From IMG/VR virus record IMGVR_UViG_3300031555_003590, positions 96,001 through 160,000 of that record: a stretch of DNA of 64,000 nucleotides. One strand, 5' to 3'. A program made the position numbers and the translations under genes. The notes under the pieces were generated by a model. The model worked only from the letters and a program-made list of their open reading frames with translations. It was not told where the DNA came from and searched no databases. This stretch comes from a virus. Lineage: Duplodnaviria; Caudoviricetes. Below, one piece after another: positions 1-64,000 of this stretch (the stretch's first letter is position 1; every line of letters begins with the position of its first letter).

Positions 1-1192
1 TATTTACTCTCTTTTGAAACTCATCTTTATGATTTAGATATTGATCTAATACTTTTTCTAATTCAGCTAAATCTTCTTCTAATTGTTTCTTAGTAATTGA
101 AGGAGTTGAAGGATCATTAATATCTTTTTTATATTCATTAATTAAATTACGAATACGATGGATATCAGTTTTATGAACATCTTCTAGCATACCAATAGTA
201 ATACTATAAATTGCTCTTTGTCTAGCCTTTTCTTTTTTAAATCTAGATCTAAGTTCTCTATCATATTCACTTGTCATTTTATTTAAACCTTTTGCTAAAT
301 AAGCTCCATAACCATACATTCTAGCAAAATTATCTGCAAATGCTTCACTATAATTTTGACGATTAAATCTATTTTTATCTTTTTCTAATTTTTCTTTAAT
401 TTCTTTTAATTTCTTTTTTGCAGAACCTTCTTTAGTTTGAAATAAATCCATAATAGGACCTGAAAATATCATAGCAAAATAAATTAAGAAGATTAATAAC
501 CAAGACCCAAATAAAAGTCCTACTTCTCCTAATTTATTCATTGCTCTTTTTTCATTCTTATTAATAGAACCTTTTCTATCAGTAATATATTTAGATAGAA
601 TATTTGTTCCAGTATAATTAATATCAACTATTGCAGGATCAATAGAATGACCAAATTCATGTAAGAATACTGCTAATACTTCTTCTGCAGTAAGTTTCGT
701 TAATAAACCTAGTGTAATCCAAATTTCCATAGTTACTGAATGACTCTTATCATAGAAACCTTTATCTGTTACTAATCCTTCAATTGGAAAACGATCTACA
801 TGATATACTAAACAATTCATTTCACAACTTTCAAACTTTTTAGTAGTAGAATTATATTTTTCAATATATGGATGAATTTCAACATTACGAAACCCAAATA
901 TATCACGTAATTGATCTTCAAAATCTTTAAACATTATATTTTTCCAAAATTCTTTTGGATTAAATGGTTTAATTTTAACTTTTTTATCATTCTTATTAGC
1001 AGTAGTACTATCTTCTTGCTCCTTAATTTGTGAATCTAATTCATCTTTAATTTTTTGAATACTTTCTAATATAGGTTTTACAGTTTCCTTACCATTAGAA
1101 AATACTGCTTCACTAAAATACTGATCAACTGCTTCATTAATATTTACGGTATCTTCAGATAAATTCATTTCCATATGAATTGGATAATACAT
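1..1192 (-). CDS. Zinc metallopeptidase-like (HExxH, M48-like) protein, runs off the window start
   Basis: Not in the ORF track; translated manually. ATG at 1192 with AAAGGAGA RBS. LTAEEVLAVFLHEFGH (HEFGH at 647-661), a hydrophobic stretch, then EAFADNFARMYG. Confidence 0.7.
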   Translation of the reverse strand, partial: MYYPIHMEMNLSEDTVNINEAVDQYFSEAVFSNGKETVKPILESIQKIKDELDSQIKEQEDSTTANKNDKKVKIKPFNPKEFWKNIMFKDFEDQLRDIFGFRNVEIHPYIEKYNSTTKKFESCEMNCLVYHVDRFPIEGLVTDKGFYDKSHSVTMEIWITLGLLTKLTAEEVLAVFLHEFGHSIDPAIVDINYTGTNILSKYITDRKGSINKNEKRAMNKLGEVGLLFGSWLLIFLIYFAMIFSGPIMDLFQTKEGSAKKKLKEIKEKLEKDKNRFNRQNYSEAFADNFARMYGYGAYLAKGLNKMTSEYDRELRSRFKKEKARQRAIYSITIGMLEDVHKTDIHRIRNLINEYKKDINDPSTPSITKKQLEEDLAELEKVLDQYLNHKDEFQKRVN

Positions 1193-1250
1193 TTTATAAT
1201 TCTCCTTTACTAAATATTTATATATTATACTTATATAAGATTAAAGAAAG

Positions 1251-2075
1251 GTGGATATTGTAATGTCAATTCATCAATTAGTAAAAGATACTATTAAAAA
1301 TCATAAACAAGAAATTGAATTAATTCAATGGGCTATTATGAATGGTATTTCTTCTTTATTTTATTCTCAATATATTAGTAAAATGAAACATAAAGAAATA
1401 GCAAGTAGAATATTAATACATGTTCCTTCTATTAAAAATTTATTAATTTATTTAAAACCTGAATCTAAATTTATGGAATATTTATCCAATAATTTAATAA
1501 AAGATATTGGGAATCATCAATTAATTAAAAAATATTTTAATGCACCTGAATTAGTAATGTTTAAAGAAGAAAATATTGAAATTATGAAGTTTATATATGA
1601 CTTATATATTTCTTCTAATATTACTAAAAGGATTCCTGAAACTATTTCTAAGAAATTTGGTTTGAATGATGATACTAATCAAACATTTTGTGAAAGATGG
1701 GAAATTAATATATTTGATGCTCCTATTACAAATGATCAATATGAATTTATCATTGATCAAACAGTATTACAATTATTAATGTTGCTTCCTAGTATAAAGA
1801 AAGAAGTTGAGATTCTTGAAAATCGTATGAATATTTTAATGGAGAATGGGAAAAATGGTAAAATCTTAACAATTGAAAATGAAAATGCAATTTGTCCAAT
1901 TCATTTTACTCCAGCTATTGTTAATAATGAATCTGTGATTGATTTATTAACATTTGTTACTAATACTTCATTTAAAGAAATATTTAATGATATAACAAAT
2001 GTATTTGATTATACTGTTACAACTGGATTATTCAATCAAGTTACTTTAACTAGATTAAAAGGTATTGAAACATAA
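1251..2075 (+). CDS. Hypothetical protein
   Basis: 274-aa ORF, preceded by TATATATTAT motif (1219-1228) and followed by a terminator. Confidence 0.6.
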   Translation: MDIVMSIHQLVKDTIKNHKQEIELIQWAIMNGISSLFYSQYISKMKHKEIASRILIHVPSIKNLLIYLKPESKFMEYLSNNLIKDIGNHQLIKKYFNAPELVMFKEENIEIMKFIYDLYISSNITKRIPETISKKFGLNDDTNQTFCERWEINIFDAPITNDQYEFIIDQTVLQLLMLLPSIKKEVEILENRMNILMENGKNGKILTIENENAICPIHFTPAIVNNESVIDLLTFVTNTSFKEIFNDITNVFDYTVTTGLFNQVTLTRLKGIET

Positions 2076-2089
2076 TAGATATTAACTAA

Positions 2090-2124
2090 AATAAGGGAGG
2101 GATATAAGTCCCTCCTTATTTTTT
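2090..2124 (+). terminator. Intrinsic terminator
   Basis: ATAAGGGAGGGA...TCCCTCCTTAT plus T run. Confidence 0.75.
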
Positions 2125-2210
2125 ATTTTACAAAGATTTAAATTTATTTCTCTACAAAAATGTATTACATTTTTGTAGTAATTTATATAAAGAAAGGAAT
2201 GATAAATAGT

Positions 2211-4520
2211 ATGGCTAGTATATTAAAGAGTGTAGAAATCGGTTATAAATTTATACCTAATGATTTAGAAAAATTTCATCCTATTGAAGGTATTAAAAGT
2301 TTTAATATTTTAAAAGGTGTAGTACCTATTCCTAGTTTGAGTAATGGGGATAGTAATAGTAATGAATTTGTATATAGTGGTAGTGAATATAGTCCATGGA
2401 GTAATATAGATACTAGTAAAGTTAGTATTAGTGGAGACATTAATGCTACTAATGCTGGTGAATATAGTACTACTTTTACACTAGATAAAAAGTATGAATG
2501 GGAAGATGGTACTACAGATCCCTTTACTATTAACTGGAATATTAATAAAATAATAGTTACAGTTCCAACTATTATCAATTCATTTATATCTACTGGTACT
2601 GAACAATCTCCATGTACAATAAGCGATAATATTAATGTTTCTGGAACAATATCAGCAACTAATGTTGGTAATTATGCGGCTACATTATCATTACCAGATA
2701 CAATTAATTATGAATGGGAAGATGGTACTACAGATCCTATTACTATTAATTGGAATATTGATTATAAATCATTTGAAATAACTTCATCTAATAGAAGTGA
2801 AATAAGTTATACTGATACTACTACTGAATTAGTTATACCAGAAACATTTACTGGTACTGATGGAATATCATATAAAGTAACTACTATAGGTAGTGGTGCA
2901 TTTAAGAATTGTAAAAATTTAACTAGTGTAACTATTCCAGATAGTGTAACTACTATAGGTGATAATGCATTTAGTAGTTGTACTGGATTAACTAGTGTTA
3001 CTATTCCTAATAGTGTAACTACTATAGGTAGTAGTGCATTCTATTATTGTACTGGATTAACTAGTGTAACTATTCCAGATAGTGTAACTAGTATAAGTAG
3101 TAGTGCATTCTTGAGTTGTACTGGATTAACTAGTGTAACTATTCCAGATAGTGTAACTACTATAGGTAGTGGTGCATTTAAGAATTGTAAAAATTTAACT
3201 AGTGTTACTATTCCAGATAGTGTAACTAGTATAGATAATTATACATTCCAGAGTTGTACTGGATTAACTAGTGTTACTATTCCAGATAGTGTAACTACTA
3301 TAGGTGATAATGCATTTAGTAGTTGTACTGAATTAACTAGTGTTACTATTCCTAATAGTGTAACTACTATAGGTAGTAGTGCATTTAATAATTGTAAAAA
3401 TTTAACTAGTGTTACTATTCCAGATAGTGTAACTAGTATAGATAATTATACATTCCAGAGTTGTACTGGATTAACTAGTGTAACTATAGGTAGTAGTGTA
3501 ACTAGTATTGGTGATAGTGCATTCGGTGGTTGTACTGGATTAACTAGTGTTACTATTCCTAATAGTGTAACTACTATAGGTAGTGGTGCATTCACAAATA
3601 CTCCTTGGTTAACTACTAAACAAGCTGAGAATCCATTAGTAATTGTAAATAATATTCTTATTAATGGTACTACTGCTAGTGGAAATGTTACTATTCCAGA
3701 TAGTGTAACTACTATAGGTGATAATGCATTTAGTAGTTGTACTGGATTAACTAGTGTAACTATAGGTAGTAGTGTAACTACTATAGGTAGTAGTGCATTC
3801 TATTATTGTACTGGATTAACTAGTGTAACTATAGGTAGTAGTGTAACTACTATAGGTAGTGGTGCATTCCATAGTTGTAAAAATTTAACTAGTGTTACTA
3901 TTCCTAATAGTGTAACTACTATAGGTAGTAGTGCATTCTATTATTGTACTGGATTAACTAGTGTAACTATAGGTAGTAGTGTAACTAGTATTGGTGATAG
4001 TGCATTCGGTGGTTGTACTGGATTAACTAGTGTTACTATTCCAGATAGTGTAACTAGTATAAGTAGTAGTGCATTCAGCAGTTGTACTAGTTTAACTGAT
4101 ATAAAAGTAAATACTAGCAATTCGGTATATTGTGATATAGATGGTATATTATATACTAATGATATTAGTACGATAATATTATATCCTGCTAGTAAGACTG
4201 ATAATAGTATTACTATTCCTAATACTGTTACTAGTATAGGTGATAATGCATTCCAAGAATGTAAAAATTTAACTAGTATAACTATTCCTAATAGTGTAAC
4301 TAGTATAGGTAATAGTGCATTTAATCAATGTTTTAGTTTAACTAGTGTTACTATTCCTAATAGTGTAACTACTATAGGTAGTAGGGCATTCTATTATTGT
4401 ACTAATTTAACTACAGTAAATTATACTGGTACTGAGGAACAGTGGAATGCTATTACTATTAGTACTGTTGGTAATAATCCTCTAACTGCAGCTACTAAAG
4501 TATATAATTATAAGGGATAA
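2211..4520 (+). CDS. BspA-type leucine-rich repeat (LRR_5) protein with N-terminal repeated Ig/MBG-like domains
   Basis: About 20 repeats of CTGLTSVTIPDSVTTIGxxAFxx; duplicated YEWEDGTTDPxTINWNI. Start moved to ATG 2211 because of the upstream GAAAGGA. Confidence 0.85.
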   Translation: MASILKSVEIGYKFIPNDLEKFHPIEGIKSFNILKGVVPIPSLSNGDSNSNEFVYSGSEYSPWSNIDTSKVSISGDINATNAGEYSTTFTLDKKYEWEDGTTDPFTINWNINKIIVTVPTIINSFISTGTEQSPCTISDNINVSGTISATNVGNYAATLSLPDTINYEWEDGTTDPITINWNIDYKSFEITSSNRSEISYTDTTTELVIPETFTGTDGISYKVTTIGSGAFKNCKNLTSVTIPDSVTTIGDNAFSSCTGLTSVTIPNSVTTIGSSAFYYCTGLTSVTIPDSVTSISSSAFLSCTGLTSVTIPDSVTTIGSGAFKNCKNLTSVTIPDSVTSIDNYTFQSCTGLTSVTIPDSVTTIGDNAFSSCTELTSVTIPNSVTTIGSSAFNNCKNLTSVTIPDSVTSIDNYTFQSCTGLTSVTIGSSVTSIGDSAFGGCTGLTSVTIPNSVTTIGSGAFTNTPWLTTKQAENPLVIVNNILINGTTASGNVTIPDSVTTIGDNAFSSCTGLTSVTIGSSVTTIGSSAFYYCTGLTSVTIGSSVTTIGSGAFHSCKNLTSVTIPNSVTTIGSSAFYYCTGLTSVTIGSSVTSIGDSAFGGCTGLTSVTIPDSVTSISSSAFSSCTSLTDIKVNTSNSVYCDIDGILYTNDISTIILYPASKTDNSITIPNTVTSIGDNAFQECKNLTSITIPNSVTSIGNSAFNQCFSLTSVTIPNSVTTIGSRAFYYCTNLTTVNYTGTEEQWNAITISTVGNNPLTAATKVYNYKG
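2875..4410 (+). repeat. 69-bp tandem repeat array encoding LRR units
   Basis: Near-identical ACTAGTGT(A/T)ACTATTCC..ATAGTGTAACTA(C/G)TATAGGT units, interrupted twice by non-repeat segments. Confidence 0.9.
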
Positions 4521-4529
4521 TATTTATAT

Positions 4530-4566
4530 AATAGAAGAGGGATTTAATCCCTCTTCTATTATTTTT
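4530..4566 (+). terminator. Intrinsic terminator
   Basis: AATAGAAGAGGGATT-T-AATCCCTCTTCTATT. Confidence 0.8.
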
Positions 4567-4616
4567 ACTTTTATTTTTGACGATATATTATTCATGTATA
4601 TAAATATAAAAAGGAA

Positions 4617-6683
4617 GTGATTTTAAATATGGGCTTTAAACAAAATTATGTAGATGCTGCTGTCATGACTATTATGAAAGTACATCCTGAATATAATAAA
4701 GAAGATGTAAAACAAATTATATCTAGAATAGTAAAAGAAAGAATGACTGATCCATCTATTTTAATGGATAATAATGTTACTGGTGAAAGTCATAATACAA
4801 ATCTTACGTATTTATGCAATTGGATTGATAAAAGAAATCCAGTAGTATCAGGTAATGCAACATTCTATTGTCAACCATCTGAACTATTATCACCAACATC
4901 AAATATGTTACGATCTCTAAAAGTTGGTCGTAAACAAGTTAAAAAACAAATGTTCAAATATGCTCCAGATTCAGATGAATATGCTCAATTAGATTTAGAT
5001 CAAATGAATAAGAAAGTTATTATGAATGCTGAATATGGTGGATCAGGTACTCCTACTGCAGCATTTTATACTAAATATTCACCTGCTGCTACAACTCTAA
5101 TGTCACAAAGTATTATTACTACAATGGCTGCTTTCTTTGAATCATTTGTTGGTGATAATCAAAAATTCTTTAGTATTGATGAATGTTTAGATTGGATGAA
5201 TACTATTATCAATAAAAAGAAAGATAAAGTAGCTAAATGGATTAGAATTCCAACTGAATATGAAGTATCTCATAGGATTAAACTTCATTTCTATATGGCT
5301 AATAAAGATAATTTTGATATAATTGATAAATACATCCATAAATGCAGTGATAGTGAAAGAGCATATTTATATTATACAAATAATATGAAATCATTTATTA
5401 CTGATCACCCTAAAGTATCTAAACTAATTAATGATATTTTAACAATTCTTCCATTATTAGAAGCTAGTGAAAAAGAAGTACCTGATCAATATAAAGATAA
5501 ATTTGGATTAGAAGAATATAATAAGTGGGTTGCAAAAGAGATGTTCTTAGATCCATATAATGTTCCAGATTCAATAAAAAATATAATTACCGATTTAGTA
5601 GATTTAGTACACCAGTATGTATATGTAGAATATTTAACTCCAGATAGCATTGTTAAACTTAATAATCATATGAGAAATACAGTATTATTAGTTGATACAG
5701 ATTCAAATGTTATTAATTCAGATTTGTTTGTTTCATTTGTATTAGATAGTGTATTTCCTGGTAGCACATTTAATAGATCTCGTCTATATAATGAAATGAT
5801 TCTTACTAATGTATTGGCTACAATGTTAGATAAATGTGTAAAAAATACATTAGACTATTATGGAAGATGTCATAATATGGATGAAGCATCAAGAGCTGAA
5901 CTTACGATGAAAAATGAATTTATGTTTAGAAGATTCTTCTTGATGTTAACAAAGAAAAGATATGCAGCTTCTATTGTATTAAGAGAAGGAAATATGATGC
6001 TTCCATTCAAATTAGAAATTAAAGGAATGGATTTTATCAAAGCAGGTGTTACTGATGATGTAACTAGTAAGTTTACTAATATGCTTAAAAATCATATTCT
6101 ATTTGCTGAAGAACCTCAACTTCACAATATGATGAAAGAAATTAAACAATTTGAAAAAGAAATTTATAATGATCTAAGAAATGGTGGAACTAAATATCTC
6201 AAGAGTTCTCAATATAAACCTGCAGAAGGATATTCTAAAATTAAAGATGCTAATGGTAAAGTTATTGGTAGTAAAGCATGGTCACTACCAGTATTTAGAG
6301 GTTCTGAAATATGGAATATATTATACCCTGATAAACAAATAAATTCATTAGATAGAGTAAGTATTGTAAAGCTTACAATAACTAATATAAAGGATCTAGA
6401 TAAAATCAAAGATCAATTTCCAGATGACTATAATAATGTAATTACTAAGATATATGGATCTAATAATCCTAATATTATAAATGCTGGAATGAAAGTTATT
6501 TGTATTCCTAATACAGTATATCAGATTCCAGATTGGATAATTCCATTCATTGATTATGATGTAATTATTTCTGATGTAATTTCATCATTTAGATCTGTAC
6601 TAGATTCTTTAAAATTAGAAGGTATGGCATTTAAAACTCCTAATGGAAAAGCTAATATCACATCATGTTTAATTAGTTTATAA
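4617..6683 (+). CDS. polB: Divergent family B DNA polymerase, polymerase subunit (phiKZ-like split PolB)
   Basis: KKVIMNAEYGG (motif B), LLVDTDS (motif C), KKRYA, EIKGMDFIK. No exonuclease domain or DxxSLYPS motif seen, consistent with a split enzyme. Confidence 0.8.
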   Translation: MILNMGFKQNYVDAAVMTIMKVHPEYNKEDVKQIISRIVKERMTDPSILMDNNVTGESHNTNLTYLCNWIDKRNPVVSGNATFYCQPSELLSPTSNMLRSLKVGRKQVKKQMFKYAPDSDEYAQLDLDQMNKKVIMNAEYGGSGTPTAAFYTKYSPAATTLMSQSIITTMAAFFESFVGDNQKFFSIDECLDWMNTIINKKKDKVAKWIRIPTEYEVSHRIKLHFYMANKDNFDIIDKYIHKCSDSERAYLYYTNNMKSFITDHPKVSKLINDILTILPLLEASEKEVPDQYKDKFGLEEYNKWVAKEMFLDPYNVPDSIKNIITDLVDLVHQYVYVEYLTPDSIVKLNNHMRNTVLLVDTDSNVINSDLFVSFVLDSVFPGSTFNRSRLYNEMILTNVLATMLDKCVKNTLDYYGRCHNMDEASRAELTMKNEFMFRRFFLMLTKKRYAASIVLREGNMMLPFKLEIKGMDFIKAGVTDDVTSKFTNMLKNHILFAEEPQLHNMMKEIKQFEKEIYNDLRNGGTKYLKSSQYKPAEGYSKIKDANGKVIGSKAWSLPVFRGSEIWNILYPDKQINSLDRVSIVKLTITNIKDLDKIKDQFPDDYNNVITKIYGSNNPNIINAGMKVICIPNTVYQIPDWIIPFIDYDVIISDVISSFRSVLDSLKLEGMAFKTPNGKANITSCLISL

Positions 6684-6753
6684 AAGTAAACAGTGAGGCG
6701 AACCATAAAAATATCAATGATTAAAATATAATAGAAAGTGAGGTAACTATATT

Positions 6754-7623
6754 ATGCCATTTCTGCCTTATAGCATTAGAGGTGAAGATTATGATTTCGA
6801 TAAAGATGAATCTTTAAACATGATGATCAAAGAGTATACTAATAATACTGGGGAAGTCAAAAAGATTTCTCCAGATAATAATATTGATATGTCTATTGAA
6901 GAAAATAGTAATGCAGATATACCTGCAACATATGAGGATGTTGTCAGACATAATGTATTTAAATGTTCAATGTCTTTAGATGTTATTATGGAAGGAATTG
7001 AAAATCAATTTGATAATTATATCAGTAATGATGATTCTAATAATTATGTCGATATATTTTATGATGCACTACATGATTCTTTTAAAGCTGCAACTGAAGA
7101 TAATGAATTACATCAAGAAGATGTTATTAATGTATTAAATGAAATTCAAGATAAATTTATTGATACAATAACTGGATTATTTAATACTAGATTAACATTA
7201 ACAATTGCAGATATTGAATCAGAATCATATGATCAAGATGAAGTTGAATTTATTATTAGAAAATTATATGAATTCTTTATTTTAGGAGCAAAGAATAATT
7301 TCAAAGTTGCAATTGCAAATGATGCAAAGAAACGAATTAATGGAATTATTAATAACCATCGTGAATATATTATGATGTTAAGAAATATGATGATTGATTA
7401 TTCTCCATTAATTACTACTTTTGGACCAATGGAATTTTTAACATATATAGGAGATCAAGAAATTATTGATCTATTCGATGATGGTAAAGTTATTGGTAAT
7501 TTCTTAAGAAAATATTCTCCTAAGTTATATCAGAATGAAGAATTTGAAGTAGAACTTATTACTTACATCACAATGGTACATCAATTCAATCAAACAATAC
7601 AGGAGGAATATAATAATGGCTGA
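6754..7623 (+). CDS. Hypothetical protein
   Basis: 289-aa ORF with GAGGT RBS; overlaps the next gene. Confidence 0.6.
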   Translation: MPFLPYSIRGEDYDFDKDESLNMMIKEYTNNTGEVKKISPDNNIDMSIEENSNADIPATYEDVVRHNVFKCSMSLDVIMEGIENQFDNYISNDDSNNYVDIFYDALHDSFKAATEDNELHQEDVINVLNEIQDKFIDTITGLFNTRLTLTIADIESESYDQDEVEFIIRKLYEFFILGAKNNFKVAIANDAKKRINGIINNHREYIMMLRNMMIDYSPLITTFGPMEFLTYIGDQEIIDLFDDGKVIGNFLRKYSPKLYQNEEFEVELITYITMVHQFNQTIQEEYNNG

Positions 7624-8392
7624 TAATAAACAAACTTCTACTAGTACCAGTACTCAGATTAGAAATCTTTATTCTGAGGGAATGTCATATATGAATCTTA
7701 GATTCTTTAATACAAATCTAGGTATAAATATTTATCCATTTACAGGTAGAGATAATAATGGACGTTCCATTTATGATAAAAATAATTATATTGCAACTAC
7801 TGTAAATTTTGAAAGTGCATTTGCACTTTACCAAGCATCAAATGATGTTATTGAAGGTAAAGTTAAAGAATTAGATATTACAATTCCATGTACATCAGGT
7901 GCAAATATTCTATTTCAGTGTAAAACGAATCAGAATAATCAACCTGAAGTCATCATGACTGTTATGAAAAATAATGTAAATATTCCATTCAAGTTTGCAG
8001 TATTAAATCAAACTATTAAAAATAATAATGGTCAAATTGAACATACTGTTTCTCATATTGGTTTAGGTGCATTCATGAAAACAGTTGAAGGATATTTGAA
8101 TGGTATTAATGCTAATCGTCATTTAGATAAACTTACAGATGATTATGTTAAACTTATTAATGGTTCTCAATCCAATGATAATAATCAATCAAATAATAAT
8201 CAGCAGAATAATCGTAATAATAATTACCGTGGTAATTATAATAATAATGGTGGTTATAAGAAAGGATATAATAACAATTATAAACGCCAATACAATAATA
8301 ACAATGGTGGCGGATTCCCATCACCTCCTTCAAATAATAATTGGAATAATAACAATAGTCAAAATTTATCATCTTATGAAATTAATAATTAA
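7616..8392 (+). CDS. Putative ssDNA-binding-like protein with N/Q/G/Y-rich disordered tail
   Basis: Globular N-terminus plus about 75 aa of low-complexity tail; replication-gene context. SSB function is inference. Confidence 0.4.
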   Translation: MADNKQTSTSTSTQIRNLYSEGMSYMNLRFFNTNLGINIYPFTGRDNNGRSIYDKNNYIATTVNFESAFALYQASNDVIEGKVKELDITIPCTSGANILFQCKTNQNNQPEVIMTVMKNNVNIPFKFAVLNQTIKNNNGQIEHTVSHIGLGAFMKTVEGYLNGINANRHLDKLTDDYVKLINGSQSNDNNQSNNNQQNNRNNNYRGNYNNNGGYKKGYNNNYKRQYNNNNGGGFPSPPSNNNWNNNNSQNLSSYEINN

Positions 8393-8411
8393 GATTGATA
8401 AATAAAATGGT

Positions 8412-8453
8412 AGAATATGACGAGGGCCCCGCAAACCCTCGTCATATTCTTTT
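8412..8453 (+). terminator. Intrinsic terminator
   Basis: AGAATATGACGAGGG...CCCTCGTCATATTCT plus TTT. Confidence 0.75.
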
Positions 8454-8476
8454 CAAAACAAAGGAGGTGAGTTTCA

Positions 8477-9238
8477 TTGATAACAAATGGAAAACCGTTT
8501 GACACAAATATATTTTTTTCAGGAGGAGCGGGTCTATTTCTTCAGTATCATGATATTATAAAACCAGCATATTTATATGCGATTATTAAAATGATAATTA
8601 CTGAAGAAACATATGGATTGCCAGTAAATATTATCAAAAAATTTTCAATTTTATCCATTATTGAATGGTATATAAAAAGAAGATATAAAAATCCATTACA
8701 ATGTTTAGATTTTAATCATAAAGGTGAAGATGAATATTTAGATGAATTATTACGAATTATTTTGAATAATGATAAATCAATTTATAAATATAGCCCAGCA
8801 TTAAATATCAATAGAATGTTGAATGTATATAGAAGACAACATATGTCATTTCCAATTTACGTATATAGTGAAAATGAAGAATATCATATAAGAGAAGATT
8901 GTAGTAGACTTTTCCAAGGTATTCAATTTAAATATCTACATGGAGATTTAAAACAAGCTATTCAAAGTTGTGATCAAAATTTCACTTATATATTTTCTGA
9001 TATAGAATTAGTAAAAGAAGCTACTCAAATTTTGATAGGAACTTGCTCACATATTTTATTAGCAGCAGAGTATAGATATAATTATACTGATAATTGTAAA
9101 ACATTAAAATATGATCTAACTGAATTAGCTTCAAAACATCCATTTGTTAGAATTGGATTAACTACTGCTATTGATTCAATATCATTAGCTAAGTCTTTTA
9201 CTAATTTAATTAAAATTCAACAGGAAGGAGCTATTTAA
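8477..9238 (+). CDS. Hypothetical protein (possible degenerate HAD-like fold)
   Basis: TTG start with AAGGAGGTG RBS; coupled to next gene via TAATG. Confidence 0.55.
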   Translation: MITNGKPFDTNIFFSGGAGLFLQYHDIIKPAYLYAIIKMIITEETYGLPVNIIKKFSILSIIEWYIKRRYKNPLQCLDFNHKGEDEYLDELLRIILNNDKSIYKYSPALNINRMLNVYRRQHMSFPIYVYSENEEYHIREDCSRLFQGIQFKYLHGDLKQAIQSCDQNFTYIFSDIELVKEATQILIGTCSHILLAAEYRYNYTDNCKTLKYDLTELASKHPFVRIGLTTAIDSISLAKSFTNLIKIQQEGAI

Positions 9239-10238
9239 TGCTACAATTGAATGCAATTAAAACGGTTGATACACAACCAGAAATAATACCTAGATGGGAA
9301 TATAAAAAACATGCATTTCCAAATGGTGCAGAAAGTTATTGGATAAAATGGCGTTGCCATCCAGATGATATGAGATTCTTTTCAATGCCTAAAACGATGA
9401 TTATTAAATTCGATAAAGAATTATCTCACATTAACAATGAAAATATTTCTGCATTAAATGAATGGAAAGTAACTAAACTTTCATATTCTTCATATTTACC
9501 TAGAATGTGTGAAGAATTAAATTTCTTTGAAACTATGTATGATCAAGAGGGAGAATTAATTGCTGCTTTATTTAAAATCAAATATTTGATTGATGTTGAT
9601 AATATTTCATATACAATGAAAAATTTTGATGCATTTAAAGATTTAGTATATAAAACTATTTTTACTGAATCTATGAAGAATAAAATTACTAGAATGATTG
9701 AAGAAAATTATGTTGATGATATTGAAGCTGAAAATATTAAAAATATGAAAAACCCTGATATGTTAAGTATCATGCAACGTAAAAAGAAATCATTGGAGTT
9801 TTTAAATGTACATGTAAAAGCAATGTTAATGATATCATTTGGAATAAAAATATTATCATTTATTGTAAATCATTTTGCAGTAATGAGATCAATTAATATT
9901 CAAAAGAATATAGAATTATTTTATAGATTCTATGTTGGTATGTTTGATGTATTTGATTTTGAATTTAATATATACAATAAAATTTACAGCTATGTTGAAT
10001 CGAAAACAAGTACTTGTGCAAATTTCAACCGTTCCATATTCAGTCAACAAGAAGTAGAGGGAAAAGATAAGAGTATAATTATAAATCAATTAATGACACG
10101 TAATGTTGTGATAGATAATATGATTAAATTTCAAATGCCTCAAACATGGAATTCTGCTAAGGAGCAACCTAATGAACGCGTTCTCAGCTTCTTATGTAGT
10201 ATTATAAATACACATTTATCAATTTTCATTATGCAGGT
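9238..10238 (+). CDS. Sigma-like promoter-specificity subunit of non-virion RNAP (AR9 gp226/phiKZ gp68-like), exon 1
   Basis: IIKFDKELSH..ISALNEWKVTKLSY..LPRMCEELNFF resembles the AR9 gp226 N-terminus as I recall it. Spliced ORF is 1704 nt = 567 aa. Confidence 0.7.
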
Positions 10239-10592
10239 AAACTAAACTGCCTGTCTTCTCATAATTGCGGGAACATCTTGTTAGACTTATACTACCAAGT
10301 TATACTAGTGATACTATAATGGTCTAGAGTAACTAACTAGAGTATGGTAACAAGGTATAAGGTAGAGAAAATCCGCAGCTAATCAACTAGTGTTAACTAG
10401 TTGCAGGTTCAACGACTATCGAAAGCAGTAATGTGAGTAGAGTAGAGCCTAAGTTAATGAGGTAGGTATATCCTTTAAATCGAAATGAGAAGCACTACTA
10501 ATAGTAGTGAAGATATAGTCTACTCTATACCAAGAGGTATAGTAGTTCATAAAAGAACGGTATTAGTGTTGCGAACTAATATGAATGCCAGG
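10239..10592 (+). ncRNA. Group I intron (ORF-less, 354 nt) in sigma-like subunit
   Basis: P AATTGCGGGAA, Q AATCCGCAGC, R GTTCAACGACTA, S AAGATATAGTCT; P1 GCAGGU/GCCUGU with U.G at 10238; terminal G 10592; splicing restores frame (IMQ-V-FRRNL). Confidence 0.9.
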
Positions 10593-11295
10593 ATTTAGAC
10601 GTAATCTTATAGAGACGAGTATGGTCCCTGATTCTGATGGTAATAGTAAAAATGATAGATATAGAGCATCTAAAATGAAACTAAATGAAGAATATGTAAT
10701 TACATGTTCTATGGATATGAAACAGATTGCTGATCATTTATTTAAAAAATATGAAAAAGAAATTACTCCAGAAGAAATTGAATATTATCGCAGGAATTTG
10801 AAACCAAGTAGACTTCATCAATTAATGGTAGAAATTTATTTCTTCAATTATACTGGATCAGCACAAGAATTTGCATTATTAAGAAATTTAGACTGGCATA
10901 AAATGTTATTGGTAATGCGTAAGGATATTATGCGTAGATTTAATGTAGATAAAGATAGTTTATTAGATTCTGCATTATCATTAATTATCACCAGTAATAT
11001 TGAAGAAACTCCAGTTGGTGAAAAGATGTACGTTAAAGATACTAAGTATCTAAAAGATCATCCAGTATATAATGAATTGGTAGAAAAGTTTTATTCTACT
11101 ATTATAGATATCAATCCTGATATCATTAAGAAGTTTCTAATTACATTTGTTAATAGTAAATACAGATTCGTATTATATGAACATCAGGAATTGTTAGATG
11201 AAGAAATTTCATTAAATAAGAAAGAATTAATTGATGAAATTCTTACATTTCTCTTAATAGCCAATACAAATATTTCATTGGAAGGTAGAGTATAA
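10593..11295 (+). CDS. Sigma-like nvRNAP subunit, exon 2
   Basis: In-frame continuation after splicing; C-terminus KELIDEILTFLLI. Confidence 0.7.
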
Positions 11296-11296
11296 T

Positions 11297-11938
11297 ATGT
11301 ATAATGATGATAAACTAAAAGTTTATTTTGATGCAGAGTTTACTGGACTCCATAAAGATACTACTTTAATTAGCATTGGATTAGTATCTGAGAATGGAAG
11401 ATATTTCTATGCAGAATTTAATGATTATGATAAGTATCAATGTGATGATTGGATAAAAGAAAATGTATTAAATAATTTGATATATGACGACAATTTTCCT
11501 GAAACCAATAATATGAATAATCGTCGTATGCTCGTTTATGGTTCTAAAGAGTATATTGGGCATGCATTAAAAGAATGGCTTAAATTGTTAAGTGAAGATA
11601 ATAATAAACAAATTCAAATGTATTGTGATTGTTATGCATATGATTGGATGTTGTTTAATGATTTAATATGTGAAAATGGTAAAGCATTAAATTTACCTGA
11701 TTATATTTATTATATTCCAATGGATCTGAGTACAGCATTACAATTAAATGGTTATGATCCCGATATCACTCGTGAAGAGTTTATTAGATCACAATTAAAG
11801 TTACTTGAATTCTTATTCCCATTAATAAATGACCATGGACCAGCTAAGCATAATTCTTTATGGGATGCTTATATATGTAAAGAATGTTTTACGAAACTAT
11901 CTTTTCTAAATGATGAAAAAAATCTGGAAAGATTGTAA
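11297..11938 (+). CDS. DEDDh 3'-5' exo(ribo)nuclease (Rv2179c/DUF5051-like)
   Basis: VYFDAEFTGL, ISIGLV..FYAEF, AYDW, HNSLWDA. Confidence 0.8.
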   Translation: MYNDDKLKVYFDAEFTGLHKDTTLISIGLVSENGRYFYAEFNDYDKYQCDDWIKENVLNNLIYDDNFPETNNMNNRRMLVYGSKEYIGHALKEWLKLLSEDNNKQIQMYCDCYAYDWMLFNDLICENGKALNLPDYIYYIPMDLSTALQLNGYDPDITREEFIRSQLKLLEFLFPLINDHGPAKHNSLWDAYICKECFTKLSFLNDEKNLERL

Positions 11939-12079
11939 ATAAACCAACAATGAGGTGTTGGGAATATTCCCAACACCTTATTTATTATATATAAAGGTGG
12001 TAATATTATAATGAGCATTCCATCAATATTAATTCATCATTATGGTATTTTAAACAAAAAGGAGGAAAATGAAACAGTA

Positions 12080-12295
12080 ATGAGTAATAAAATTAGAGGT
12101 AAGAAAATGACTGTTGCACAAATGAAAATTGTTAATAAGTATGATAAGTCAATTGATGTGAATGAATGGTTATTTCTTAAAGAAGAACATGTTGATTCCA
12201 ATGGTAATAAAAATGCATCAAAAAATTCATCTGTAGATAAATATTTAAATATTATTAATAAAAATACTGGTGAGATTAAAAGAATATTAATGTAA
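12080..12295 (+). CDS. Small hypothetical protein
   Basis: AAGGAGG upstream of ATG 12080 within the track ORF 12011-12295. Confidence 0.5.
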   Translation: MSNKIRGKKMTVAQMKIVNKYDKSIDVNEWLFLKEEHVDSNGNKNASKNSSVDKYLNIINKNTGEIKRILM

Positions 12296-12312
12296 TATAA
12301 AGGAGTAGATTT

Positions 12313-12796
12313 ATGCGAATAAAATTTAGTAGATTAAATTTAGAATCAGAATGTATGTATGATTGTATTAATGGAAAGGGATTCATTATTAGTGATGTAC
12401 CATTTTCTGATATAGATAAGTCAGTTAGGAATATGGATGGTCCTCGTAGCCCTAGGTTTGGTACGACTTATGGCGATGTTAATGAGTTCATGGATCGTTA
12501 TCATTGTAAATGTGGACGATATGTAGGAGCAACATTTGAAGGTGAATTATGTCCAGAATGTGGTACTAAAATTGAATATACTGATGTTGATATTATGTAT
12601 ACTGGATGGCTTAACTTTTATCCATATAAAATCATATCACCACTTTTCTTTCATCGATTACAATCAGCATTATCAAAGAAAATATTAGAAAATATTATAT
12701 CAAATGAAAATATAATTACATCATCAGGCATCATTAGAAAACATAATGATGCATTAGAAGTAAAGAAAAGTTTATTACAATATCACAATATAGGGT
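12313..12796 (+). CDS. rpoC: Non-virion RNAP beta' N-terminal subunit, exon 1
   Basis: Zinc-binding RYHCKCG...CPECG. Five exons total 1383 nt = 460 aa. Confidence 0.85.
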
Positions 12797-14205
12797 AAAT
12801 ATTGTTGCTCTTTCTCTCATAATTGCGGGAAACTCTCGTTAAGTCTAAGGTACTGCAGCTACTGGTGACAGATAGTGTAGCAGATAGTATAACAGCTATC
12901 GGATAGTAAAAACCCTTAGAATAGAGAAAATCATACGCAGCTAAGATAATAGTTATATATTATTTATATAAGATATTAGAATCTGGTATATTCTAATATC
13001 AGAAAGGAGGTAATGATATATGGGTAAGAAACATAGATACAAGATATCAGAAAATTATGATTTAGAACAAGCTGTATTGAATATGAATTGGAAATCAGTT
13101 TTAATACATGGAGAAATGACAAGATATGAAGTTAGTGATTGCGGCTTGGTAAAAAGTTTAAAACACAATATTATCCTTGCACCAGGAATGGATACTTATG
13201 GATATCCTCAAGTTGGAATATATTTGAATGATGTTAGATTTAATCGAAAAGTTCATAGACTAGTTGCTGAAGCATTTATTCCCAATCCTGAAAATAAACC
13301 TGAAATAAATCATAAAGATGGTAATAAAATAAATAATGATGTTAAAAATCTTGAATGGTCTACAACTAAAGAAAATATTGACCATGCAATTAGAACAGGT
13401 TTACGTAAACATATTGATGCATTAAGTGGAGCATATCATAAATATGAAATTGATATAATACATGAAATATGTAAATTATTAGAAGAAGGTAAATTACAAC
13501 AAAAGGAAATTGCTGAAATATTAAATGTCCCTAAGGGAATAATTTCTGAAATTAAATGTAAACGTATATGGCTTAGTGTATCTTGTCAATATAATATTGA
13601 TCTTCCTAATACTAGAGGCGAAACTCATCATAATGCAATATATACTGAAGATCAAATTTGCAAAGTGTGTCAAATGTTACAAGATCGAAAATATAGTTAT
13701 AAAGAAATAATGAAAATTACAGGAGTTTCTAAATCTTTAATTGCTAATATAAAGAATAAGCATAGTTGGAAATGTATTTCAGATTTATATGATATTCCTC
13801 CTTCTAATTATATTGGTGAAAATCATTATAAATCAAAATATATGGAAGATCAAATTCATTATGTATGTAAATTATTAGAAGAAGGAAAATATACTCATTC
13901 TAAGATTTCTGAAATTACTGGAGTGAGTAAAAAGGTTATTTCAAATATAAAATATAAACATTCTTGGACTCATATATCTAAATTGTATAATATATGATAT
14001 ACCAGATCATTTATTATAACATAACTATTATCAAGTTCAACGACTATCGAAAACAGTAATGTGAGTAGAGTAGTACATCAGCTAAAGATGTAAACGAAAC
14101 GAGAGACACTACTAATTAGTAGTGAAGATATAGTCTAGTATCCTATAGAAATATAGGGAAGTTCATAAGAGAACTGCACTAGCTTGCGACTAGTGTGAAT
14201 ATACG
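12797..14205 (+). mobile_element. Group I intron 1 of beta'N, carrying an HNH endonuclease
   Basis: P/Q/R/S motifs; P1 AGGGU/GCUCU; terminal G 14205; junction HNIG-L-QQFYENF. Confidence 0.9.
13020..13997 (+). CDS. Intron-encoded HNH homing endonuclease with repeated HTH-like C-terminal domains
   Basis: YEVSDCGLVKS, KVHRLVAEAFIPNPENKPEINHKDGNKINNDVKNLEW; three HTH-like repeats. Confidence 0.9.
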   Translation: MGKKHRYKISENYDLEQAVLNMNWKSVLIHGEMTRYEVSDCGLVKSLKHNIILAPGMDTYGYPQVGIYLNDVRFNRKVHRLVAEAFIPNPENKPEINHKDGNKINNDVKNLEWSTTKENIDHAIRTGLRKHIDALSGAYHKYEIDIIHEICKLLEEGKLQQKEIAEILNVPKGIISEIKCKRIWLSVSCQYNIDLPNTRGETHHNAIYTEDQICKVCQMLQDRKYSYKEIMKITGVSKSLIANIKNKHSWKCISDLYDIPPSNYIGENHYKSKYMEDQIHYVCKLLEEGKYTHSKISEITGVSKKVISNIKYKHSWTHISKLYNI

Positions 14206-14571
14206 TACAACAGTTTTATGAAAATTTTGAAGAAATAATGTTGTATTATAAAAGTAAACGTAAACAAAAAGCTGATTTAATTGATTCATTAATTAGAGAT
14301 AAAGATTTAGTTTGGACATCTAAAATTCCAGTATATTCAACTGTATTACGTCCTCAAGGTGTAACTGCTGAATCATATTATTTTACTACAGCAGATAAGC
14401 ATATTAATCCTTTAACAAATATATGTATTAATTTAAAGAAAGCTTCTCCAATTGAAGTACCATTATATTTATATCAAGCTCAAATGAGAGTAAATGAATT
14501 ATGGGGTATTAATTTTGTATTAATTGACGGAAAACATGGATGGTGTAGGGGAAATGTGCTTGGAGGCGAGT
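14206..14571 (+). CDS. rpoC: nvRNAP beta'N, exon 2
   Basis: IPVYSTVLRP; GKHGWCRGNVLGG (cf. GKQGRFRQNLLGK). Confidence 0.85.
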
Positions 14572-14989
14572 TGATAATATAAAATGGCTCGCTATAAACT
14601 AGGTTAATTGCGGGAACATCTTGTTATGTCAATACTACCAAGTTATACTAGTGATAGTATAATGGTCTAGAGTAATTAACTAGAGTATGGTAACAATGTA
14701 TTGAATAGAGAAAATCCGCAGCTAATCAACTAGTGTTAACTAGTTGCAGGTTCAACGACTATCTCATAGGACTAGTAATACTAGTCAACAGGAGTAGGGC
14801 CCAATTGCATATGGGGTGAGTGAAAATCTCTTAAATCGAAATGCCTAGCTCTGTTCATTTAATAATGAGCTAAAGATATAGTCTCGGCATCCTATAAGAA
14901 TAGGAGAAGTTCATATTCAATTCATATGAATATAAATGAATTGATTGTAGAGAACTGCATAGTAGTTGCGATACTATGTGAAGATTACG
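14572..14989 (+). ncRNA. Group I intron 2 of beta'N (ORF-less, 418 nt)
   Basis: P/Q/R/S motifs; P1 GCGAGU/GCUCGC; terminal G 14989; junction GGE-F-NYSGRSVI. Confidence 0.9.
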
Positions 14990-15342
14990 TTAACTACAGT
15001 GGCAGGAGCGTTATAGTTCTTGATCCAACATTAAAAGTAGATGAGGTAGATATACCATATAAAGCATTTATTGAACAATTCAAAGGTAGAATTGTTAGAC
15101 GCATTATAATGGATAAAGGTTGGAGTATTACTAAAGCATATAATTTCCTAGCTAGTAAATTTATGTATGATGATTATGTATATTCAATTATGTGTGATAT
15201 AGTAAAAGATGAAAAACCTTCACTTATAATCAATCGTAATCCAACTATAACATTTGGATCCATACTATTAATGAAAATACGTAAAGTAAAGCCTGATGCA
15301 GATGATATGTCGATGTCAATACCATCTGCAATACTTCCGGGT
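14990..15342 (+). CDS. rpoC: nvRNAP beta'N, exon 3
   Basis: NYSGRSVIVLDPTL and IINRNPTI (cf. LLNRAPTL). Confidence 0.9.
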
Positions 15343-16521
15343 TAACAACAGTGGCCCATCCTCTCATAATTGCGGGAACATATTGTGCTTAACAATAATC
15401 TGTATATTTATAATTATATATTATTTATATATGGATGCCTAAAGCTTCTAATACTAACTTATCATGGTAACATAGATAAGGGCTGAACTAATTATTCAGG
15501 TATAGTAAAAAGTTAGAAGATATATGGTTGATCCGCAGGCAAGGTTCGTTTAATGAAAATTAGTATATAAAATGATAAAGGAGGTGAAAATAAAATGGTT
15601 GAAGGAATGTATATTGGAGATACATTTTATTTCATCGAATGGAGAAAGATCTATATTGATGGAATTCCTACACACTATGAAGTTAGTGAAAATGGTATGG
15701 TTAGAAATACTGATGATGGATATATTCTATCTCATGATATTGATAAAGATGGATATCATAAAGTGACTATTGGTGTTAGTGGAAAATCTAAACATTTCGG
15801 TGTACATAGGTTAGTTGCATTAATGTTTATTCCTAATCCTGATCATAAACCTATTCCACATCATAAAGATAATAACCCAGACAATAATGATGTATCTAAT
15901 TTAGAATGGGCTACTTATGCAGAAAATCGTAGATATGCAGTAGAAGCTAGTAATGTTATAGGTAAACGTGGAGAAAATAGTCATTTAAATAAATATAAAG
16001 AAAAAGATATTCGTCTGATTTGCGAATTATTTGAAAAAGGTTTATCAAATATTGAAATATCTAAGATAGTTAATATGCCTAGAAAGTATATTACTGATAT
16101 ACGAAAGGGTAGAAGGTGGAAGTATATATCGAAAGAATATAAATTTGATCCAAAATCCTCTCATAGAGAATCAGGATATTATGAAGAGTTAGAAAATGCT
16201 ATTCTTTATCAACTTTCTATGAATAAATCAGTATTAGAAATAACCAAAGAATTGAATTTACCTAATACTAAAATATATAAATCTCTAATTAAACGAATTA
16301 AACGAACCAGCCTCAACGACTATCTCCTAGTGGAGAGTAGCGCCTAAGCTAATGAGGTAGGTATATCCTTTAAAGCGAAACGAGAGGCACTAGTAATACT
16401 ACTAGTGAAGATATAGTCTAGTATCCTACTGAAAAGTAGGGAAGTTCAATTTCAATTCATATAAATATAATGAATTGATTATAGAGAACTGCACTAGCTT
16501 GCGACTAGTGTGAATATAACG
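15343..16521 (+). mobile_element. Group I intron 3 of beta'N, carrying an HNH endonuclease
   Basis: P AATTGCGGGAA, Q GATCCGCAGG, R CTCAACGACTA, S AAGATATAGTCT; P1 GGGU/GCCC; terminal G 16521. Confidence 0.9.
15595..16347 (+). CDS. Intron-encoded HNH homing endonuclease
   Basis: YEVSENGMVRN, GVHRLVALMFIPNPDHKPIPHHKDNNPDNNDVSNLEW; AAGGAGGTG RBS; 3' end overlaps the intron R element. Confidence 0.9.
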   Translation: MVEGMYIGDTFYFIEWRKIYIDGIPTHYEVSENGMVRNTDDGYILSHDIDKDGYHKVTIGVSGKSKHFGVHRLVALMFIPNPDHKPIPHHKDNNPDNNDVSNLEWATYAENRRYAVEASNVIGKRGENSHLNKYKEKDIRLICELFEKGLSNIEISKIVNMPRKYITDIRKGRRWKYISKEYKFDPKSSHRESGYYEELENAILYQLSMNKSVLEITKELNLPNTKIYKSLIKRIKRTSLNDYLLVESSA

Positions 16522-16536
16522 CTAAATGCAGACTTT
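16522..16536 (+). CDS. rpoC: nvRNAP beta'N, exon 4 (15-nt micro-exon, LNADF)
   Basis: CTA AAT GCA GAC TTT between terminal G of intron 3 and P1 of intron 4. Confidence 0.85.
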
Positions 16537-17306
16537 TGAGGTTAAATCCCAACCATTGGAGTCTTTAAATTTCCTTAATTGCGGGAAACCTGTAATATCT
16601 GTTAATACCAAATCATAGTAGTAATATTATGATGGCAAGAGGTAATATCTCAAGGTATGGTAACAAGTTAACAGAGTTGGGTAACCGACGCAGCGAAATA
16701 TCCTTTAAATCTCAATTATATATTTTAAAATAGAAAGGAGTTGAAATATTATGGCATATGTCAAAAGAGAAAGAAGTCAAAAGGCTATTGAAAGAAGTGC
16801 AAAAAAGGTAGCTAGAAAAAAGCGTTTACAACGCAAACAAGAAGCATTTATAGCATTAGATGCTTCTGGTAATAGACCTACTTTAGCATCAAAACCAAAA
16901 CAGAGAATTACAAAAGAAATGTATCTTAGAGAGCTTGAGAAGATACCACATGCAACTGAGTATACTTTATTAAGTGATTTTAAATTATATACACCAAAAT
17001 GTCTTGTTCAGTATAAGCATAATGTTTGTGGTACTAAATTTCAAGCAACTCCTAAAGATTTCGAGTTGAAAAAATCATTATGTCCTACATGTTATGGCAA
17101 TAGAGATTTAAAGGATACGAGTTCAACGACCAACGAACAACCCTAATACATTAATATCGAATTAGGATTAGTAGTGTAGAGCTATATATAATAAATATAT
17201 AGTGGAAGATGGGATTCCTTAAATCGAAACAGGAAGCTATAGAATATTATTCTGTAGAAGATATGGTCTACTATTTAGATATTAAATATTTAATATCTAA
17301 AAGCAG
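16537..17306 (+). mobile_element. Group I intron 4 of beta'N with a zinc-ribbon ORF
   Basis: P AATTGCGGGAA, Q ACCGACGCAGC, R GTTCAACGACCA and S AAGATATGGTCT (compensatory change in P7); P1 AGACUUU/GGAGUCU; terminal G 17306. Confidence 0.85.
16751..17146 (+). CDS. Intron-encoded basic zinc-ribbon protein with no recognisable nuclease domain
   Basis: GAAAGGAG RBS; YKHNVCG...CPTCY. Confidence 0.65.
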   Translation: MAYVKRERSQKAIERSAKKVARKKRLQRKQEAFIALDASGNRPTLASKPKQRITKEMYLRELEKIPHATEYTLLSDFKLYTPKCLVQYKHNVCGTKFQATPKDFELKKSLCPTCYGNRDLKDTSSTTNEQP

Positions 17307-17471
17307 GATGGAGATGTATTAAATACATTATCGATGCCACTTGATGAAATATCTGAGTGGTTTGCTGGCTTTAGTCCTGTCAATATGATGATCAACCGCG
17401 TTGATGAGACGATTAGGTACGATTGCTCGGCACTAGAGAATATCACCTTGGCCATTCTAAGCGACAAATAA
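17307..17471 (+). CDS. rpoC: nvRNAP beta'N, exon 5 (starts DGDVLN)
   Basis: GAT GGA GAT completes NADFDGD; FSPVNMMINR; TAA at 17469-17471 followed by a terminator. Confidence 0.85.
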   Translation, partial: DGDVLNTLSMPLDEISEWFAGFSPVNMMINRVDETIRYDCSALENITLAILSDK

Positions 17472-17475
17472 TCAA

Positions 17476-17508
17476 AAGAGGAGGGTTGATACCCTCCTCT
17501 TATTTTTT
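17476..17508 (+). terminator. Intrinsic terminator after beta'N exon 5
   Basis: AAGAGGAGGGT...ACCCTCCTCTT plus T run. Confidence 0.8.
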
Positions 17509-17587
17509 ATTTATATATTATTTTTGTATAATACATATACAAGTTATTGATCCTAAAAGAATAATAATTAATAGGAGTGATTATTTT

Positions 17588-17684
17588 ATGCCGTACAAAA
17601 AAAGTTTATTACACAATTCATTGTCCAAAATGTGATCGAGATTATCAAGTATTACCCCAAGCATATTTTAGAATTAAAAAATAA
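17588..17684 (+). pseudogene. Frameshifted, truncated zinc-ribbon gene remnant
   Basis: Removing one A from the A7 run (17597-17603) gives MPYKKVYYTIHCPKCDRDYQVLPQAYFRIKK*; RBS and promoter motif upstream. Confidence 0.4.
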
Positions 17685-17756
17685 TTATATATTATAATAA
17701 TAGAATAACTAATAATACAATTAGTTATAATATTAAAAAGTGGAGGTATATTAATT

Positions 17757-18098
17757 ATGTCTGAAAAGAAAGCTATTTCTATGGATTATATGGTATCCAA
17801 AGATACTACAGAGGCGCCTAATGATTGTGAATTGAAAGAATGTATTATGTGTAAAAATAAATTTGCAATTCCTATTAATGAATTAAAAGATACAGATAAC
17901 ATATGTGTGAATTGCGAACCTGTTACTTATATTATGTATACTGATCATCTTATTGATGAGATTAATAAATCTGATAATCTAAATGAAGATGATAAAGAAT
18001 ATGTAGCATCAGCACTTCGTAATGATACTAATGAAATATTAAAATCTTTATATGATGAAGATGCTGTTAGTATTTTAGATCGGGTATTAGGTAAATAA
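17757..18098 (+). CDS. Small zinc-finger hypothetical protein
   Basis: CIMC...CVNC; GGAGGT RBS. Confidence 0.6.
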   Translation: MSEKKAISMDYMVSKDTTEAPNDCELKECIMCKNKFAIPINELKDTDNICVNCEPVTYIMYTDHLIDEINKSDNLNEDDKEYVASALRNDTNEILKSLYDEDAVSILDRVLGK

Positions 18099-18138
18099 TA
18101 ATTAAGAATAGGGAGGTATAATACCTCCTTATTTTTTA

Positions 18139-18170
18139 TCGCATATTCTTTAAGAATATTTATATATTAT
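18139..18170 (+). promoter_or_regulatory. Putative early promoter TATATATTAT with extended upstream element (representative copy)
   Basis: Motif also at 1219, 4582 (GATATATTAT), 17512, 17686, 19121, 22842, 38717, 39547, 43081, 48868, 60352, 62445 on +; resembles the phiKZ early consensus TATATTAC. Confidence 0.65.
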
Positions 18171-18219
18171 AAAAATAGAAAGAAACAAGAATTTGATTGT
18201 AAAATGGAGGAATATCAAG

Positions 18220-18501
18220 ATGTTTAAACTCAGTTATGAAATTTCCAAGGTTACCTTTCATCCTTATCGGACCGCCAGGGTTTATGAACGATTCATCAAC
18301 ATTGATCGTTGCTCTGATGAGGGTAGAAAATTTGAGGAGATGCTGGCTAAGAAAGCTGGTGTTACACCCGATAATCACACTGCGTATACCCTTGAGTTAA
18401 TCCAGTTTAGCAAAGAAGATCCTACTCCTCATAAATTGTACATTCAGTGTTCAGATTTCGAAATAAGCATTGGAACTCGTTTGATGCTTGGAAATTTTTG
18501 A
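18220..18501 (+). CDS. Hypothetical early protein
   Basis: GGAGG RBS before ATG 18220; promoter motif at 18161. Confidence 0.55.
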   Translation: MFKLSYEISKVTFHPYRTARVYERFINIDRCSDEGRKFEEMLAKKAGVTPDNHTAYTLELIQFSKEDPTPHKLYIQCSDFEISIGTRLMLGNF

Positions 18502-18530
18502 GGCTGCTAAGCCAGAAAGGAAGGTTCAAA

Positions 18531-19058
18531 ATGAAAACCAACAAGATCTACATCACTAGTGCCGGAGGAAATTTTGGTTGCACTGAGCCCATTTATCAGG
18601 CAATGCCAGATTTCATTCTCCATGTAAACGACAAGTCGTGGATGTTTAATACCGACAAAGATGGTAACCTCACGATGCTTTGTATCAATGGTAAGGATGC
18701 TGACTTTGGAGTGATTAAAGGATATAAGGCCATTACCCTTAAAGCTGTATCTTCTGATTATGACGATTATGAAAAAAGTCGTCATAATTATGAAGAAAGT
18801 ATCAAAGAGTGCAAAGGTCGTTGTTCTTGTCTTGCTGGTACGCTTTCCATTGAGGGTCTCAATACTGGAACCATAATTGGTATTATACCCATAACTGAGA
18901 GAGATCTTGAAAGGAGGGAAATGGATAATGATGATTGGGATTGTCCTTTTGCTGTAACTGGATCCCTTTTGTATGATCCCTTCTGTCTGTGTACTGGTGG
19001 AAAATTCACGATGGAAAACTTCTCTACGAAGCTTGATTCATGTCCTTTCCACCAGTGA
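18531..19058 (+). CDS. Cys-rich hypothetical early protein
   Basis: GAAAGGAAGG before ATG 18531; terminator follows. Confidence 0.55.
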   Translation: MKTNKIYITSAGGNFGCTEPIYQAMPDFILHVNDKSWMFNTDKDGNLTMLCINGKDADFGVIKGYKAITLKAVSSDYDDYEKSRHNYEESIKECKGRCSCLAGTLSIEGLNTGTIIGIIPITERDLERREMDNDDWDCPFAVTGSLLYDPFCLCTGGKFTMENFSTKLDSCPFHQ

Positions 19059-19156
19059 GTTAGGGAAGGTGGTACTTAATGGTACCACTTTTCTTTTTTC
19101 GTATATTTTTAATAATTAATTATATATTATTATTTTAAATAAGGGGGATTGATATT

Positions 19157-19357
19157 ATGAAATTTAAATTAATTTCAAATTGGAATAAGAAAAAGCTTCG
19201 TTGTCATTACTGTGGAGAAACTAAAAGTGTTAAATACACACGAGAAATTTATGATCCAACTATAGATGCCAATAATACTGTAACAGTTAATGTCTGTAAT
19301 AAATGTGCATTTGTGTTTGGAATTATCAACAAAGAAGGAGAAATCATCAATGAATAA
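19157..19357 (+). CDS. Small zinc-finger protein
   Basis: CHYC...CNKC; promoter motif at 19121. Confidence 0.55.
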   Translation: MKFKLISNWNKKKLRCHYCGETKSVKYTREIYDPTIDANNTVTVNVCNKCAFVFGIINKEGEIINE

Positions 19358-20063
19358 TGAAATTCCTTTTGACTGGTATAATCGATTGATTAGTACTGGT
19401 GAGTTACCTACAAGAAAAGAAGTAATAGATACTGTATCTGAAAATGGTAGTTGGTGGTCTTCTAATAATGTTGATGATTGGTGGAATAATAGTTTGGCTA
19501 AAACTATGTGCCGTACTAATTATGTTCATCAATATAGTTTCCCATTAATTACTCAGGAAGTAGCAAATGATATGGCCAACTTTCTTCTCGGAAAAAGAGT
19601 TTTGGAAGTATGTGCTGGCAATGGGTACATTGCTAAATGTATCACAGATATAAATTCTGATATGAAATCCAATGTGAAATTTATCTGTACTGATAATTAT
19701 AGTTGGGAAGGTAACGAGGCTGATACTGATACCAGCTTTGGCAATTGGAGTAATCATTTCTATCCAGTTGAAAAATTAGATTCAGTTGAAGCAATTAATA
19801 AGTACCATAATGAGATCGATTTTGTAATGGTATCATGGCCTCCATATAGCGAACCTGTTGCATACGAAATTCTAAAGAAATGCATTGAGTATAAACTTCC
19901 TTTGATTTACATTGGTGAAGATTGGGGTGGATGCACAGGTGATGATAGGTTCTTTGAATTGATTTCTGATAAATGCATTATGGAATCCAGTATCATTACG
20001 AATAACTATATTCCCTTCGAAGGAATTCATGATAGAATTTATGTAATTAAAATAAAAGAATAA
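19350..20063 (+). CDS. Class I SAM-dependent methyltransferase-like protein
   Basis: VLEVCAGNGY (motif I), VSWPPY, YIGEDWGGCTG; AAGGAG RBS before ATG 19350. Confidence 0.7.
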   Translation: MNNEIPFDWYNRLISTGELPTRKEVIDTVSENGSWWSSNNVDDWWNNSLAKTMCRTNYVHQYSFPLITQEVANDMANFLLGKRVLEVCAGNGYIAKCITDINSDMKSNVKFICTDNYSWEGNEADTDTSFGNWSNHFYPVEKLDSVEAINKYHNEIDFVMVSWPPYSEPVAYEILKKCIEYKLPLIYIGEDWGGCTGDDRFFELISDKCIMESSIITNNYIPFEGIHDRIYVIKIKE

Positions 20064-20078
20064 AAAGAAAGGATTGAT

Positions 20079-20648
20079 TTGCTATTGGATAATATGTTAA
20101 AAATTTATGAGAAATTAAATCATATTGAAAAATGTTTAGAGGAGGCTAAAACTATTTTAGAAAATACAAATCCATGGATTGGTTATATTCCTCCGGATGC
20201 TCCTGAGTCATTCTTTATGGAAATGGCTGAGATATATCCAAAATATAACCAGAAGAAAAATCCTAAGATTAAATTTCATGTAGTGGTTCCTGAGGGTAAT
20301 GAGGGTCCAGTTCCACATGTTCATGTATATTTTAGACATAAAGAGGATAAAGATAAAAGATATATCTCTTATATTGATCTCACTAGATGTGGCTATGCTC
20401 CTCAACATGAAGATGAATGTAAACATTTAATTAGTAAAGAGAAAAAGGCATTAGTTAAATTCTTTGAAACATATCAGCCGAATATTTATACTATGGATAA
20501 AAATGGAAATCCAGTTCCAGCGAATTGTTATCAACACGCATTAGATGTATATATTGATGCACATGATGTTCCTCAAAGTCTTATTGATAAATTAGAACGT
20601 GACGAAAATGGTTTATTTATAATGCCTGATTATCTTAAATTGGAATAA
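20079..20648 (+). CDS. Hypothetical protein with a DUF4160-like PHxHV motif
   Basis: EGNEGPVPHVHVYF. Confidence 0.45.
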   Translation: MLLDNMLKIYEKLNHIEKCLEEAKTILENTNPWIGYIPPDAPESFFMEMAEIYPKYNQKKNPKIKFHVVVPEGNEGPVPHVHVYFRHKEDKDKRYISYIDLTRCGYAPQHEDECKHLISKEKKALVKFFETYQPNIYTMDKNGNPVPANCYQHALDVYIDAHDVPQSLIDKLERDENGLFIMPDYLKLE

Positions 20649-20682
20649 AAAAGAAAGGGGATTAATATATCCCCTTTCTTTT

Positions 20683-20868
20683 TTATAAATTCATAATAAA
20701 GGTATAACATTTCGGATCATCAATAGTATTGATAGTAATATCTACATTAGTAATTATTTGATTATTGTCTCTAATTTCAGAAAGTGATTTAATTATATCA
20801 AGAATAATTGAATCAGTACCTTCTGTAGATTTATTTGGATTTTTACATGTAATTGTAACTTCATTCAT
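20683..20868 (-). CDS. Small hypothetical protein
   Basis: AGGAGGT RBS and promoter motif on the minus strand. Confidence 0.5.
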   Translation of the reverse strand: MNEVTITCKNPNKSTEGTDSIILDIIKSLSEIRDNNQIITNVDITINTIDDPKCYTFIMNL

Positions 20869-20968
20869 TATTTATTACCTCCTATATATTATATATTTAT
20901 AATATATAATTTAAAATTTGAACCCGAGATTAATATATGAATAATATGATATAAGGAGGAATGTTAAT

Positions 20969-22783
20969 ATGAATTTAAATCAATCTTCATTAATATTATT
21001 TGAATCAGAACGAAAGAAATATGAATATATACCACCAGAAGGAAGTAATTCATTTTATACTATCGGTGATGGAGAAATAAATCTAGAATGTATTAGAGAT
21101 AATTCTGATAATTATAGATTTGATCTATATACTCAAAATGGACATATTTATACTGGTCCTAGTAATTTTACAATATCAGGAGATATAATTAATAATGAAT
21201 TTCCATATAATGATTTTACTATTATTCCAAATACTATTGTAAGTGTTAATCATACTCTTACTATTAGTAAAGGTACATTAGCTGTACATGGTAAATTAGA
21301 ATTAATGTCAGGATCTCAGTTAATTGTTAGAGATAAAGGAAATATTATTTTTTATCCTGATTCTGAATTTATAATTCATAATGAAACAGATATTTCAGTT
21401 GCTCCAGAATCCAATATCGACATTTATGGTAATATTGATGTTCATTTATCTGAAGTAGATACAATTTTAAATGTGTATGGTATTACAATTGATTCTGCTG
21501 CAGTAATGAATGTAACAGGTATCAATTTATACGATAGGCCATATAGCATGACTGATTATGATTTTGATTTGCGTAATACTATTATAAATGTTCATACTCA
21601 AGGTGAAACTAACTATGAAGATGGTCGTTTAGGATATACATGGACAGGTGGTTCTCCTAATGAATCATCTCAAATTATTAGAATGATTTTATTATGGGGA
21701 CAAGCAATATTAGGAGATTTCAAATTCTCAGTATTAGGAACTCCAGAAAATAGTATTCCTAATCTACAAATGGTATCTGAATTATTAATTAAAAAAGATA
21801 CTACTTTATATATTACTGAAAATTATAAAGGTAGTAGATATATTAGACCTGACCTGTATTTAGGATTGGTAATTGGAAATAATAAAACTCCAGCTACTTG
21901 TATTATAGAAGGTAATATTATTGTAGATGGAATTAATTCTACAATAACAATTGATAGAGGAGCTCGTTTGTATATTAGACCAACGGGCACTGTAAAATTG
22001 ATAAATAATGCTCGTATTAAATCTACATATAATGATGAAAACACTCCAGTATTATTTATTGATGGAACTTTAATTATTGATGATATTAGTCAAATTAGTA
22101 TGTTTTATCCAGGTAATATTGTATTTGGTGAAACTGGTAAAGTGGTTGTATTAAATCCTGATACTGGTGAAAAAAGAATATTATGGTCTACACCTTCAGG
22201 TATTGAATCTACTGATTTATATAGATTATTTAAAGATAGAATTGATCATATAGAATATCATATTCAAAATAATACTGGTATTGGTATTGATAAATATTTT
22301 GAATTTTATGCAAGAGATTTCACTAAATGGTATGGTGGTAGACGTATTGAGAAAGCAATCCATGATGGTATATTAGTATGGCATGATGGAGGATTTATTG
22401 AAGTATATAATGATATTACTCCGTGGGTAAATGAAAATTGTACATTATTTGAAGCATCTCGATTTTTTAAATCATTTGCTTCTTATGATGAAGAACGTTT
22501 ACAAGAAGTGGTTGATAGATTAAAATATACTGGATGTGGTAATATACTATTTAGATTTGTTAACTCTGGTAAAATTGGTGAAGTAATAATGACATTAGAT
22601 GGCACTAAAATGGAATCTGTACTAGCTAATGTTACTAAAGGAACTTATATTCTCAATACTGATAATGATGGAACTTTATTTATGAGAAATAAATTATCAA
22701 CTACTGATGTAGATAATATTGTAAATGATAATGCTAAACAAATTGAAATTAAAAATAAACAAGTTGAATTTACTTTACCATAA
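20969..22783 (+). CDS. Putative structural protein, beta-helix-like
   Basis: 604 aa, repeated G-x-L/I-x-V/I-x-G strands; AAGGAGG RBS. Confidence 0.45.
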   Translation: MNLNQSSLILFESERKKYEYIPPEGSNSFYTIGDGEINLECIRDNSDNYRFDLYTQNGHIYTGPSNFTISGDIINNEFPYNDFTIIPNTIVSVNHTLTISKGTLAVHGKLELMSGSQLIVRDKGNIIFYPDSEFIIHNETDISVAPESNIDIYGNIDVHLSEVDTILNVYGITIDSAAVMNVTGINLYDRPYSMTDYDFDLRNTIINVHTQGETNYEDGRLGYTWTGGSPNESSQIIRMILLWGQAILGDFKFSVLGTPENSIPNLQMVSELLIKKDTTLYITENYKGSRYIRPDLYLGLVIGNNKTPATCIIEGNIIVDGINSTITIDRGARLYIRPTGTVKLINNARIKSTYNDENTPVLFIDGTLIIDDISQISMFYPGNIVFGETGKVVVLNPDTGEKRILWSTPSGIESTDLYRLFKDRIDHIEYHIQNNTGIGIDKYFEFYARDFTKWYGGRRIEKAIHDGILVWHDGGFIEVYNDITPWVNENCTLFEASRFFKSFASYDEERLQEVVDRLKYTGCGNILFRFVNSGKIGEVIMTLDGTKMESVLANVTKGTYILNTDNDGTLFMRNKLSTTDVDNIVNDNAKQIEIKNKQVEFTLP

Positions 22784-22918
22784 TAATATAGGAGGGATAT
22801 AATATCCCTCCTATATTTATCGTATATTTTTATAAAATATTTATATATTATTTATTTGAATAAAAGATTGAAATATATCTGATATTCAAAAAATTGATTA
22901 TAAACGGAGGAATTACAA

Positions 22919-23101
22919 ATGTTGCTAACTATGATTAAAATGATTTTCAAAAAGAATTATGCAAAAGAAATTTATGAAAACAGTAAAAATCCTGTTATTA
23001 CTAATGAAGATGGTCTTCGTGTAATCCAGATTTCTTCTGGTAATGGAAAAGTTGTTGATGGCAGGCTCATGATTGGTGGTAGCTCTATTTTCTATCATTA
23101 A
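22919..23101 (+). CDS. Small hypothetical early protein
   Basis: GGAGG RBS, promoter motif at 22842. Confidence 0.5.
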   Translation: MLLTMIKMIFKKNYAKEIYENSKNPVITNEDGLRVIQISSGNGKVVDGRLMIGGSSIFYH

Positions 23102-23132
23102 TGAATAAAAATATTTAAAGGAGATATTTACT

Positions 23133-23639
23133 ATGAATACTATCAAATTTAATGCAAGTATGTTTATCGTTCCTAATAGCCTCAGCAAGGTTAAGAATTT
23201 CTTCAATCCTGAGAAATATAAAAAGATAATGACTGAAATCTGCGAACTCAATGGAACAACCTTTGATCCTAAAAATGATTTAATCGTTCAAACTTGGTAT
23301 AATTCTAAACAGCTTGGTTCTGAAAACCTTGCTCGTCACGGCGCATACAAAAGAACAGAAGATGGTAATACATATATCATTGATTTCTATGCTCAAGAAT
23401 ATTTTCCTGTGAAGATTTTCAAGGATCACAAGGAAGGTGATGTCATCAATTTTAAAATTCCTTGTAAACTTACTAAAAGATATACTTGTGATGATGACAA
23501 TGAAGCCTTTAGTACAGAAGAAACAATTGAAGCTATTGCTGATATGCAGTTGGAATTGAACCAATTGGATTATCGGTATCGTAATCATGGTACTTTTGAA
23601 GAAGTGCTTGATAAACTGATTAGTAGATACCATGATTAA
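23133..23639 (+). CDS. Hypothetical protein
   Basis: 168-aa ORF with AAGGAG RBS. Confidence 0.6.
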   Translation: MNTIKFNASMFIVPNSLSKVKNFFNPEKYKKIMTEICELNGTTFDPKNDLIVQTWYNSKQLGSENLARHGAYKRTEDGNTYIIDFYAQEYFPVKIFKDHKEGDVINFKIPCKLTKRYTCDDDNEAFSTEETIEAIADMQLELNQLDYRYRNHGTFEEVLDKLISRYHD

Positions 23640-23660
23640 AACATTTTGGAGGTATTATAA

Positions 23661-24275
23661 ATGACTATCACTACTAGCACTAATGAAGTTCTCTTCAATA
23701 GCACCTTATATGAAATGCCTGATTACTGGCCATTCAAAGTGATAAATGCTACATTCGGTGATAAGAACATGTATCTACAGGCAAATGTTCCTGGTATCTA
23801 CGAGGCTATTAACACTCTGAGTGATCGAGAAAAAGAAATCATTCTCCTTCGCTTTAAAGATGAAATGACTTTAAAGGATATAGGTAACCGATTCGGTATT
23901 TCTCAGGAGCGTAGTCGGCAAATTATTGCCAAGGCTTTAAGGAAACTTCGTCATCCGAGCCGATTTAAGTTTATGCTCGCAACAAGCAGAGCAGATTATG
24001 ATGAGATTAAAGAAAGGCTTAAATTTGCAGAAGCGACTATAGCCAAACTACAAGCGGATGAGCCAACAAAAAATGTACTTGAACTTAGTATCGAAGATGT
24101 TGCATTTAGCTATAGAGCTTTCCATTGTTTACATCAAGCCAATATCAATAATATTGCTGATCTCAGTACTATGACAGTAAAAGATCTACTGAAGATTCAT
24201 AATCTTGGAACAACCACTGCTAGGGAAATCGTTTATAAACTTAAATCTTTTGGGATTAATATACCTGAAGAATAA
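23661..24275 (+). CDS. Sigma-70 region 4 / RNAP alpha-CTD fusion protein
   Basis: [46 protein letters not shown], then [31 protein letters not shown]. Confidence 0.85.
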   Translation: [204 protein letters not shown]

Positions 24276-24311
24276 AAAGAAAGGGAGCAAATTAAAGCTC
24301 CCTTTCTTTTT
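24274..24311. terminator. Bidirectional terminator between convergent genes
   Basis: AAAAAGAAAGGGAGC...GCTCCCTTTCTTTTT. Confidence 0.85.
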
Positions 24312-26880
24312 ATTCATATATTACATTTTGTAATTTAGATCTAGGTACATCATCAGACATACAAATACAATCCATTGGAATATTTATCATCTGAGATAAA
24401 TTATGAGAAATAATAAATGCTTGTTCAGCTTCTAATGTATTCATTTGAGTATATAACATCTTTAAGAATGCTGATCTTCTATCGGAATCTAAGCCTGCAT
24501 CCAATTCATCGACTAGCAATATATTGTATGTTCCGGAAGCACGATTTGCCAAAGCAAATGATAGAGCCATAGTTATCAAAGCAACTTCAGACTGACTTGC
24601 ATATTTAACATCAGGAATTTTAGTTCCATTCTTAATATATGGAACTTCAAATGTATCCTGAGTAACTTTAAACTTTGCAAGTTGTAATTCACCATCATAT
24701 ATTAATCCAAGTAATTCATTAGATAATTTCTGAATTCTACCTAAGTATCGTTTCATATAAATAACCGGAATACCTTTCTTAGTAGATACAGAATCTTGAA
24801 TTAAATTTAAATCAGTATTTTTCTTTGATAACTCTTTACCTTCTTTAACTAGTCTATTATACTCATTTAATTTATTTTCTTTTTCTTTTAAATCTTCTCT
24901 ATACATATTAATCTGACCAGTTACTTGTCTAAGTCTAAACTCCAATTCTCTACGTTCATGTTCAGCTGATTCTAAGGGTTCTAATAATTTAGTAGTAGAT
25001 TCAATGGTAGATTCAAGTATAGATTTAAATTTTTTACCATCATTATATTTAGTAACTAATCCAATTTGTCTATCTATAGTATCTAAATTAGATTGTATGG
25101 TAATTATATTGGATTGAAGAGTTTCAATATTAGATTTATAGAAATCAATACTTTCTCTACATTGTTTAATTTCACTAATATGAGAATCAATACCAGAACT
25201 TTTATAAACAGATAACTGTTGTTCATATTGTTTTAACTTTTCTACATTCTCTACATAGATTTCATGTTCTCTAATTATAGTTAAATATTCTTGAAATCCA
25301 CTAATATCAAATAATGGTAATTTATTACTTAATCTTCTATAAATTTCACTTTCTTCTAATCCACTCTTTAACATTGCAGATAAATTATTAGTAGCTCTAA
25401 TCTCATCCATTCCATTTAAAATATTATCAACATTATTAGAAATTACTTTAATATATCTCAAAGTTTCATCATCTAGTGATTCTTCATCCAATTTATCTTT
25501 GATAGTAGTAATAGTATCAGCTAGTTTATAATAAGGACATTCTATATATTGAGTATCACAATTAGGAGTAATAATATCTTCATCAGCAAATACTTGATTT
25601 AGTAGAGTTCTAATATCGCTTTCATTTATTCTACTCATATTCTTTTTAAGTTGAGTAGTTACAAATTTATCTACAGACTTATTATCTCTTTTTAATTGTA
25701 AATATACTTCTAAAGGTTTATTACCTAAAGTATACAACATCTGTCCAATTTGATTGAATGATGTTAATTTATTTACTACTTGATGAATATCATTAGATGT
25801 AGATCCTAAAGATCTAAATTCTTTAATAGTTTTATTAACAGAATTTAATGAATTTCTTAAACTTTCAATAGCATTGGTTAGCGATTGTAAATCGTTATTA
25901 GAAGTAACTCGTTTAATAAGAATATCTAATCTCTCAATATTTCTTAAATTATTATCAATGGATATTCTATAAGAATTAATTTTGGCTTGAGTATTAATTT
26001 TATCTTCTGATAATGATGATCTTTTCTTCATTAAATTATCAATAGTAGTATCCTGTAACCCTTCACTAATAATATTATTCTCAGTACGTTCTAATTCAGA
26101 TAATGATACTTTAGCTTCTTGATATTTTCTACGTAAGTCATCAATATTATTAGTACTCATAAGAGCTTGTAGTTTACTAATAGAAGCAATTACACTATCT
26201 CTATCTTTTTCTAATTTTTTAATAGATTTATTTAATTGATTAATTTTTTCTTCTTCAACTATAGGATCTGAAATATGGCAATTGTATAGATTATTGTTAT
26301 TAGTAGCTAACATAGCTTTTACTATTCTAATATCTTCATTTATTTTCTTATATATCTTAAGATACATATCAATTTCTTCAATTAATTTACCAATGTATTC
26401 TTTTCTTTTAGCAGGTGCTAGTGTAATAAATGAATTAACATTAGTACCTAATCTAATTAACCTCATCATTTCTTCAGTTAACCCAAAATGTAATTCTACT
26501 AATTGAAGAAATGATCTTACATTTCCATTTTCATTTAATTCTTCACTATTTTTAATAAAGTAACTTTTTACTGTGTGACTATCTTTAGTTGCTTTATAAT
26601 AATGCTTGATAATATATTCATCTTCATTATCTTTATAATGAATTTCTTTATAACCATCATAACCTTTTCTAATATAAGGTAATGAAGATCTTTCATCTAA
26701 TGATGTTACATATGCAAATGGGGTTAACGAAGACATTAGTACTGTTTTTGCACTTCCATTTTTACCAGATATACTTACTATTTTATTCTTAGAATTTTCA
26801 AATGAGATTTCTATTTTTTCTTTATTTTGACCTACATATAGACCAGCAACATTTTCTAATTTGATATATGTTATTTTCAT
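24310..26880 (-). CDS. sbcC: SbcC/Rad50-like SMC ATPase
   Basis: Walker A GKNGSAKT, long coiled coil, ASQSE signature, LLVDELDAGLD, IISH. Confidence 0.9.
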   Translation of the reverse strand: MKITYIKLENVAGLYVGQNKEKIEISFENSKNKIVSISGKNGSAKTVLMSSLTPFAYVTSLDERSSLPYIRKGYDGYKEIHYKDNEDEYIIKHYYKATKDSHTVKSYFIKNSEELNENGNVRSFLQLVELHFGLTEEMMRLIRLGTNVNSFITLAPAKRKEYIGKLIEEIDMYLKIYKKINEDIRIVKAMLATNNNNLYNCHISDPIVEEEKINQLNKSIKKLEKDRDSVIASISKLQALMSTNNIDDLRRKYQEAKVSLSELERTENNIISEGLQDTTIDNLMKKRSSLSEDKINTQAKINSYRISIDNNLRNIERLDILIKRVTSNNDLQSLTNAIESLRNSLNSVNKTIKEFRSLGSTSNDIHQVVNKLTSFNQIGQMLYTLGNKPLEVYLQLKRDNKSVDKFVTTQLKKNMSRINESDIRTLLNQVFADEDIITPNCDTQYIECPYYKLADTITTIKDKLDEESLDDETLRYIKVISNNVDNILNGMDEIRATNNLSAMLKSGLEESEIYRRLSNKLPLFDISGFQEYLTIIREHEIYVENVEKLKQYEQQLSVYKSSGIDSHISEIKQCRESIDFYKSNIETLQSNIITIQSNLDTIDRQIGLVTKYNDGKKFKSILESTIESTTKLLEPLESAEHERRELEFRLRQVTGQINMYREDLKEKENKLNEYNRLVKEGKELSKKNTDLNLIQDSVSTKKGIPVIYMKRYLGRIQKLSNELLGLIYDGELQLAKFKVTQDTFEVPYIKNGTKIPDVKYASQSEVALITMALSFALANRASGTYNILLVDELDAGLDSDRRSAFLKMLYTQMNTLEAEQAFIISHNLSQMINIPMDCICMSDDVPRSKLQNVIYE

Positions 26881-26916
26881 CTATTCAAATCCTTTCTCTT
26901 ATTATCATCTATCATG

Positions 26917-26926
26917 ATAATATATA
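26917..26926 (-). promoter_or_regulatory. Putative early promoter for sbcC
   Basis: TATATATTAT on the minus strand about 37 nt upstream of the ATG. Confidence 0.55.
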
Positions 26927-26984
26927 ATTTAACTTTCTTCAATATTATAAGAATATTTATTATATTATAGAGAGGAGTATTAAA

Positions 26985-28265
26985 ATGTCAATTATGTATC
27001 AAGAATATATTGAAGATTATATAAAAGAAGCAACTAATGAAATGTTAAAATATAATACTGAAGCTACTGATAAAAGTGCAGTATATAAAGAAAATTATTA
27101 TTTAAGAGATAATCTTCAAATTCCATTTGTTTCTCCAGTATTATCTAAACGAAAAAATCGTGATGAATTAGTTCAATTTACTTCTAAATTTATGGATGAT
27201 CATTCATTTCAATTATCAACTGCAGGTCCAATTCATATATTTATGTTTGGAGATAAAGAAACTAGTTTTCTATATGAAATGTTTGGAGTTACTGGAGAAC
27301 AATTAGTAGCAATGTATCATGCAATGGTTAATGAAGCATTTTTTGGTAAAATTAGTACATTCTTTGATGGATGGGTTAAAAATGCACCACATAAAATTTT
27401 ATTAATTGCAATATTAATTGAAGCATTACAAAAAGGATATGAAGATATTGTAGAAGTAGTTGAATATCTATATGCATTTTCTGAATACCCAATTATATAT
27501 AGATTATTCTGGAAAACTGGTGTAAAAGAAGATGTAATGACTTATACAATTGAACATTTAGGAGCTAAATTTAAAGTTAAAAAAGTATCTAACTTACAAG
27601 CTTTATTAAAGTATGATGCACATTCATCTGTATCAGCTAAGACAGAAGCATTATTAACTGGAGCTGATAATACTTATACTGATTTTATGCAACGAATGAG
27701 AAACCAGATGAAAAATACATTTACTAATATTGCTAGAGCATATTATGATAATGATAAAGAAAATGCAACTCATCATAATACTGCTAATATTTTTGATGAT
27801 GGTTCAATAGCTGATCAAGAAGGTCATATCACTAATATTGCTCAAGCAGTAGATAAAACAATTAATAGATTTAGCACTAAAGAAGTTAATACTTCCATTG
27901 CTAGAATTGTTGCAGATGGAAGTAAAGTTGATAAAAATACTCTTATTACTTATATTAATCAAATTAATTCAGCAAAAAATAATAAAATTAATAAATTAAT
28001 TGAAGTTATTATTACTGCTTATTTTAATAAGAATCCAACTAATACTTCTTTAGGCAGTAGTGAATTTTTAAATTTTGGATTGGCAATGTATAGATCAATT
28101 GGAACTTCAAAGGATCCAATGTATCAGGAAGTAAAAACAATTTTAACATATTGGATGAATGATATTATTAATATAAGAGAAACTTATAGTAGAGAAGCAA
28201 CTATAATTAGTTATACAAGAGCAATTTATAATTACATGGTATTTATGATTAATCATTATAATTAA
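26985..28265 (+). CDS. Hypothetical protein (possibly virion-associated)
   Basis: 426-aa ORF with GAGGAG RBS. Confidence 0.55.
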   Translation: MSIMYQEYIEDYIKEATNEMLKYNTEATDKSAVYKENYYLRDNLQIPFVSPVLSKRKNRDELVQFTSKFMDDHSFQLSTAGPIHIFMFGDKETSFLYEMFGVTGEQLVAMYHAMVNEAFFGKISTFFDGWVKNAPHKILLIAILIEALQKGYEDIVEVVEYLYAFSEYPIIYRLFWKTGVKEDVMTYTIEHLGAKFKVKKVSNLQALLKYDAHSSVSAKTEALLTGADNTYTDFMQRMRNQMKNTFTNIARAYYDNDKENATHHNTANIFDDGSIADQEGHITNIAQAVDKTINRFSTKEVNTSIARIVADGSKVDKNTLITYINQINSAKNNKINKLIEVIITAYFNKNPTNTSLGSSEFLNFGLAMYRSIGTSKDPMYQEVKTILTYWMNDIINIRETYSREATIISYTRAIYNYMVFMINHYN

Positions 28266-28325
28266 TTATTTAATTATAAACTGCTGATGTAATAGAAAAA
28301 TTAGTAAAGGAGAGATAAAATAGTT

Positions 28326-30263
28326 ATGAATGATAATAAAAGTTCTGGCTTTAGTGTTTTAGATATGGCTGATAGTTATGCTGCTGCTAATAATATTGAT
28401 ACAGCTGATATTTTTAGAAAAAATCCTGTATCTGGTAATATTAAGGCTGAACTAGAAGCCAATGAAACTATTGAAAAACAATCTACTGAAGAAACAACAA
28501 ATCAACCTATTAAACCGATAACACGAGAAAAGAAAGAATGGATGCCTGATTCTTCTTTGCTTGAAGGAATGAATGAATTTTCTGGTCCTGTAACTTATCA
28601 TAAAGATGAAATTAAAGTATCTTCTGATACTGAGTTAAAAAATATTTCTGATGATAATGCAATTAAAGATAGCATGGAAACCATGAATGAATTAGATCGG
28701 AAGAGAGTAAATATTGAACAAGCAAAGAAACGTCATGGTATTAAGAATTTCCAAATTCCTGAGGGTCCTTATCATGCTTCTATTTTTGCTGCCGCTGGAG
28801 ATACTAATTATAAACGAGCTCAAGAAAAATTAGATGAAATTTTTAATGAAATTAAAGAAACTTATCCTGAGTTTATTTTAGAATGGGAGAGTAAAGAAGA
28901 AGCTCCAATCAATCAAGATAATGATTTAATGGAAAATGTTATAAAGAATACTCCTTCACTAAAAGAAAATAAACTAGCTGATGCAATTGTAAATGATCCT
29001 AATATAATTCTTCCAGATTCTGAAATTAAACCTTTGGAAAGTGAAGAAGTAAAAGTTATAATTGATAAAAGTAATCTTCCTGAAGTATCTTGGACTCCTG
29101 ATGAACTTGATAAAATTAAAAAGTCTCGTACAGTAGAATTGAATATTATTGAGTCTTCTCCTCTTGAATTTAGTGAAATTCAAGATGTAGATAGTAATAT
29201 GGTTGATACTGTACTAGCTCCATATCAGAGAAAATATAACGATGTATCTATTGCATTACCTGCTTCTAGATATCGTGCAACTATAACTGGACTTACTTTT
29301 GCAGAATTAACAGATTTACAAACTTCAGTAGAAATGAATAGTATTGATGCAGAACGTAAAAAGTGGAGTATTTGTTATAATCATATTAGAAATCAAAATA
29401 TTGGTCCTTGGGAAGAATATAAATGGTATATTGATCCTAATACCAAGAAGAAAATTAAAGTTGGAATCAGTGATAAAGTTCCAAATAATATTAATCCAAA
29501 TGATGTTCATACAATATCTAAATTTGATGATTTCTTAATGAAAACTTCATACATTGATCTTGATTTTATTATCTGGAAGATTCTTTGTGCTACTGCAATG
29601 GAAAATGAAATAATCACTATCAATTGTCATGCAAAACGTCCTAATGGTACCACTTGTAATAAGAGCTATGATTGGGTATATAATCCTAATGAATTATTAA
29701 GAGTTGATTTAATTGATCCTGCAGTATTAGAAGAAATGAAAGTTACTGGAGAAGCTAATACTAAAGAAGAAATTCTTAATAATTATAATTCTTCTCCGCT
29801 TCATTCTAATAATACTGTAAAGCTTAGAACTTCTGGTATGTCTGTTGTATTTGGTCATATTTCAGCATATGATTATTTAAATGAAATTTTTGGATTATCT
29901 GAAGATTTAAATGCAATGATTGAAGCAGAAGATCCTAGTAGTATTTCTAAAGGATTTAATATTTTAATGCTTAAATCTATTAAAGCTATTATTGTACCTA
30001 CTACTGATGGGAAATATATGAGAATTAAGGGTGGAGAAAATCTACTTAAGGTATTTGATACTCTTGATGAAGTTGATTGGCAAACATTATTTGAAATTTC
30101 AAATATGATGACTAATCCTTATGATTTTAAATATTCATTCCAAAATCTAGTATGTCCTTCTTGTCATACTAGATCAAGTATTGATATTGAAAATATTACT
30201 AGATTGCTTTTCATATTAGCTCAGAGCCTGACCAACGTACAAGTCGTATTGAAGAGAACTTAA
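28326..30263 (+). CDS. Putative baseplate-hub/tail assembly chaperone-like protein
   Basis: Acidic N-terminus; C-terminal region with two Cys pairs (INCHA..TCNK, VCPSC) reminiscent of T4 gp26/gp51-like proteins. Confidence 0.45.
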   Translation: MNDNKSSGFSVLDMADSYAAANNIDTADIFRKNPVSGNIKAELEANETIEKQSTEETTNQPIKPITREKKEWMPDSSLLEGMNEFSGPVTYHKDEIKVSSDTELKNISDDNAIKDSMETMNELDRKRVNIEQAKKRHGIKNFQIPEGPYHASIFAAAGDTNYKRAQEKLDEIFNEIKETYPEFILEWESKEEAPINQDNDLMENVIKNTPSLKENKLADAIVNDPNIILPDSEIKPLESEEVKVIIDKSNLPEVSWTPDELDKIKKSRTVELNIIESSPLEFSEIQDVDSNMVDTVLAPYQRKYNDVSIALPASRYRATITGLTFAELTDLQTSVEMNSIDAERKKWSICYNHIRNQNIGPWEEYKWYIDPNTKKKIKVGISDKVPNNINPNDVHTISKFDDFLMKTSYIDLDFIIWKILCATAMENEIITINCHAKRPNGTTCNKSYDWVYNPNELLRVDLIDPAVLEEMKVTGEANTKEEILNNYNSSPLHSNNTVKLRTSGMSVVFGHISAYDYLNEIFGLSEDLNAMIEAEDPSSISKGFNILMLKSIKAIIVPTTDGKYMRIKGGENLLKVFDTLDEVDWQTLFEISNMMTNPYDFKYSFQNLVCPSCHTRSSIDIENITRLLFILAQSLTNVQVVLKRT

Positions 30264-30409
30264 AACTTATTGAGGAATTTGGTATTTTATTTAAAGCTGA
30301 TCCTACATTTAATTATATTTTTACACAATTACCTCGTTCTCATTTTCTAAAAATTGTTGAATTACGACGAAAACGATTGGAAACGGAACCTCAACTTCCG
30401 TTATTATAA
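30203..30409 (+). CDS. Start-less -1 frame ORF, candidate frameshift extension of 28326-30263
   Basis: 68 open codons without ATG/GTG; ..EEFGILFKADPTFNYIFTQLPRSHFLKIVELRRKRLETE.. Confidence 0.5.
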   Translation: MAFHISSEPDQRTSRIEENLKLIEEFGILFKADPTFNYIFTQLPRSHFLKIVELRRKRLETEPQLPLL

Positions 30410-30460
30410 CTACTCTGAGCATAATCAATTAAGTTGAGATAAGAAAGAAGGTGGTATAAC

Positions 30461-30760
30461 ATGAATAAATATAAACCTGAATATTTAGGTAAAGTTATAC
30501 CAGCCGATAATCCAGGAAAACTTACAGACTTTGTAACTAATAAATACGAATCATTCTCTAAAACATATGATGCTTGTAAAGATCATTCTGATAAAATAAA
30601 TGATGTACAAGCTATAGAGTCTGAAAGTAATGATAAAAACTCCTTTAGTATGAAGATTCATACAGATAAGGATACAGTGGAGATAATTAAAAAAGCTATT
30701 GGATCAAATGACTCCATTACTATTAAAGATGACGTGATTACGGCTACATGCAATACCTAA
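30461..30760 (+). CDS. Hypothetical protein
   Basis: 99 aa; AAGGTGGT RBS. Confidence 0.55.
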   Translation: MNKYKPEYLGKVIPADNPGKLTDFVTNKYESFSKTYDACKDHSDKINDVQAIESESNDKNSFSMKIHTDKDTVEIIKKAIGSNDSITIKDDVITATCNT

Positions 30761-30796
30761 TATTCATATATTAAAATAATTATTAATTAAATAAAA

Positions 30797-30831
30797 AATA
30801 AAGAGAGGCCAATTAAGGCCTCTCTTTATTT
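30797..30831. terminator. Bidirectional terminator
   Basis: AATAAAGAGAGGCC...GGCCTCTCTTTATT. Confidence 0.8.
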
Positions 30832-31573
30832 ATGTTATATTATAGCCTGCTCCAAAACATTGTCTATATCCAGGATCTCCTTCTATTAATTCTCCATTAT
30901 TATCTTTCCATCCAATATCTCCACTAAAGTAATCTTTAAATAGTTTAATCATTATTTCAATGACTGTATGAAATAGTTTATTATCAATATAAAGATCTAA
31001 TAAATGTAGTGCTGTAGAATCATTATGAGTAAATTTAATTATTGGAAAAATACAGTATATTTCTTCATTCGTTTCAGTAATATTAATTCTATTATAATCT
31101 GATATAATAAATGGATTTTGTTTACCAGTAGGAAGAGGAATTGTATAGATTTCATAAATTTTATCAAAGAACGTGTTAAAAATTTTTGCGTCATAAACAA
31201 TTTCTGATTTATAAAAATCACCACAAATAAATTGTAAAGCTTTTACTTCATAATTTATCTCTTTACTCAATTCACTACAAACTTGATTCATCAATCCATC
31301 TTCATATAACATTTTATTGAATTGATTACATATTGTTGCAATCAAATATTTTTTATGAGGAATTTTCCAATAAGTATCTTCTACTTGATCATCTGGATTA
31401 TTAGGATCATATGAATAAATTTTATTTAAATAAAATTCTTCATATACTTCAGACCATGTAGGTAATTCTTCTTTAGTATATATAGATGGTTTATATACTA
31501 ATTCATCTTTTTGTTTCATATCATCACTAGGTGATTTAATTAATTCTCCTGTAACATTATTATACCATGGCAT
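30830..31573 (-). CDS. Hypothetical protein
   Basis: 247 aa; coupled to the upstream ORF (TAATG). Confidence 0.55.
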   Translation of the reverse strand: MPWYNNVTGELIKSPSDDMKQKDELVYKPSIYTKEELPTWSEVYEEFYLNKIYSYDPNNPDDQVEDTYWKIPHKKYLIATICNQFNKMLYEDGLMNQVCSELSKEINYEVKALQFICGDFYKSEIVYDAKIFNTFFDKIYEIYTIPLPTGKQNPFIISDYNRINITETNEEIYCIFPIIKFTHNDSTALHLLDLYIDNKLFHTVIEIMIKLFKDYFSGDIGWKDNNGELIEGDPGYRQCFGAGYNIT

Positions 31574-31761
31574 TATTTATCACCTTCTTCATTAATTAAT
31601 TTTTCTATTGCTTCAGCTGATGGGATTTGATCATCGGTAGAATTTTCATCTATTGTATTTACAATTCTTCCATCTAACATATCATTTACTTTATTAAAAA
31701 ATGCTTCAGAAAATATTTTTATACCTTCATTATCTAAATATTTAATTTTTTCATCACTCAA
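31573..31761 (-). CDS. Small hypothetical protein
   Basis: STDDQIPSAEAI resembles motifs seen in tail-associated proteins; AAGGAG RBS. Confidence 0.5.
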   Translation of the reverse strand: MSDEKIKYLDNEGIKIFSEAFFNKVNDMLDGRIVNTIDENSTDDQIPSAEAIEKLINEEGDK

Positions 31762-31830
31762 TATAATCGCTCCTTTTATTAATAAAAAGATCGGGATGTA
31801 AAATCCCGATCTTTTTTATTTCTATTAATA

Positions 31831-32346
31831 TTATGCTCTATAGTTAAATCCACTATAAGCATCAAACTGAGACATTACATCAGATTGTTCTCTATTCTTC
31901 TCCCAAGTATCACGCTGATTTACATGTTTCAGAATCTGACGAGATACTTTCTTGAAACGAGGAATGGACTTCTTCATACTAATAAACATTTTAGTATCAT
32001 CAGCATCTCCACCAAGTTTAACAGACCAAAATTGCATCTGATTTACATATGCAAGCATGGTATCACAAGCTGCATTATATTCATCTCTTTTTACAGGTTT
32101 AATTGGAAAGCTCTCTCCACAAATAGTACATCTCCAATTGCCAGGATTATCAGGATCTTGAATAACTGTAGGAACTTCTTTACCTTTACGAATAATCCAA
32201 TGTACACAAGTCTTCTTAACTTGTTTAATCTTCTTCTTATTCTTAGATTTAAACTTATAACGATCGCCTTTCTTTTTAACTAGATCGGCAATTCCTTCCA
32301 TAAGACGACGAGTTTCTTTTTCTACTTTTTTAGACTTTTTAGCCAT
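31831..32346 (-). CDS. Basic zinc-finger hypothetical protein
   Basis: CVH...CTICG; AGGAGG RBS. Confidence 0.6.
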   Translation of the reverse strand: MAKKSKKVEKETRRLMEGIADLVKKKGDRYKFKSKNKKKIKQVKKTCVHWIIRKGKEVPTVIQDPDNPGNWRCTICGESFPIKPVKRDEYNAACDTMLAYVNQMQFWSVKLGGDADDTKMFISMKKSIPRFKKVSRQILKHVNQRDTWEKNREQSDVMSQFDAYSGFNYRA

Positions 32347-32383
32347 AATTAATTTCCTCCTATAATATTATTCAAATTAATTG

Positions 32384-33391
32384 TTAAGAAAGATAAAGTT
32401 CATTAGTGGAATTATCTGCAATTAGTTCTTGAACTACTGCTTTGATATTTCCATATGCAGAATTACTATTTGCATGATCAATAAATTTGATTACACGCTT
32501 AGTATCATTCTTATATTCTTCTGCTGTCTTTCTTCTTTTAATGTACTGCTTAAGAATATCCTTAAGTCTACGACTCTTAAGATTATCAAGATAAATAAGA
32601 GTCTTTTCAATTAAACTATCATGAAGATCTTTCTGATTATCTGTAAATGAATGATTTTTATTAGTAGAACGCTGAAGAATAAATTCACTAAAGAATCCTT
32701 CAAGGAAATCTTTCTTACTAATTTCCTTATCTTTATCAATACTAATAACAGCTTTTAGAATTGTATCAACATCAATATCAGATACGACAGCCATATCATA
32801 CATGCACTGAATTAATCTCTTATACCATTTTCGATTATTCTTAAATAATTTAGCTGTAGGGACAGCAACTGCAAGTTGAAATGCAACTTCATCATCCAAT
32901 CCCATCTTTTTATAGCGTTTAATCTTTTTCTTAAGAATCTTTTCACAGAATACTGCTAATTCTTCTTTATTAAGAGATTCTGCGATTTCTTTTTCTTCTT
33001 CAGAAATTGCATCACTAGAATAATATGCAATTGTATTCATGATCATATTGGGGAGAAAGATCATGTTAGTATATTGATCAGGATTCTTATCATATAATTT
33101 AGCAACGCGTTTCATAACATCTGAATTAGAAATAATGTTATCTACGCCTTCTTTAACTTTATTAATCTTTTTACCTTCAGGATTCTCAGCAAGAATCTTA
33201 ACAGCTTTATTTAAACCTTCAAGAGCAGCTTCGGAATAAGCTTTTTCTAAACGCTTCTTATTATGTTTGCGTTCACTCTTACTCATTCCCTTTCCCTTAA
33301 TGCGAATATTATTTTTCTTTGCAAATTTTTTTGGACTCATTCGCAAATCTAATACCGATTTTGGTACCTTTAGTTTCTTTTCTTTTGACAT
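32384..33391 (-). CDS. Lys-rich hypothetical protein
   Basis: 335 aa; AGGAGGT RBS. Confidence 0.6.
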   Translation of the reverse strand: MSKEKKLKVPKSVLDLRMSPKKFAKKNNIRIKGKGMSKSERKHNKKRLEKAYSEAALEGLNKAVKILAENPEGKKINKVKEGVDNIISNSDVMKRVAKLYDKNPDQYTNMIFLPNMIMNTIAYYSSDAISEEEKEIAESLNKEELAVFCEKILKKKIKRYKKMGLDDEVAFQLAVAVPTAKLFKNNRKWYKRLIQCMYDMAVVSDIDVDTILKAVISIDKDKEISKKDFLEGFFSEFILQRSTNKNHSFTDNQKDLHDSLIEKTLIYLDNLKSRRLKDILKQYIKRRKTAEEYKNDTKRVIKFIDHANSNSAYGNIKAVVQELIADNSTNELYLS

Positions 33392-33458
33392 AATAATTTA
33401 CCTCCTAACAAGAATCATTGTGAATTAACACTCAAGTAGAGAATATATCATTTTATTA

Positions 33459-34016
33459 TTATCTATAATTTTCTTTTAAAATTATTTTACTATTAATAAA
33501 TCCTCCAAACATGTTAATTTTATTTGCATTATAAAACCTAGATTTGGTTATAATAATATAACCACAATTTGAAATAGTATCTGTATCATAAATATTAGGT
33601 TTTATAAATTCATTTTCATTATCACGTAAACGAATTCGATGATATTCTTTAATATCATCATAAAATAAATCATATTTATGTTTTATTTCTCCATGGAATC
33701 CTCTTATTGTATCATTTTCATAATATAACGGAATATCAGATGGTACATCAGATACAAGTATATTATTTTTTTCAGCATTAACAAGATACCATGAAATATT
33801 TTTATTAATGTCAATAACTTTTGTAATTGATATTACATCAGTCCATCCAAATAAATCAGTAATTTTAATATGTCCTTCATCAAAATATATACTTGTAACA
33901 TTTTTTACAGTTATTGATTTATGATAATATTTTTGATATAAATCATTTACAGTTGTATACCCAGGTTCACCTGTTAAATAATCTAAATATTGTATATGGG
34001 TATTTGGATGAATCAT
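33459..34016 (-). CDS. Stand-alone degenerate Hint (intein-like) domain protein
   Basis: MIHPNTHI (block A-like), TDLFGWTDV, GYIIITKSRFYNANKI (block F/G-like); catalytic Cys1 and terminal HN absent. Confidence 0.5.
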   Translation of the reverse strand: MIHPNTHIQYLDYLTGEPGYTTVNDLYQKYYHKSITVKNVTSIYFDEGHIKITDLFGWTDVISITKVIDINKNISWYLVNAEKNNILVSDVPSDIPLYYENDTIRGFHGEIKHKYDLFYDDIKEYHRIRLRDNENEFIKPNIYDTDTISNCGYIIITKSRFYNANKINMFGGFINSKIILKENYR

Positions 34017-34071
34017 TTTATTCTCCTTTCAAATAATATTTTTTATTAGGGGAGAATATTCTCCCCTAATA

Positions 34072-36207
34072 TCATTTTAATGTTTTGATGTGTCTACGTA
34101 ACACATCAATTGGATCATTACCATTAAGAGCGATTATTGGAATATTATTAGCTTTAGCCTTTTCTACTTTATTAGATGTAAAATCATCTGTAGGTATTAC
34201 TAAATATTTAGCTTTATTACTCCAACTGTCAGAAGCTTCCCAACCATTAGTAGATAATAATAATTCAACATCTGAATTAGGTCTGCATCCACTAAATATA
34301 ATTTTTCCATTAGATGTATTATTATTTCCAAATGATTGACTTAATGTTACTTCTTCCATAAGTTTTAATAATTCAATTCTGAATTTAGTATCCTTTAATT
34401 GATTTACTAACGCTTCAGCTTTTAAATCTCCAATACCAGGAACTCTAACTAATTTAGCCATTAATAAATCAAAGTTCTTTAGATTAATCATATCTACAAA
34501 CTCAGATAGTTTAATATGACTAAATATAGTTTGGAATGTTTTAATACTTAATCCTTCAATACCAACTGATCCAAAGAATTCATAATCTTTTAATCTACGT
34601 TTAGCTTCAATTTCAGCAATCATCTTTTTGGTTTTTAATTTACCAAATCCTTCGATATCTTGAATATCTAAACTCTTCTTTCTTAGTTTATATAAACTCC
34701 TAATACCTTTATCTAATAAACCTTCTTTCCATAATGCCTCTAGAGTATTATATCCAATATTTTGAATTCTAAGATTTTTACAATAATTCAAAATTTTACC
34801 AATAATTCTACTAGGACAATTTGGATTAATACATTGGACAATATTGGTATTTAAATTCAATTCTTCATTACATGTAGGACATTTAGTAGTAAATGGTATC
34901 TTTCTACCATTCTGTACTCTATAACAATTTTCATCAATTGTTACATATGGGATGATATCATATAATACTTTTACTTCATCACCATAAGATAGATCTAATT
35001 CATCAAATCTTTCTTTATTAGATAATGAAATATGATTTACTGTATTACCTTTTAAAATTACATCATTAACTACTAATACAGGTGTAATAATTCCAAACTC
35101 ACTTACATAGAACTCAACTCCCTTTACTTTAGTATATGCACTTTCTTCAGTAAATTTATATGCAACTTCAAAATTATTAATATCATTATCTCTACCTAAT
35201 GCTTTTTGAATCTTTGGATTTAGAATAGTAATAACAACGCCATCAGTTCTAAATCGTTTATGATTTCTAGTTACATATTTATTTTTAATAGAAAATTCTT
35301 TAATAATATCTCTATCATCTAAAGTACAAATTTGAGTTGGAAATTTTTCAATTAATTCTGGATGAATTTGTTCAATATCTTCTCCATCTCTAATAATTCT
35401 TAATGGTACTGGATATAAATAATCAACTTTGAAATCAGGTTCATTAGAATTCAATATTGAAGTAACTACTTGTCTGCTATTTTTATATGATTTATGTCGA
35501 TAAAGTTCATTAATATGATCTTTATCTTCTTCAGTAATCATTGCTTCAAATTTAATTCCAACACCTTTTTCTCTACCATAAATATCATTAAAGATATTCA
35601 TAATATGAGATACATCAGATGCTTTATTATTACGAGTATCTCCTCGTGTTAACCATAAAGGTTTTCCATCCGTATACTCCATAATAACACTTGAACCATC
35701 CATCTTTGGAGTTAACATAATTTTTTCTTTATTTAGATCAATTCTTTCACCAGTAGCTTGAAAATATTTATTTTCAGTAGATTTAATCCATTCATCTAAA
35801 TGTTTTCTACTTTTATTAGTTTTCTTTTCTCCTGGCTTTAAATAATATACTTTATCTAAAGTACCTCTAAGAGTACGATAGGTATGTTCTACTTTATTAG
35901 CAGAATTGATTTCTACTGATCCAGTTAATCTAGGAATACCCATATCAATTAACATTTCTTGTAAAGTATCATAATTGGAATCACTAATAGGAGAACCCAT
36001 TCCAGAAGTATATAAAATTTGTAATACTCCTACTATAGCTTGTAATTCAGCTAACTGATTATCTTTTAATGGATCTTTAGTAATATTATCTAAATGCACA
36101 TAATAATTTATTCGTTTCATTTTATCTTTTTGACAAACTTCATCATATGCATCTTTGATATTCATTCTATCAAATGTTAAATGATTTAACATTTTTTCAA
36201 ATGTCAT
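34072..36207 (-). CDS. ligA: NAD-dependent DNA ligase
   Basis: TPKMDG, LTRGD, RTDGVVI, EVAYKF, CPTC..CINPNC, HhH and BRCT-like end; start at ATG 36207 after GAGGTG. Confidence 0.93.
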   Translation of the reverse strand: MTFEKMLNHLTFDRMNIKDAYDEVCQKDKMKRINYYVHLDNITKDPLKDNQLAELQAIVGVLQILYTSGMGSPISDSNYDTLQEMLIDMGIPRLTGSVEINSANKVEHTYRTLRGTLDKVYYLKPGEKKTNKSRKHLDEWIKSTENKYFQATGERIDLNKEKIMLTPKMDGSSVIMEYTDGKPLWLTRGDTRNNKASDVSHIMNIFNDIYGREKGVGIKFEAMITEEDKDHINELYRHKSYKNSRQVVTSILNSNEPDFKVDYLYPVPLRIIRDGEDIEQIHPELIEKFPTQICTLDDRDIIKEFSIKNKYVTRNHKRFRTDGVVITILNPKIQKALGRDNDINNFEVAYKFTEESAYTKVKGVEFYVSEFGIITPVLVVNDVILKGNTVNHISLSNKERFDELDLSYGDEVKVLYDIIPYVTIDENCYRVQNGRKIPFTTKCPTCNEELNLNTNIVQCINPNCPSRIIGKILNYCKNLRIQNIGYNTLEALWKEGLLDKGIRSLYKLRKKSLDIQDIEGFGKLKTKKMIAEIEAKRRLKDYEFFGSVGIEGLSIKTFQTIFSHIKLSEFVDMINLKNFDLLMAKLVRVPGIGDLKAEALVNQLKDTKFRIELLKLMEEVTLSQSFGNNNTSNGKIIFSGCRPNSDVELLLSTNGWEASDSWSNKAKYLVIPTDDFTSNKVEKAKANNIPIIALNGNDPIDVLRRHIKTLK

Positions 36208-36276
36208 TAATATTTCACCTCTTTTTAAATAAATAATTATTAGGGTAGGTATAATACCTACCCTAATAATATACAC

Positions 36277-38625
36277 TTATACTATTTTAACTTTTACTAC
36301 TTTACTACTTATTACATTTTTCTTGACAACTTTCTCTGGTAAACTACTCATAGTGGATTCAGATAATTTTTCAATTTCAAGAATCTCACTAATTCCATCA
36401 TCAAAATAAATCATAATCTTATCAAATTTATTTACACCTATTACACTAACAAGTTTGTCACGATCATTTAATGATATTAGTCTAACCATAGAATCATGTT
36501 TAGAATCCCTAATTGGTAAATATTCTAAAGAATTTAGTCTAGTTTTAGCTTTAGCAGTGACATAAAGTAAATATTGATTCTCTTCTGGATTTATGGTATA
36601 ACATCCAATTATTTCATCATCAGGTTGTAATTTGAAACCATTGCCACCTTTTGCATTTGGAGAAGTAATTCTAATTACATTAGGATCGATTCTTTGACCA
36701 TATCCATCTTTAGTAAATACTAAAATATCTTTAGAAGATTTACTTCTAGTAATTAGACCTCTAACTAATTTATCATTCTTATCTAAAGCAATACAAGGTT
36801 TCTTAGATGGTCCCATATCGGAAATTCTAATTTTCTTCAACATACCATTCTTAGAAATTAAAGTACAACACAAATCTGAATCAATATCAACAGGAAGCAT
36901 TGCAACTATATTTCCATCTAATTTATGTTTCATAAATCTATTAATAGGTACTTCTGAATCAATAGGAATTTCTTTTACTTTAATATATGAATGATATCCA
37001 TTTTCATCAATAATTACAAATGAAGAATCATTATCTACTTTAACCGCAAATCCATTACTATCAATTGGAATCGGTTCTTCTTCAACATTAGTACACTCTT
37101 TACGAAGAATATTACCATCAGAAGATAATTGTAGAATACAAGCACCTTCTGCTTCAGAATGAACTGAAATTTTATATGGAATTACATTAGATTTACGAGG
37201 TGTACCAAATCGTTTAATACCATCTCTAAGTTCAGCAATAATCAATTTATCAATACCATTTTCTTCATCTAATGTTTTCTTAACTTCAGCTAATTCTTTT
37301 TCTAATTCTTCTTTACGTTTTAAGCATGCTTCATAAGAATCAATACTTAATTCATGCATTCTTAAATTAGATAATACTTTAGCTTGTAATGAATCCATTC
37401 TAATTTCACTATCATGATATTTAGCAATTAGATTCTTTTCAATCTCAGTTCTATTTCTACTAGTACGGAAAATTTTAATTGTTTCTTCAAGATTATTTTT
37501 ATTCATCAAGAAAATTTTAACATCATTTGTACGTTGTTCAGCAAGTAGAGTAGTTCTTTTATGAGATATAACTGTTCTCTTTTGTTCACGTCGATAATCA
37601 ATCCATGCTAATAGTAATTGTTTAATTGAATAATCAAAATTTTGATAATCATTTACTACAGTAATATTTACTGGATATGATTTTTCTAATCCTCCAACTT
37701 CTTTAATTAATTTCTTCATAAATTTGTATGGATTTACATCATCACGAATTACTAATCTTAAATCAACATTAGCACCAGTCATATCATTCATATTAACAAG
37801 TTCTGATAATCCGCCACGTTCTTTAATATCAGCAATGCGTTCTCTTATTACATTTACTGGAACTTGATATGGTAAGCTAGTAATAATAATTTGATTATTT
37901 TTATCATCGATTTCATAAGTACATCTCATAGAATATACTCCATTACCTCTATCACATAACTTACCAAAATCATTTTCAATAATATCGGCACCAGTAGGAC
38001 TATCAGGAATTAATATAATATTAGCATTTGGATCTACCATTAACATGATAACAGCTTCAACTACTTCTCTAAAATTATAGCATGGAATATTTGAACTGGC
38101 GCCATATCCTATACCAATACATCCATTAAGTAGTACATTAGGATATTTAGCAGGTAGATATAAAGGTTCCATAGTCTCTTCATCAAATGCCAATGTCATA
38201 TCTACAACTGAATCATTCCAGTCTTCAAAGAAACATGCTTGTGCATAATCAGATAATCTGGCTTTAATATATCTATCAGCACCTGCAGGATCTCCAGCAG
38301 GTCCACCAAAATTTCCACTTCCTTCAATTAAAGGTATTGAATTATTCCACCATTGAGTTACTCCAACTAATGCATCATAAACTGAACTTGGACCATGTGG
38401 ATGTACTCTACCAATAACTTCACCATCTATAGTTGCAACTTTTCTAAAAGTCTTTCCTTTATCTTTTAAATACATGATGTATAAAGTTCTACGTTGAACA
38501 GGTTTAAGACCATCTATAAAATCTGGTGTAATACGAGCTAAATTTACATTTGCTCCTCTTATGCAATCATATGATTTTGCTAATTCAGCTATATTTCTAT
38601 CTATAAATTTTTCATTAAATATCAT
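36277..38625 (-). CDS. gyrA: Type IIA topoisomerase subunit A (GyrA/ParC)
   Basis: DGLKPVQRR, HPHG, GNFG, GADRY catalytic Tyr, C-terminal pinwheel-like repeats. Confidence 0.92.
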   Translation of the reverse strand: MIFNEKFIDRNIAELAKSYDCIRGANVNLARITPDFIDGLKPVQRRTLYIMYLKDKGKTFRKVATIDGEVIGRVHPHGPSSVYDALVGVTQWWNNSIPLIEGSGNFGGPAGDPAGADRYIKARLSDYAQACFFEDWNDSVVDMTLAFDEETMEPLYLPAKYPNVLLNGCIGIGYGASSNIPCYNFREVVEAVIMLMVDPNANIILIPDSPTGADIIENDFGKLCDRGNGVYSMRCTYEIDDKNNQIIITSLPYQVPVNVIRERIADIKERGGLSELVNMNDMTGANVDLRLVIRDDVNPYKFMKKLIKEVGGLEKSYPVNITVVNDYQNFDYSIKQLLLAWIDYRREQKRTVISHKRTTLLAEQRTNDVKIFLMNKNNLEETIKIFRTSRNRTEIEKNLIAKYHDSEIRMDSLQAKVLSNLRMHELSIDSYEACLKRKEELEKELAEVKKTLDEENGIDKLIIAELRDGIKRFGTPRKSNVIPYKISVHSEAEGACILQLSSDGNILRKECTNVEEEPIPIDSNGFAVKVDNDSSFVIIDENGYHSYIKVKEIPIDSEVPINRFMKHKLDGNIVAMLPVDIDSDLCCTLISKNGMLKKIRISDMGPSKKPCIALDKNDKLVRGLITRSKSSKDILVFTKDGYGQRIDPNVIRITSPNAKGGNGFKLQPDDEIIGCYTINPEENQYLLYVTAKAKTRLNSLEYLPIRDSKHDSMVRLISLNDRDKLVSVIGVNKFDKIMIYFDDGISEILEIEKLSESTMSSLPEKVVKKNVISSKVVKVKIV

Positions 38626-38686
38626 TAATTATCTTCCTCCTTAATTTAAATAATTTTTATTACCTTTTGTTAATTACTTCATAATG

Positions 38687-38726
38687 ATAATATATAAATT
38701 CAATTTATGATTAAATTATATATTAT
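38687..38726. promoter_or_regulatory. Divergent pair of putative early promoters (gyrA-ligA / 38760)
   Basis: ATAATATATA at 38687-38696 and TATATATTAT at 38717-38726. Confidence 0.55.
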
Positions 38727-38759
38727 TTTGCAAATATAATAAAAGGAGATGTTTATAAT

Positions 38760-39527
38760 ATGAGATCGACTGATCATAATATCAATAATCCATTAAAGAC
38801 AATAGATATTGATACGTTTAGAACTATTAATAGTTGGAATTCATTTAAATTTATAAGTATTACTCAAGAAGAATATGATCTAATGCAAATTCATGAACCT
38901 TATACATTATATCATATTAAAGATAGTAAAGATAATAGATATTACGTTGGAGATATGTTAATTGAAAATGAAATTAAAAAAGTTAAATACCTATTATCAA
39001 TCGATGATAATAAACTTTATACTATTTATATGAATCAAGTTGATACTTATAATAATTCAGAACTAATTCCAATTTGTTCATATGAAGATCCTCAAGTAGC
39101 AATAAATAAACTTTCTGAATTCAATAGAGTAGGATCTCATTTTGATAAACCGTTAATGATTTATAATATTTTGATCAATTATATTGAAAAAATTATTTCT
39201 ACTCATGAATTTATTATTGGTATACTAGATATATTTGGATATAAAGAAGATCCTAGATTGCAAGATGTAATTCAATTTATAGTTGGCCATAATGAACATA
39301 AATGGCAAAAAGAATTTTTACCATTTCTATCAAATGAAATTAGTAGAATGAGAGATTTATATCCTGATTCATTATATCCTTACTATTCAAATTTGTATGA
39401 TCTTATAGTTAAATATAATTTCTTTACTGATAAGAAATATAATGAAACTGATGTAAATTTAAGTAAAGAAATTGATGAAATAATTAAAATAATGAATGTA
39501 AATAAATTTAAATTTTCAGAATATTAG
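38760..39527 (+). CDS. Hypothetical protein
   Basis: 255 aa; AAGGAG RBS, promoter motif at 38717. Confidence 0.55.
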   Translation: MRSTDHNINNPLKTIDIDTFRTINSWNSFKFISITQEEYDLMQIHEPYTLYHIKDSKDNRYYVGDMLIENEIKKVKYLLSIDDNKLYTIYMNQVDTYNNSELIPICSYEDPQVAINKLSEFNRVGSHFDKPLMIYNILINYIEKIISTHEFIIGILDIFGYKEDPRLQDVIQFIVGHNEHKWQKEFLPFLSNEISRMRDLYPDSLYPYYSNLYDLIVKYNFFTDKKYNETDVNLSKEIDEIIKIMNVNKFKFSEY

Positions 39528-39627
39528 TATAAATTATAAAAATAATTATATATTATATTAATAGGAATGAAGAGAAGGTTTAAACCTTCTCTTCATTCAA
39601 TTTATTAATTTAAAAGGAGAATGTAAA

Positions 39628-40236
39628 ATGAGTAAATTTAATAAAAATGACAAGGTTAAAATTATTAAAGGTGCTAATGTTGGAATGGAGGCAACGATTT
39701 TTAAAGTAGAGAATTCTGATGATTTTCATACTAATGAAGATGTATATCGAATTAAATGTGAAGCATATCCGGATGGTATTATAATGACTGAAAGTAGTCT
39801 TGTTTTATTAAGTGAGAGTATGAATGATTCATATTCAGTATTTACTGAAGCTAAAAAAGATAAGAAAGGTGGGGATGAAGGTTCAGCAAAATCTTATGTA
39901 ACAGATATAATGCTTCATTTATTTAAATTAAAATTTTCAACTGATAAAGATTCTCATAAACATTGGAGAGATGAAATTGAAGAGTTTAGAATAAAATATA
40001 AAGAAGCTATTTATAATAAAAATATTGGTAAAAATAATACTAATATTGTCAATGCTATAAATAGAGAATTTGATACTAAATTATTCAAAAATTCCAAGGA
40101 TCAATATATAAAACTTGCTAATAAACCTGATGGAAAACATTTAATTCCTGGCTTAAAGCATTTACCTAAAGAATGTCCTTGGACACTAGAAGAGGTAATT
40201 TTTGGTAATATTAATAAAATTCTTGAATTAATTTAA
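39628..40236 (+). CDS. KOW-like N-terminus plus DUF29-like domain
   Basis: FNKNDKVKIIKGANVG; IMLHLFKLKF..HWRDEIEEFR..LPKECPWTLEEV. Confidence 0.55.
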   Translation: MSKFNKNDKVKIIKGANVGMEATIFKVENSDDFHTNEDVYRIKCEAYPDGIIMTESSLVLLSESMNDSYSVFTEAKKDKKGGDEGSAKSYVTDIMLHLFKLKFSTDKDSHKHWRDEIEEFRIKYKEAIYNKNIGKNNTNIVNAINREFDTKLFKNSKDQYIKLANKPDGKHLIPGLKHLPKECPWTLEEVIFGNINKILELI

Positions 40237-40254
40237 ATTAATTAAGGAGCAATT

Positions 40255-41217
40255 ATGAATATTTCAGATATAATTAAAGAAGCTTTTATGTCTAAATCAA
40301 TGATTGATTATTTATGTAATAATATTGAAAACATTTCAAATGATCAATTAGTTGATATTATTAATGCATCAACATCTATTTCTCTTCAACGTAAATTAGA
40401 ATTACTTGAATGGCTTTCTCAGTTTAAAGATATTGATAATAATATTATATTAAGTATCAATGCTTCGTTGGATGCATTATATGATAAAAATACAAATATT
40501 ATCTTTATACTTGATACATATGTTTGGAATGATGAATTTAAAGATTCTATACTAGATAGCTCTATTCCATTTCTAAATTACGAAAAAGCTATTGAATATA
40601 TTAAAACGGATTGTAATGATGAAATGTATAAAGATATTCGATTTTGGTATATTCTTGAAAAATGGGAGCGGGATGACAATGGAAATTTAATTGATACATG
40701 GTCATATGTATTAATAAATGATAAAGTCATTTTCGCGTATAAACCACAAGATTCTCAATATATAAATATAGATCCTAATAAAATTGGTCTAAATCTATCA
40801 ATTCCATTTAATAGTGGTGATATCATTGAAGTATCAAGTATGCCATTTAATTCTAAGAAATATGCGTTAATAATTGATATTGGAGATAATGTTGATTGTT
40901 GTTCTGTTCAACATGTATATGTTGAAGATAATTTATTAAATATAAATGCTTTGAAACATGGCCATATATTTAATGAAGAATTATATGCATCATCTCCGTT
41001 ATTTAGTATTGAACGATATAATGGTGAATTAAATAAACATGATAAAGTTTTATTAATTATTAAAGATTATATTATCAATCATCCTGAAATAGATACATGT
41101 TCCGATTTATGGCAAGCTTTACATGATATCTCTAATAATATGATTGCATGTATTGATATTACAGAAGAACTTATCGATGAATATGTAAGAGAAGTTTTAT
41201 TGAAGAAGGATAAATGA
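40255..41217 (+). CDS. Hypothetical protein
   Basis: 320 aa, directly upstream of rtcB. Confidence 0.55.
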   Translation: MNISDIIKEAFMSKSMIDYLCNNIENISNDQLVDIINASTSISLQRKLELLEWLSQFKDIDNNIILSINASLDALYDKNTNIIFILDTYVWNDEFKDSILDSSIPFLNYEKAIEYIKTDCNDEMYKDIRFWYILEKWERDDNGNLIDTWSYVLINDKVIFAYKPQDSQYINIDPNKIGLNLSIPFNSGDIIEVSSMPFNSKKYALIIDIGDNVDCCSVQHVYVEDNLLNINALKHGHIFNEELYASSPLFSIERYNGELNKHDKVLLIIKDYIINHPEIDTCSDLWQALHDISNNMIACIDITEELIDEYVREVLLKKDK

Positions 41218-41285
41218 AGAATGTATGATGAGGTGGAGAATTCTCCACCTGATCAATTTATTTATTTTAAAAGGAGAATTATAAA

Positions 41286-42410
41286 ATGATTACATTAGAT
41301 TGCAAATATAATCAAATTAAAGTATTTGCTGATGAAATTGAATTAGGTGCTGAAAATCAACTTAGAGCTATGTGTGAGCAACCTTTTATGAAAGGTAGTA
41401 AAATTAGAATTATGCCTGATGTGCATCCTGGTAAAGGATCTGTTGTTGGAACTACTATGACAATTAATGATTATGTAATTCCATATGTTACTGGGTCAGA
41501 TTCAAGTTGTGGATTACTAACAGTACAATTGAAGGAGAAAAGAATTAATCTTCCTGAACTTGATAGTTTCATTCGTCAAAATATTCCTCATGGTAGAGAT
41601 GTTCGAGATCGCCCTCATAGAAGTCATGGTAGAATTGATTTATCTGAATTAAAATGTTATAAGAAAATTGATACCAGAAGAGCTAAAGAAAGTTTAGGAA
41701 CATTAGGAGGGGGAAATCATTTTATTGAAATTGATAAAGATGATGAAGAAAATTTATATTTAGTAATTCATACTGGAAGTAGAAATATGGGTTTAAGAGT
41801 TTCGGATTTTTATCAAAATAAAGCATATAATTCTATTGGAGGTAAGAAACAAATTGAAATTCCATATGAATTAGCTCCACTAACTGGTCAAAATATGCAA
41901 GATTATTTAGCTGATATGGAATTTATGAATAGATTTGCTACTCTAAATAGAAGAATTATCAAAGAAGTAATTCTAGATGGTATGAAACTTCATGAAGTAG
42001 ATTCATTTGAAACTATTCATAACTATATCGATGTTGAAAATATGATTCTACGTAAAGGTGCAGTGTCAGCTAAAGCTGGTGAGAGATTAATTATTCCAAT
42101 GAATATGCACGATGGTAGTTTAATTTGTACTGGTCTTGGTAATGAAGATTGGAATTATTCTGCTCCTCATGGTGCTGGTCGTTTATATAGTAGAAAGGAA
42201 TCTGAAAATCATTTTACTCTATCAGAATTTAAGAAAGAAATGGAAGGAATCTTTACAACTTCAGTTACACAAGATACTTTAGATGAGTCTCCAATGGTAT
42301 ATAAACCAATGGAAAGTATTCTCAGAAATATTGATGAAACTGTAAAAGTTGAAAAGATTATTCGACCAATTTACAATTTTAAAGCTAGTGAACATGTTAA
42401 ACGTAAATAG
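41286..42410 (+). CDS. rtcB: RtcB family RNA ligase
   Basis: MPDVHPGKG, DSSCG, GTLGGGNHFIE, IHTGSR, HNY, RKGA, HGAGR, DESPMVYK. Confidence 0.95.
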   Translation: MITLDCKYNQIKVFADEIELGAENQLRAMCEQPFMKGSKIRIMPDVHPGKGSVVGTTMTINDYVIPYVTGSDSSCGLLTVQLKEKRINLPELDSFIRQNIPHGRDVRDRPHRSHGRIDLSELKCYKKIDTRRAKESLGTLGGGNHFIEIDKDDEENLYLVIHTGSRNMGLRVSDFYQNKAYNSIGGKKQIEIPYELAPLTGQNMQDYLADMEFMNRFATLNRRIIKEVILDGMKLHEVDSFETIHNYIDVENMILRKGAVSAKAGERLIIPMNMHDGSLICTGLGNEDWNYSAPHGAGRLYSRKESENHFTLSEFKKEMEGIFTTSVTQDTLDESPMVYKPMESILRNIDETVKVEKIIRPIYNFKASEHVKRK

Positions 42411-42421
42411 GAGAAAGGAAA

Positions 42422-43009
42422 ATGATCTATCAAATCAGTTCCGGCCAAGGACCTGCCGAGTGCGAGCTTGGCGTGGCTAAGTTCCTTGGCTATCTGCAAA
42501 ATCACTATGAGATTACCGTGCTGGACTACTCAAGCGGATATCATCCGGATACATACCGCTCGGTGCGCTTCTCTACACCGGACGATCTGAGCGGCTATAT
42601 CGGTTCTGTCCAATGGGTCTGGCAAAGCAGCTACCGTCCCGGGCACAAGCGCAAAAACTGGTTTCTGGATTTCAGCGAGTGTTCATCCGTTATTCCGGAA
42701 ACCTTTGACGAAAGGCAGATCACCTTTGAAACCTTTCGCTCCGGCGGCAAAGGCGGCCAGAACGTCAACAAGGTCGAAACCGGAGTACGCGCAATCTATG
42801 CCTCGACTGGGCTGAGTTCTGTCTGCACCGAGGAACGCAGTCAATTTCAAAACAAGCAGCGTGCCATCGAAAAGCTGAGAGCCGCGATCAAGCTGGAAAA
42901 TGAGCAGCGCAAGGCACAGAACACAAATGATACATGGAAACGCCATACACAAATTGTACGTGGTGAAGCTAATAATAAATTTTATGGTATTGATTTTAAA
43001 ATACAATAA
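42422..43009 (+). CDS. prfH: Peptide chain release factor H
   Basis: QISSGQGPAECE, HKRKNWF, RSGGKGGQNVNK, EERSQFQNK; directly after rtcB. Confidence 0.92.
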   Translation: MIYQISSGQGPAECELGVAKFLGYLQNHYEITVLDYSSGYHPDTYRSVRFSTPDDLSGYIGSVQWVWQSSYRPGHKRKNWFLDFSECSSVIPETFDERQITFETFRSGGKGGQNVNKVETGVRAIYASTGLSSVCTEERSQFQNKQRAIEKLRAAIKLENEQRKAQNTNDTWKRHTQIVRGEANNKFYGIDFKIQ

Positions 43010-43151
43010 TAAATTTATTATTATCATTAACTAAATAATACGATCTTTCTTCCAATAATAGTATAGTATCAAAAAATAAATATATATTATTATAGTAGGA
43101 ATTAAAAGATAAATATTTAATATTTCTTATAGAAAGGAGGAAGGATCAATT

Positions 43152-43532
43152 ATGCTTATCGAATTCCTAAATCAAGTTACAGTTGATAAAGTTCCATTGG
43201 TTGAAAATATTAGATTAAATATTCAACCATTGTCTCATCAACTGCGATTGAAAGCAATCTATCTAAATGGTGAAAATAAAACACCAGTAGATTTTGTTGT
43301 ATTCAATTGGACACCTAAGCTAGATAAGCTTCAATTGGCCATTTTGATATATGGCAAAGAATTAACCACAGGCACAGAATTTCATTGTAAGTTATCATAT
43401 GATATATTCCGAAAACATATGAAGCTTAGTGGAAGGATTGCTGGCAAAGATGTTAAAATAACAATTGCTAGCATGAAAGAGTTTCTAGAAATTCCTAGAT
43501 ATATCACAAATCAATTTTATGGAGGTATGTAA
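43152..43532 (+). CDS. Hypothetical early protein
   Basis: Promoter motif at 43081; AAGGAGG RBS. Confidence 0.55.
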   Translation: MLIEFLNQVTVDKVPLVENIRLNIQPLSHQLRLKAIYLNGENKTPVDFVVFNWTPKLDKLQLAILIYGKELTTGTEFHCKLSYDIFRKHMKLSGRIAGKDVKITIASMKEFLEIPRYITNQFYGGM

Positions 43533-43534
43533 AA

Positions 43535-44230
43535 ATGTCTAAGTTCACCAAAGAAAGAATCGCAGAGATCGATACTATGATTAGTAAAACCATTCCCCAG
43601 GCTATGACTAAAGGTTGCACTCTGGAAGAGTACCATGAACATCGAGTTACCTTGACTCTTACTGTGATTCAGGCACTCTTTGGCGCGGATTATATTAAGC
43701 CTAAGAAAGAAGGGAAGCCCCTCATTGCAAAATTAAAGCATAAGATTGCTGATCGTGAAGACGTTAATACCATCACTCGTATGATTGATGAATTCGTTGG
43801 TACAGTTGAAGTTCCTTATCTGAATAGCATTTCAGGAAATACTAATGCTGATGATGATATGGATATTCCTGCTACCACAACTCCGGTTGTTTCTAGACTT
43901 CCCAAACTTGATAAGATCAATAGTAAGAGCCTGAGTGAATATCTCTTTGGACCTTCTGGAGTTAGCAAGATTCTTATCAGTGGTCTTGATGTAATTGAAC
44001 TTGCAGCTGTTGCTGAAAAAGTCAAAAAGATCAATACTCGCAACAATATGATTCTTATTGGTTCTGCTGTACTTATTGGTGTTGGTATCGGTGTTGGCAT
44101 CAACATGTACAGAAAGTCTAAGAATGATGATATCGATGTCGATAACATTGATGTTGATGATGTCGAAGTTGACGTTGATGACGTTGAAGTTGATGTTGAT
44201 GATGTACCTGTAGTAAATCTTGATGAATAA
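43535..44230 (+). CDS. Membrane-anchored protein with acidic repeat tail
   Basis: Hydrophobic ILIGSAVLIGVGIGVGI then DIDVDNIDVDDVEVDVDDVEVDVDD. Confidence 0.6.
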   Translation: MSKFTKERIAEIDTMISKTIPQAMTKGCTLEEYHEHRVTLTLTVIQALFGADYIKPKKEGKPLIAKLKHKIADREDVNTITRMIDEFVGTVEVPYLNSISGNTNADDDMDIPATTTPVVSRLPKLDKINSKSLSEYLFGPSGVSKILISGLDVIELAAVAEKVKKINTRNNMILIGSAVLIGVGIGVGINMYRKSKNDDIDVDNIDVDDVEVDVDDVEVDVDDVPVVNLDE

Positions 44231-44233
44231 TAT

Positions 44234-44270
44234 AAAGAAGGGAATCCATAATGGATTCCCTTTCTTTTTT
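44234..44270 (+). terminator. Intrinsic terminator
   Basis: AAGGGAATCCAT...ATGGATTCCCTT plus T run. Confidence 0.8.
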
Positions 44271-44334
44271 ATATGTTTATTAAACTAGATTATAAATTTC
44301 TATATATGTTTCAATAAAGGTGGTGAATAATTAG

Positions 44335-44793
44335 ATGGAAAATTATCTAAAACTAGGTATTGGATATGATACTACATTTGAATTAAATGAATTTAATGAA
44401 CCTAGAATTAGAAGTGAAATTGAATTAATTAAAGATGTAATTCTTTTTATATTATTTGCTAAACCTGGACAATATCCATCACTTCCACATATTGGATTAG
44501 ATTTACAAGGTATGTTATATTCATTTTATGATGAAATAAATGAAAATGATTTAAAATTTAAAATTAAAGAGCAATGTGAAGCAATGGGAGTATTTTTTAG
44601 TGATGGTACAGTACAAATTAAAAAAATTAAATATAGAAGTCAGCCATCATTATTAATTTCTATTTCAGGAACAGAATCATATCCAGATGGATATATGAAA
44701 GATCATATTGGTGTATCAAATGAATATTTAATTGGTATTACATACGATGAACTGAATAATATGATCTATAATATTAATAGTGGAGGAGGTTAA
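44335..44793 (+). CDS. Baseplate wedge protein, T4 gp25-like
   Basis: IKDVILFILFAKPGQYPSLPHIGLDL matches the gp25/GpW pattern. Confidence 0.6.
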   Translation: MENYLKLGIGYDTTFELNEFNEPRIRSEIELIKDVILFILFAKPGQYPSLPHIGLDLQGMLYSFYDEINENDLKFKIKEQCEAMGVFFSDGTVQIKKIKYRSQPSLLISISGTESYPDGYMKDHIGVSNEYLIGITYDELNNMIYNINSGGG

Positions 44794-44796
44794 TAA

Positions 44797-45522
44797 ATGG
44801 CTGTAGCTAATAGAGAATATATTGAAAAATTAATTTATGATGTTTATGATCAGCTAGATCCTTCTGGTACTAATACAAATAAAATGAAATCATTATTTCA
44901 ACCAATGTCAGATAAGGAATTTGAAAAATATATGAAAGAATTTTTATCTAATGATGATGAAAATTTTATTTTGGATATTGTTGAATTTGAGAATGATTTA
45001 AAGATGAAAAATTGTGAAAATGCTGCAAAGGTATTAGATATTCCATTAATGGAATATGTATATATGCCACATCTTACAATGGATAAATCTAGAGTAATAG
45101 TATCAAAGGAAAAATGTTTAGTATCATATCTTAATGTAAAACGAACACAACAATTCCTTCATAAAAAGAATGGATTAACTGTATCAAATGAAAAAATATC
45201 TGCTACTACTGGTCAAGTTGTTAATAAAGATAAGAATGCTAGAGATAGTGATATTGAAGCATCTATGTTAGTATCTTTAGGAGCAGATAAAATTTTACAA
45301 GAATTACATGGTCCAAGAGCAGATGACCCAGTTATGAGAAGAGAAATGGATCAATCTATTGCAACTAAAGGATATGTAATGCTAGATGAATTAACTAATC
45401 TATCTACTAATAAAGTAACTTTAAATACAATTAATGCATATTTATTATCAATGCATTTAGATTCTGATTTAGTTACTGATACATTAATTCTTCCTAAGAC
45501 AAGTGCAGAACTATTTGAATAA
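44797..45522 (+). CDS. rpoB: Virion RNAP beta C-terminal subunit
   Basis: TGQVVNKDKNARDSDIEASMLVSLGADKILQELHGPRADD aligns with the RpoB C-terminal [31 protein letters not shown]. Virion assignment is from the structural-gene context. Confidence 0.7.
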   Translation: MAVANREYIEKLIYDVYDQLDPSGTNTNKMKSLFQPMSDKEFEKYMKEFLSNDDENFILDIVEFENDLKMKNCENAAKVLDIPLMEYVYMPHLTMDKSRVIVSKEKCLVSYLNVKRTQQFLHKKNGLTVSNEKISATTGQVVNKDKNARDSDIEASMLVSLGADKILQELHGPRADDPVMRREMDQSIATKGYVMLDELTNLSTNKVTLNTINAYLLSMHLDSDLVTDTLILPKTSAELFE

Positions 45523-45558
45523 TATTATAATTTATTAATAAAAAGGAGATGTTAAATA

Positions 45559-46065
45559 ATGTTATCTATTCAAGTTTTAGGTTCAGGTTTAATTCCCCGT
45601 GGGTATGGTATTGCACCACGTAAAGAATTTTTTAAAGCTGATTTAAATTTAATTACTACTATTCTTAGTACTAACGGTTTAAAGGTTAATATGAAAACTC
45701 CTGATGGTAAGATCATTCCTCTAAACAATAGTAATGTGAAGAAAATGTGGGATAAGTATCGTTCTGATAATATTCAATCTGTTAAGAAGAATGTAGAAAC
45801 TCCTAAATCTCCTGTTGCTCCTGTAGTTGAACCTCCTAAAGCACCTGAAGTTACAAATGTTCCTCCAGTAGTAACTCCTCCAGTAGATCCTGTTAAACCT
45901 AATGAATCTAAGGTAGAGGAACCTAAGGTTGAAGTAGTTAAACAAGAGGAGAAGAAAGTTGAAGAAAAGAAGGAAGAGAAAGTAGAAACTCCAGCTTCTG
46001 CTCCTATTAAACCTGTTATTAATGATAATAAAGGAAATAATAATCAAAATAATAATAAAAAATAA
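45559..46065 (+). CDS. Hypothetical protein with Pro/Glu/Lys-rich tail
   Basis: 168 aa; AAGGAG RBS. Confidence 0.55.
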   Translation: MLSIQVLGSGLIPRGYGIAPRKEFFKADLNLITTILSTNGLKVNMKTPDGKIIPLNNSNVKKMWDKYRSDNIQSVKKNVETPKSPVAPVVEPPKAPEVTNVPPVVTPPVDPVKPNESKVEEPKVEVVKQEEKKVEEKKEEKVETPASAPIKPVINDNKGNNNQNNNKK

Positions 46066-46184
46066 TATAGGGAATATAGGAGTGGGATTAATCCCACTCC
46101 TATATTTTTTAATGATATATTTTTTACTAGGACATTAACAAAAATGTATCAAAAGTTATATTTTATATAGGAGGAATGTGATTT

Positions 46185-48320
46185 ATGAATAGTGATGTTT
46201 TATATTCATTACCAACAATACGTACTGTAGCTGATTGCGAACGAGAATTTCCTGATGTAATTATTATTTCTCGTTATAATACGTATGAAAAATTTGATGA
46301 ATTATATTATAAGGTATACTATGCAATTTGTGCTTGTATTGAAATTCCTGATTGTGTTAGTTATAAAATTAAATTTAAATTCTATCCAGAAGATGATTGT
46401 ATTTATGAATTATCAATGCCAAAATTCTTATTAAATCTCAACTCATGGAGACCATTAATTGAACTTAATAGCATTGCTCATTATTATACTAAACATATTG
46501 AGATTCTAGATGAGAGTTTTATTGTTGGTATTATGATGAGTGATAAAGTTAGAATTGGATTAGAATCAAGAGTAGTTCAGATTTTAAATGATTATGGTAT
46601 TCCGTTTGAAAGAGTTTCTGAATTGTTAAAGACTGTAATTGAAAGATATCAAGAAGCATCAATTGAATTTGCAATTACTGATAAACATTCAATTATGACA
46701 TTTGAAAGTGTATTTTTAAATGACTATAGAAATTCTACTAAACTCCAAGAACTTAATAATTTAGAAATTTCTCAAAATTTACAGACTGCTGATGTAGAAG
46801 AGTTATTAAGACAAAAGACAAATGAATTGATTACAGAATTAGGTAGAACAAAAAATCCGATTTGGTATATATCTAAAGCAGGAAACCATATTAAACCTAA
46901 ACAAGTTCAAGAGTTATTTATTTCATATGGACAGATTCCTGATGTATCCGGTAATGTTATTCCATATACTATGAAAGGAAATGGGTTTGCTACTGGTTAT
47001 GTAGATCCTACTACTTATTATATTGCTGCAACCGGTGCTCGTCTATCTGCTATTATGAATAAAGCACATATGGGTGAAGCTGGTTATTTATCTAGAAACT
47101 TAATTCTTGCTAGTAGAACTATGACATTATCTAAAACTGTATTTGATTGTGGTACAAAACATTTATTACCTTTATTTGTAAAAGATAGTACATTTCTTCA
47201 TAGATTGGAAAATAAATGGTATACAGAACACCTAGGTGGATCTTTAAAGTTAATTCACTATGAAGACTGTAAACATTTAATTGGAAAAACTATTTATGTT
47301 AGATCCCTAATTACTTGTGCTGGTGGAGATGAAGTATGTCATGTTTGTTATGGAAAGGATAGTCATTTAGTTATGAATATGCCAGGTATGGCTATTTTCA
47401 ATACTGAAGTATATTCTGAACCTGTATCACAAAATATTCTATCTACTAAACATTTATTATTTACTGCAGCAAATAAAATTGGATTTAGTAATTCATTTGA
47501 TAAGTATTTTAAATTTAATGCTGGAGATGTTTATTTAAAAGAATTAGATGAATGGGATACTTCTATTCCTACTAATGGATTATCTATTCGAATTGAAGAA
47601 GGAAATGTAATTCCGGTTAATAAAAATGATATGATTGATTATAATACATTTGGCAATCATATTGAATCTCCATTCTTTGTATATAATGAAAATACTAAAG
47701 AATATGATAAAATTGAAATCATTAATTATGAATCAATGTTTATTGATTCTGAATCAATGAAATCATTTAAACTTATTACTGATAAAAAAGACAATAAAAC
47801 TTATTATGAAATTCCACTTGATACATTATCTACTGAATTAGAAGGACGATTAATGTCTATTGATATTAAGAATAATGGTTTAACTGATAATTTATATATG
47901 ATTATGAATCTTCTTAATAAAGATGCTAGCAAGTATGATAATTATAGTCAACTAGCTCAAGATTTCTTTGAAACTTTAATTAATGCTGGTATACGTTGTA
48001 GACATGTACAAGCTGAAGTTATTCTTAACAGATTAATTAGAGATGCTAATGATATTTATAAACGTCCCGATTTTACTAAATTTGAAAATCCTGAATATAA
48101 AATTTTAACATTGAATCAAGCATTACTTAATACTAAAGCTCCTACTATTGGTATGTCTTATCAAGAATTAAAGAGACAGATTCTTAGTGATGCATTATAT
48201 GAAGAGAAAGACGGATCTTCTTATCTTGATAGCATGTATGCTAATGAAATTAATACCAATAGACTAAAAGAGCTTATTAAAACTAAAAGAAAAGAGAGGT
48301 TAAATTATGGAAAACAATAA
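46185..48320 (+). CDS. rpoC: RNAP beta' C-terminal subunit (probably non-virion)
   Basis: MGEAGYLSRNL (bridge helix), DCGT, RSLITC..VCHVCYG, SEPVSQNILSTKH (trigger loop). Confidence 0.88.
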   Translation: MNSDVLYSLPTIRTVADCEREFPDVIIISRYNTYEKFDELYYKVYYAICACIEIPDCVSYKIKFKFYPEDDCIYELSMPKFLLNLNSWRPLIELNSIAHYYTKHIEILDESFIVGIMMSDKVRIGLESRVVQILNDYGIPFERVSELLKTVIERYQEASIEFAITDKHSIMTFESVFLNDYRNSTKLQELNNLEISQNLQTADVEELLRQKTNELITELGRTKNPIWYISKAGNHIKPKQVQELFISYGQIPDVSGNVIPYTMKGNGFATGYVDPTTYYIAATGARLSAIMNKAHMGEAGYLSRNLILASRTMTLSKTVFDCGTKHLLPLFVKDSTFLHRLENKWYTEHLGGSLKLIHYEDCKHLIGKTIYVRSLITCAGGDEVCHVCYGKDSHLVMNMPGMAIFNTEVYSEPVSQNILSTKHLLFTAANKIGFSNSFDKYFKFNAGDVYLKELDEWDTSIPTNGLSIRIEEGNVIPVNKNDMIDYNTFGNHIESPFFVYNENTKEYDKIEIINYESMFIDSESMKSFKLITDKKDNKTYYEIPLDTLSTELEGRLMSIDIKNNGLTDNLYMIMNLLNKDASKYDNYSQLAQDFFETLINAGIRCRHVQAEVILNRLIRDANDIYKRPDFTKFENPEYKILTLNQALLNTKAPTIGMSYQELKRQILSDALYEEKDGSSYLDSMYANEINTNRLKELIKTKRKERLNYGKQ

Positions 48321-48819
48321 TCCTTTTAATGATACTATTGATTCATTAAAAAGAACTGCTAAACAAGTAGATGAGTATACTCGTAAAAAAGATGCAGAAG
48401 AAAATGAAACTCCTATAAATAATGAAGAGAAAAATACAAATCCTAGTTTTGTATTATATGATGCAATTGCAACTAGTTCTATATCTTTACTAGAAGATAG
48501 TGAAGTAGTTAAAACTTTTAAGAAAATTGCTGAAAATGTTGGAGAAGATATTTCTAAAAGTCTAGTAGAATTGATGGCTATTGTAATGACCCAATCAGCT
48601 TATCATGCAATTATTTTCTATGATAAACTATTGAAAAAAGAGTTGGATATTCAGTTTAATCATATTGCAGAAAATATGAATATTCTTAAAGCTGATACTG
48701 ATGGGCATCATGAAGTATTAAAAGTATTTAAGAAACAACTTGGAGATATTCAAAATAAAATTAAATTAGAAAATTTTCAAACTGAAAATAATATTAAAGC
48801 AGATCCCAATAATAACTAA
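48307..48819 (+). CDS. Hypothetical protein
   Basis: 170 aa; overlaps the end of beta'C. Confidence 0.55.
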   Translation: MENNNPFNDTIDSLKRTAKQVDEYTRKKDAEENETPINNEEKNTNPSFVLYDAIATSSISLLEDSEVVKTFKKIAENVGEDISKSLVELMAIVMTQSAYHAIIFYDKLLKKELDIQFNHIAENMNILKADTDGHHEVLKVFKKQLGDIQNKIKLENFQTENNIKADPNNN

Positions 48820-48929
48820 AGTTATTATAGTGAGGGGCTATACATGCCCCTCACTATATTTTTTATTTATATATTATACTTATATAGGATATAGCGATTA
48901 ATTTTAAAGAAAGAGATGAGGTTTATATT

Positions 48930-50687
48930 ATGAAACAAATATCATTTATTAAAAGTTTAATGCAATTTAATAAGAGAGTATTATTTCAAGGAAGTATAAA
49001 AAAGAATCATAAATATACATTTGCAGAATTAAAAAATAAATTATTCTTTAATAAAGTATTTATTAGTAATATGCAAGAAATGTTTCAGAAATATGATGTA
49101 AAAAGTATTATTCCTGAATATACTGAAGAACTTAGTCAATATATTTCTAATATAAATGATATCATCATTGCAATGTATGATGAAAAGAATTTTATTAAAT
49201 TTAGTAGAGAAAATAGTTTTGAAAGAAGATTATCTATTGAAGGAACTATTTCAAATCATGTAATTACTAAAATATTTGATAATATTAATTGTATAGATTT
49301 TAAATTTATTAATAACTATATATATTATCTGAGTTTATTTGCTAATGGACAAGTGGCAATTTCTTATGTTGATATGAGATCTGCAATATATAAAGAAGTT
49401 ATTAGTTGCCAAATGGAATATCATAAATTACATTGGAAAACAGATGATTGTATTAGAGATTATATTAGAGATACTAGTCGTGCAATTGATACAATTGCAA
49501 TTAGAGTTACTACTAGAATCAAAGATAATTCAGTATCTAAAGTAGAATATAGTGGATCTACTGAAGTAATGAGGAACTTAGTTCAAATATTTAGACCTGA
49601 TACATTAATAGTTTCAAATCCATTTATTTATGTAGATGATATTGAAATTATATTAGATAAATATATTCCTGTTATTCCAATTACAAAACCAAAATTTGAT
49701 GTATTTAAATTAGAAGATTTATTTGATAAAGATATTCTATTAGAATACCCAAATGATTCTTTTGATGAATATTTACAATTCTTAGATCTTGCATCAAAAA
49801 GTAAAAATGTAAAATCTATATATGTAACATTATACCGAATTGGAAAAGATCCAGCAATATTTTATATACTAAGAGATGCTGTACAAAGAGGAATTAAAGT
49901 ATATGCAAATATTGAATTATGTGCATCAGGTGAATCAATAAATATGATGTGGATGGATGAAATGCGTAAGGCTGGTATAATAATTACAACATATGCAGCT
50001 GGCAAATTAAAGGTTCATTGTAAATTAACATTAGTTGAATTTATTAATGGAACTAGATTAGCTCAGATTGGTACTGGAAATTATCATACTAAAACAGCTA
50101 CCCAATATACAGATTTATCATTAATTACCGGAGATGAAAATATTTGTAAACAAGTAAAGAAAATATTCAATCTATTTAGTGGTAAAAATAATCCTGATGA
50201 TCTTTATTTTGATAATTCTCTATTAGTAACTAGATATAATGCTAGAGAAGAATTACTTCGTTTAATAGATGAAGAGGGATCTAAGGGTAAAAATGGTCAT
50301 ATTGTAATTAAATGTAATTCATTAGATGATACAGAGTTTAATTTACATTTAGATCATGCTGCTAACAATGGATGTAGAATTGATTTGATTGTTAGAGGAG
50401 TATGTACATGGGTACCAAATTATGATCATGGCAATGTAATGATAAAATCTATTGTATGGGATAAACTTGAACATTCTAGAGTATTTTGTTTTGGAAATAA
50501 TAATCCTATTATTTATATTGGATCATTAGATCTAGTAACTAAGAAAATTGATAAACGAATTGAATCATTGGTATTAATTAAAGATATTGATGTAATGAGA
50601 CAATTATGTTCATATCTTAATAGGTATATAGTTAATATTAAAGATTCTTGGTTACAAACTAATACTGGAATGTATATAAAGGAGTGA
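48930..50687 (+). CDS. ppk1: Polyphosphate kinase 1-like protein
   Basis: FNKRVL, TLYR, LKVHCKL (phospho-His), IGTGNYH..YTDLSL, KCNSL, LIVRGVC, LEHSRVF, YIGSLD. Confidence 0.85.
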   Translation: MKQISFIKSLMQFNKRVLFQGSIKKNHKYTFAELKNKLFFNKVFISNMQEMFQKYDVKSIIPEYTEELSQYISNINDIIIAMYDEKNFIKFSRENSFERRLSIEGTISNHVITKIFDNINCIDFKFINNYIYYLSLFANGQVAISYVDMRSAIYKEVISCQMEYHKLHWKTDDCIRDYIRDTSRAIDTIAIRVTTRIKDNSVSKVEYSGSTEVMRNLVQIFRPDTLIVSNPFIYVDDIEIILDKYIPVIPITKPKFDVFKLEDLFDKDILLEYPNDSFDEYLQFLDLASKSKNVKSIYVTLYRIGKDPAIFYILRDAVQRGIKVYANIELCASGESINMMWMDEMRKAGIIITTYAAGKLKVHCKLTLVEFINGTRLAQIGTGNYHTKTATQYTDLSLITGDENICKQVKKIFNLFSGKNNPDDLYFDNSLLVTRYNAREELLRLIDEEGSKGKNGHIVIKCNSLDDTEFNLHLDHAANNGCRIDLIVRGVCTWVPNYDHGNVMIKSIVWDKLEHSRVFCFGNNNPIIYIGSLDLVTKKIDKRIESLVLIKDIDVMRQLCSYLNRYIVNIKDSWLQTNTGMYIKE

Positions 50688-50691
50688 TAAT

Positions 50692-51414
50692 ATGGATTAT
50701 CAATATAATCCATCTAAAACAACATATTTGAATCCTAATATTGAATATCTATTTGGTGAAGATATAATTGAATATGATGCTAAAGATGCAGGATTTAATA
50801 TTATAAAACAATATAAATTACTCCCTGATGATAAAATCAGGGAGTTGTCTATGTTGGGAAAAGGTATTGATCGTCATATTTCTATTGGTAAATTACAAAG
50901 AGATGATAAAGAATTCTCTAATAAATTATTAGAAAAATTTGCTGAAGTAAGATCAATATTTATCTCTACTAATAATCTTTCTAATGATAATATTATTAGT
51001 GTAAAGAAGGATGCAATTTTTACAATTGGATATTGTAAACGATTAAAATTTGGAACAATTGAATTTAGTGCTAAGAATCACTATACATCATATATTAGAT
51101 TTCCATATAACAATAATTTGGAGATATATTATTCTAATGATAATATGGATATTAAAGGTATGGGTGATAGTGCAATTAATAGACATCGATTATATATGTA
51201 TGAATTTATAAGATCTACTATACAAATGATTGAAAATAATAATCCTCAAGTAAAACGATTTATTATGAAATTTATTAATGATTATAAATCTCAAAATTTA
51301 GATGAGGAATATTATATTGAGTTCAATAATAAAAGTAGAGACTTAAATCCTATATACAATTATATGAATATTATAGTTCCATTGATACATGTAATTTTAA
51401 AGGAGTTGGAGTGA
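50692..51414 (+). CDS. Small DNA-polymerase-palm-like protein
   Basis: IIEYDAKDAGFNII and ISVKKDAIF resemble polymerase motifs A and C. Confidence 0.4.
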   Translation: MDYQYNPSKTTYLNPNIEYLFGEDIIEYDAKDAGFNIIKQYKLLPDDKIRELSMLGKGIDRHISIGKLQRDDKEFSNKLLEKFAEVRSIFISTNNLSNDNIISVKKDAIFTIGYCKRLKFGTIEFSAKNHYTSYIRFPYNNNLEIYYSNDNMDIKGMGDSAINRHRLYMYEFIRSTIQMIENNNPQVKRFIMKFINDYKSQNLDEEYYIEFNNKSRDLNPIYNYMNIIVPLIHVILKELE

Positions 51415-52082
51415 TGAGTAATGAAAAACTTTATATAATATATCGTGTATATAATAAAAAAGATAGGCCCGATAATGATGTCGGGCCTATCTTATATGGA
51501 TGGAGTAATAATAAAAATGTTGTTAAAGCATTTATGAATCAGCGTGATAAAAATAAATATTATGTTGAAAAAATGTCTGATGCAAATATAAATGAAATAA
51601 TGGAAGGATCTTATAATGATCTTGATGTCAATAATATGATTGATTATATTAAATTAAGATCATCTAAAACTCATGAAGAAATTTGTTTCTTTATGACTTC
51701 AAATGAAATGCAAGAGGTAGAGAAACGTATACAAAGATATTTTCGTGATTTATGTTCTATTAGTAATATTATTGGGAATGGAAAATATTTAGAAATGTAT
51801 ATGTATCTTGATAGATATTATATAGATGCATTAGAATTAATAGGATATAGACCTCCAGAAATTTCAGTAATATGTCAATCAGCTGATTATAGAGATGATC
51901 CTGGAGATATTGTTGGAATAACAATGTTAATTGAAGATGCATATTCTGGTGTAAATATATCTCCTAGTGAAATATTTGAACATCGAAACAAACTGCCAGG
52001 ATTATCAACATTATATGATATCTCAAGCAAGATATTATATTCTATAGAAAGTTTCATTAAAGTAATGATAGATGACTTATAA
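51411..52082 (+). CDS. Hypothetical protein (paralog of next gene)
   Basis: ILYGWSNNKNVVKAF..KYYVEK. Confidence 0.55.
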   Translation: MMSNEKLYIIYRVYNKKDRPDNDVGPILYGWSNNKNVVKAFMNQRDKNKYYVEKMSDANINEIMEGSYNDLDVNNMIDYIKLRSSKTHEEICFFMTSNEMQEVEKRIQRYFRDLCSISNIIGNGKYLEMYMYLDRYYIDALELIGYRPPEISVICQSADYRDDPGDIVGITMLIEDAYSGVNISPSEIFEHRNKLPGLSTLYDISSKILYSIESFIKVMIDDL

Positions 52083-52095
52083 AAGAGGTGATTAA

Positions 52096-52635
52096 ATGGC
52101 TAAATACCAAAATGGAGATATTGTAACATATCATTTTATTATTAAATCAATAAATGGTGATAAAATAATTCAAGGTTGGACAGATAATAAGGAAATTGCA
52201 AAATTCTATTTTGATTTTCATAAATCAAAATATTTTACAATAAAATCTATTACAGATACAATTGATAATATTTCAAAAATTTTAGAAGAAAATTGGAATG
52301 ATGAAATTAAGATATTCAATATTATTACAAAAAATCGTACTGGTAAACGTAAAGATGGTGAATATATTAATATTAGTATTCCAGCTACAGAAACAGAAAT
52401 GATGTTTATTAGGGAAGAATCAATATCATTCATGTCTTCTAGAATAAATTATGGATTAATAAATGAAGCAATTCCATATATGAAAAAGAAATATCAAGAT
52501 ATATTGAAATCAATATTCTTGCCAGATATAATTCTTAAAGTTGTATATTCTCGTAATTCAAAATTTGTTCAATCAATTCAATTTGATGATTTAATGATAT
52601 TATTTAGATCATTTCCAGAAAATTTTGGAGAATAA
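52096..52635 (+). CDS. Hypothetical protein (paralog of previous gene)
   Basis: IIQGWTDNKEIAKFY..KYFTIK. Confidence 0.55.
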   Translation: MAKYQNGDIVTYHFIIKSINGDKIIQGWTDNKEIAKFYFDFHKSKYFTIKSITDTIDNISKILEENWNDEIKIFNIITKNRTGKRKDGEYINISIPATETEMMFIREESISFMSSRINYGLINEAIPYMKKKYQDILKSIFLPDIILKVVYSRNSKFVQSIQFDDLMILFRSFPENFGE

Positions 52636-52650
52636 TAGGAGGCATGATAT

Positions 52651-52869
52651 ATGAATGATAATGAATATAAAATTCCATTGGAAAATGTTTTAGAAGATAT
52701 GTATAATAAATATAGTCCTACACAATTTCAATCAAGAAAATATTATTATGAATATTATGCTACTGATGAAGAACGTGTAGAAATGGATTTAGAAAATCTT
52801 ATTTCTACTATAGTTAATATAACTATCACAATTGCTATTATTGGTGGAATATTATTTATTTTAAAATAA
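52651..52869 (+). CDS. Small membrane protein
   Basis: C-terminal hydrophobic helix; AGGAGG RBS. Confidence 0.55.
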   Translation: MNDNEYKIPLENVLEDMYNKYSPTQFQSRKYYYEYYATDEERVEMDLENLISTIVNITITIAIIGGILFILK

Positions 52870-52951
52870 TTTATAACTATTTGAAGAATATCCTCAGAAT
52901 ATATTTATATATTCTATATAAGTAGTAATGAGGAAGGAGGTTTGATAAATA

Positions 52952-55732
52952 ATGCAAAAAGTTTTAAGGAGTCTGATACATGAAAAATTACCAGAAGAAT
53001 TAAGATTTCAATTGGAATTGTTATCTAGAAAAAGAAATCTTATTAATGATGAAAGAGTTGAAAAAATTCTTCAATTATTTAGAGATTTTAATATAGATAA
53101 TGTAATTCCACTTGGATTAGGTACAAATCGTTATGCAGTTAAAGTTGATGGTTATGTTATTAAAATTGCTACAGATAATGATGGTAAAATTGATAACTTT
53201 AAAGAATTTAAAATGTCAAAACGATTGTATCCATATGTAACTAAAACTTATGAAGTTTCTGAAAATGGAACGATTTTAGTAGCAGAATATGTTTCACCAT
53301 TCACATCATTTAGTGAGATGATGATGCATGCTAATGAGATTCGTGAAATTTTATCAAAATTATCATCAACATATTTGATTGGTGATGTTGGAATTACTGC
53401 TAAAAACTATGCAAACTGGGGACTAAGAACTGGAAATTCACAACCAGTATGTTTAGATTTTGCATATGTATATGAAGTAAGTTCAGAATTATTTGTTTGC
53501 CGTAAATGTGGTTCTATGTTAATTCCAGATAATGACTTTAAACGATTACATTGTTCCAATAATACATGTAAAAGTGAAGATGTTGAATTTGAATCTATTA
53601 GAGCAAAACTTGGTAATGATCTTCATAAACATGAAATTGGAGATCTTCGTGAAGAAGGATATTATCTAACTGAAAGTAATGTTACTACCGAGCTATCTGA
53701 GCAACGTAGTAATTACTTAGTAAATCAAAAAAAGAAAAAAGAAAGTATCAAGGAGGAAGACACAATGAGTAATAACATTGAAAACAACATGGCCATTGCA
53801 AGAAGCTTAAATGTTAGAAATCAATTTGATATTCCAACATTTATTGGCACTAGTAAGGTGGTAATTGATGATAAAAAAGAAGAGGTAATTGTTCTTAATG
53901 GAACTACTAAAGCAGTAGAATCTGTAAATGAAAAACTAGATGATGAAGATATCAATGATGTTGCATTTAGTTGTTCTATGGATGATGATATTCCAGCAAC
54001 TACTGGATATGCTTCAGTAGTTGAAGAATATTCTAAAGAACCTGATGATCATTTTATTATGAATGATGAACCTATTATTGTAGAAACTAAGGAAATTAAG
54101 AATGCTCCAATAAATGTAGCTGCCAAGAAAAATAAACCTAAAATCAATGATTGGTTTGTCAATAATATGTATAAAGCTTTCTCTAAGATTAGTAATAGAG
54201 TAAGTAATTATATGAAGAGTATTGATCATTATAATAATTATAATTATCTTCTCAAAAGTAAAATGGAGGAATATAAATACTACAAGTGTATTGAAAGTGC
54301 TGTATTCAGATCTTTGACAAATTTCTGCAACTTTACTTATATTATTGCTCCTAGAGATAATGGAGAAGGAGATCGTAAAATCTTTACTCCTCCTACTGAA
54401 ATTAATGGCACTAATTATGAACCTACTCTAATCTTTATGTCTAGAGTATGGTGTGATCGTGATGTATATACAGCTGGAGATAATCTTGTGATGTCTTCAT
54501 ATCGTTCGAAATATTCTGATTATCAAGGTTTCCAAGTTGAATGGATTGATAGTTTCAAAAAGCGTATTACTGGAAAAACTAATATGCCTAAGAAACTTAT
54601 TGATATCATTGCAGATGATATTCAGAAAGAATGGTGTGTTCCATATTTTGAATCTTTAGATGATGATAATGAAGAAGATATCGAAGCTACCATTATGTTC
54701 CCTACAGATGTTGTAGATGAAGATGATGATAGTGAGGATGTTGCATTCAGCGGTAGCACAGGTGTTGATATTGTTCAAGGTTATGTAAATGATGAATATG
54801 ATGATGAGGATGAAGACAATGAATCCGATAACATTAGTGTTTGTATTTATCATCATGAATCTATGGATGTAGTTCGTATCAATAGTACTAGTATATTTGG
54901 AAATATTAATATTCCACTCTACTGCGTTCTTGATGATATCGATTCTACTACAATTGGTGAATCAATGATTGACGACCGCAATGGTATTTGGGATTGGCTT
55001 ATTCATATGACTCCTGATGTAGTATTTACTACAAATAATCCTGACAGATGGATTGCTATTAATGATTCTGATGATTATGTAAATATTCCTCGTGTTGCAA
55101 TTCTTGATGAAACTGATGATGTATATACTATTGGTGTTTATAGCATTGATGGAATCTTCGATATTGCTTCTGAAGATGATTTTACTCTTGTTACTGATAT
55201 CAATATGTTGAAGAAAATTAATCGACTCATTAATAATGAAATTGGTTATTCTTGTATTAGTCATCTTAAAGTTTCTATTGGATTGGAGGATCTTATCATG
55301 ACTGAAGAAGAAGTTATGGAGACTCTTAATATGGAATTTCCTGATGAAGATGAATCTGAAGAAGTAGATGAATCTACTAATATCAGCTCTGAAGAGGCAC
55401 CAGTTGAGGATGATTCAACTGAAGAAGTCATTGATAGCAAAACTAGTGCCGCTGAACAAGCTGCTATAGATGCTATGATGGCTGATGAAAGTGATGAATC
55501 TTCTTATGAGTCAGCTTCTGAGGAGGTAGCTGACGAAGATTACTTTCGACAGGAAGATGAGGAAGAAACAGAAGGATCAGAAGAAGCAGAGGTCAGAACA
55601 GAGACGTCGGAAGCAGATGCAGAGGGAAATAGACATGTATATGAGGTAACTAATAATTCTAGTGAAAGTTTACCTGATTCTGAGATAACTATTCCCGCTA
55701 CATTTAAACCAATTCGTCGTTTTAACAGTTAA
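52952..55732 (+). CDS. Protein-kinase-like domain plus zinc ribbon and long acidic region
   Basis: LGLGTNR, VIKIA, E helix, LVAEYV, GDV...NWG, CLDFAY; CRKC..C..C. Confidence 0.7.
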   Translation: MQKVLRSLIHEKLPEELRFQLELLSRKRNLINDERVEKILQLFRDFNIDNVIPLGLGTNRYAVKVDGYVIKIATDNDGKIDNFKEFKMSKRLYPYVTKTYEVSENGTILVAEYVSPFTSFSEMMMHANEIREILSKLSSTYLIGDVGITAKNYANWGLRTGNSQPVCLDFAYVYEVSSELFVCRKCGSMLIPDNDFKRLHCSNNTCKSEDVEFESIRAKLGNDLHKHEIGDLREEGYYLTESNVTTELSEQRSNYLVNQKKKKESIKEEDTMSNNIENNMAIARSLNVRNQFDIPTFIGTSKVVIDDKKEEVIVLNGTTKAVESVNEKLDDEDINDVAFSCSMDDDIPATTGYASVVEEYSKEPDDHFIMNDEPIIVETKEIKNAPINVAAKKNKPKINDWFVNNMYKAFSKISNRVSNYMKSIDHYNNYNYLLKSKMEEYKYYKCIESAVFRSLTNFCNFTYIIAPRDNGEGDRKIFTPPTEINGTNYEPTLIFMSRVWCDRDVYTAGDNLVMSSYRSKYSDYQGFQVEWIDSFKKRITGKTNMPKKLIDIIADDIQKEWCVPYFESLDDDNEEDIEATIMFPTDVVDEDDDSEDVAFSGSTGVDIVQGYVNDEYDDEDEDNESDNISVCIYHHESMDVVRINSTSIFGNINIPLYCVLDDIDSTTIGESMIDDRNGIWDWLIHMTPDVVFTTNNPDRWIAINDSDDYVNIPRVAILDETDDVYTIGVYSIDGIFDIASEDDFTLVTDINMLKKINRLINNEIGYSCISHLKVSIGLEDLIMTEEEVMETLNMEFPDEDESEEVDESTNISSEEAPVEDDSTEEVIDSKTSAAEQAAIDAMMADESDESSYESASEEVADEDYFRQEDEEETEGSEEAEVRTETSEADAEGNRHVYEVTNNSSESLPDSEITIPATFKPIRRFNS

Positions 55733-55800
55733 AAATTTATGAAGGATATACATGGGGTATTAAATACCCCATGTATATTTTTTAATACAGAGGTGAAAGT

Positions 55801-56490
55801 ATGATATATAGAATAGATATACAACATTATTTATCACATGCAATTGATCATTTTACTCCTGAAGATTTATCACATTTTCAATATGCTATAATTAGTGCAG
55901 TTATTAGAAATGGAGGAAGAGTATTAAATGTAGTTAAAATAAATGATTTATATCCTCTTCCTGAAATAGTTACAGAATATGCTGAGCATCAAGATAAAAC
56001 CATAATGGAAAAAATGTATATGGATTATCTTAGACCTAAAAAAGATTCTGATCCAAATAGTAAAAATATAATGGCAAATATATTCTATAAATCATTTATA
56101 AATCCATTGATTAATCATGTTAATATAATGATATTATGTGATAGAAAAGAAAATGAATATATTGATGTGATTTGTAAAGTTTTAAAAAAAGAATATATGA
56201 TAGATGTAATTGATTTAAATAAATTATTTAGTGAAGGAAAAGTTGGACCAATTTATATAGATAGAAATGAAATTTGGGATAAAGCTGTCGATATAAGAAG
56301 AGCCGCTGGAGCAGATGAAATTAGAGCATTAGAATCAACTAGTGGAGGTAGGTTAAAGTTATTAGGAATGATGAAGAAAAAAGATAAGATTAAAAAAATA
56401 AAAGAACTTGGTATCAATATTACTAGTTATGATAAAGAAGATCTTGATTCTATATTAAGAGATGCATGGGTAAATGATGAAGAAGATTAA
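55801..56490 (+). CDS. Hypothetical protein
   Basis: 229 aa; GAGGTG RBS. Confidence 0.55.
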   Translation: MIYRIDIQHYLSHAIDHFTPEDLSHFQYAIISAVIRNGGRVLNVVKINDLYPLPEIVTEYAEHQDKTIMEKMYMDYLRPKKDSDPNSKNIMANIFYKSFINPLINHVNIMILCDRKENEYIDVICKVLKKEYMIDVIDLNKLFSEGKVGPIYIDRNEIWDKAVDIRRAAGADEIRALESTSGGRLKLLGMMKKKDKIKKIKELGINITSYDKEDLDSILRDAWVNDEED

Positions 56491-56615
56491 TAATTAAAAA
56501 TATTAAAATAAGAAAGTAAATTGATTTACTTTCTTTTTAGTGTTTTTATCAGAAACAGAAGCTTAAATATCTATATTAGTGTATAAAATTATTTTTTATA
56601 AAGGAGAGATCAATT

Positions 56616-58286
56616 ATGAGTTTTGAAATTAAAAATGATAACATTGATAATGATGTATTTCAAGAAGGTATTATTGGTGATTCTTTAAAGAGTACAGCAA
56701 AAGCTATTGCTGATGTTGATGTTGATGAAATTAAATCTGGTTGGGATGGTAGTGAAGATAAAGATTCTGCTACATTGAGTGACAAAGTTAAAGATATTGA
56801 TGAAAAGGGTATTAAAAAAGCTGAAGGTTCATTAAAGAATATTAGTGATACTCTTGGCAGACGCACTGTTGATACTCGCTCTATTATTGCTCGTGCAAGA
56901 AATTCAGTCTTACAGTTTCCTATTTATATTACTCAGACAATGAGAGTTAATGAGGCCCAAATAATTGCTAAACTATTTGAACGTGTATATACTACACTAG
57001 TTCAAACAGTTCTTTCTCAAAATCAAATTATTAATGAAGATGAAGCTAATAATTTAGTTTTTCTTAAGAGATTTCATAGTAACTTAAAGGAAGCTGCTGA
57101 TGTTTTTATCAATGAATATTATAAACCCATTGATGAAATTGATCAGATGATGTATGATAGTGTTTTTTATACTCAGAAATTAACTGAAAATTGTACTGTC
57201 TCATTTAGTGTAATTCCTTGTACTGATCAAGATTTAATTCTTGAAAATGCTCGTTTAATGAATGAGCCTTTAACTGGGTTTATTTATTTAAAAGAAGCAA
57301 ATGAAACTACTACTAAAACTTCATCTAAAGATACAACCCTATCTGATTCTGATTTAGAAGATCTTGCGGCTGAACGTTCTAAACTTTCTGCTGAAGAAAA
57401 ACGTAAAGCTAGAAGTAAAGATAATAATGATGATGAATCTCGTAAAAAACTAGATAATGCAGTAGATGAAGTTAAGAAAGATATTAAAGATGGCAAGTTA
57501 AAGAATTATGCTTATAAAAACGGAAGATATGTTCGTACTGATAATACTAAAGAAACTACTACTAAAAAAGAAGTTAATACTAAAGCAGTTGATACTCCAG
57601 TATTATTACGTGAAGGTGAAATTAAAAAAATTAATGCAATGCTACCATATACCATGGAAGTCAGTTTTCGTATGAGAACTGCTAAGGGTGATATGCATGA
57701 TGTAAAATATATTATTGGTGTTAAGAGTGTATTACATCTTATTCGTACTAGTGATCTAGTAGAAGATCTTCAGGAATTGGTAACTGGTAATATTAAATCT
57801 CTACAAAAAGTTCGTTATAAAACTGGAGAAATTAGTTTTGCAGATTATTTTCTTAATCTTAAAGGTCTTAAAGCTGATGCTGCTAAACATGTTAATTATA
57901 ATAAGAGGTGGATTAATACTCTTAAACGTTTAGCTGATTATAAGAAAATGAATGGCTCTTTAATGAAGGGGTCTGTTGAAGCTCTCAATAAAGGTCAAGT
58001 TCCAATTCCTAATGGTACTTTAATTCTTGCTCAAACTGATGTTGCTATGTTAACTAATCAAACTGGAATCGATCTTAGTAAAGTTTCTAATGCTAAACGT
58101 TTAGCTAGAAATTTATTCCTAATTGGTATTGTAATTGTTGATTCTTCTGCTGGTACTATGAGAGTATTATTCCCAGATTCTGATTCTGATTGGGATGTTC
58201 AATCTCTATCTTCTATTGATGCAGAATTATCTAAAACTGAAAATAGCCAATTGATGAAAGAATTAAATCGTCTGGTAAATAAATAA
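56616..58286 (+). CDS. Putative head/virion structural protein
   Basis: In an operon with the prohead protease; acidic N-terminus with VFQEG. Confidence 0.5.
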   Translation: MSFEIKNDNIDNDVFQEGIIGDSLKSTAKAIADVDVDEIKSGWDGSEDKDSATLSDKVKDIDEKGIKKAEGSLKNISDTLGRRTVDTRSIIARARNSVLQFPIYITQTMRVNEAQIIAKLFERVYTTLVQTVLSQNQIINEDEANNLVFLKRFHSNLKEAADVFINEYYKPIDEIDQMMYDSVFYTQKLTENCTVSFSVIPCTDQDLILENARLMNEPLTGFIYLKEANETTTKTSSKDTTLSDSDLEDLAAERSKLSAEEKRKARSKDNNDDESRKKLDNAVDEVKKDIKDGKLKNYAYKNGRYVRTDNTKETTTKKEVNTKAVDTPVLLREGEIKKINAMLPYTMEVSFRMRTAKGDMHDVKYIIGVKSVLHLIRTSDLVEDLQELVTGNIKSLQKVRYKTGEISFADYFLNLKGLKADAAKHVNYNKRWINTLKRLADYKKMNGSLMKGSVEALNKGQVPIPNGTLILAQTDVAMLTNQTGIDLSKVSNAKRLARNLFLIGIVIVDSSAGTMRVLFPDSDSDWDVQSLSSIDAELSKTENSQLMKELNRLVNK

Positions 58287-58302
58287 TAAGGAGGGATAAA
58301 TT

Positions 58303-59445
58303 ATGAATAAATATATGATTAGTAATGATTTTTTAGAAATTATTACTGATACTACTAATAAACTACATCCTGCTTATATGGAAGCATCTAAAAATCTTGA
58401 TTCTTCTAATGATAAAGCTTTAGGATATATTAAGAATTTTATTACAAGTATTGAAAATATAGCTAATAAAGAAAAGGTTAAAGATTCTCGTATTACCGAT
58501 TCTCGTGGTAATATTAAAAAATTTTCTGCATATGAAGATATTAAAACCATTCTTGATTTCTTAAAAAAGAATCTTAGTGGAGTTTCAGTTGTTAATGATT
58601 TATCTACTATTCTAACCATTCTTGAATCTAATCAACCTCTTTATACTGAAGCTTATGAAAAAAATATTCGTTTAGTAGTATTAGAATATGAAAGTGCAGT
58701 TGATCTTCTTGTAACAGGTATTACCTTAACTATGGCAGAATGTATTGATGTTGTTCAAACTGGCACTTCTGTTAAAATTGAAAAGAAGAAAGGTGCTAAT
58801 GGTGGAGTTATTCATAAAACTATTAGTGATATGGCTACTCAAATGAGAGCTAAAAATCATAAAAAATATCTTGAAGAAATGATCGAATCTAAAAAACATA
58901 CTAAAATTGATACTAGTATCAAAGAATCTGTTACATTTATTGAATCTGCAGTTGCAGATAGTCTTGAATTAATTGATTTAATGTTAACTAGTGTTGGTAA
59001 GATCGGTCATTATACAATGAATATAATTCGTACTATTAAAAATTCTTTGTTTGGTATTCTTCCTTTAATTCGTTCTTGTTTGTATATTCGTTATAAAAAG
59101 AAAGCTGATACCATTTTAGCGCTTGAACAACAAGCTGAATTTGTTTCTCAAAATATTGAACGTCTACAAAATCGTACTAATATGGATGAGAAAGAAAAAG
59201 CTAGAATTATTAAAAAACAACAAGCAAATGTAGAAGCTTATAAAAAGAAAGCTGCTAAGTTACGTGCAGAACTAATTGATTGTGAAAAACAAGCTTCTGA
59301 TGCTATCAAAAAAGAAAATCCTAGTATGAAAAATACCGATGATGATTTTATATTAGAAAAAACAGGATTTAAAGCTTCTGATGATGAAGATAATATGGAC
59401 GAAACTGAAGAAGATGAGAAAGAATCTAAAGATAAGGAGGAGTAA
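58303..59445 (+). CDS. Putative head/virion structural protein
   Basis: In an operon with the prohead protease; YMEA, FIESA, FILEK motifs. Confidence 0.5.
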   Translation: MNKYMISNDFLEIITDTTNKLHPAYMEASKNLDSSNDKALGYIKNFITSIENIANKEKVKDSRITDSRGNIKKFSAYEDIKTILDFLKKNLSGVSVVNDLSTILTILESNQPLYTEAYEKNIRLVVLEYESAVDLLVTGITLTMAECIDVVQTGTSVKIEKKKGANGGVIHKTISDMATQMRAKNHKKYLEEMIESKKHTKIDTSIKESVTFIESAVADSLELIDLMLTSVGKIGHYTMNIIRTIKNSLFGILPLIRSCLYIRYKKKADTILALEQQAEFVSQNIERLQNRTNMDEKEKARIIKKQQANVEAYKKKAAKLRAELIDCEKQASDAIKKENPSMKNTDDDFILEKTGFKASDDEDNMDETEEDEKESKDKEE

Positions 59446-59447
59446 TT

Positions 59448-60308
59448 ATGTCAACTCCAAATCTTGATACATTTTGTTATATCAGAGAACAATCTTCTTA
59501 CCCAGAAGATTATGGCAATAATTTTGGATATCAAGTCCATGATAAAGGTAATCGATTTTATGTAACATTTGATGCTGTACTTCAATCATTTGATGTTATG
59601 AATCGTAATCGTCGTATGTATGAAGCTGCTAATATTATGGATAAAATTAATAATGATGATTATATCCAAAGTATGTTACGACAGAATTCTTGGATGGGTG
59701 AAATTGATCATCCTGCTCCTATTCATGAAGGTGAACAATTGACTCTAAATCGTATTTCTAATCCTGATATGAAACTTACTTCACATTATATTCGTAAACC
59801 TAGACTGAATGGTAATTTATTAGAAGCTAAAATTCAAACTGATTCTTCTAATAAACATGGAATGAATATGGCTATTAAGATTGTTGATGGTAAAATCATT
59901 CCTTGCTTTAGTGCTCGTGTATTAGGTGCATTACAGAATAAGATGGGTAGACCTGTGGTAAATGTAAGGAAGCTAATAACTTATGATTGGGTTCTATATC
60001 CTAGTCATAGAGAAGCTGAAGCAAAGATTACTCAGCCTATTCAGGAATCTGTTAATGAAGCTGCTAAATATGCAAATGCAACTGTCATATTCTTTCCTGA
60101 GCTAGCACAAATGGTTGTAGCTAATTCTAAAGAAGCTAACTGGTTATGCGAATCATTTGGTTTATCAATGAATGATATTGTTGGTGTAACTTCCACTGGT
60201 AATTCAGTTGTATTAACTGAAAAAGATAATGTTTACATTCAACCCATTAATGATGAAAGTATTCGTAATCGTACTAAGAACATGTTAAAAGACTGGATGA
60301 ATCAATAA
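59448..60308 (+). CDS. Prohead core protease (T4 gp21-like)
   Basis: NRNRRMY, GEIDHP, FSARVLG, ITYDWVLYPSH. Confidence 0.85.
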   Translation: MSTPNLDTFCYIREQSSYPEDYGNNFGYQVHDKGNRFYVTFDAVLQSFDVMNRNRRMYEAANIMDKINNDDYIQSMLRQNSWMGEIDHPAPIHEGEQLTLNRISNPDMKLTSHYIRKPRLNGNLLEAKIQTDSSNKHGMNMAIKIVDGKIIPCFSARVLGALQNKMGRPVVNVRKLITYDWVLYPSHREAEAKITQPIQESVNEAAKYANATVIFFPELAQMVVANSKEANWLCESFGLSMNDIVGVTSTGNSVVLTEKDNVYIQPINDESIRNRTKNMLKDWMNQ

Positions 60309-60401
60309 AATAATAAAATATAAAGAGAGGGGTTTAACCCCTCTCTTTAATTATATATTATATTTAAAAATATAATATATTATAGGAGGTATACATATAA
60401 T

Positions 60402-62369
60402 ATGTCAAATAATTTAATAAATTTAGTCTGTGATAACTGTAAAAAAGAATATCAAATAACAAGAAAATTGTATTTAGCACGAAAGCGTAAAAATAATCCA
60501 AATTATTGTAAAGAATGTATGAAAAAAGATGCAATAGAACGTTCTAAAATTACTAAAGAAAATATGAGTGATGAATGTAAAGCAGAGTATAAAAGAAAAG
60601 TATCAGAGGGTAATATTAGATATTGGAAAAATTTACCTAAAGATGTACAAGAAAAGAGATTTAATCAACTACGTAAACAAAATGATGATTTTCAGAAATC
60701 ATTAACTCCAAAAAAACGAAAAGAACATACTAAAAAAATATTAGCTGGTAAAGCTAAAATGACTGAACAAGCTAAGGTTGAAATGCGAATGAATATATCA
60801 AAATCAATGTCAAAGCATCATGCAAATATGACATTAGAAGAAAAAGAAATATTTAGTCAACAAATTAAAACAGGGATGGCTAAAATGACACCAGAAGAAA
60901 AAAGAGCTAGAAATGAATCATGGGTTAATTGGTGGAATAGTTTATCTCCTATAGAACAAAAAGCACATATGAAACCGGCATTAGAAGGTTTACAAAATTA
61001 TTGGGATAATGCCAGTGATGAAGAATTTAATAGACGTGTTATTGACCTTAATAATTACAGAGAAAATTATTTTAATAATTTATCACAAGATGAATATGAA
61101 GAATTGTTACATAAACGATTAACTTCTTCTAAAGGTAAAAATAATTTTCATCAAAAATTTGAAAGTCGATTCAATGAATCAATGCTTATTAACGATTATT
61201 ATTTTAAAGAAGAAATTATGTTATATAACAATGACATACTTCATTCATGGGATTATGGTATATATTCTAATAATACTAATGAGTTAGTAATGGTAGTAGA
61301 TTTAGATGGTAGATATTATCATGCAGATGGTTATGACTATGATGGATTTCATTCCAAAGAAGAATATGATGAAAAAAGATCATTATCAGTTCCAGATAAT
61401 GTTAAATTATTTATAATCCAAGAATATGAATTCAGTAAATGTTTTGAATTGATGATAAAGGAATTAATGTTAAATTATGAAGAATATATTGATTATCAAT
61501 TTAAAATGTGTAGATCTATGCCTTTTCCCAATCCTAAATATACTGATAGAGAATTAATTAAATCATTTAGAGGATTACTAAGACTAGATCCTAATAATTA
61601 TGAGTATAGAGTTAAAAAGGCTAATACTCGTAATGGTGATAGACTAATTCAACATTTCCATGAATCAATTTATAGAGCACATCGACGGGGTAATATTAGT
61701 CCACATGACGCATGGTATAATGATAAGCTACTTATAGAATGTATTCAAAATAGAATTATTTATCAAAATCATTTAAATCCTAATAAAATTCTTCAAGGAT
61801 TTAATGTAGCTAAAATAGCAACTAAAGTATCAGTATTTAGTGCTGGCAGAGCTAAAATATTAATAGATAAATATCTATCAGATTGTAATGAGATATTCGA
61901 TCCATTCAGTGGATTCAGTGGTAGAATGTTAGGTACTATATCACTAGGTAAGAAATATATAGGTCAAGATATTAGTATCATTCATATTAATGAATCTAAT
62001 AAAATGATCAAATTTTTGAAAGATAATATAAAATACTTTAAAATGATACGTAAGGATACTAAATATTTTAATGATATTAGTACTATTAATGCGATTATAA
62101 CTCAAGCTAATATACTAGATTCTACTGGTGAATATGAGTGTCTATTTACTTGTCCACCATATTCAGATAAAGAACAATGGTTAGAAGTACCTATAGATAC
62201 TAGAAGTTGTGATGATTGGATAGATGAATGTTTATCTAGATTTAAATGCAAGAAATACTTGTTTGTAGTAGATAATACTATCAAATACAAAAATTATATT
62301 GTAGATGAGATTAAAAATAGATCACATTTTGGCGGTAATAGTGAATATGTAATATTAATAGAAAGATAA
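60402..62369 (+). CDS. Zinc finger / helical repeats / Vsr-like endonuclease / DNA amino-methyltransferase fusion
   Basis: CDNC..CKEC; repeated MTxEEK units; WDYGI..VDLDGRYYH..YDEKR; IFDPFSGFSGR; FTCPPY. Confidence 0.7.
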   Translation: MSNNLINLVCDNCKKEYQITRKLYLARKRKNNPNYCKECMKKDAIERSKITKENMSDECKAEYKRKVSEGNIRYWKNLPKDVQEKRFNQLRKQNDDFQKSLTPKKRKEHTKKILAGKAKMTEQAKVEMRMNISKSMSKHHANMTLEEKEIFSQQIKTGMAKMTPEEKRARNESWVNWWNSLSPIEQKAHMKPALEGLQNYWDNASDEEFNRRVIDLNNYRENYFNNLSQDEYEELLHKRLTSSKGKNNFHQKFESRFNESMLINDYYFKEEIMLYNNDILHSWDYGIYSNNTNELVMVVDLDGRYYHADGYDYDGFHSKEEYDEKRSLSVPDNVKLFIIQEYEFSKCFELMIKELMLNYEEYIDYQFKMCRSMPFPNPKYTDRELIKSFRGLLRLDPNNYEYRVKKANTRNGDRLIQHFHESIYRAHRRGNISPHDAWYNDKLLIECIQNRIIYQNHLNPNKILQGFNVAKIATKVSVFSAGRAKILIDKYLSDCNEIFDPFSGFSGRMLGTISLGKKYIGQDISIIHINESNKMIKFLKDNIKYFKMIRKDTKYFNDISTINAIITQANILDSTGEYECLFTCPPYSDKEQWLEVPIDTRSCDDWIDECLSRFKCKKYLFVVDNTIKYKNYIVDEIKNRSHFGGNSEYVILIER

Positions 62370-62504
62370 TTTGGATCAATAAATAATAATATAGTGAGGA
62401 GGTAATATACCTCCTCACTACTTAGTATGTTAAATTATTATAATTATATATTATAATAATAAGAGATGTATGAAAGATTACATCATAAAATATAAAATAA
62501 GGAG

Positions 62505-63221
62505 TTGTTTAAAATGAATTTAGAAAAAAATTATGAAGATCTTTGGAATGAAAAGATTGAACTTGAACCTGAATATGTTCCAGATTATAGGACTGAGAGT
62601 GACAAAATTATTGATGAGTTAATTGAAAAAGAAAAAGTTCAAAAAGAATTAAAAGAATCTATAAATGAAAATCGTATTGTATATACGAATGAAGTAATTG
62701 AAGAAAGAGTAAATTTAATTCAAGAAGAATTAAATAGAATTAAGGCTGCAATGGTTGCAATTAGTAATGGTGAATTATATGAATCTGTAGTACAAGATGA
62801 TATTTTCTTTGAAGACTCAGATCCGTTCCGTAGTTGTGCAAGTCATCTGGCTAGAGTTGTAGAACATGTTTTAAAATATAAATATTCTACGCTTGGTCCA
62901 AATAGTACTGTTTATAATGATTGGATCGATGATTTTACTACTAATCAGAATAATGCTATTGATGATATTGAATATGGATCTGATACAAGATCAAAAAATG
63001 TAACTAATATTCTTAAAAAATTGGATAATGATATCCAAGATATTTATCAACGTGGAATAAAATGGTATAAAAAAGCTATGAAACGTCGTAAAGACTTAAT
63101 TGATGGATTAGATTATATTCCAAAAAAATATCCTAAAGAATGGAATATTAAAAGATTATTAGAAGATGATATTGAAGAATTGATTGAAGATCTACCTACT
63201 CCTCCTTGGAAGAAAGATTAA
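62505..63221 (+). CDS. DUF29-like protein with acidic N-terminal extension
   Basis: VVEHVLKYKY..WIDDF..IPKKYPKEWNIKRLL, similar to 39628-40236. Confidence 0.5.
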   Translation: MFKMNLEKNYEDLWNEKIELEPEYVPDYRTESDKIIDELIEKEKVQKELKESINENRIVYTNEVIEERVNLIQEELNRIKAAMVAISNGELYESVVQDDIFFEDSDPFRSCASHLARVVEHVLKYKYSTLGPNSTVYNDWIDDFTTNQNNAIDDIEYGSDTRSKNVTNILKKLDNDIQDIYQRGIKWYKKAMKRRKDLIDGLDYIPKKYPKEWNIKRLLEDDIEELIEDLPTPPWKKD

Positions 63222-63227
63222 ATACAT

Positions 63228-63262
63228 GAAAGGAGAGGGAATATTCCCTCTCCTTTATTTTT
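63228..63262. terminator. Bidirectional terminator
   Basis: AAAGGAGAGGGAATATTCCCTCTCCTTT. Confidence 0.8.
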
Positions 63263-63264
63263 AT

Positions 63265-63474
63265 TTACATTCCAAAGTTATAAGGTAATCCAGTCATTTT
63301 TTCAAATTCATCAGCAGTAATTTTACCATATGCTTTATATTCAATAAGAAAGTCTACTCGTTCCATTGGTCTATATAATTGCTGAATTCTTTCTAAAGCA
63401 ACTTTCTCATCATTAGTTAAATTATCATGATCACTAAAATCAATATAATAGTGAGACTTGTCATATTGGACCAT
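63265..63474 (-). CDS. Small hypothetical protein
   Basis: AAGGAGG RBS at the end of the upstream gene. Confidence 0.55.
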   Translation of the reverse strand: MVQYDKSHYYIDFSDHDNLTNDEKVALERIQQLYRPMERVDFLIEYKAYGKITADEFEKMTGLPYNFGM

Positions 63475-63480
63475 ACCAAT

Positions 63481-63999
63481 CTATTCCTCCTTTATAATTT
63501 CATTGAACTTTGAATAATCTTTATTTACAATAAGTATATAATTAAATATATTGGATAAAGATTTCATTAGTTCATGTTTAATTTTTTCTTTTTCTCGACT
63601 TTCTTGATTTTGATTATCCATTCTTTCAGTACTTTTTATTTCTATTTCTGTATTGATAGAAGGGATAAAGAAATCTGGCATATAAAAATGTGAAACTCCT
63701 TTATACTCATAACTATATGTATGAGGAGAAGGAGCTATTAAATCAGATGCAGGCCAATGTAATTCTAAATCTAAATATCTTAAAAAATCTTGTTCATAAG
63801 ATCCAGTATATTGAAATTTAGTTTTACCATCACTCCATTGATATATACCAGAAATTTTTCTATTAGCTAACATTTTTTGTTGCATCTGTGGATCATCCAA
63901 TAAATAAACTTTACCATATTTCTTTATCATACGATTATCTCGTTCTTCTTTATATTTTTGCTTACATTGAGGATTATTACAAAAGCGAGAATATTTCAT
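63481..63999 (-). CDS. TnsA-like PD-(D/E)XK endonuclease, probably N-terminally cut by the window edge
   Basis: SYEQDF, HFYMPDFF, EIEIKS. Confidence 0.7.
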   Translation of the reverse strand: MKYSRFCNNPQCKQKYKEERDNRMIKKYGKVYLLDDPQMQQKMLANRKISGIYQWSDGKTKFQYTGSYEQDFLRYLDLELHWPASDLIAPSPHTYSYEYKGVSHFYMPDFFIPSINTEIEIKSTERMDNQNQESREKEKIKHELMKSLSNIFNYILIVNKDYSKFNEIIKEE

Positions 64000-64000
64000 T

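Follow-up and report, generated by a model that had tools for sequence, protein, structure and literature searches.

The window, a 64,000-nt stretch of DNA from a giant phage found in animal gut samples, holds what is very probably the gene, present in one copy, that encodes the N-terminal half of beta' in a jumbo phage's multisubunit non-virion RNA polymerase (nvRNAP), split by four mobile IA-type group I introns. The counterparts of this gene are gp270 of phage AR9 and gp55 of phage phiKZ. The preliminary description, which had divided the locus into five exons with a 15-nt micro-exon inside the catalytic motif NADFDGD, reported a real arrangement, and all of its coordinates are correct. Positions are given in window numbering unless marked as genome positions, and all features of the locus lie on the + strand.

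Organization of the interrupted gene

The ATG at position 12313 is preceded at a distance of 7 nt by a ribosome-binding site (AAGGAG, 12300 to 12305) read from the sequence. Exon 1 (12313 to 12796), taken from the ORF list, comprises codons 1 to 161 and the first base of codon 162. It includes the Zn-ribbon-like CxC...CxxC region of beta' and is 86% identical to residues 1 to 161 of L005, an intron-less allele from a related metagenomic phage. Exon 2 (14206 to 14571) comprises codons 162 to 283 and the first base of codon 284, with 80% identity to L005 residues 160 to 283; its junction, NIG|L|QQFYENF, resembles LPJP1 and BpSp (IGLDEF and IGLIEF). The rest of codon 284 and codons 285 to 401 are supplied by exon 3 (14990 to 15342; NYSGRSVIVLDP ... 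NRNPTITFGS ... SAILPG). Rpb1 domain 2 was recognised on this exon (Pfam PF00623, RNA_pol_Rpb1_2, 1.1e-7), and tblastn matched it to the beta' genes of AR9, PBS1, LPJP1 and phiR1-37. The micro-exon CTAAATGCAGACTTT (16522 to 16536) has 15 nt and provides codons 402 to 406, LNADF. Exon 5 (17307 to 17471) contains codons 407 to 460 (DGDVLN...AILSDK) and the TAA stop, and is 65% identical to L005 residues 407 to 460. A terminator-like intrinsic hairpin (GAGGAGGGT/ACCCTCCTC) with a T-run, also read from the sequence, occupies positions 17478 to 17510, 7 nt past the stop. This hairpin gives rise to sub-threshold Rfam matches to sraA and STnc40.

Joining of the five exons gave 1383 nt and 460 aa, as the preliminary description had calculated, with zero stop codons, and the reading across the last exons was ...SAILPG|LNADF|DGDVLN.... 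The catalytic loop NADFDGD appeared only once exon 3, the micro-exon and exon 5 were joined. The predicted junctions of these three exons are GGT|CTAAATGCAGACTTT|GATGGAGAT, and the joined protein would hold a peptide spanning ILPGLNADFDGDVLN. The uninterrupted alleles of related metagenomic phages (L005/L014 and L023) also have 460 aa, and the joined product was gapless and residue-for-residue collinear with them at about 79% identity, which confirms the exon map. The beta' proteins of LPJP1 and BpSp were likewise collinear with it through all four junctions. Only with the micro-exon does the product regain the NADFDGD motif and reach the 460 aa of the intron-less alleles.

The exons are under selection. 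The dN/dS ratio was 0.08 to 0.12 between the joined exons and the intron-less alleles, which is as low as that between two intron-less alleles (0.08). The gene occurs once in the 292-kb genome and also once in the complete related genomes; a second beta' gene, with an intron of its own, lies at genome 71.5 to 74.3 kb.

Structure-level similarity of the subunit was determined with the L005 allele, which is 79% identical to the joined product. The alignment to AR9 gp270 and phiKZ gp55 that had been suggested as a check gave a match to the AR9 nvRNAP beta' N subunit (PDB 7S00/7S01 chain d; 7S01_d E 1.3e-41, residues 91 to 447) and to phiKZ gp55 (7OGP_A; E 1.5e-13). The enzyme is probably the non-virion rather than the virion RNAP, as judged solely by the AR9 nvRNAP subunit being the best match.

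Contigs from independent faecal metagenome runs were identical to the window across every exon/intron border, and one independent contig of 473 nt spans positions 16483 to 16928 and thereby bridges the micro-exon. An assembly artefact is ruled out by these exact matches.

Of the 5159 nt of the locus, 73% is intron. Gene callers break this region into three or four unrelated pieces plus two or three endonucleases and never report the catalytic motif, which bears out the earlier statement that the gene is missed by ORF callers. RNAP subunits of intron-rich jumbo phages will be under-called or labelled as broken.

Group I introns

The four interruptions had been described as group I introns, each with a U.G pair in P1 and a terminal G, and this was borne out in each case. 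Every 5' exon ends with T (12796, 14571, 15342 and 16536) and every intron with G (14205, 14989, 16521 and 17306), and an in-frame stop codon lies 0 to 3 codons into each intron. In each of the four introns the strands of helices P1, P3, P4, P7, P8 and P9 are complementary, and the core with its P3/P7 pseudoknot and the G-binding G:C pair in P7 is present. The sequences of P3, P8 and P9 vary between the introns yet remain complementary. P7.1/P7.2, present in the introns, identifies them as IA type. The 11-mer AATTGCGGGAA, which forms J3/4-P4, was found in exactly five copies on this strand of the 64 kb, and each intron has one of them close to its 5' end. The neighbouring gene holds a fifth intron, 1.7 kb upstream, which scored 57.5 bits with the Rfam group I model RF00028, for which the gathering score is 50 bits. 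A scan of the entire window at gathering level gave no match, owing to its speed filters.

Intron 2 (14572 to 14989; 418 nt), which is without an ORF, exceeded this gathering score with 59.2 bits (E 1.3e-14). All of its helices pair, its in-frame TAA lies three codons in, and its mean column identity to the intron of the upstream gene is 81%. Intron 1 (12797 to 14205; 1409 nt) and intron 3 (15343 to 16521; 1179 nt) each contain an ORF between P4' and P7, and RF00028 matched only their 3' halves, with 28 bits and E 4e-6 for intron 1 (genome 109988 to 110158) and 34.2 bits and E 1e-6 for intron 3. Both scores remained under the gathering score because the ORFs, as insertions of 0.4 to 1 kb, split the model. 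The helices P1, P3, P4, P7, P8, P9, P9.1 and P9.2 of intron 1 all pair, and a TAA in frame spans its splice site. The helices of intron 3 pair as well, and the first codon past its splice site is an in-frame TAA.

Intron 4 (16537 to 17306; 770 nt) is a divergent group I intron with its ORF in the loop of a 12-bp P6 and with a single long P9, without P9.1 or P9.2. Its first codon is an in-frame TGA. RF00028 matched only the 5' half, with 11.5 bits and an E value of 4.4. Its core is supported by other features: P3 is formed by UUUCCU/AGGAAG, the J3/4-P4 11-mer is exact, and P8 and P9 pair. P7 reads GACCA/UGGUC instead of the GACUA/UAGUC found elsewhere, a compensatory change from U:A to C:G, and these variant P7 strands also occur in introns of the related phages L006 and L012. 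An MFE fold of the 3' half recovered P7, P8 and P9 with a z score of -3.2, and the core is 77% identical to that of a group I intron at a neighbouring site in L008.

The splice-site U can pair with G in P1 of every intron. The pairings are AGGGU/GCUCU, GCGAGU/GCUCGC, GGGU/GCCC and AGACUUU/GGAGUCU for introns 1 to 4, respectively, each just 5' of P3. The P1 helices of introns 1 to 3 are short (4 to 6 bp) and singly no better than those of shuffled sequence. In intron 3 a second possible U.G pair lies beside the first, so that its 5' splice site was fixed by the protein alignment and not by RNA structure alone.

Micro-exon and guide of intron 4

Intron 3 had been said to use the micro-exon as its 3' exon, and intron 4 to take a P1 strand from it. 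By its geometry the micro-exon would serve both, as 7 of its 15 nt at the 3' end (16530 to 16536, AGACUUU) correspond to the 5' strand of intron 4 P1. The predicted internal guide sequence of intron 4, CCAUUGGAGUCU (16553 to 16564), pairs with AGACUUU|GAUGG, with 7 bp in P1 and 5 bp in P10. When the 5' region of the intron was shuffled, 16 of 2000 permutations also attained these 12 contiguous pairs across the ligated exons. Between intron 3 and the micro-exon there is practically no P10. Since introns 3 and 4 use non-overlapping parts of the micro-exon, no fixed order of splicing would be required. The imposed order and the catalytically dead product of exon skipping raised in the preliminary description are speculative.

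Intron-encoded ORFs

The ORF of intron 1 (13020 to 13997; 325 aa; ribosome-binding site GGAGG) encodes an HNH homing endonuclease of the I-HmuI type, composed of NUMOD4, HNH_3 and HTH repeats (Pfam HNH_3 2.5e-9, NUMOD4 1.7e-5, HTH_7 1.4e-11), and matched phrog_59 with 7e-61. That of intron 3 (15595 to 16347; 250 aa), also preceded by GGAGG, encodes an HNH homing endonuclease with NUMOD4 and HNH_3 (8.6e-8 and 7e-9, respectively; phrog_59 4e-44), and its last codons overlap the 5' strand of P7. Both introns thus carry HNH_3 together with NUMOD4 or HTH, the combination by which the I-HmuI type was recognised.

The ORF of intron 4 (16751 to 17146; 131 aa) also has a ribosome-binding site. No Pfam family was found for it and no catalytic domain was recognised. 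It matched phrog_559 with 1e-7, only at profile positions 89 to 183 of 607, and gave tblastn matches with E values of 7e-5 to 8e-4. The similarity is weak and concerns the N-terminal Cys-pair region of intron-encoded and free-standing endonucleases of Twort-like and Bacillus phages. As no catalytic domain was recognised, the ORF may represent a truncated homing endonuclease.

Insertion sites in related phages

The gene family has at least 11 insertion sites whose occupation is polymorphic among related phages, and five of these sites lie within the 24 nt coding for the catalytic, Mg-binding loop. The site of intron 3 (site f, GGT^CTN AAT) is also occupied in L006/7, L012, L016, L024, L025 and L028, the insertion being at the identical nucleotide in seven lineages. 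The P1 guide at this site covaries with the Pro codon: CCG GGT pairs with GCCC and CCA GGT with GCCU. L012 is interrupted near the position of intron 1, at residue 161/162, and L011 uses the same site as AR9 (site h). Micro-exons of 13 nt are present in two other lineages, L006/7 and L012. In relatives, adjacent-site introns with an antisense GIY-YIG gene appear to be without the otherwise universal terminal G. The recurrence of the arrangement in relatives, the fifth upstream intron and the weak Rfam signal of intron 4 go beyond the preliminary description.

The presence or absence of introns at the same sites among relatives indirectly suggests that the intron endonucleases may nick or cleave intron-less alleles at specific sites and promote homing. 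With five of at least 11 sites in 24 nt, the family offers a compact system for the competition or cooperation of homing endonucleases with overlapping targets, set against intron-mediated interference between co-infecting jumbo phages (PMC11620839).

Proposed expression and alternative explanations

The primary transcript would extend from the ribosome-binding site and ATG (12313) as far as the terminator near position 17500. The in-frame stop opening each intron could keep ribosomes off the ribozyme core. Each intron would then fold and excise itself by two G-dependent transesterifications, yielding the 1383-nt reading frame, in which exon 3 (..ILPG), the micro-exon (LNADF) and exon 5 (DGD..) would together restore the Mg-binding loop NADFDGD. 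For ligation, the 12-nt guide of intron 4 would bring the micro-exon into register with exon 5. Most simply, the introns would be removed during transcription, intron 3 ahead of intron 4. The introns may be located here because homing endonucleases choose the best-conserved DNA within an essential gene. Intact I-HmuI-type HNH genes lie in introns 1 and 3, and intron 4, with its probable ORF remnant, may be mobilised by co-conversion with the intron that lies 15 bp from it.

A bolder reading, which we consider possible but doubtful, takes intron 3, the micro-exon and intron 4 as one composite element. With the homing sites only 15 bp apart, each intron would destroy the target of the other endonuclease, and the pair would therefore spread only together, intron 4 with its decayed ORF riding on the HNH gene of intron 3. 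The 15-nt spacer would force sequential folding, and mis-ordered or cross-splicing would yield an in-frame, LNADF-deleted, dominant-negative beta'. If so, the amount of active late polymerase would depend on splicing fidelity.

It is unlikely that the introns are real but that one or more junctions are displaced by a few nucleotides, that alternative 3' sites are used, or that the micro-exon is skipped in a substantial share of the transcripts. Intron 3 does have two adjacent candidate U.G pairs (GGGU|U), and the P1 helices of introns 1 to 3 are statistically undistinctive. Any shift, however, breaks the frame or alters the invariant motifs FNYSGRS and NADFDGD, and the mapped junctions give a product that follows the intron-less alleles residue by residue; those at site f are the same in seven lineages, and P1 and P10 fix both ends of intron 4. 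Loss of positions 16522 to 16536 would stay in frame, and exon skipping has been reported for the three-intron gene of phage Twort as cited in PMC3073962. Introns 3 and 4 differ in their guides and 3' ends, however, and are only 64% identical in the core, which makes cross-splicing between them less likely than among the three similar introns of Twort.

Still less probable is a decaying gene that was inactivated by selfish insertions, with its fragments left unjoined and the subunit supplied otherwise or dispensable. The sequence was found in no RNA run, the RF00028 score of intron 4 is poor, P1 and P10 of intron 3 are weak, and the intron-4 ORF looks truncated. Against decay stand a single-copy gene whose exons are free of frameshifts and stops, with dN/dS values equal to that between intact alleles, as well as core helices that are all intact and show compensatory changes, an intron 4 guide that fits both flanking exons over 12 bp, and the retention of a start-proximal in-frame stop and a terminal G in every intron.

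Handling of the interruptions in or after translation (inteins or ribosomal bypassing), or assembly of a split subunit from separate polypeptides, is effectively refuted: the beta and beta' subunits of jumbo phages are already split polypeptides in AR9 and phiKZ, and three of the four insertions encode proteins, but an in-frame stop begins every insertion, the ORFs inside the insertions occupy other frames, have their own ribosome-binding sites and contain no intein domains, exons 2, 3 and 5 have no ribosome-binding site or start codon at a homologous position, a free 5-residue peptide cannot supply a catalytic loop, and the RNA cores match group I models.

Comparison with known systems

Group I introns in phage RNAP genes are a known phenomenon, of which the locus is an unusual and densely interrupted example. 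Introns in jumbo phage RNAP genes had been cited in the preliminary description; AR9 gp270 is annotated as a join, and PhiPA3 gp210 has an intron. AR9 gp270 is the orthologous beta' N gene; its intron shares the P7 motif GTTCAACGACTATCG, encodes an HNH_3 and NUMOD4 endonuclease (HNH gene g271) and, as is also seen in the window, interrupts the codons of the metal-binding DxDGD loop. AR9, a Bacillus jumbo phage, has one intron, after DYDG (site h), whereas the window has four and none at site h. Relative to the AR9 site, introns 3 and 4 of the window lie upstream by 21 and 6 nt, respectively, and the 15 nt between them form the micro-exon.

The gene for PhiPA3 gp210, an RNA polymerase subunit, likewise contains an intron (Birkholz et al., Science 2024, PMC11620839), and interference with co-infecting intron-less relatives was given there as the rationale for keeping such introns. 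Gp210 is a beta-type (RpoB-like) subunit of a Pseudomonas chimallivirus with a single intron and without a micro-exon.

Staphylococcus phage Twort also has a gene with several group I introns, orf142, which contains three introns and shows exon skipping according to Landthaler and Shub (1999), as cited in PMC3073962; in that account it sets a precedent for skipping between similar introns. Intron-dense large phage genomes from gut samples are represented by the huge Jug phages, with about 18 introns per genome (PMC12880540). A literature search, in which the exon sizes of Twort orf142 lay outside the comparison, yielded no phage exon as small as 15 nt and none within the catalytic motif of an enzyme.

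The closest parallels to the micro-exon are the mini-exons of 3 nt and even 1 nt between group I introns of fungal and other mitochondrial genes (PMC8971849). These too are flanked by two group I introns, are missed by similarity-based annotation and serve both ribozymes. They are organellar and often maturase-dependent, whereas the window comes from a bacterial virus with coupled transcription and translation, and both introns flanking its micro-exon carry ORFs. It thus presents a natural case of two full-size, ORF-bearing ribozymes only 15 nt apart in a bacterial virus, usable for studying the folding of neighbouring group I introns, their splicing order and exon skipping under coupled transcription and translation.

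Exon structure of the beta' gene

The virus record (292,119 bp, 27.6% G+C, rated complete; the window covers its bases 96001-160000) carries a gene for the N-terminal half of an RNA polymerase (RNAP) beta' subunit at 12313-17471. Five coding segments (12313-12796, 14206-14571, 14990-15342, 16522-16536 and 17307-17471) lie between a ribosome-binding site at 12300 with an ATG at 12313 and a terminator hairpin at 17478-17510. Joined as in the preliminary description, they gave 1383 nt without a stop, encoding 460 aa and reading ...SAILPG|LNADF|DGDVLN..., and the four intervening stretches amounted to 3776 nt, or 73% of the locus. The predicted joined sequence across the 15-nt micro-exon (16522-16536) is GGT|CTAAATGCAGACTTT|GATGGAGAT, and the corresponding peptide spans SAILPGLNADFDGDVLN.

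Exact pieces of the locus were present in several animal faecal metagenomes, whereas no RNA run was among the public runs containing it, and a megablast search of the locus against GenBank phages returned no matches. By tblastn, exon 3 was 28-37% identical to the genes for the beta' N-terminal subunit in AR9/PBS1-like jumbo phages and in those of Listeria, Staphylococcus and Yersinia. In an alignment, the uninterrupted LPJP1 and BpSp proteins were collinear with the joined product across each of the four junctions (IG|L|QQF against IGLDEF, LGGE|F|NYSGRS against LGTRINYSARN, and LPG|LNADF|DGDVLN against LAGLGGDYDGDVLN). Two uninterrupted alleles (L005, the same as L014, and L023) were found among closer relatives from IMG/VR and metagenomes (exactly 460 aa, 79% identity), and their alignment with the joined product was gap-free at the junctions. 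With L005 as query, tblastn recovered all of the protein in the window except residues 402-406, which correspond to the micro-exon. The dN/dS ratio was 0.08-0.12 between the joined exons and the uninterrupted alleles and 0.08 between both alleles, and the gene was present in one copy in this phage genome, as in complete related genomes. A comparison with the solved homologues AR9 gp270 and phiKZ gp55 had been proposed; the L005 protein matched both, the AR9 non-virion RNAP beta' N-terminal subunit (7S00/7S01, chain d) with an E value of 1e-41 and phiKZ gp55 (7OGP) with 1.5e-13.

With a stop-free join of 460 aa that is collinear with uninterrupted alleles of equal length, the exon map and its coordinates are confirmed. 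The interpretation of the locus as a beta' gene in five exons, separated by predicted self-splicing group I introns, is supported.

Group I identity of the introns

Rfam returned no matches for the whole window at the gathering threshold, and RF00028 was absent from a search of 12000-18000 at E<=10, because the fast filters of Rfam hide these introns in large searches; matches were obtained only from sub-windows of 0.4-1.2 kb. Sub-threshold matches to sraA, STnc40 and snoRNA were discarded, being due to the terminator hairpin or to AT-rich sequence. In a small sub-window intron 2 (14572-14989) scored 59.2 bits against RF00028, exceeding the cut-off of 50. The 3' halves of introns 1 (12797-14205) and 3 (15343-16521) scored 28 and 34.2 bits, respectively, these matches being partial because ORFs between P4' and P7 split the model. 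Intron 4 (16537-17306) reached only 11.5 bits, in its 5' half, and its case therefore rests on direct structure.

The J3/4-P4 word AATTGCGGGAA was exact in all four introns and in a fifth in the upstream gene. The 5' and 3' strands of P7 were CAACGACUA and GAUAUAGUC, with the variants CAACGACCA and GAUAUGGUC in intron 4; GACCA/UGGUC in intron 4 against GACUA/UAGUC in the others is a compensatory change, and the variant strands recurred in introns of the related contigs L006 and L012. A helix-by-helix check of the five introns gave the P3 pairings CUUCUCA/UGAGAAG, UCUCUC/GAGAGA, CUAGGU/GCCUAG, CCUCUC/GAGAGG and UUUCCU/AGGAAG, while P8 and P9 varied in sequence and kept their complementarity. 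In intron 4 the ORF-holding loop was closed by a 12-bp P6, and the MFE fold of the 3' half recovered P7, P8 and a long P9 (z -3.2). The group I assignment of the preliminary description is upheld by the RF00028 scores of introns 1-3 and by helix pairing in all four. Judged by eye, the sequence that separates P7 from P3' (P7.1/P7.2) suggests subgroup IA.

Splice sites and guide sequences

All 5' exon ends were U, paired with G in P1 directly upstream of P3, and the last base of each intron was G, so that the U.G pair and terminal G described previously were found in each of the four. A stop in the exon frame followed each 5' splice site within 0-3 codons (TAA, TAA, TAA and TGA for introns 1-4). 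P1 of introns 1-3 was short and individually undistinctive. A P1/P10 shuffle test was not significant for introns 0-3, where 352 to 1819 of 2000 shuffles equalled the real pairing; it was significant solely for intron 4 (16 of 2000 as good). The guide of intron 4, CCAUUGGAGUCU (16553-16564), paired without a break with AGACUUU|GAUGG, of which the micro-exon contributes 7 bp (P1) and exon 5 contributes 5 bp (P10). Because this 12-bp pairing involves both exons, the 5' and 3' ends of intron 4 are fixed without recourse to the protein alignment. At the insertion site of intron 3 (site f), guide and exon covaried across relatives (CCGGGU with GCCC; CCAGGU with GCCU(GG)), and the junction GGT^CTN AAT was the same in seven lineages.

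The micro-exon

By geometry, the micro-exon serves intron 3 as 3' exon, and its last 7 nt are the substrate strand that pairs with the guide of intron 4, in line with the double role ascribed to it earlier. P10 of intron 3 with the micro-exon was practically absent. An obligatory splicing order had been considered possible; as each ribozyme uses its own portion of the 15 nt, we see no structural reason for one. If splicing is co-transcriptional, intron 3 would be the first to leave. Skipping of the micro-exon would, by arithmetic only, stay in frame and delete LNADF. Exon skipping has a precedent in Twort, whose three introns are similar (PMC3073962); introns 3 and 4 shared only 64% of their cores, and their guides and 3' ends were unlike.

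Misassembly was rejected, as an independent contig covered 16483-16928 with zero differences. Apparent joints in contigs (e.g. 14167 to 16483) were repeat artefacts that link similar parts of different introns. An intron-less DNA form was not seen in the short contigs of four DNA runs. In relatives, the combination of site f with an intron in the F codon left 13-nt micro-exons, CTAAATGCAGACT and CTCAATGCTGACT (L006/L007 and L012). The arrangement recurs and is hence not unique.

Insertion sites and endonucleases

About 20 related contigs yielded at least eleven insertion sites in the gene family. Outside the catalytic loop these were at residues 161/162, 218/219, about 225, 283/284, 288/289 and 368/369. 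Five sites fell within the 24 nt coding G-LNADF-DG-D, namely G^L (f), L^N, within the F codon (g'), after F (g) and G^D (h). Site g was occupied in this phage only, and site h was common to AR9 gp270. In the related metagenomic contig L032 (3473-7734) this gene was interrupted in at least five places; one of them, between L and N of LNADF (GGACTT^...ATG^AACGCAGAT), is a further site of the catalytic-loop hot spot.

Introns 1 and 3 contain ORFs for I-HmuI-type HNH endonucleases with NUMOD4, HNH_3 and HTH modules. The 131-aa ORF of intron 4 resembled such enzymes only in its N-terminal part, which suggests an endonuclease remnant, and the spread of intron 4 may depend on the neighbouring intron. 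The core of intron 4 was 77% identical to L008:7353-7712, at a neighbouring site, compared with 64-69% for introns 2 and 3 in the beta' gene itself. Even so, intron 4 lies 2 nt downstream of the L008 position, differs from the L008 intron in its guide and 3' end, and has its ORF on the sense strand in P6. It seems to represent a ribozyme lineage that moved to another insertion site.

In three relatives (L006:8480-10189, L008:7353-8671 and L012:5370-7249) an intron split the F codon of NADFDGD behind its first base; it carried an antisense GIY-YIG gene close to its 3' end and a guide that paired over 12-14 bp with the ligated exons. NADFDGD was restored only if these introns end in A (...A|TT GAC or ...A|TC GAC), the expected G being absent. 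Alternative 3' sites with a terminal G were rejected; they would add 2-4 residues to NADFDGD (L008, L012) or introduce an in-frame stop (L006). The G-binding pair of P7 was unchanged in these introns, and the L008 intron did not match RF00028 in Rfam. In L030, an intron without an ORF at this site had the canonical end ..AATATG|TTGATGG.

Other introns in the phage genome

The fifth group I intron, at 10239-10583 (345 nt, ORF-less, 57.5 bits against RF00028), splits the adjoining upstream gene (9238-11295), and its P4-P7 region was almost identical to that of intron 2. The joined gene encodes 570 aa, collinear with uninterrupted homologues in four relatives (L014, L015, L016 and L020), and other relatives had introns at different positions; searches of Pfam, PHROG and GenBank phages gave no match for it. 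The region is flanked by a divergent family B DNA polymerase (4617-6683; Pfam divDNApol, 7.8e-42) and a Rv2179c-like 3'-5' exoribonuclease domain protein (11297-11938).

A second, vRNAP-like beta' gene (...GADYDGDQ) contained a 1315-nt group I intron at genome positions 71561-72875, 23 kb before the window. Its insertion point was the homologous one, following the first base of the aromatic codon, and it had a canonical U.G pair and terminal G. Its 8-bp P9 closes a loop with an apparent antisense ORF, for which an antisense ribosome-binding site and start were present. RF00028 gave nine matches on the 292-kb genome, three of them above the cut-off. Introns 3 and 4 and the vRNAP-like intron were missed, so that the total for the genome is roughly a dozen group I introns, with others lying, e.g., near 25.3, 27.4, 189.6, 190.2 and 236.4 kb.

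Comparison with known systems

Introns in jumbo-phage RNAP genes were already known, among them an intron inside the DxDGD codons of AR9 gp270 and one in PhiPA3 (PMC11620839). Huge gut phages dense in introns (PMC12880540) and mitochondrial mini-exons between group I introns (PMC8971849) have likewise been described. A limited literature search found no precedent for a phage exon this short. New are the presence of four introns within a 1.4-kb phage gene, the 15-nt exon in a catalytic motif between two ribozymes that each bear an ORF, and the view, at population level, of a homing hot spot.

Follow-up and report, generated by a model that had tools for sequence, protein, structure and literature searches.

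An uncultured jumbo phage of the animal gut carries intact, adjacent rtcB and prfH genes that encode, with somewhat better than even likelihood, a system by which the phage rescues and repairs ribosomes; early transcription from an AR9-type promoter for the virion RNA polymerase is probable. The source record (IMG/VR IMGVR_UViG_3300031555_003590) is a 292-kb AR9-like phage genome from animal feces or gut, with a CheckV completeness of 100%. Coordinates refer to the window, the whole stretch of 64,000 nucleotides that was analyzed (positions 96,001 to 160,000 of the record).

Organization of the rtcB-prfH locus

The genome has the split beta/beta' RNA polymerase (RNAP) genes and the early-promoter consensus by which AR9-like jumbo phages, with their two multisubunit RNAPs, are defined, and RNAP beta genes (msRNAP) adjoin the run of genes that includes rtcB and prfH (phrog_3233 and phrog_3015 matches at 44797-48320). 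A single RtcB gene and a single gene with an RF-1 domain were found in the whole phage genome, in which neither RtcA nor an Rnl2-type ligase was detected. The phage also carries tRNA genes, in a region ~90 kb from rtcB. A megablast search of window positions 30000-50000 against INPHARED returned zero matches. The features of the locus are as follows.

39543..39566, + strand: putative AR9-type early (virion RNA polymerase) promoter motif, AATTATATATTAT, with a purine start 6-7 nt on
39565..39598, + strand: 15-bp hairpin (6 pairs G-C) at the predicted 5' end of the transcript
39628..40236, + strand: first open reading frame (ORF) of the run, 202 aa, with a KOW-like N-terminus and a DUF29-like C-terminus (Pfam E 7e-7)
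40255..41217, + strand: ORF of 320 aa with no family match in Pfam or PHROG
41232..41249, no strand: perfect 18-nt palindrome GGTGGAGAATTCTCCACC between the 320-aa ORF and rtcB, read from the sequence
41286..42410, + strand: rtcB, 3'-phosphate/5'-hydroxyl RNA ligase, 374 aa (PF01139 E 2e-58; phrog_1075 E 2e-127)
42411..42421, + strand: 11-nt spacer, GAGAAAGGAAA, with the prfH ribosome-binding site, read from the sequence
42422..42919, + strand: prfH body, codons 1-166, GC3 63%, of foreign origin, holding GGQ and the pocket residues R72/H75/R77/K78/N79
42920..43009, + strand: prfH tail, codons 167-195 and stop, GC3 10%, AT-rich and homologous to the PrfH C-terminus (R174, H175, R180)
43152..44230, + strand: two same-strand ORFs of 126 aa (43152-43532) and 231 aa (43535-44230), from the ORF list
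44237..44263, + strand: terminator-like hairpin of 12 pairs followed by a T-run, the first such site after rtcB-prfH

Both genes of the pair are open and intact on the + strand (rtcB, 41286-42410; prfH, 42422-43009). The rtcB stop codon, TAG, occupies 42408-42410, and a Shine-Dalgarno GGAG that overlaps it lies 8 nt before the prfH ATG at 42422. The original prediction of adjacent, intact rtcB and prfH genes with a retained GGQ motif and an 11-nt spacer containing a ribosome-binding site was thus confirmed by the ORFs, Pfam, alignment to PDB structures, and the sequence itself.

An early promoter motif had also been proposed upstream of the run, at 39547, and this proposal held: AATTATATATTAT at 39543-39555 has one mismatch to the AR9 early-promoter consensus, AAATATATATTAT-N6-G (PMC5312081). 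Across the 292 kb of the genome the 11-mer core of the motif has 26 copies; 23 lie outside large ORFs, and most of those 23 have a same-strand ORF start 30-320 nt downstream. A scan for sigma-70 promoters found no excess of sites (49, versus 43.5 +/- 6.7 in shuffled sequence). Judged by its match and its placement, the motif at 39543 may well act as a promoter for early transcription. The pair does not close the run, as had been supposed, because the 126-aa and 231-aa ORFs on the same strand precede the first terminator-like hairpin. These two ORFs have the identical order in two independent contigs (L036 and L037), and transcription of the unit probably stops at the hairpin at 44237-44263. 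The palindrome at 41232-41249 was not flagged in the terminator scan because its T-run begins 8 nt past the stem. Structure look-ups in the Atlas gave no usable function for the 320-aa ORF (scores < 0.9) or for the 202-aa ORF, for which they provided leads only.

Identity of the release factor and the ligase

The 195-aa product of prfH (42422-43009, + strand) contains an RF-1 domain (PF00472, E 3e-22) and scored 164.1 bits against the NCBIfam release_prfH model (TIGR03072), marginally below the cut-off of 166.65. In a PDB search PrfH structures were matched over residues 2-193 (9mor, E 5e-34, the best; 7sa4, E 2e-30), and RF1/RF2 structures matched over residues 95-190 only. The protein fits the definition of the PrfH family (IPR017509), release factor homologs with a recognition domain and a GGQ domain but without domain 1 of RF1/RF2 or stop-codon recognition. 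Its GGQ motif (G111, G112, Q113) is invariant in the PrfH alignment.

The residues with which E. coli PrfH recognizes the cleaved A1493-3'-phosphate, h18/S12, and C1914 have been listed (PMC9304027), and they were mapped onto the phage protein through a HMMER alignment to 7sa4 chain 8. Eleven of the 12 contact residues checked are kept: R83, H86, R88, K89, and N90 of E. coli PrfH correspond to R72, H75, R77, K78, and N79, and R52, S53, R181, H184, R189, and the G-P loop correspond to R46, S47, R174, H175, R180, and G10-P11. The exception is H85, which makes one stacking contact, with C1054, in the E. coli protein (PMC9304027) and is replaced by Gly. The best PDB match, 9mor, is the Capnocytophaga gingivalis PrfH, a member of the PrfH-CT subfamily, which has an extra conserved basic C-terminal tail and a total length of 225-250 aa; this tail enables CgPrfH also to rescue intact nonstop ribosomes (bioRxiv 10.1101/2025.01.09.632186). 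The phage protein ends where E. coli PrfH does, and its alignment stops at residue 206 of 231 of the 9mor chain. Because it lacks the basic C-terminal tail, it belongs to the short subfamily, which is reported to act on damaged ribosomes only.

The phage RtcB has the complete set of catalytic residues. When it is aligned with the E. coli enzymes RtcB1 and RtcB2, residues D72, C75, N144, H145, H162, H245, H295, R299, and R303 fall in invariant columns, and their counterparts in RtcB1 are D75, C78, N167, H168, H185, H281, H337, R341, and R345, its metal- and GTP-binding residues and His nucleophile; the counterpart histidine in E. coli RtcB2 is H294.

The RtcB2 cluster is coupled to PrfH and repairs cleaved 30S subunits, not cleaved tRNAs (Tian et al. 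2022, PMC9304027). The phage rtcB shares with this cluster its position immediately upstream of prfH. However, a tree built to place it relative to RtcB1 and RtcB2 put it outside the clade of E. coli RtcB2, which lies at a distance with Proteobacteria and Desulfobacterota. Identities are 29% to E. coli RtcB2 and 30% to RtcB1, and scores against the RtcB2-type NCBIfam models fell far short of their cut-offs (TIGR03073, 101.9 bits versus 271.8; NF007153, 134.8 versus 407). By relatedness of sequence, therefore, the phage RtcB is not an ortholog of E. coli RtcB2. PrfH-linked RtcBs occupy at least three deep clades of the tree, and thus linkage to PrfH marks no single RtcB clade.

The resulting comparison with the bacterial RtcB2-PrfH operon (E. 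coli ATCC 25922 type; PMC9304027, PMC9223846) is mixed. Both have the order ligase then release factor, a short PrfH with GGQ and the A1493-phosphate pocket, and the full RtcB catalytic set, and the mechanism is presumed to be alike. In contrast, the phage pair is virus encoded, has a phage early-promoter motif upstream, and consists of two genes that differ in compositional age, and its RtcB groups in a clade of Firmicutes and phages at a great distance from E. coli RtcB2. The genes of bacterial relatives overlap by 4 nt, whereas those of the phage are separated by the 11-nt spacer with its own ribosome-binding site. The closest relatives of the pair are in gut Clostridia (contigs L127, L038, and L130), with PrfHs that are also 195 aa long and 72-82% identical and, on L127, an RtcB that is 73% identical. 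These pairs have a GC content of 42-45% and a bacterial or mobile-element context with HipA, serpins, dynamin-like GTPases, or Mor.

If the pair works as its bacterial counterparts do, PrfH would move into the A site when a host ribosome carries a 16S rRNA break between A1493 and G1494, recognize the 3'-phosphorylated A1493, and free the nascent peptide via GGQ. After subunit separation RtcB would reseal the break with GTP and Mn2+ through a His295-GMP intermediate. The gain for the phage would be that host translation is kept going through a long jumbo-phage infection under ribotoxin attack; the toxin could be part of abortive infection by the host or a weapon of bacterial competitors, colicin E3-like or contact-dependent. 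What we infer is that the enzymes are active, that rRNA is the substrate, that expression is early, where the damage comes from, and that the pair serves counter-defense. The rescue-and-repair reading that was originally proposed stands in part: it holds in that this is a phage with a genuine pair, kept catalytic and damage-recognition residues, and an AR9-type motif, and it is weakened in that the RtcB falls outside the E. coli RtcB2 clade, for which the specificity for rRNA was established.

That placement bears on the most serious alternative, which is that RtcB chiefly mends tRNA, or RNA in general, to counter anticodon nucleases, with PrfH a later add-on that clears stalled ribosomes and rRNA resealing not a core function. 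The substrate of RtcB could be tRNA because the enzyme belongs to a non-RtcB2 clade, its nearest relatives stand alone, and stand-alone RtcB is common among cultured phages. Its closest relatives (79-81% identity) are stand-alone RtcBs on mobile elements of gut Clostridia, and within its 100/100 subclade the three members that were checked for context (L043, L046, and P0126 on L157) all lack prfH. ORFs of 129-131 aa that follow stand-alone bacterial RtcBs were considered as PrfH and rejected, since they are not PrfH-like. The stand-alone RtcBs of cultured phages (Herelleviridae, e.g., Bacillus phage 000TH008, and Bacteroides phage BS-TP1) belong to the same broad clade and to PHROG 1075, "tRNA splicing ligase"; none has an adjacent PrfH, and a role in tRNA repair is assumed for them, in Herelleviridae and other phages alike. 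They are 44% identical to the phage RtcB, versus 37-39% for the PrfH-linked RtcBs of other jumbo phages. The difference in compositional age between rtcB and prfH and the phage's own tRNA genes also favor tRNA repair. However, a short-type PrfH reportedly acts only after decoding-center damage and would otherwise be useless, PrfH-paired RtcBs, that of L127 among them, occur in the same RtcB clade, and the spacing of only 11 nt together with a new ribosome-binding site suggests coexpression. On this evidence tRNA repair as the main function is unlikely, if worth taking seriously.

Mosaic composition and origin of prfH

With a GC3 of 12% and codon usage that is fully phage-like, rtcB is an old resident of the genome. 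The GC3 of prfH, 0.55, is the highest of the 190 genome ORFs of at least 150 aa (mean 0.136, sd 0.066), and the composition of its body differs from that of its tail (Fisher test, p = 1e-7). A similar abrupt AT-to-GC mosaic was found in two further genes, both tail-fiber-like. Contigs of two other JGI samples have identical DNA (100% over 2.2-2.8 kb, including both prfH junctions), Logan contigs from four fecal runs span 42149-42490 and 42535-43200 with zero differences, and one ENA contig has the identical protein and a matching gene order. Because identical DNA in independent assemblies spans both junctions, prfH reflects real horizontal transfer rather than a chimera. The concern that prfH might be a chimeric host insert was thus justified with respect to its foreign composition but not its location, as several independent assemblies place it physically in the phage genome.

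Most of prfH is clearly a more recent import than rtcB, brought in or overwritten from a GC-richer pool (gut Clostridia or their mobile elements). That the AT-rich tail remains homologous to PrfH argues for the overwriting of an older resident prfH rather than a random insertion. A different PrfH subclade as the origin of the tail was not supported; the tail, too, is nearest the P0003/P0004 type. No near-identical DNA donor was found, the nearest genes having 70-73% DNA identity with synonymous sites near saturation. Among the genomes of 399 Clostridia species PrfH was found in 10, all with at most 51% identity, which places the donor lineage outside the sampled Clostridia. A scan of genome contigs, which was swamped by the generic RF1/RF2 GGQ pattern, also revealed nothing closer than 51%. 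The PrfHs nearest that of the phage are partnered with another RtcB subclade, 52% identical to the phage RtcB. An AU test of grouping the phage PrfH with the L127 type was borderline (p = 0.048, for a group named after the tree was seen), and the discordance between the rtcB and prfH trees is suggestive only.

The unameliorated codon usage of prfH could mean that it is a recent passenger gene on which selection has yet to act. The extreme GC3, the synonymous sites without drift toward phage usage, and the two other mosaic genes are what would be expected if prfH had no adaptive role and the same recombination had put GC-rich segments into tail-fiber-like genes. We regard such a passenger as quite improbable. 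The frame of prfH is intact, with 11 of 12 contact residues and GGQ kept; an RNA ligase of the appropriate family is encoded directly upstream, and the ribosome-binding site of prfH is of the phage type; the homologous tail speaks for an overwritten resident prfH; and jumbo phages L004 and L008 keep the pair at a phage-like GC of 27%.

Recurrence in phages and implications

A search of phage databases for the adjacency recovered rtcB-prfH on at least seven other IMG/VR contigs and in no cultured phage. Five of these viral pairs represent at least three separate lineages in both the RtcB and the PrfH trees, without common neighbors, which points to repeated capture. Two pair-bearing contigs (one of 166 kb and one complete at 288 kb) also encode msRNAP beta, and the composition of the L004 and L008 pairs is fully phage-like. 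No homologs of the window's neighboring genes were found beside rtcB-prfH on the other viral contigs. In a tblastn search of INPHARED with PrfH, a query cover of at least 80% was reached only in five short unannotated fragments (4.8-6.6 kb), and full-length PrfH was absent from the complete cultured phages of that database. No PrfH-specific PHROG exists. Consistent with the original assessment that the pair was not known to have been characterized in a phage, no paper in the literature searched describes it in a phage. It is possible, but doubtful, that repeated capture has supplied jumbo phages with RtcB-PrfH as an early-expressed countermeasure and that this phage refreshed its prfH from a host-pool allele.

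RtcB is the tRNA-splicing ligase of archaea and eukaryotes, and it might process RNA of the phage itself, for example by sealing tRNA halves or transcripts that an endonuclease has cut, with PrfH incidental. This is very improbable given that group I introns join their exons themselves, that no feature of the window connects rtcB with the tRNA region ~90 kb off, and that RtcB-PrfH pairing recurs in other phages. An assembly chimera of phage and bacterium, which a sharp composition break flanking a 500-bp segment of a metagenome-assembled genome might suggest, can be dismissed almost entirely, since the reading frame is maintained across the junctions, the alignment to PrfH covers the full length of the protein, and the independent assemblies described above bridge both junctions.

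For ribosome rescue and repair, the preferred reading, the nuclease that the phage would face is of particular interest. We found no known anti-phage defense that cuts 16S rRNA specifically at A1493/G1494; the anti-phage RNase RAZR cleaves rRNA, tRNA, and mRNA unspecifically. The profile of the colicin E3 domain (PF09000) had no match in the phage genome, but the control also matched nowhere, which makes this negative uninformative.

Phage RNA repair is a textbook counter-defense. T4 Pnk/Rnl1 mends tRNA-Lys cleaved by PrrC, and the logic is the same: phage repair of a translation RNA cut by a host suicide nuclease. The T4 system differs in its 5'-kinase/3'-phosphatase and ATP-dependent ligase, its tRNA substrate, and the absence of a ribosome-rescue step. 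To our knowledge, RNA-repair counter-defense by phages is known for tRNA only, and RtcB-PrfH is the sole system known to us that reverses decoding-center damage.

The case shows PrfH alongside RtcBs of several deep clades, and it offers a clear instance from nature in which a homolog from a compositionally very different gene pool has overwritten a phage gene. A virus with decoding-center repair implies that the ribosomes of infected cells are hit there often enough for selection, and thus predicts that gut communities are subject to a class of rRNA-cutting immunity or toxin pressure not yet described.

Genomic setting of the rtcB-prfH pair

The window belongs to a single IMG/VR virus record of 292,119 bp (CheckV completeness 100%; window bases 96001-160000) with an overall GC content of 28%. 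The record was assigned to an AR9-like jumbo phage because genes for an NAD-dependent DNA ligase, topoisomerase II, split multisubunit RNA polymerase (msRNAP) beta subunits, and a virion structural protein surround rtcB and prfH. The runs containing the window sequence are animal faecal metagenomes. The predicted adjacency of the two genes was borne out, with a GGAG ribosome-binding site that overlaps the rtcB TAG stop, 8 nt before the prfH ATG.

Features of the gene run containing rtcB and prfH (window coordinates)
39543-39555, +: early-promoter-like motif AATTATATATTAT
39565-39598: 15-bp hairpin, 3' of the promoter motif
Next after the hairpin: KOW/DUF29-like ORF
Between that ORF and the palindrome: 320-aa ORF of unknown function
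41232-41249: perfect 18-nt palindrome with an EcoRI site (GGTGGAGAATTCTCCACC), directly upstream of rtcB
41286-42410, +: rtcB, 374 aa
11 nt, +: rtcB-prfH spacer, GAGAAAGGAAA
42422-43009, +: prfH, 195 aa
142 nt, 3' of prfH: AT-rich gap
Between the gap and the terminator-like hairpin: two ORFs of unknown function
44237-44263: terminator-like hairpin, the first in the run

The early promoter motif that the original prediction placed at 39547 is real, and it differs at one base from the AR9 early (virion RNA polymerase) promoter consensus defined by experiment, AAATATATATTAT-N6-G (PMC5312081). The 11-mer core is present in 26 copies in the genome, 23 of them outside large ORFs, and most of these 23 have a same-strand ORF 30-320 nt downstream. 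In addition to the copy at 39543-39555, AATTATATATTAT is found in the window at 38713-38725, 60348-60360, and 62441-62453, with about 20 more copies elsewhere in the genome. A scan for sigma-70-type promoters yielded matches at chance level. Because the AR9-like motif heads the run containing rtcB-prfH, it is reasonable to expect that the pair would be expressed early in infection. Copies of the motif could be used to chart which genes of this uncultured phage form its early regulon.

rtcB and prfH sit mid-run and not at the end, where the original prediction had put them; two more ORFs precede the first terminator-like hairpin. The palindrome may act as an attenuator, mark a processing site, or bind a protein. 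A 231-aa ORF 3' of prfH (43535-44230) has a raised GC content (38%) and no family match; its C terminus consists of a hydrophobic segment and then an acidic repeat (DVDDVEVDVDDVEV...).

Identity of the ligase and the release factor

The window RtcB matched PF01139 (E = 2e-58) and the phage family phrog_1075 (E = 2e-127). All catalytic positions were invariant in its alignment with E. coli RtcB1 and RtcB2, including D72, C75, N144, H145, H162, H245, R299, R303, and the nucleophile H295 (H337 in RtcB1, H294 in RtcB2). As judged from sequence, the ligase is not an orthologue of RtcB2, the PrfH-coupled type. It is 29% identical to RtcB2 and 30% identical to RtcB1, both RtcB2-type NCBIfam models scored far below cut-off, and E. 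coli RtcB2 falls in a distant clade of the tree. The window protein was placed in a six-member subclade (support 100/100) in which RtcB stood alone in all three members whose gene context was examined (L043 from Anaerotruncus, L046, and P0126 on L157), in mobile-element surroundings that include Mu-type transposase, DUF932, YqaJ, and toxin-antitoxin genes. This subclade is nested in a clade (99/98) that also contains PrfH-paired RtcBs, such as that of the gut Clostridia contig L127, which is 73% identical to the window RtcB.

PrfH-linked RtcBs of Bacteroidota formed a third clade. Because the L127-type, E. coli RtcB2, and Bacteroidota ligases lie in different clades, PrfH has been partnered with RtcBs from at least three deep lineages. 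The Bacteroidota partner is a long RtcB of 461-497 aa (L051, L053, L054, L056, L058, L059), in its own clade apart from E. coli RtcB2 and the Firmicutes/phage clade; thus, PrfH-linked ligases are polyphyletic or very deeply split.

The Pfam RF-1 match in the window PrfH covers residues 95-182 only, and RF1 and RF2 match it in the GGQ domain only. Residues 2-193 align to solved PrfH (PDB 9mor, E = 5e-34; 7sa4 chain 8, E = 2e-30), and the NCBIfam release_prfH score of 164.1 bits is slightly below the 166.65 cut-off. Contact residues were assigned through the alignment to PrfH structures, following the residues with which E. coli PrfH recognises a damaged decoding centre, as listed by Tian et al. 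(PMC9304027). The window protein retains the G-P loop, the GGQ motif (residues 111-113), and E. coli R52 and S53 (as R46 and S47), R83, H86, and R88 (R72, H75, and R77), K89 and N90 (K78 and N79), and R181, H184, and R189 (R174, H175, and R180). The sole change among the listed contact residues is H85 to Gly. Unlike the dual-activity PrfH-CT subfamily, which is defined by a basic C-terminal tail, the window PrfH has no such tail, as its end coincides with that of E. coli PrfH.

Mosaic composition of prfH and gene histories

The GC3 of rtcB (12%) matches that of its neighbours, whereas prfH, at 55%, has the highest value of any genomic ORF of at least 150 aa (190 ORFs; mean, 13.6%; SD, 6.6%). 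The elevation ends abruptly: 104 of the first 166 prfH codons end in G or C, versus 3 of the last 29 (Fisher p = 1e-7). The upstream switch lies inside the spacer and first codons. The AT-rich tail remains well recognisable as PrfH and contains R174, H175, and R180. In the simplest history, an older, ameliorated resident prfH would have been mostly overwritten by a GC-rich homologue; import of the whole gene followed by local change could also account for the pattern. No close DNA donor for prfH was found; the best DNA identity was 70-73%, with synonymous sites near saturation.

An assembly artefact was rejected as the source of the mosaic because the junctions were reproduced in independent assemblies. 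Contigs of two other JGI samples were 100% identical over 2.2-2.8 kb spanning both junctions, an ENA contig encoded an identical protein with the same neighbours, and Logan contigs from four faecal runs bridged 42149-42490 and 42535-43200 with zero differences. As for the suggestion that prfH might be a chimeric host insert, the gene is foreign in composition but physically part of the phage genome.

Two tail-fibre-like ORFs about 88-91 kb before the window start (G000:C1:4610-6220 and 7874-9409 of the whole record, both on the minus strand) are mostly at a GC3 of about 0-5% but jump abruptly to 50-85% over the C-terminal 180 codons or two internal patches. These mosaics, of the same kind as that of prfH, suggest domain swaps with a phage or host gene pool of roughly 50% GC, and are consistent with a phage recombining with host gene-pool DNA of that composition.

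RtcB and PrfH each have hundreds of metagenome relatives at 70-84% identity. Named relatives are Clostridia (Anaerotruncus colihominis and Oscillospiraceae for RtcB, 'Clostridia bacterium' for PrfH). The window PrfH is sister (84/90) to the PrfHs of the gut Clostridia contigs L038 and L130, and the partner RtcB of that PrfH type is only 52% identical to the window RtcB. An AU test against grouping the window PrfH with the L127 type was borderline (p = 0.048). The discordance between the two trees is suggestive only; composition is the stronger evidence for separate histories of rtcB and prfH.

The closest bacterial RtcBs, in Anaerotruncus and related contigs (L043, 3469-9500; L157, 3678-8100), belong to a conserved mobile-element cassette that also encodes a Mu-type transposase, a 129-aa protein of unknown function, DUF932, and the exonuclease YqaJ; toxin-antitoxin genes lie close by. 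A Mor-family regulator lies downstream of the closest PrfH (L155). Temperate Mu-like elements of gut Clostridia may therefore carry RNA-repair genes as cargo.

Occurrence in other phages and possible function

Stand-alone RtcB is frequent in cultured phages (121 INPHARED records match), but full-length PrfH was found in no complete cultured phage in INPHARED, and no PrfH family was found in PHROGs. Seven further IMG/VR contigs (L002 to L008) have adjacent rtcB and prfH, among them a complete 288-kb phage (G004, containing L008) and a 166-kb contig (G003, containing L003), both of which also encode an msRNAP beta 27% identical to that of the window. No flanking genes were common to the window and these contigs. 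In both the RtcB and PrfH trees, the five viral pairs that were included (L002, L003, L004, L006, and L008) split into three or more separate lineages, a pattern that indicates that phages have captured the pair repeatedly and independently.

Three of the four faecal runs (X1-X4) also contain a 118.5-kb contig at about 21-25x depth, and the fourth contains a 40-kb contig. These contigs have AT-rich flanks and only two short conserved rtcB stretches (42005-42031 and 42150-42184) in common with the window, which indicates that the same animals carry another large phage, one that is more abundant and whose RtcB is diverged.

The presence of an rtcB-prfH pair in a phage is confirmed, and its interpretation as ribosome repair in counter-defence is partly supported. 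The best-supported reading, by analogy with the bacterial system, is that the published rescue and repair mechanism has been transplanted into a virus. PrfH would free the peptide from ribosomes with an A1493/G1494 cut, and RtcB would reseal the 16S rRNA, keeping safe the translation capacity that the phage needs. The pair is genuine and its functional residues are kept, which favours this reading. The counter-defence element is less secure: the literature search found no known anti-phage RNase that makes the specific A1493/G1494 cut, and RAZR, a known anti-phage RNase, cuts rRNA unspecifically. The damage could come from an abortive-infection nuclease, or from colicin-like or contact-dependent toxins of competitors. 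The main rival to ribosome repair is that the window RtcB is chiefly a tRNA ligase, because its nearest kin are stand-alone. Less likely, prfH could be a passenger gene acquired recently. The rtcB-prfH pair is a bacterial system in a virus, with added interest from its recurrence in giant phages and from the cleanly mosaic prfH.

Follow-up and report, generated by a model that had tools for sequence, protein, structure and literature searches.

A mosaic prfH gene with a GC-rich body and an AT-rich 3' end in the rtcB-prfH pair of a very AT-rich gut phage

Introduction

In Escherichia coli ATCC 25922, RtcB2 and PrfH are encoded by a ribosome rescue-and-repair operon, in which PrfH frees the ribosomes stalled by a cut in the 16S rRNA and RtcB reseals the cut (PMC9304027, PMC9223846). 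The ribosome-recognition domain of the E. coli PrfH is made of residues 2-98 and 180-204 (PMC9304027). In jumbo phages, RtcB is a known, less common RNA-repair ligase (PMC7824862). Most of the phage RtcBs fetched in the present work are without a prfH neighbour. Mosaic genes and compositional islands are textbook features of phage genomes, and the intragenic mosaicism of tail-fibre tips is an instance of modular phage evolution.

Here, we analysed an rtcB-prfH pair carried by a very AT-rich gut phage of 292 kb (genome GC 28.3%). The window, i.e. the whole stretch of 64,000 nucleotides under study, covers positions 96001-160000 of an IMG/VR virus record of 292,119 bp, the completeness of which is rated at 100%. 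An earlier note on this DNA had proposed that the prfH of the phage was recently overwritten by recombination with a host allele. The locus comprises the following features, in window coordinates.

41286..42410, + strand: rtcB, 374-aa RNA ligase (PF01139, 198.8 bits; GC3 0.12, GC at codon positions 1+2 0.39)
42411..42421, + strand: AT-rich, purine-rich 11-nt spacer with the prfH ribosome-binding site (read from the sequence)
42422..43009, + strand: prfH, 195 aa, intact mosaic ORF with a GGQ motif (PF00472, 79 bits; TIGR03072, 164.1 bits)
42425..42943, + strand: GC-rich, presumably foreign segment, codons 2-174 (GC 0.52, GC3 0.61; +149 nats)
42422..42444, + strand: putative 5' crossover zone, invariant N-terminal motif MIYQISSGQGP (23 nt identical to the prfH start of metagenome locus L135)
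42935..42957, + strand: putative 3' crossover zone, conserved motif WKRHTQI (contains the last donor-type codon, CGC; locus L127 matches 22/23 nt)
42944..43009, + strand: phage-like 3' tail, presumably resident, codons 175-195 and stop (GC3 = 0; conserved PrfH C-terminus)

Results

Identification of PrfH and RtcB

The prfH gene lies directly downstream of rtcB, on the same strand and after a gap of 11 nt. The GGQ motif of its product occupies residues 111-113 and is invariant in the family alignment (A1). The score against PF00472 is above the cut-off of 35 bits, and the TIGR03072 score is just below the equivalog cut-off (166.65 bits), which the bacterial relatives straddle (158.7 bits for P0004 and 170.2 bits for P0092, the latter bearing the NCBI name PrfH). 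The whole length of the phage protein could be aligned with the solved PrfH chains, residues 2-193 with 9mor_A (E 5e-34) and 2-192 with 7sa4_8 (E 2e-30), whereas the RF1 and RF2 chains match it at residues ~85-190 only. Its N- and C-terminal segments thereby correspond to the ribosome-recognition domain of PrfH and not to domain 2 of RF1/RF2.

On TIGR03073, the model of the PrfH-associated RtcB2, the phage RtcB scores 101.9 bits, below the cut-off of 271.8 bits, and the RtcBs of the Clostridia operons likewise stay below it (100-106 bits). Judged by these profiles, the phage protein is an RtcB-family ligase (PF01139) of a type other than the proteobacterial RtcB2. By homology with the E. coli system, PrfH would free the peptide from ribosomes in which the 16S rRNA is cleaved at the decoding centre and RtcB would then reseal the rRNA, so that the pair may act against RNA-cleaving host defences.

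Base composition of prfH and limits of the GC-rich segment

Among the 214 ORFs (mean GC3 0.138, SD 0.063), prfH displays the highest GC3, 0.546, whereas the value of the adjacent rtcB is 0.12. The description of prfH in the earlier note as a sharp GC-rich island beside a phage-like rtcB was confirmed, and the hand counts given there (32/60, 34/60 and 15/60 GC in the lines at 42421, 42721 and 41701) were reproduced exactly. Genome-wide, the mean GC of 500-nt intervals is 0.283 (SD 0.041); that of prfH reaches 0.53, about 6 SD above the mean, and is the second highest in 292 kb, the highest being at genome positions 4676-5175. Intervals of 519 nt with at least 50% GC occur in two regions of the genome only, prfH and a tail-fibre tip. 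The third GC peak is due to a cluster outside the window (G000:C1:45219-47239, all on the minus strand) that comprises every tRNA gene of the genome (Lys-UUU, Gln-UUG, Asn-GUU and Met-CAU).

In 120-nt intervals, the GC content is 0.28 at 42320-42439, 0.45-0.56 over 42380-42979, and 0.22, then 0.15, past 42920. A two-boundary likelihood fit of the base composition placed the island at 42441-42919, with a GC of 0.54 inside and 0.29 outside. Its limits were defined by codon log-odds, in which the synonymous-codon use of the phage (about 200 ORFs) is opposed to the usage in the closest bacterial rtcB-prfH operons. In prfH, the donor-like segment with the highest score extends over codons 2-174 (42425-42943) and amounts to +149 nats, compared with a median of 4 and a 95th percentile of 13 nats in the other phage ORFs; rtcB sums to -130 nats and is devoid of any donor-like stretch. 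The last donor-type codon of prfH is the CGC at 42941-42943 and all later codons are phage-type. The final 21 codons all end in A or T (sum -8.8 nats), 20 of them favouring the phage usage and one (CGT) being neutral at +0.09. The GC3 of the same 21 codons is 0.24-0.43 in relatives, and the most lenient estimate for the probability of 21 A/T-ending codons in a run is about 6e-4 or less. The island begins at the second codon and ends within the gene, as first described, but its foreign part stops ~20 nt before position 42965, where its end had been placed.

The first two codon positions were also compared: their GC is 0.48 in the prfH body versus 0.44-0.50 in its relatives, and 0.39 in rtcB versus 0.43-0.48 in its own. 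The body of prfH shows no drift toward the composition of the phage, while rtcB is fully recast to it.

Around prfH, neither flanking direct repeats nor mobility genes were seen, and promoter and terminator scans gave no excess. An inverted repeat with perfectly matched 13-nt arms, made of A and T only, and a loop of 28 nt (42970-42982 / 43011-43023) spans the prfH stop codon; the AT-rich tail could partly double as a hairpin, possibly by chance in such AT-rich DNA. Two orphan genes downstream of prfH, 43152-43532 and 43535-44230, have a mildly raised GC3 (0.23 and 0.31, respectively). The first 60 codons of the second one have a GC3 of 0.40-0.47, and its end encodes an acidic repeat of the (V/I)D(V/D)D type. 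Neither gene belongs to a Pfam family or has a homologue in any fetched rtcB-prfH operon, and the graft as defined here leaves both out.

Position of the junctions and proposed origin of the mosaic

At the 5' junction, the first 23 nt of the phage prfH are identical to the start of prfH in locus L135. The ribosome-binding site and the spacer that precede the ATG are phage-like, whereas in the closest bacterial operons the two genes overlap by 4 nt. Beyond the 3' junction, the 21-residue tail fits the family consensus HTQI.RG.A..KF.G.DF in both alignment A1 and the solved PrfH chains. Both junctions fall on the most conserved motifs of the gene, as would be expected from homology-guided recombination between diverged alleles.

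We consider it probable that a GC-rich allele from the same Clostridia-type clade has overwritten codons 2-174 of a resident, AT-adapted phage prfH, because the AT-rich tail still encodes the conserved PrfH C-terminus and the junctions lie on invariant motifs, and because rtcB is phage-like at the three codon positions while the prfH body is not, the nearest relatives of the two genes being also different. We infer the following course of events. The phage would already have carried an rtcB-prfH pair that was AT-rich, in adaptation to the 28% GC of its genome. During infection, a homologous prfH of ~52% GC, from a Clostridia-type rtcB-prfH operon located on the chromosome, a prophage or another mobile element of the same cell, would have recombined with the resident gene, with one crossover in the first ~20 nt of prfH and the other in the stretch coding for WKRHTQI. 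Codons 2-174 would have been replaced, the phage ribosome-binding site, the last 21 codons and rtcB being left untouched; the product is an intact PrfH. The postulated resident gene is represented by these 21 codons only, since no sister phage with an AT-rich allele throughout was found.

Relatives of PrfH and RtcB

Hundreds of PrfH relatives with 65-84% identity were found in gut-type metagenomes, one of them named Clostridia bacterium PrfH. At the protein level, none of 5.8 billion clusters gave a match above 84% identity, and the best prfH relatives are 69-72% identical at the DNA level. In the collections searched, no near-identical donor was detected, and the bacterial match that had been expected to name the host did not appear, the best DNA identity being 72%. 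The DNA search of plasmids gave no prfH match. In deposited phages, DNA searches yielded a single match, 63 nt long, in the RF1 gene of a Mycobacterium phage, and protein searches at most 38% identity. The best identity in GTDB species genomes is 63% among the matches listed. The cluster names among the relatives include 'Clostridia bacterium' and 'Anaerotruncus colihominis'. Since the donor was not found, 'recent' is a reading of composition; it holds only in a relative sense, the prfH body being undrifted and rtcB fully drifted.

The RtcB relatives reach 81% identity, including one of Anaerotruncus colihominis at 79%, so that both phage proteins are ~80% identical to GC-rich bacterial proteins. 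The nearest RtcBs (78-81% identical) have a GC3 of 0.57-0.70 and come from Oscillospiraceae-type mobile elements; the three nearest relatives that were examined are without a prfH neighbour. Three Anaerotruncus rtcB copies (L131-L133) adjoin Mu-type transposase genes and L130 adjoins DUF932 and YqaJ genes. The contexts of four Clostridia-type rtcB-prfH pairs (L004, L126, L127 and L214) contain genes for dynamin-like or AIG1 GTPases, PDDEXK nuclease, HipA, WYL, serpin and HTH proteins, and by this gene content look like defence islands or mobile elements.

The nearest PrfHs (80-84% identity) have as partner an RtcB of 367 aa, which shares only 52% identity with that of the phage, and the operons with a 377-aa RtcB (73-74% identical) carry a PrfH at 72-76% identity. 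In the RtcB tree, the phage protein belongs to a clade (99% SH-aLRT) of RtcBs that, as far as their contexts were checked, lack a prfH neighbour, and this clade stands well apart from the 367-aa RtcBs. In the PrfH tree, which is shallow and poorly resolved, it is sister to the PrfHs partnered with 367-aa RtcBs (88/88 support); a second tree neither recovered nor rejected this grouping (AU p = 0.37). Forcing the phage PrfH with the partners of 377-aa RtcBs was rejected (AU p = 0.0008), a test made uninformative by the fact that these sequences themselves form no clade. With PrfH placed with moderate support only, the discordance of the trees would point to separate origins of rtcB and prfH, for which the composition is the stronger argument. 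Among the PrfHs of one tight clade, the partner RtcBs are of two types, only 52-54% identical to each other, and RtcB partners may have been swapped in bacteria too.

Sister phages were sought through the flanking genes 43535-44230 and 40255-41217, through RtcB alone and through an RtcB alignment, and none was found; the same phage searches returned neither an AT-rich RtcB of this clade nor a prfH of the tight clade.

The events could have taken place in the reverse order, a complete GC-rich prfH being captured beside a partnerless rtcB and its 3' end being later converted by the AT-rich prfH of a co-infecting related phage. An rtcB-only ancestral phage would be compatible with the nearest relatives of the phage RtcB, which lack a prfH neighbour. 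However, two events are then required, the phage gene pool must still have contained an AT-rich allele from this clade, and the phage-like ribosome-binding site and spacer, with a 5' junction exactly at the conserved gene start, argue against it. This order of events is unlikely.

Other GC-rich grafts in the genome and meaning of the GC-rich codons

Outside the window, a tail-fibre gene of 536 aa (Phage_fiber_rpt; G000:C1:4610-6220, i.e. L218:1111-2721, minus strand) contains a sharp in-frame GC-rich graft: its GC3 is 0.0-0.17 over residues 1-360, 0.5-0.8 over residues 361-510 and 0.19 in the last 26 codons. The sole relative of this fibre tip (54% identity) is on a contig of 48.5% GC with tail, holin and amidase genes (L219). 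A fibre-like gene of 602 aa (G000:C1:7874-9682, i.e. L218:4375-6183, minus strand, also outside the window) has two GC-rich patches, at residues about 271-360 and 450-602, the rest of the gene being AT-rich. Its product has an internal duplication (NPNLL.NWYF occurs twice) and no Pfam match, and the search of the fibre region against Rfam found nothing. The third-position bases of the fibre-tip graft (A.18, C.37, G.28, T.17) resemble those of the prfH island (A.17, C.38, G.24, T.21) and are opposite to those of rtcB. The prfH and fibre grafts therefore indicate a recurrent uptake of gene segments by the phage from a pool of ~50% GC. Two small ORFs without a Pfam family also have a raised GC3, G000:C1:75249-75677 (minus, 142 aa; 0.46) and window 18531-19058 (plus, 175 aa; 0.36, with 0.4 or more in the first 80 codons); they may be further imports.

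The relation between the two genes of a pair was examined in 67 other adjacent rtcB-prfH pairs of bacteria and phages. In these, the GC3 of prfH minus that of rtcB has a mean of -0.01 (SD 0.053, range -0.17 to +0.11), while it is +0.43 in the present phage (z = 8.3). The proposed comparison with sister phages could be made only with more distant AT-rich phages (L012, L014 and L015/L016), whose prfH GC3 of 0.10-0.16 is in line with their own rtcB. One of them, the L015/L016 phage (288 kb, 28% GC), and its relatives were considered as sister phages and discarded, their proteins being only 33-39% identical and the locus non-syntenic; they serve as a composition control only.

These data bear on the possibility that the GC-rich codons are not foreign and have been kept by selection within the phage, for expression timing, an expression limit or an RNA structure. 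Nothing speaks directly for it, apart from an 11-nt imperfect inverted repeat at 42444-42490. Against it, amelioration is lacking at codon positions 1+2 too, the compositional shift is sharply bounded within the ORF, the other AT-rich phages keep an AT-rich prfH, and the unrelated fibre-tip graft shares the third-position base use. We judge selection on codons highly improbable as the cause of the island.

Recurrence of the junctions in separate assemblies

The phage PrfH protein was found on five contigs, two of them over 200 kb and three short ones from different assemblies or samples (JGI 3300024268, JGI 3300018495 and ENA ERZ27248446). The contigs of the two JGI samples match the window at 100% identity through both junctions, L002 over 2775 nt and L003 over 2194 nt, and the ENA contig bears the same rtcB-prfH pair. 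An assembly artefact, in which bacterial prfH reads would have been joined into the phage contig through short shared k-mers, can be imagined, the ~23-nt stretches at both junctions being identical or nearly identical to bacterial alleles and thus able to bridge a small-k assembly graph. Such a chimera is nevertheless very unlikely, verging on negligible, because both junctions recur in separate assemblies and the reading frame is preserved, as are the conserved residues; moreover, no template is known for it, bacterial DNA identity being at most 72%. The two short JGI contigs end within 3 nt of each other, at about 44528-44531 of the window, inside ORF 44335-44793, an indication that this point is repeated or varies between strains in the source samples.

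A further reading, in which the phage never had a resident prfH and a truncated foreign copy, inserted illegitimately, became joined to phage sequence by chance, is neither helped nor excluded by the lack of visible flanking repeats and mobility genes, and is effectively refuted by the tail, since chance cannot yield 21 residues that fit both the family consensus and the solved PrfH chains.

Discussion

The overwriting of a resident prfH is the part of the initial proposal that is upheld by the tail, the junctions and the composition. Its other part, the host origin of the incoming allele, is not supported by the present data, since no near-identical sequence was detected in the collections searched and the close relatives often lie in prophage-like or mobile contexts: they adjoin a Mor-like gene, a transposase gene, or PDDEXK, dynamin-like GTPase and HTH genes. 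The donor may have been the host chromosome; judging from these neighbourhoods, it was with at least equal probability a prophage or some other mobile element of that cell. A host of 50-55% GC, as had been suggested, is no more than consistent with the prfH and fibre-tip grafts; it would recall the case of other very AT-rich gut phages, which have far GC-richer hosts.

That the swap served to match the ribosome of the host is speculation. In an adaptive version of this idea, the ribosome-recognition part of PrfH would turn over in giant phages as tail-fibre tips do, either to fit the rRNA and S12 of a new host or to evade a host factor that prevents the phage from rescuing ribosomes after an rRNA-cleaving defence has cut them. 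We hold this to be distinctly unlikely; if it were true, accessory translation-repair genes would be determinants of host range.

With the overwriting of a resident prfH as the preferred reading, a compositionally extreme large phage would exchange gene segments, those of an accessory ribosome-rescue gene as much as those of receptor-binding tips, with a much GC-richer pool. The shared composition of the grafts, which points to Clostridia-type sources, gives a clue to the ecological partners of the phage, a host of ~50% GC or its prophages. In addition, the junctions on conserved motifs illustrate how an allele could be replaced via short homology between copies that are only ~70% identical.

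Comparison with known systems

The phage module resembles the E. coli RtcB2-PrfH operon by its gene order, rtcB then prfH, and by a short PrfH with a GGQ motif and without a stop-codon reading domain. With an end-anchored offset, the presumed resident tail corresponds to the C-terminal piece of the E. coli ribosome-recognition domain. It differs from this operon in that it is phage-borne, that its RtcB belongs to another subfamily and that its two genes have different compositions and, apparently, different origins. The jumbo-phage review that covers RtcB (PMC7824862) makes no mention of PrfH, whereas the rtcB described here is paired with prfH.

The Clostridia-type operons of gut and rumen metagenomes (L004, L124, L126, L136, L214 and L216) encode PrfHs that are 72-84% identical to that of the phage, of the same length and with the same N-terminal motif and C-terminus. 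Unlike the phage genes, their rtcB and prfH have a 4-nt overlap and do not differ in composition.

A parallel in form is the mosaicism of tail-fibre tips, where a foreign segment also lies within a gene, with sharp in-frame junctions and a conserved anchor that is kept; here, the phage gene concerned encodes an accessory translation-rescue factor and not a receptor-binding protein. The prfH mosaic is a clean new example, in an unusual gene, of a known phenomenon, and leaves the understanding of phage evolution unchanged.
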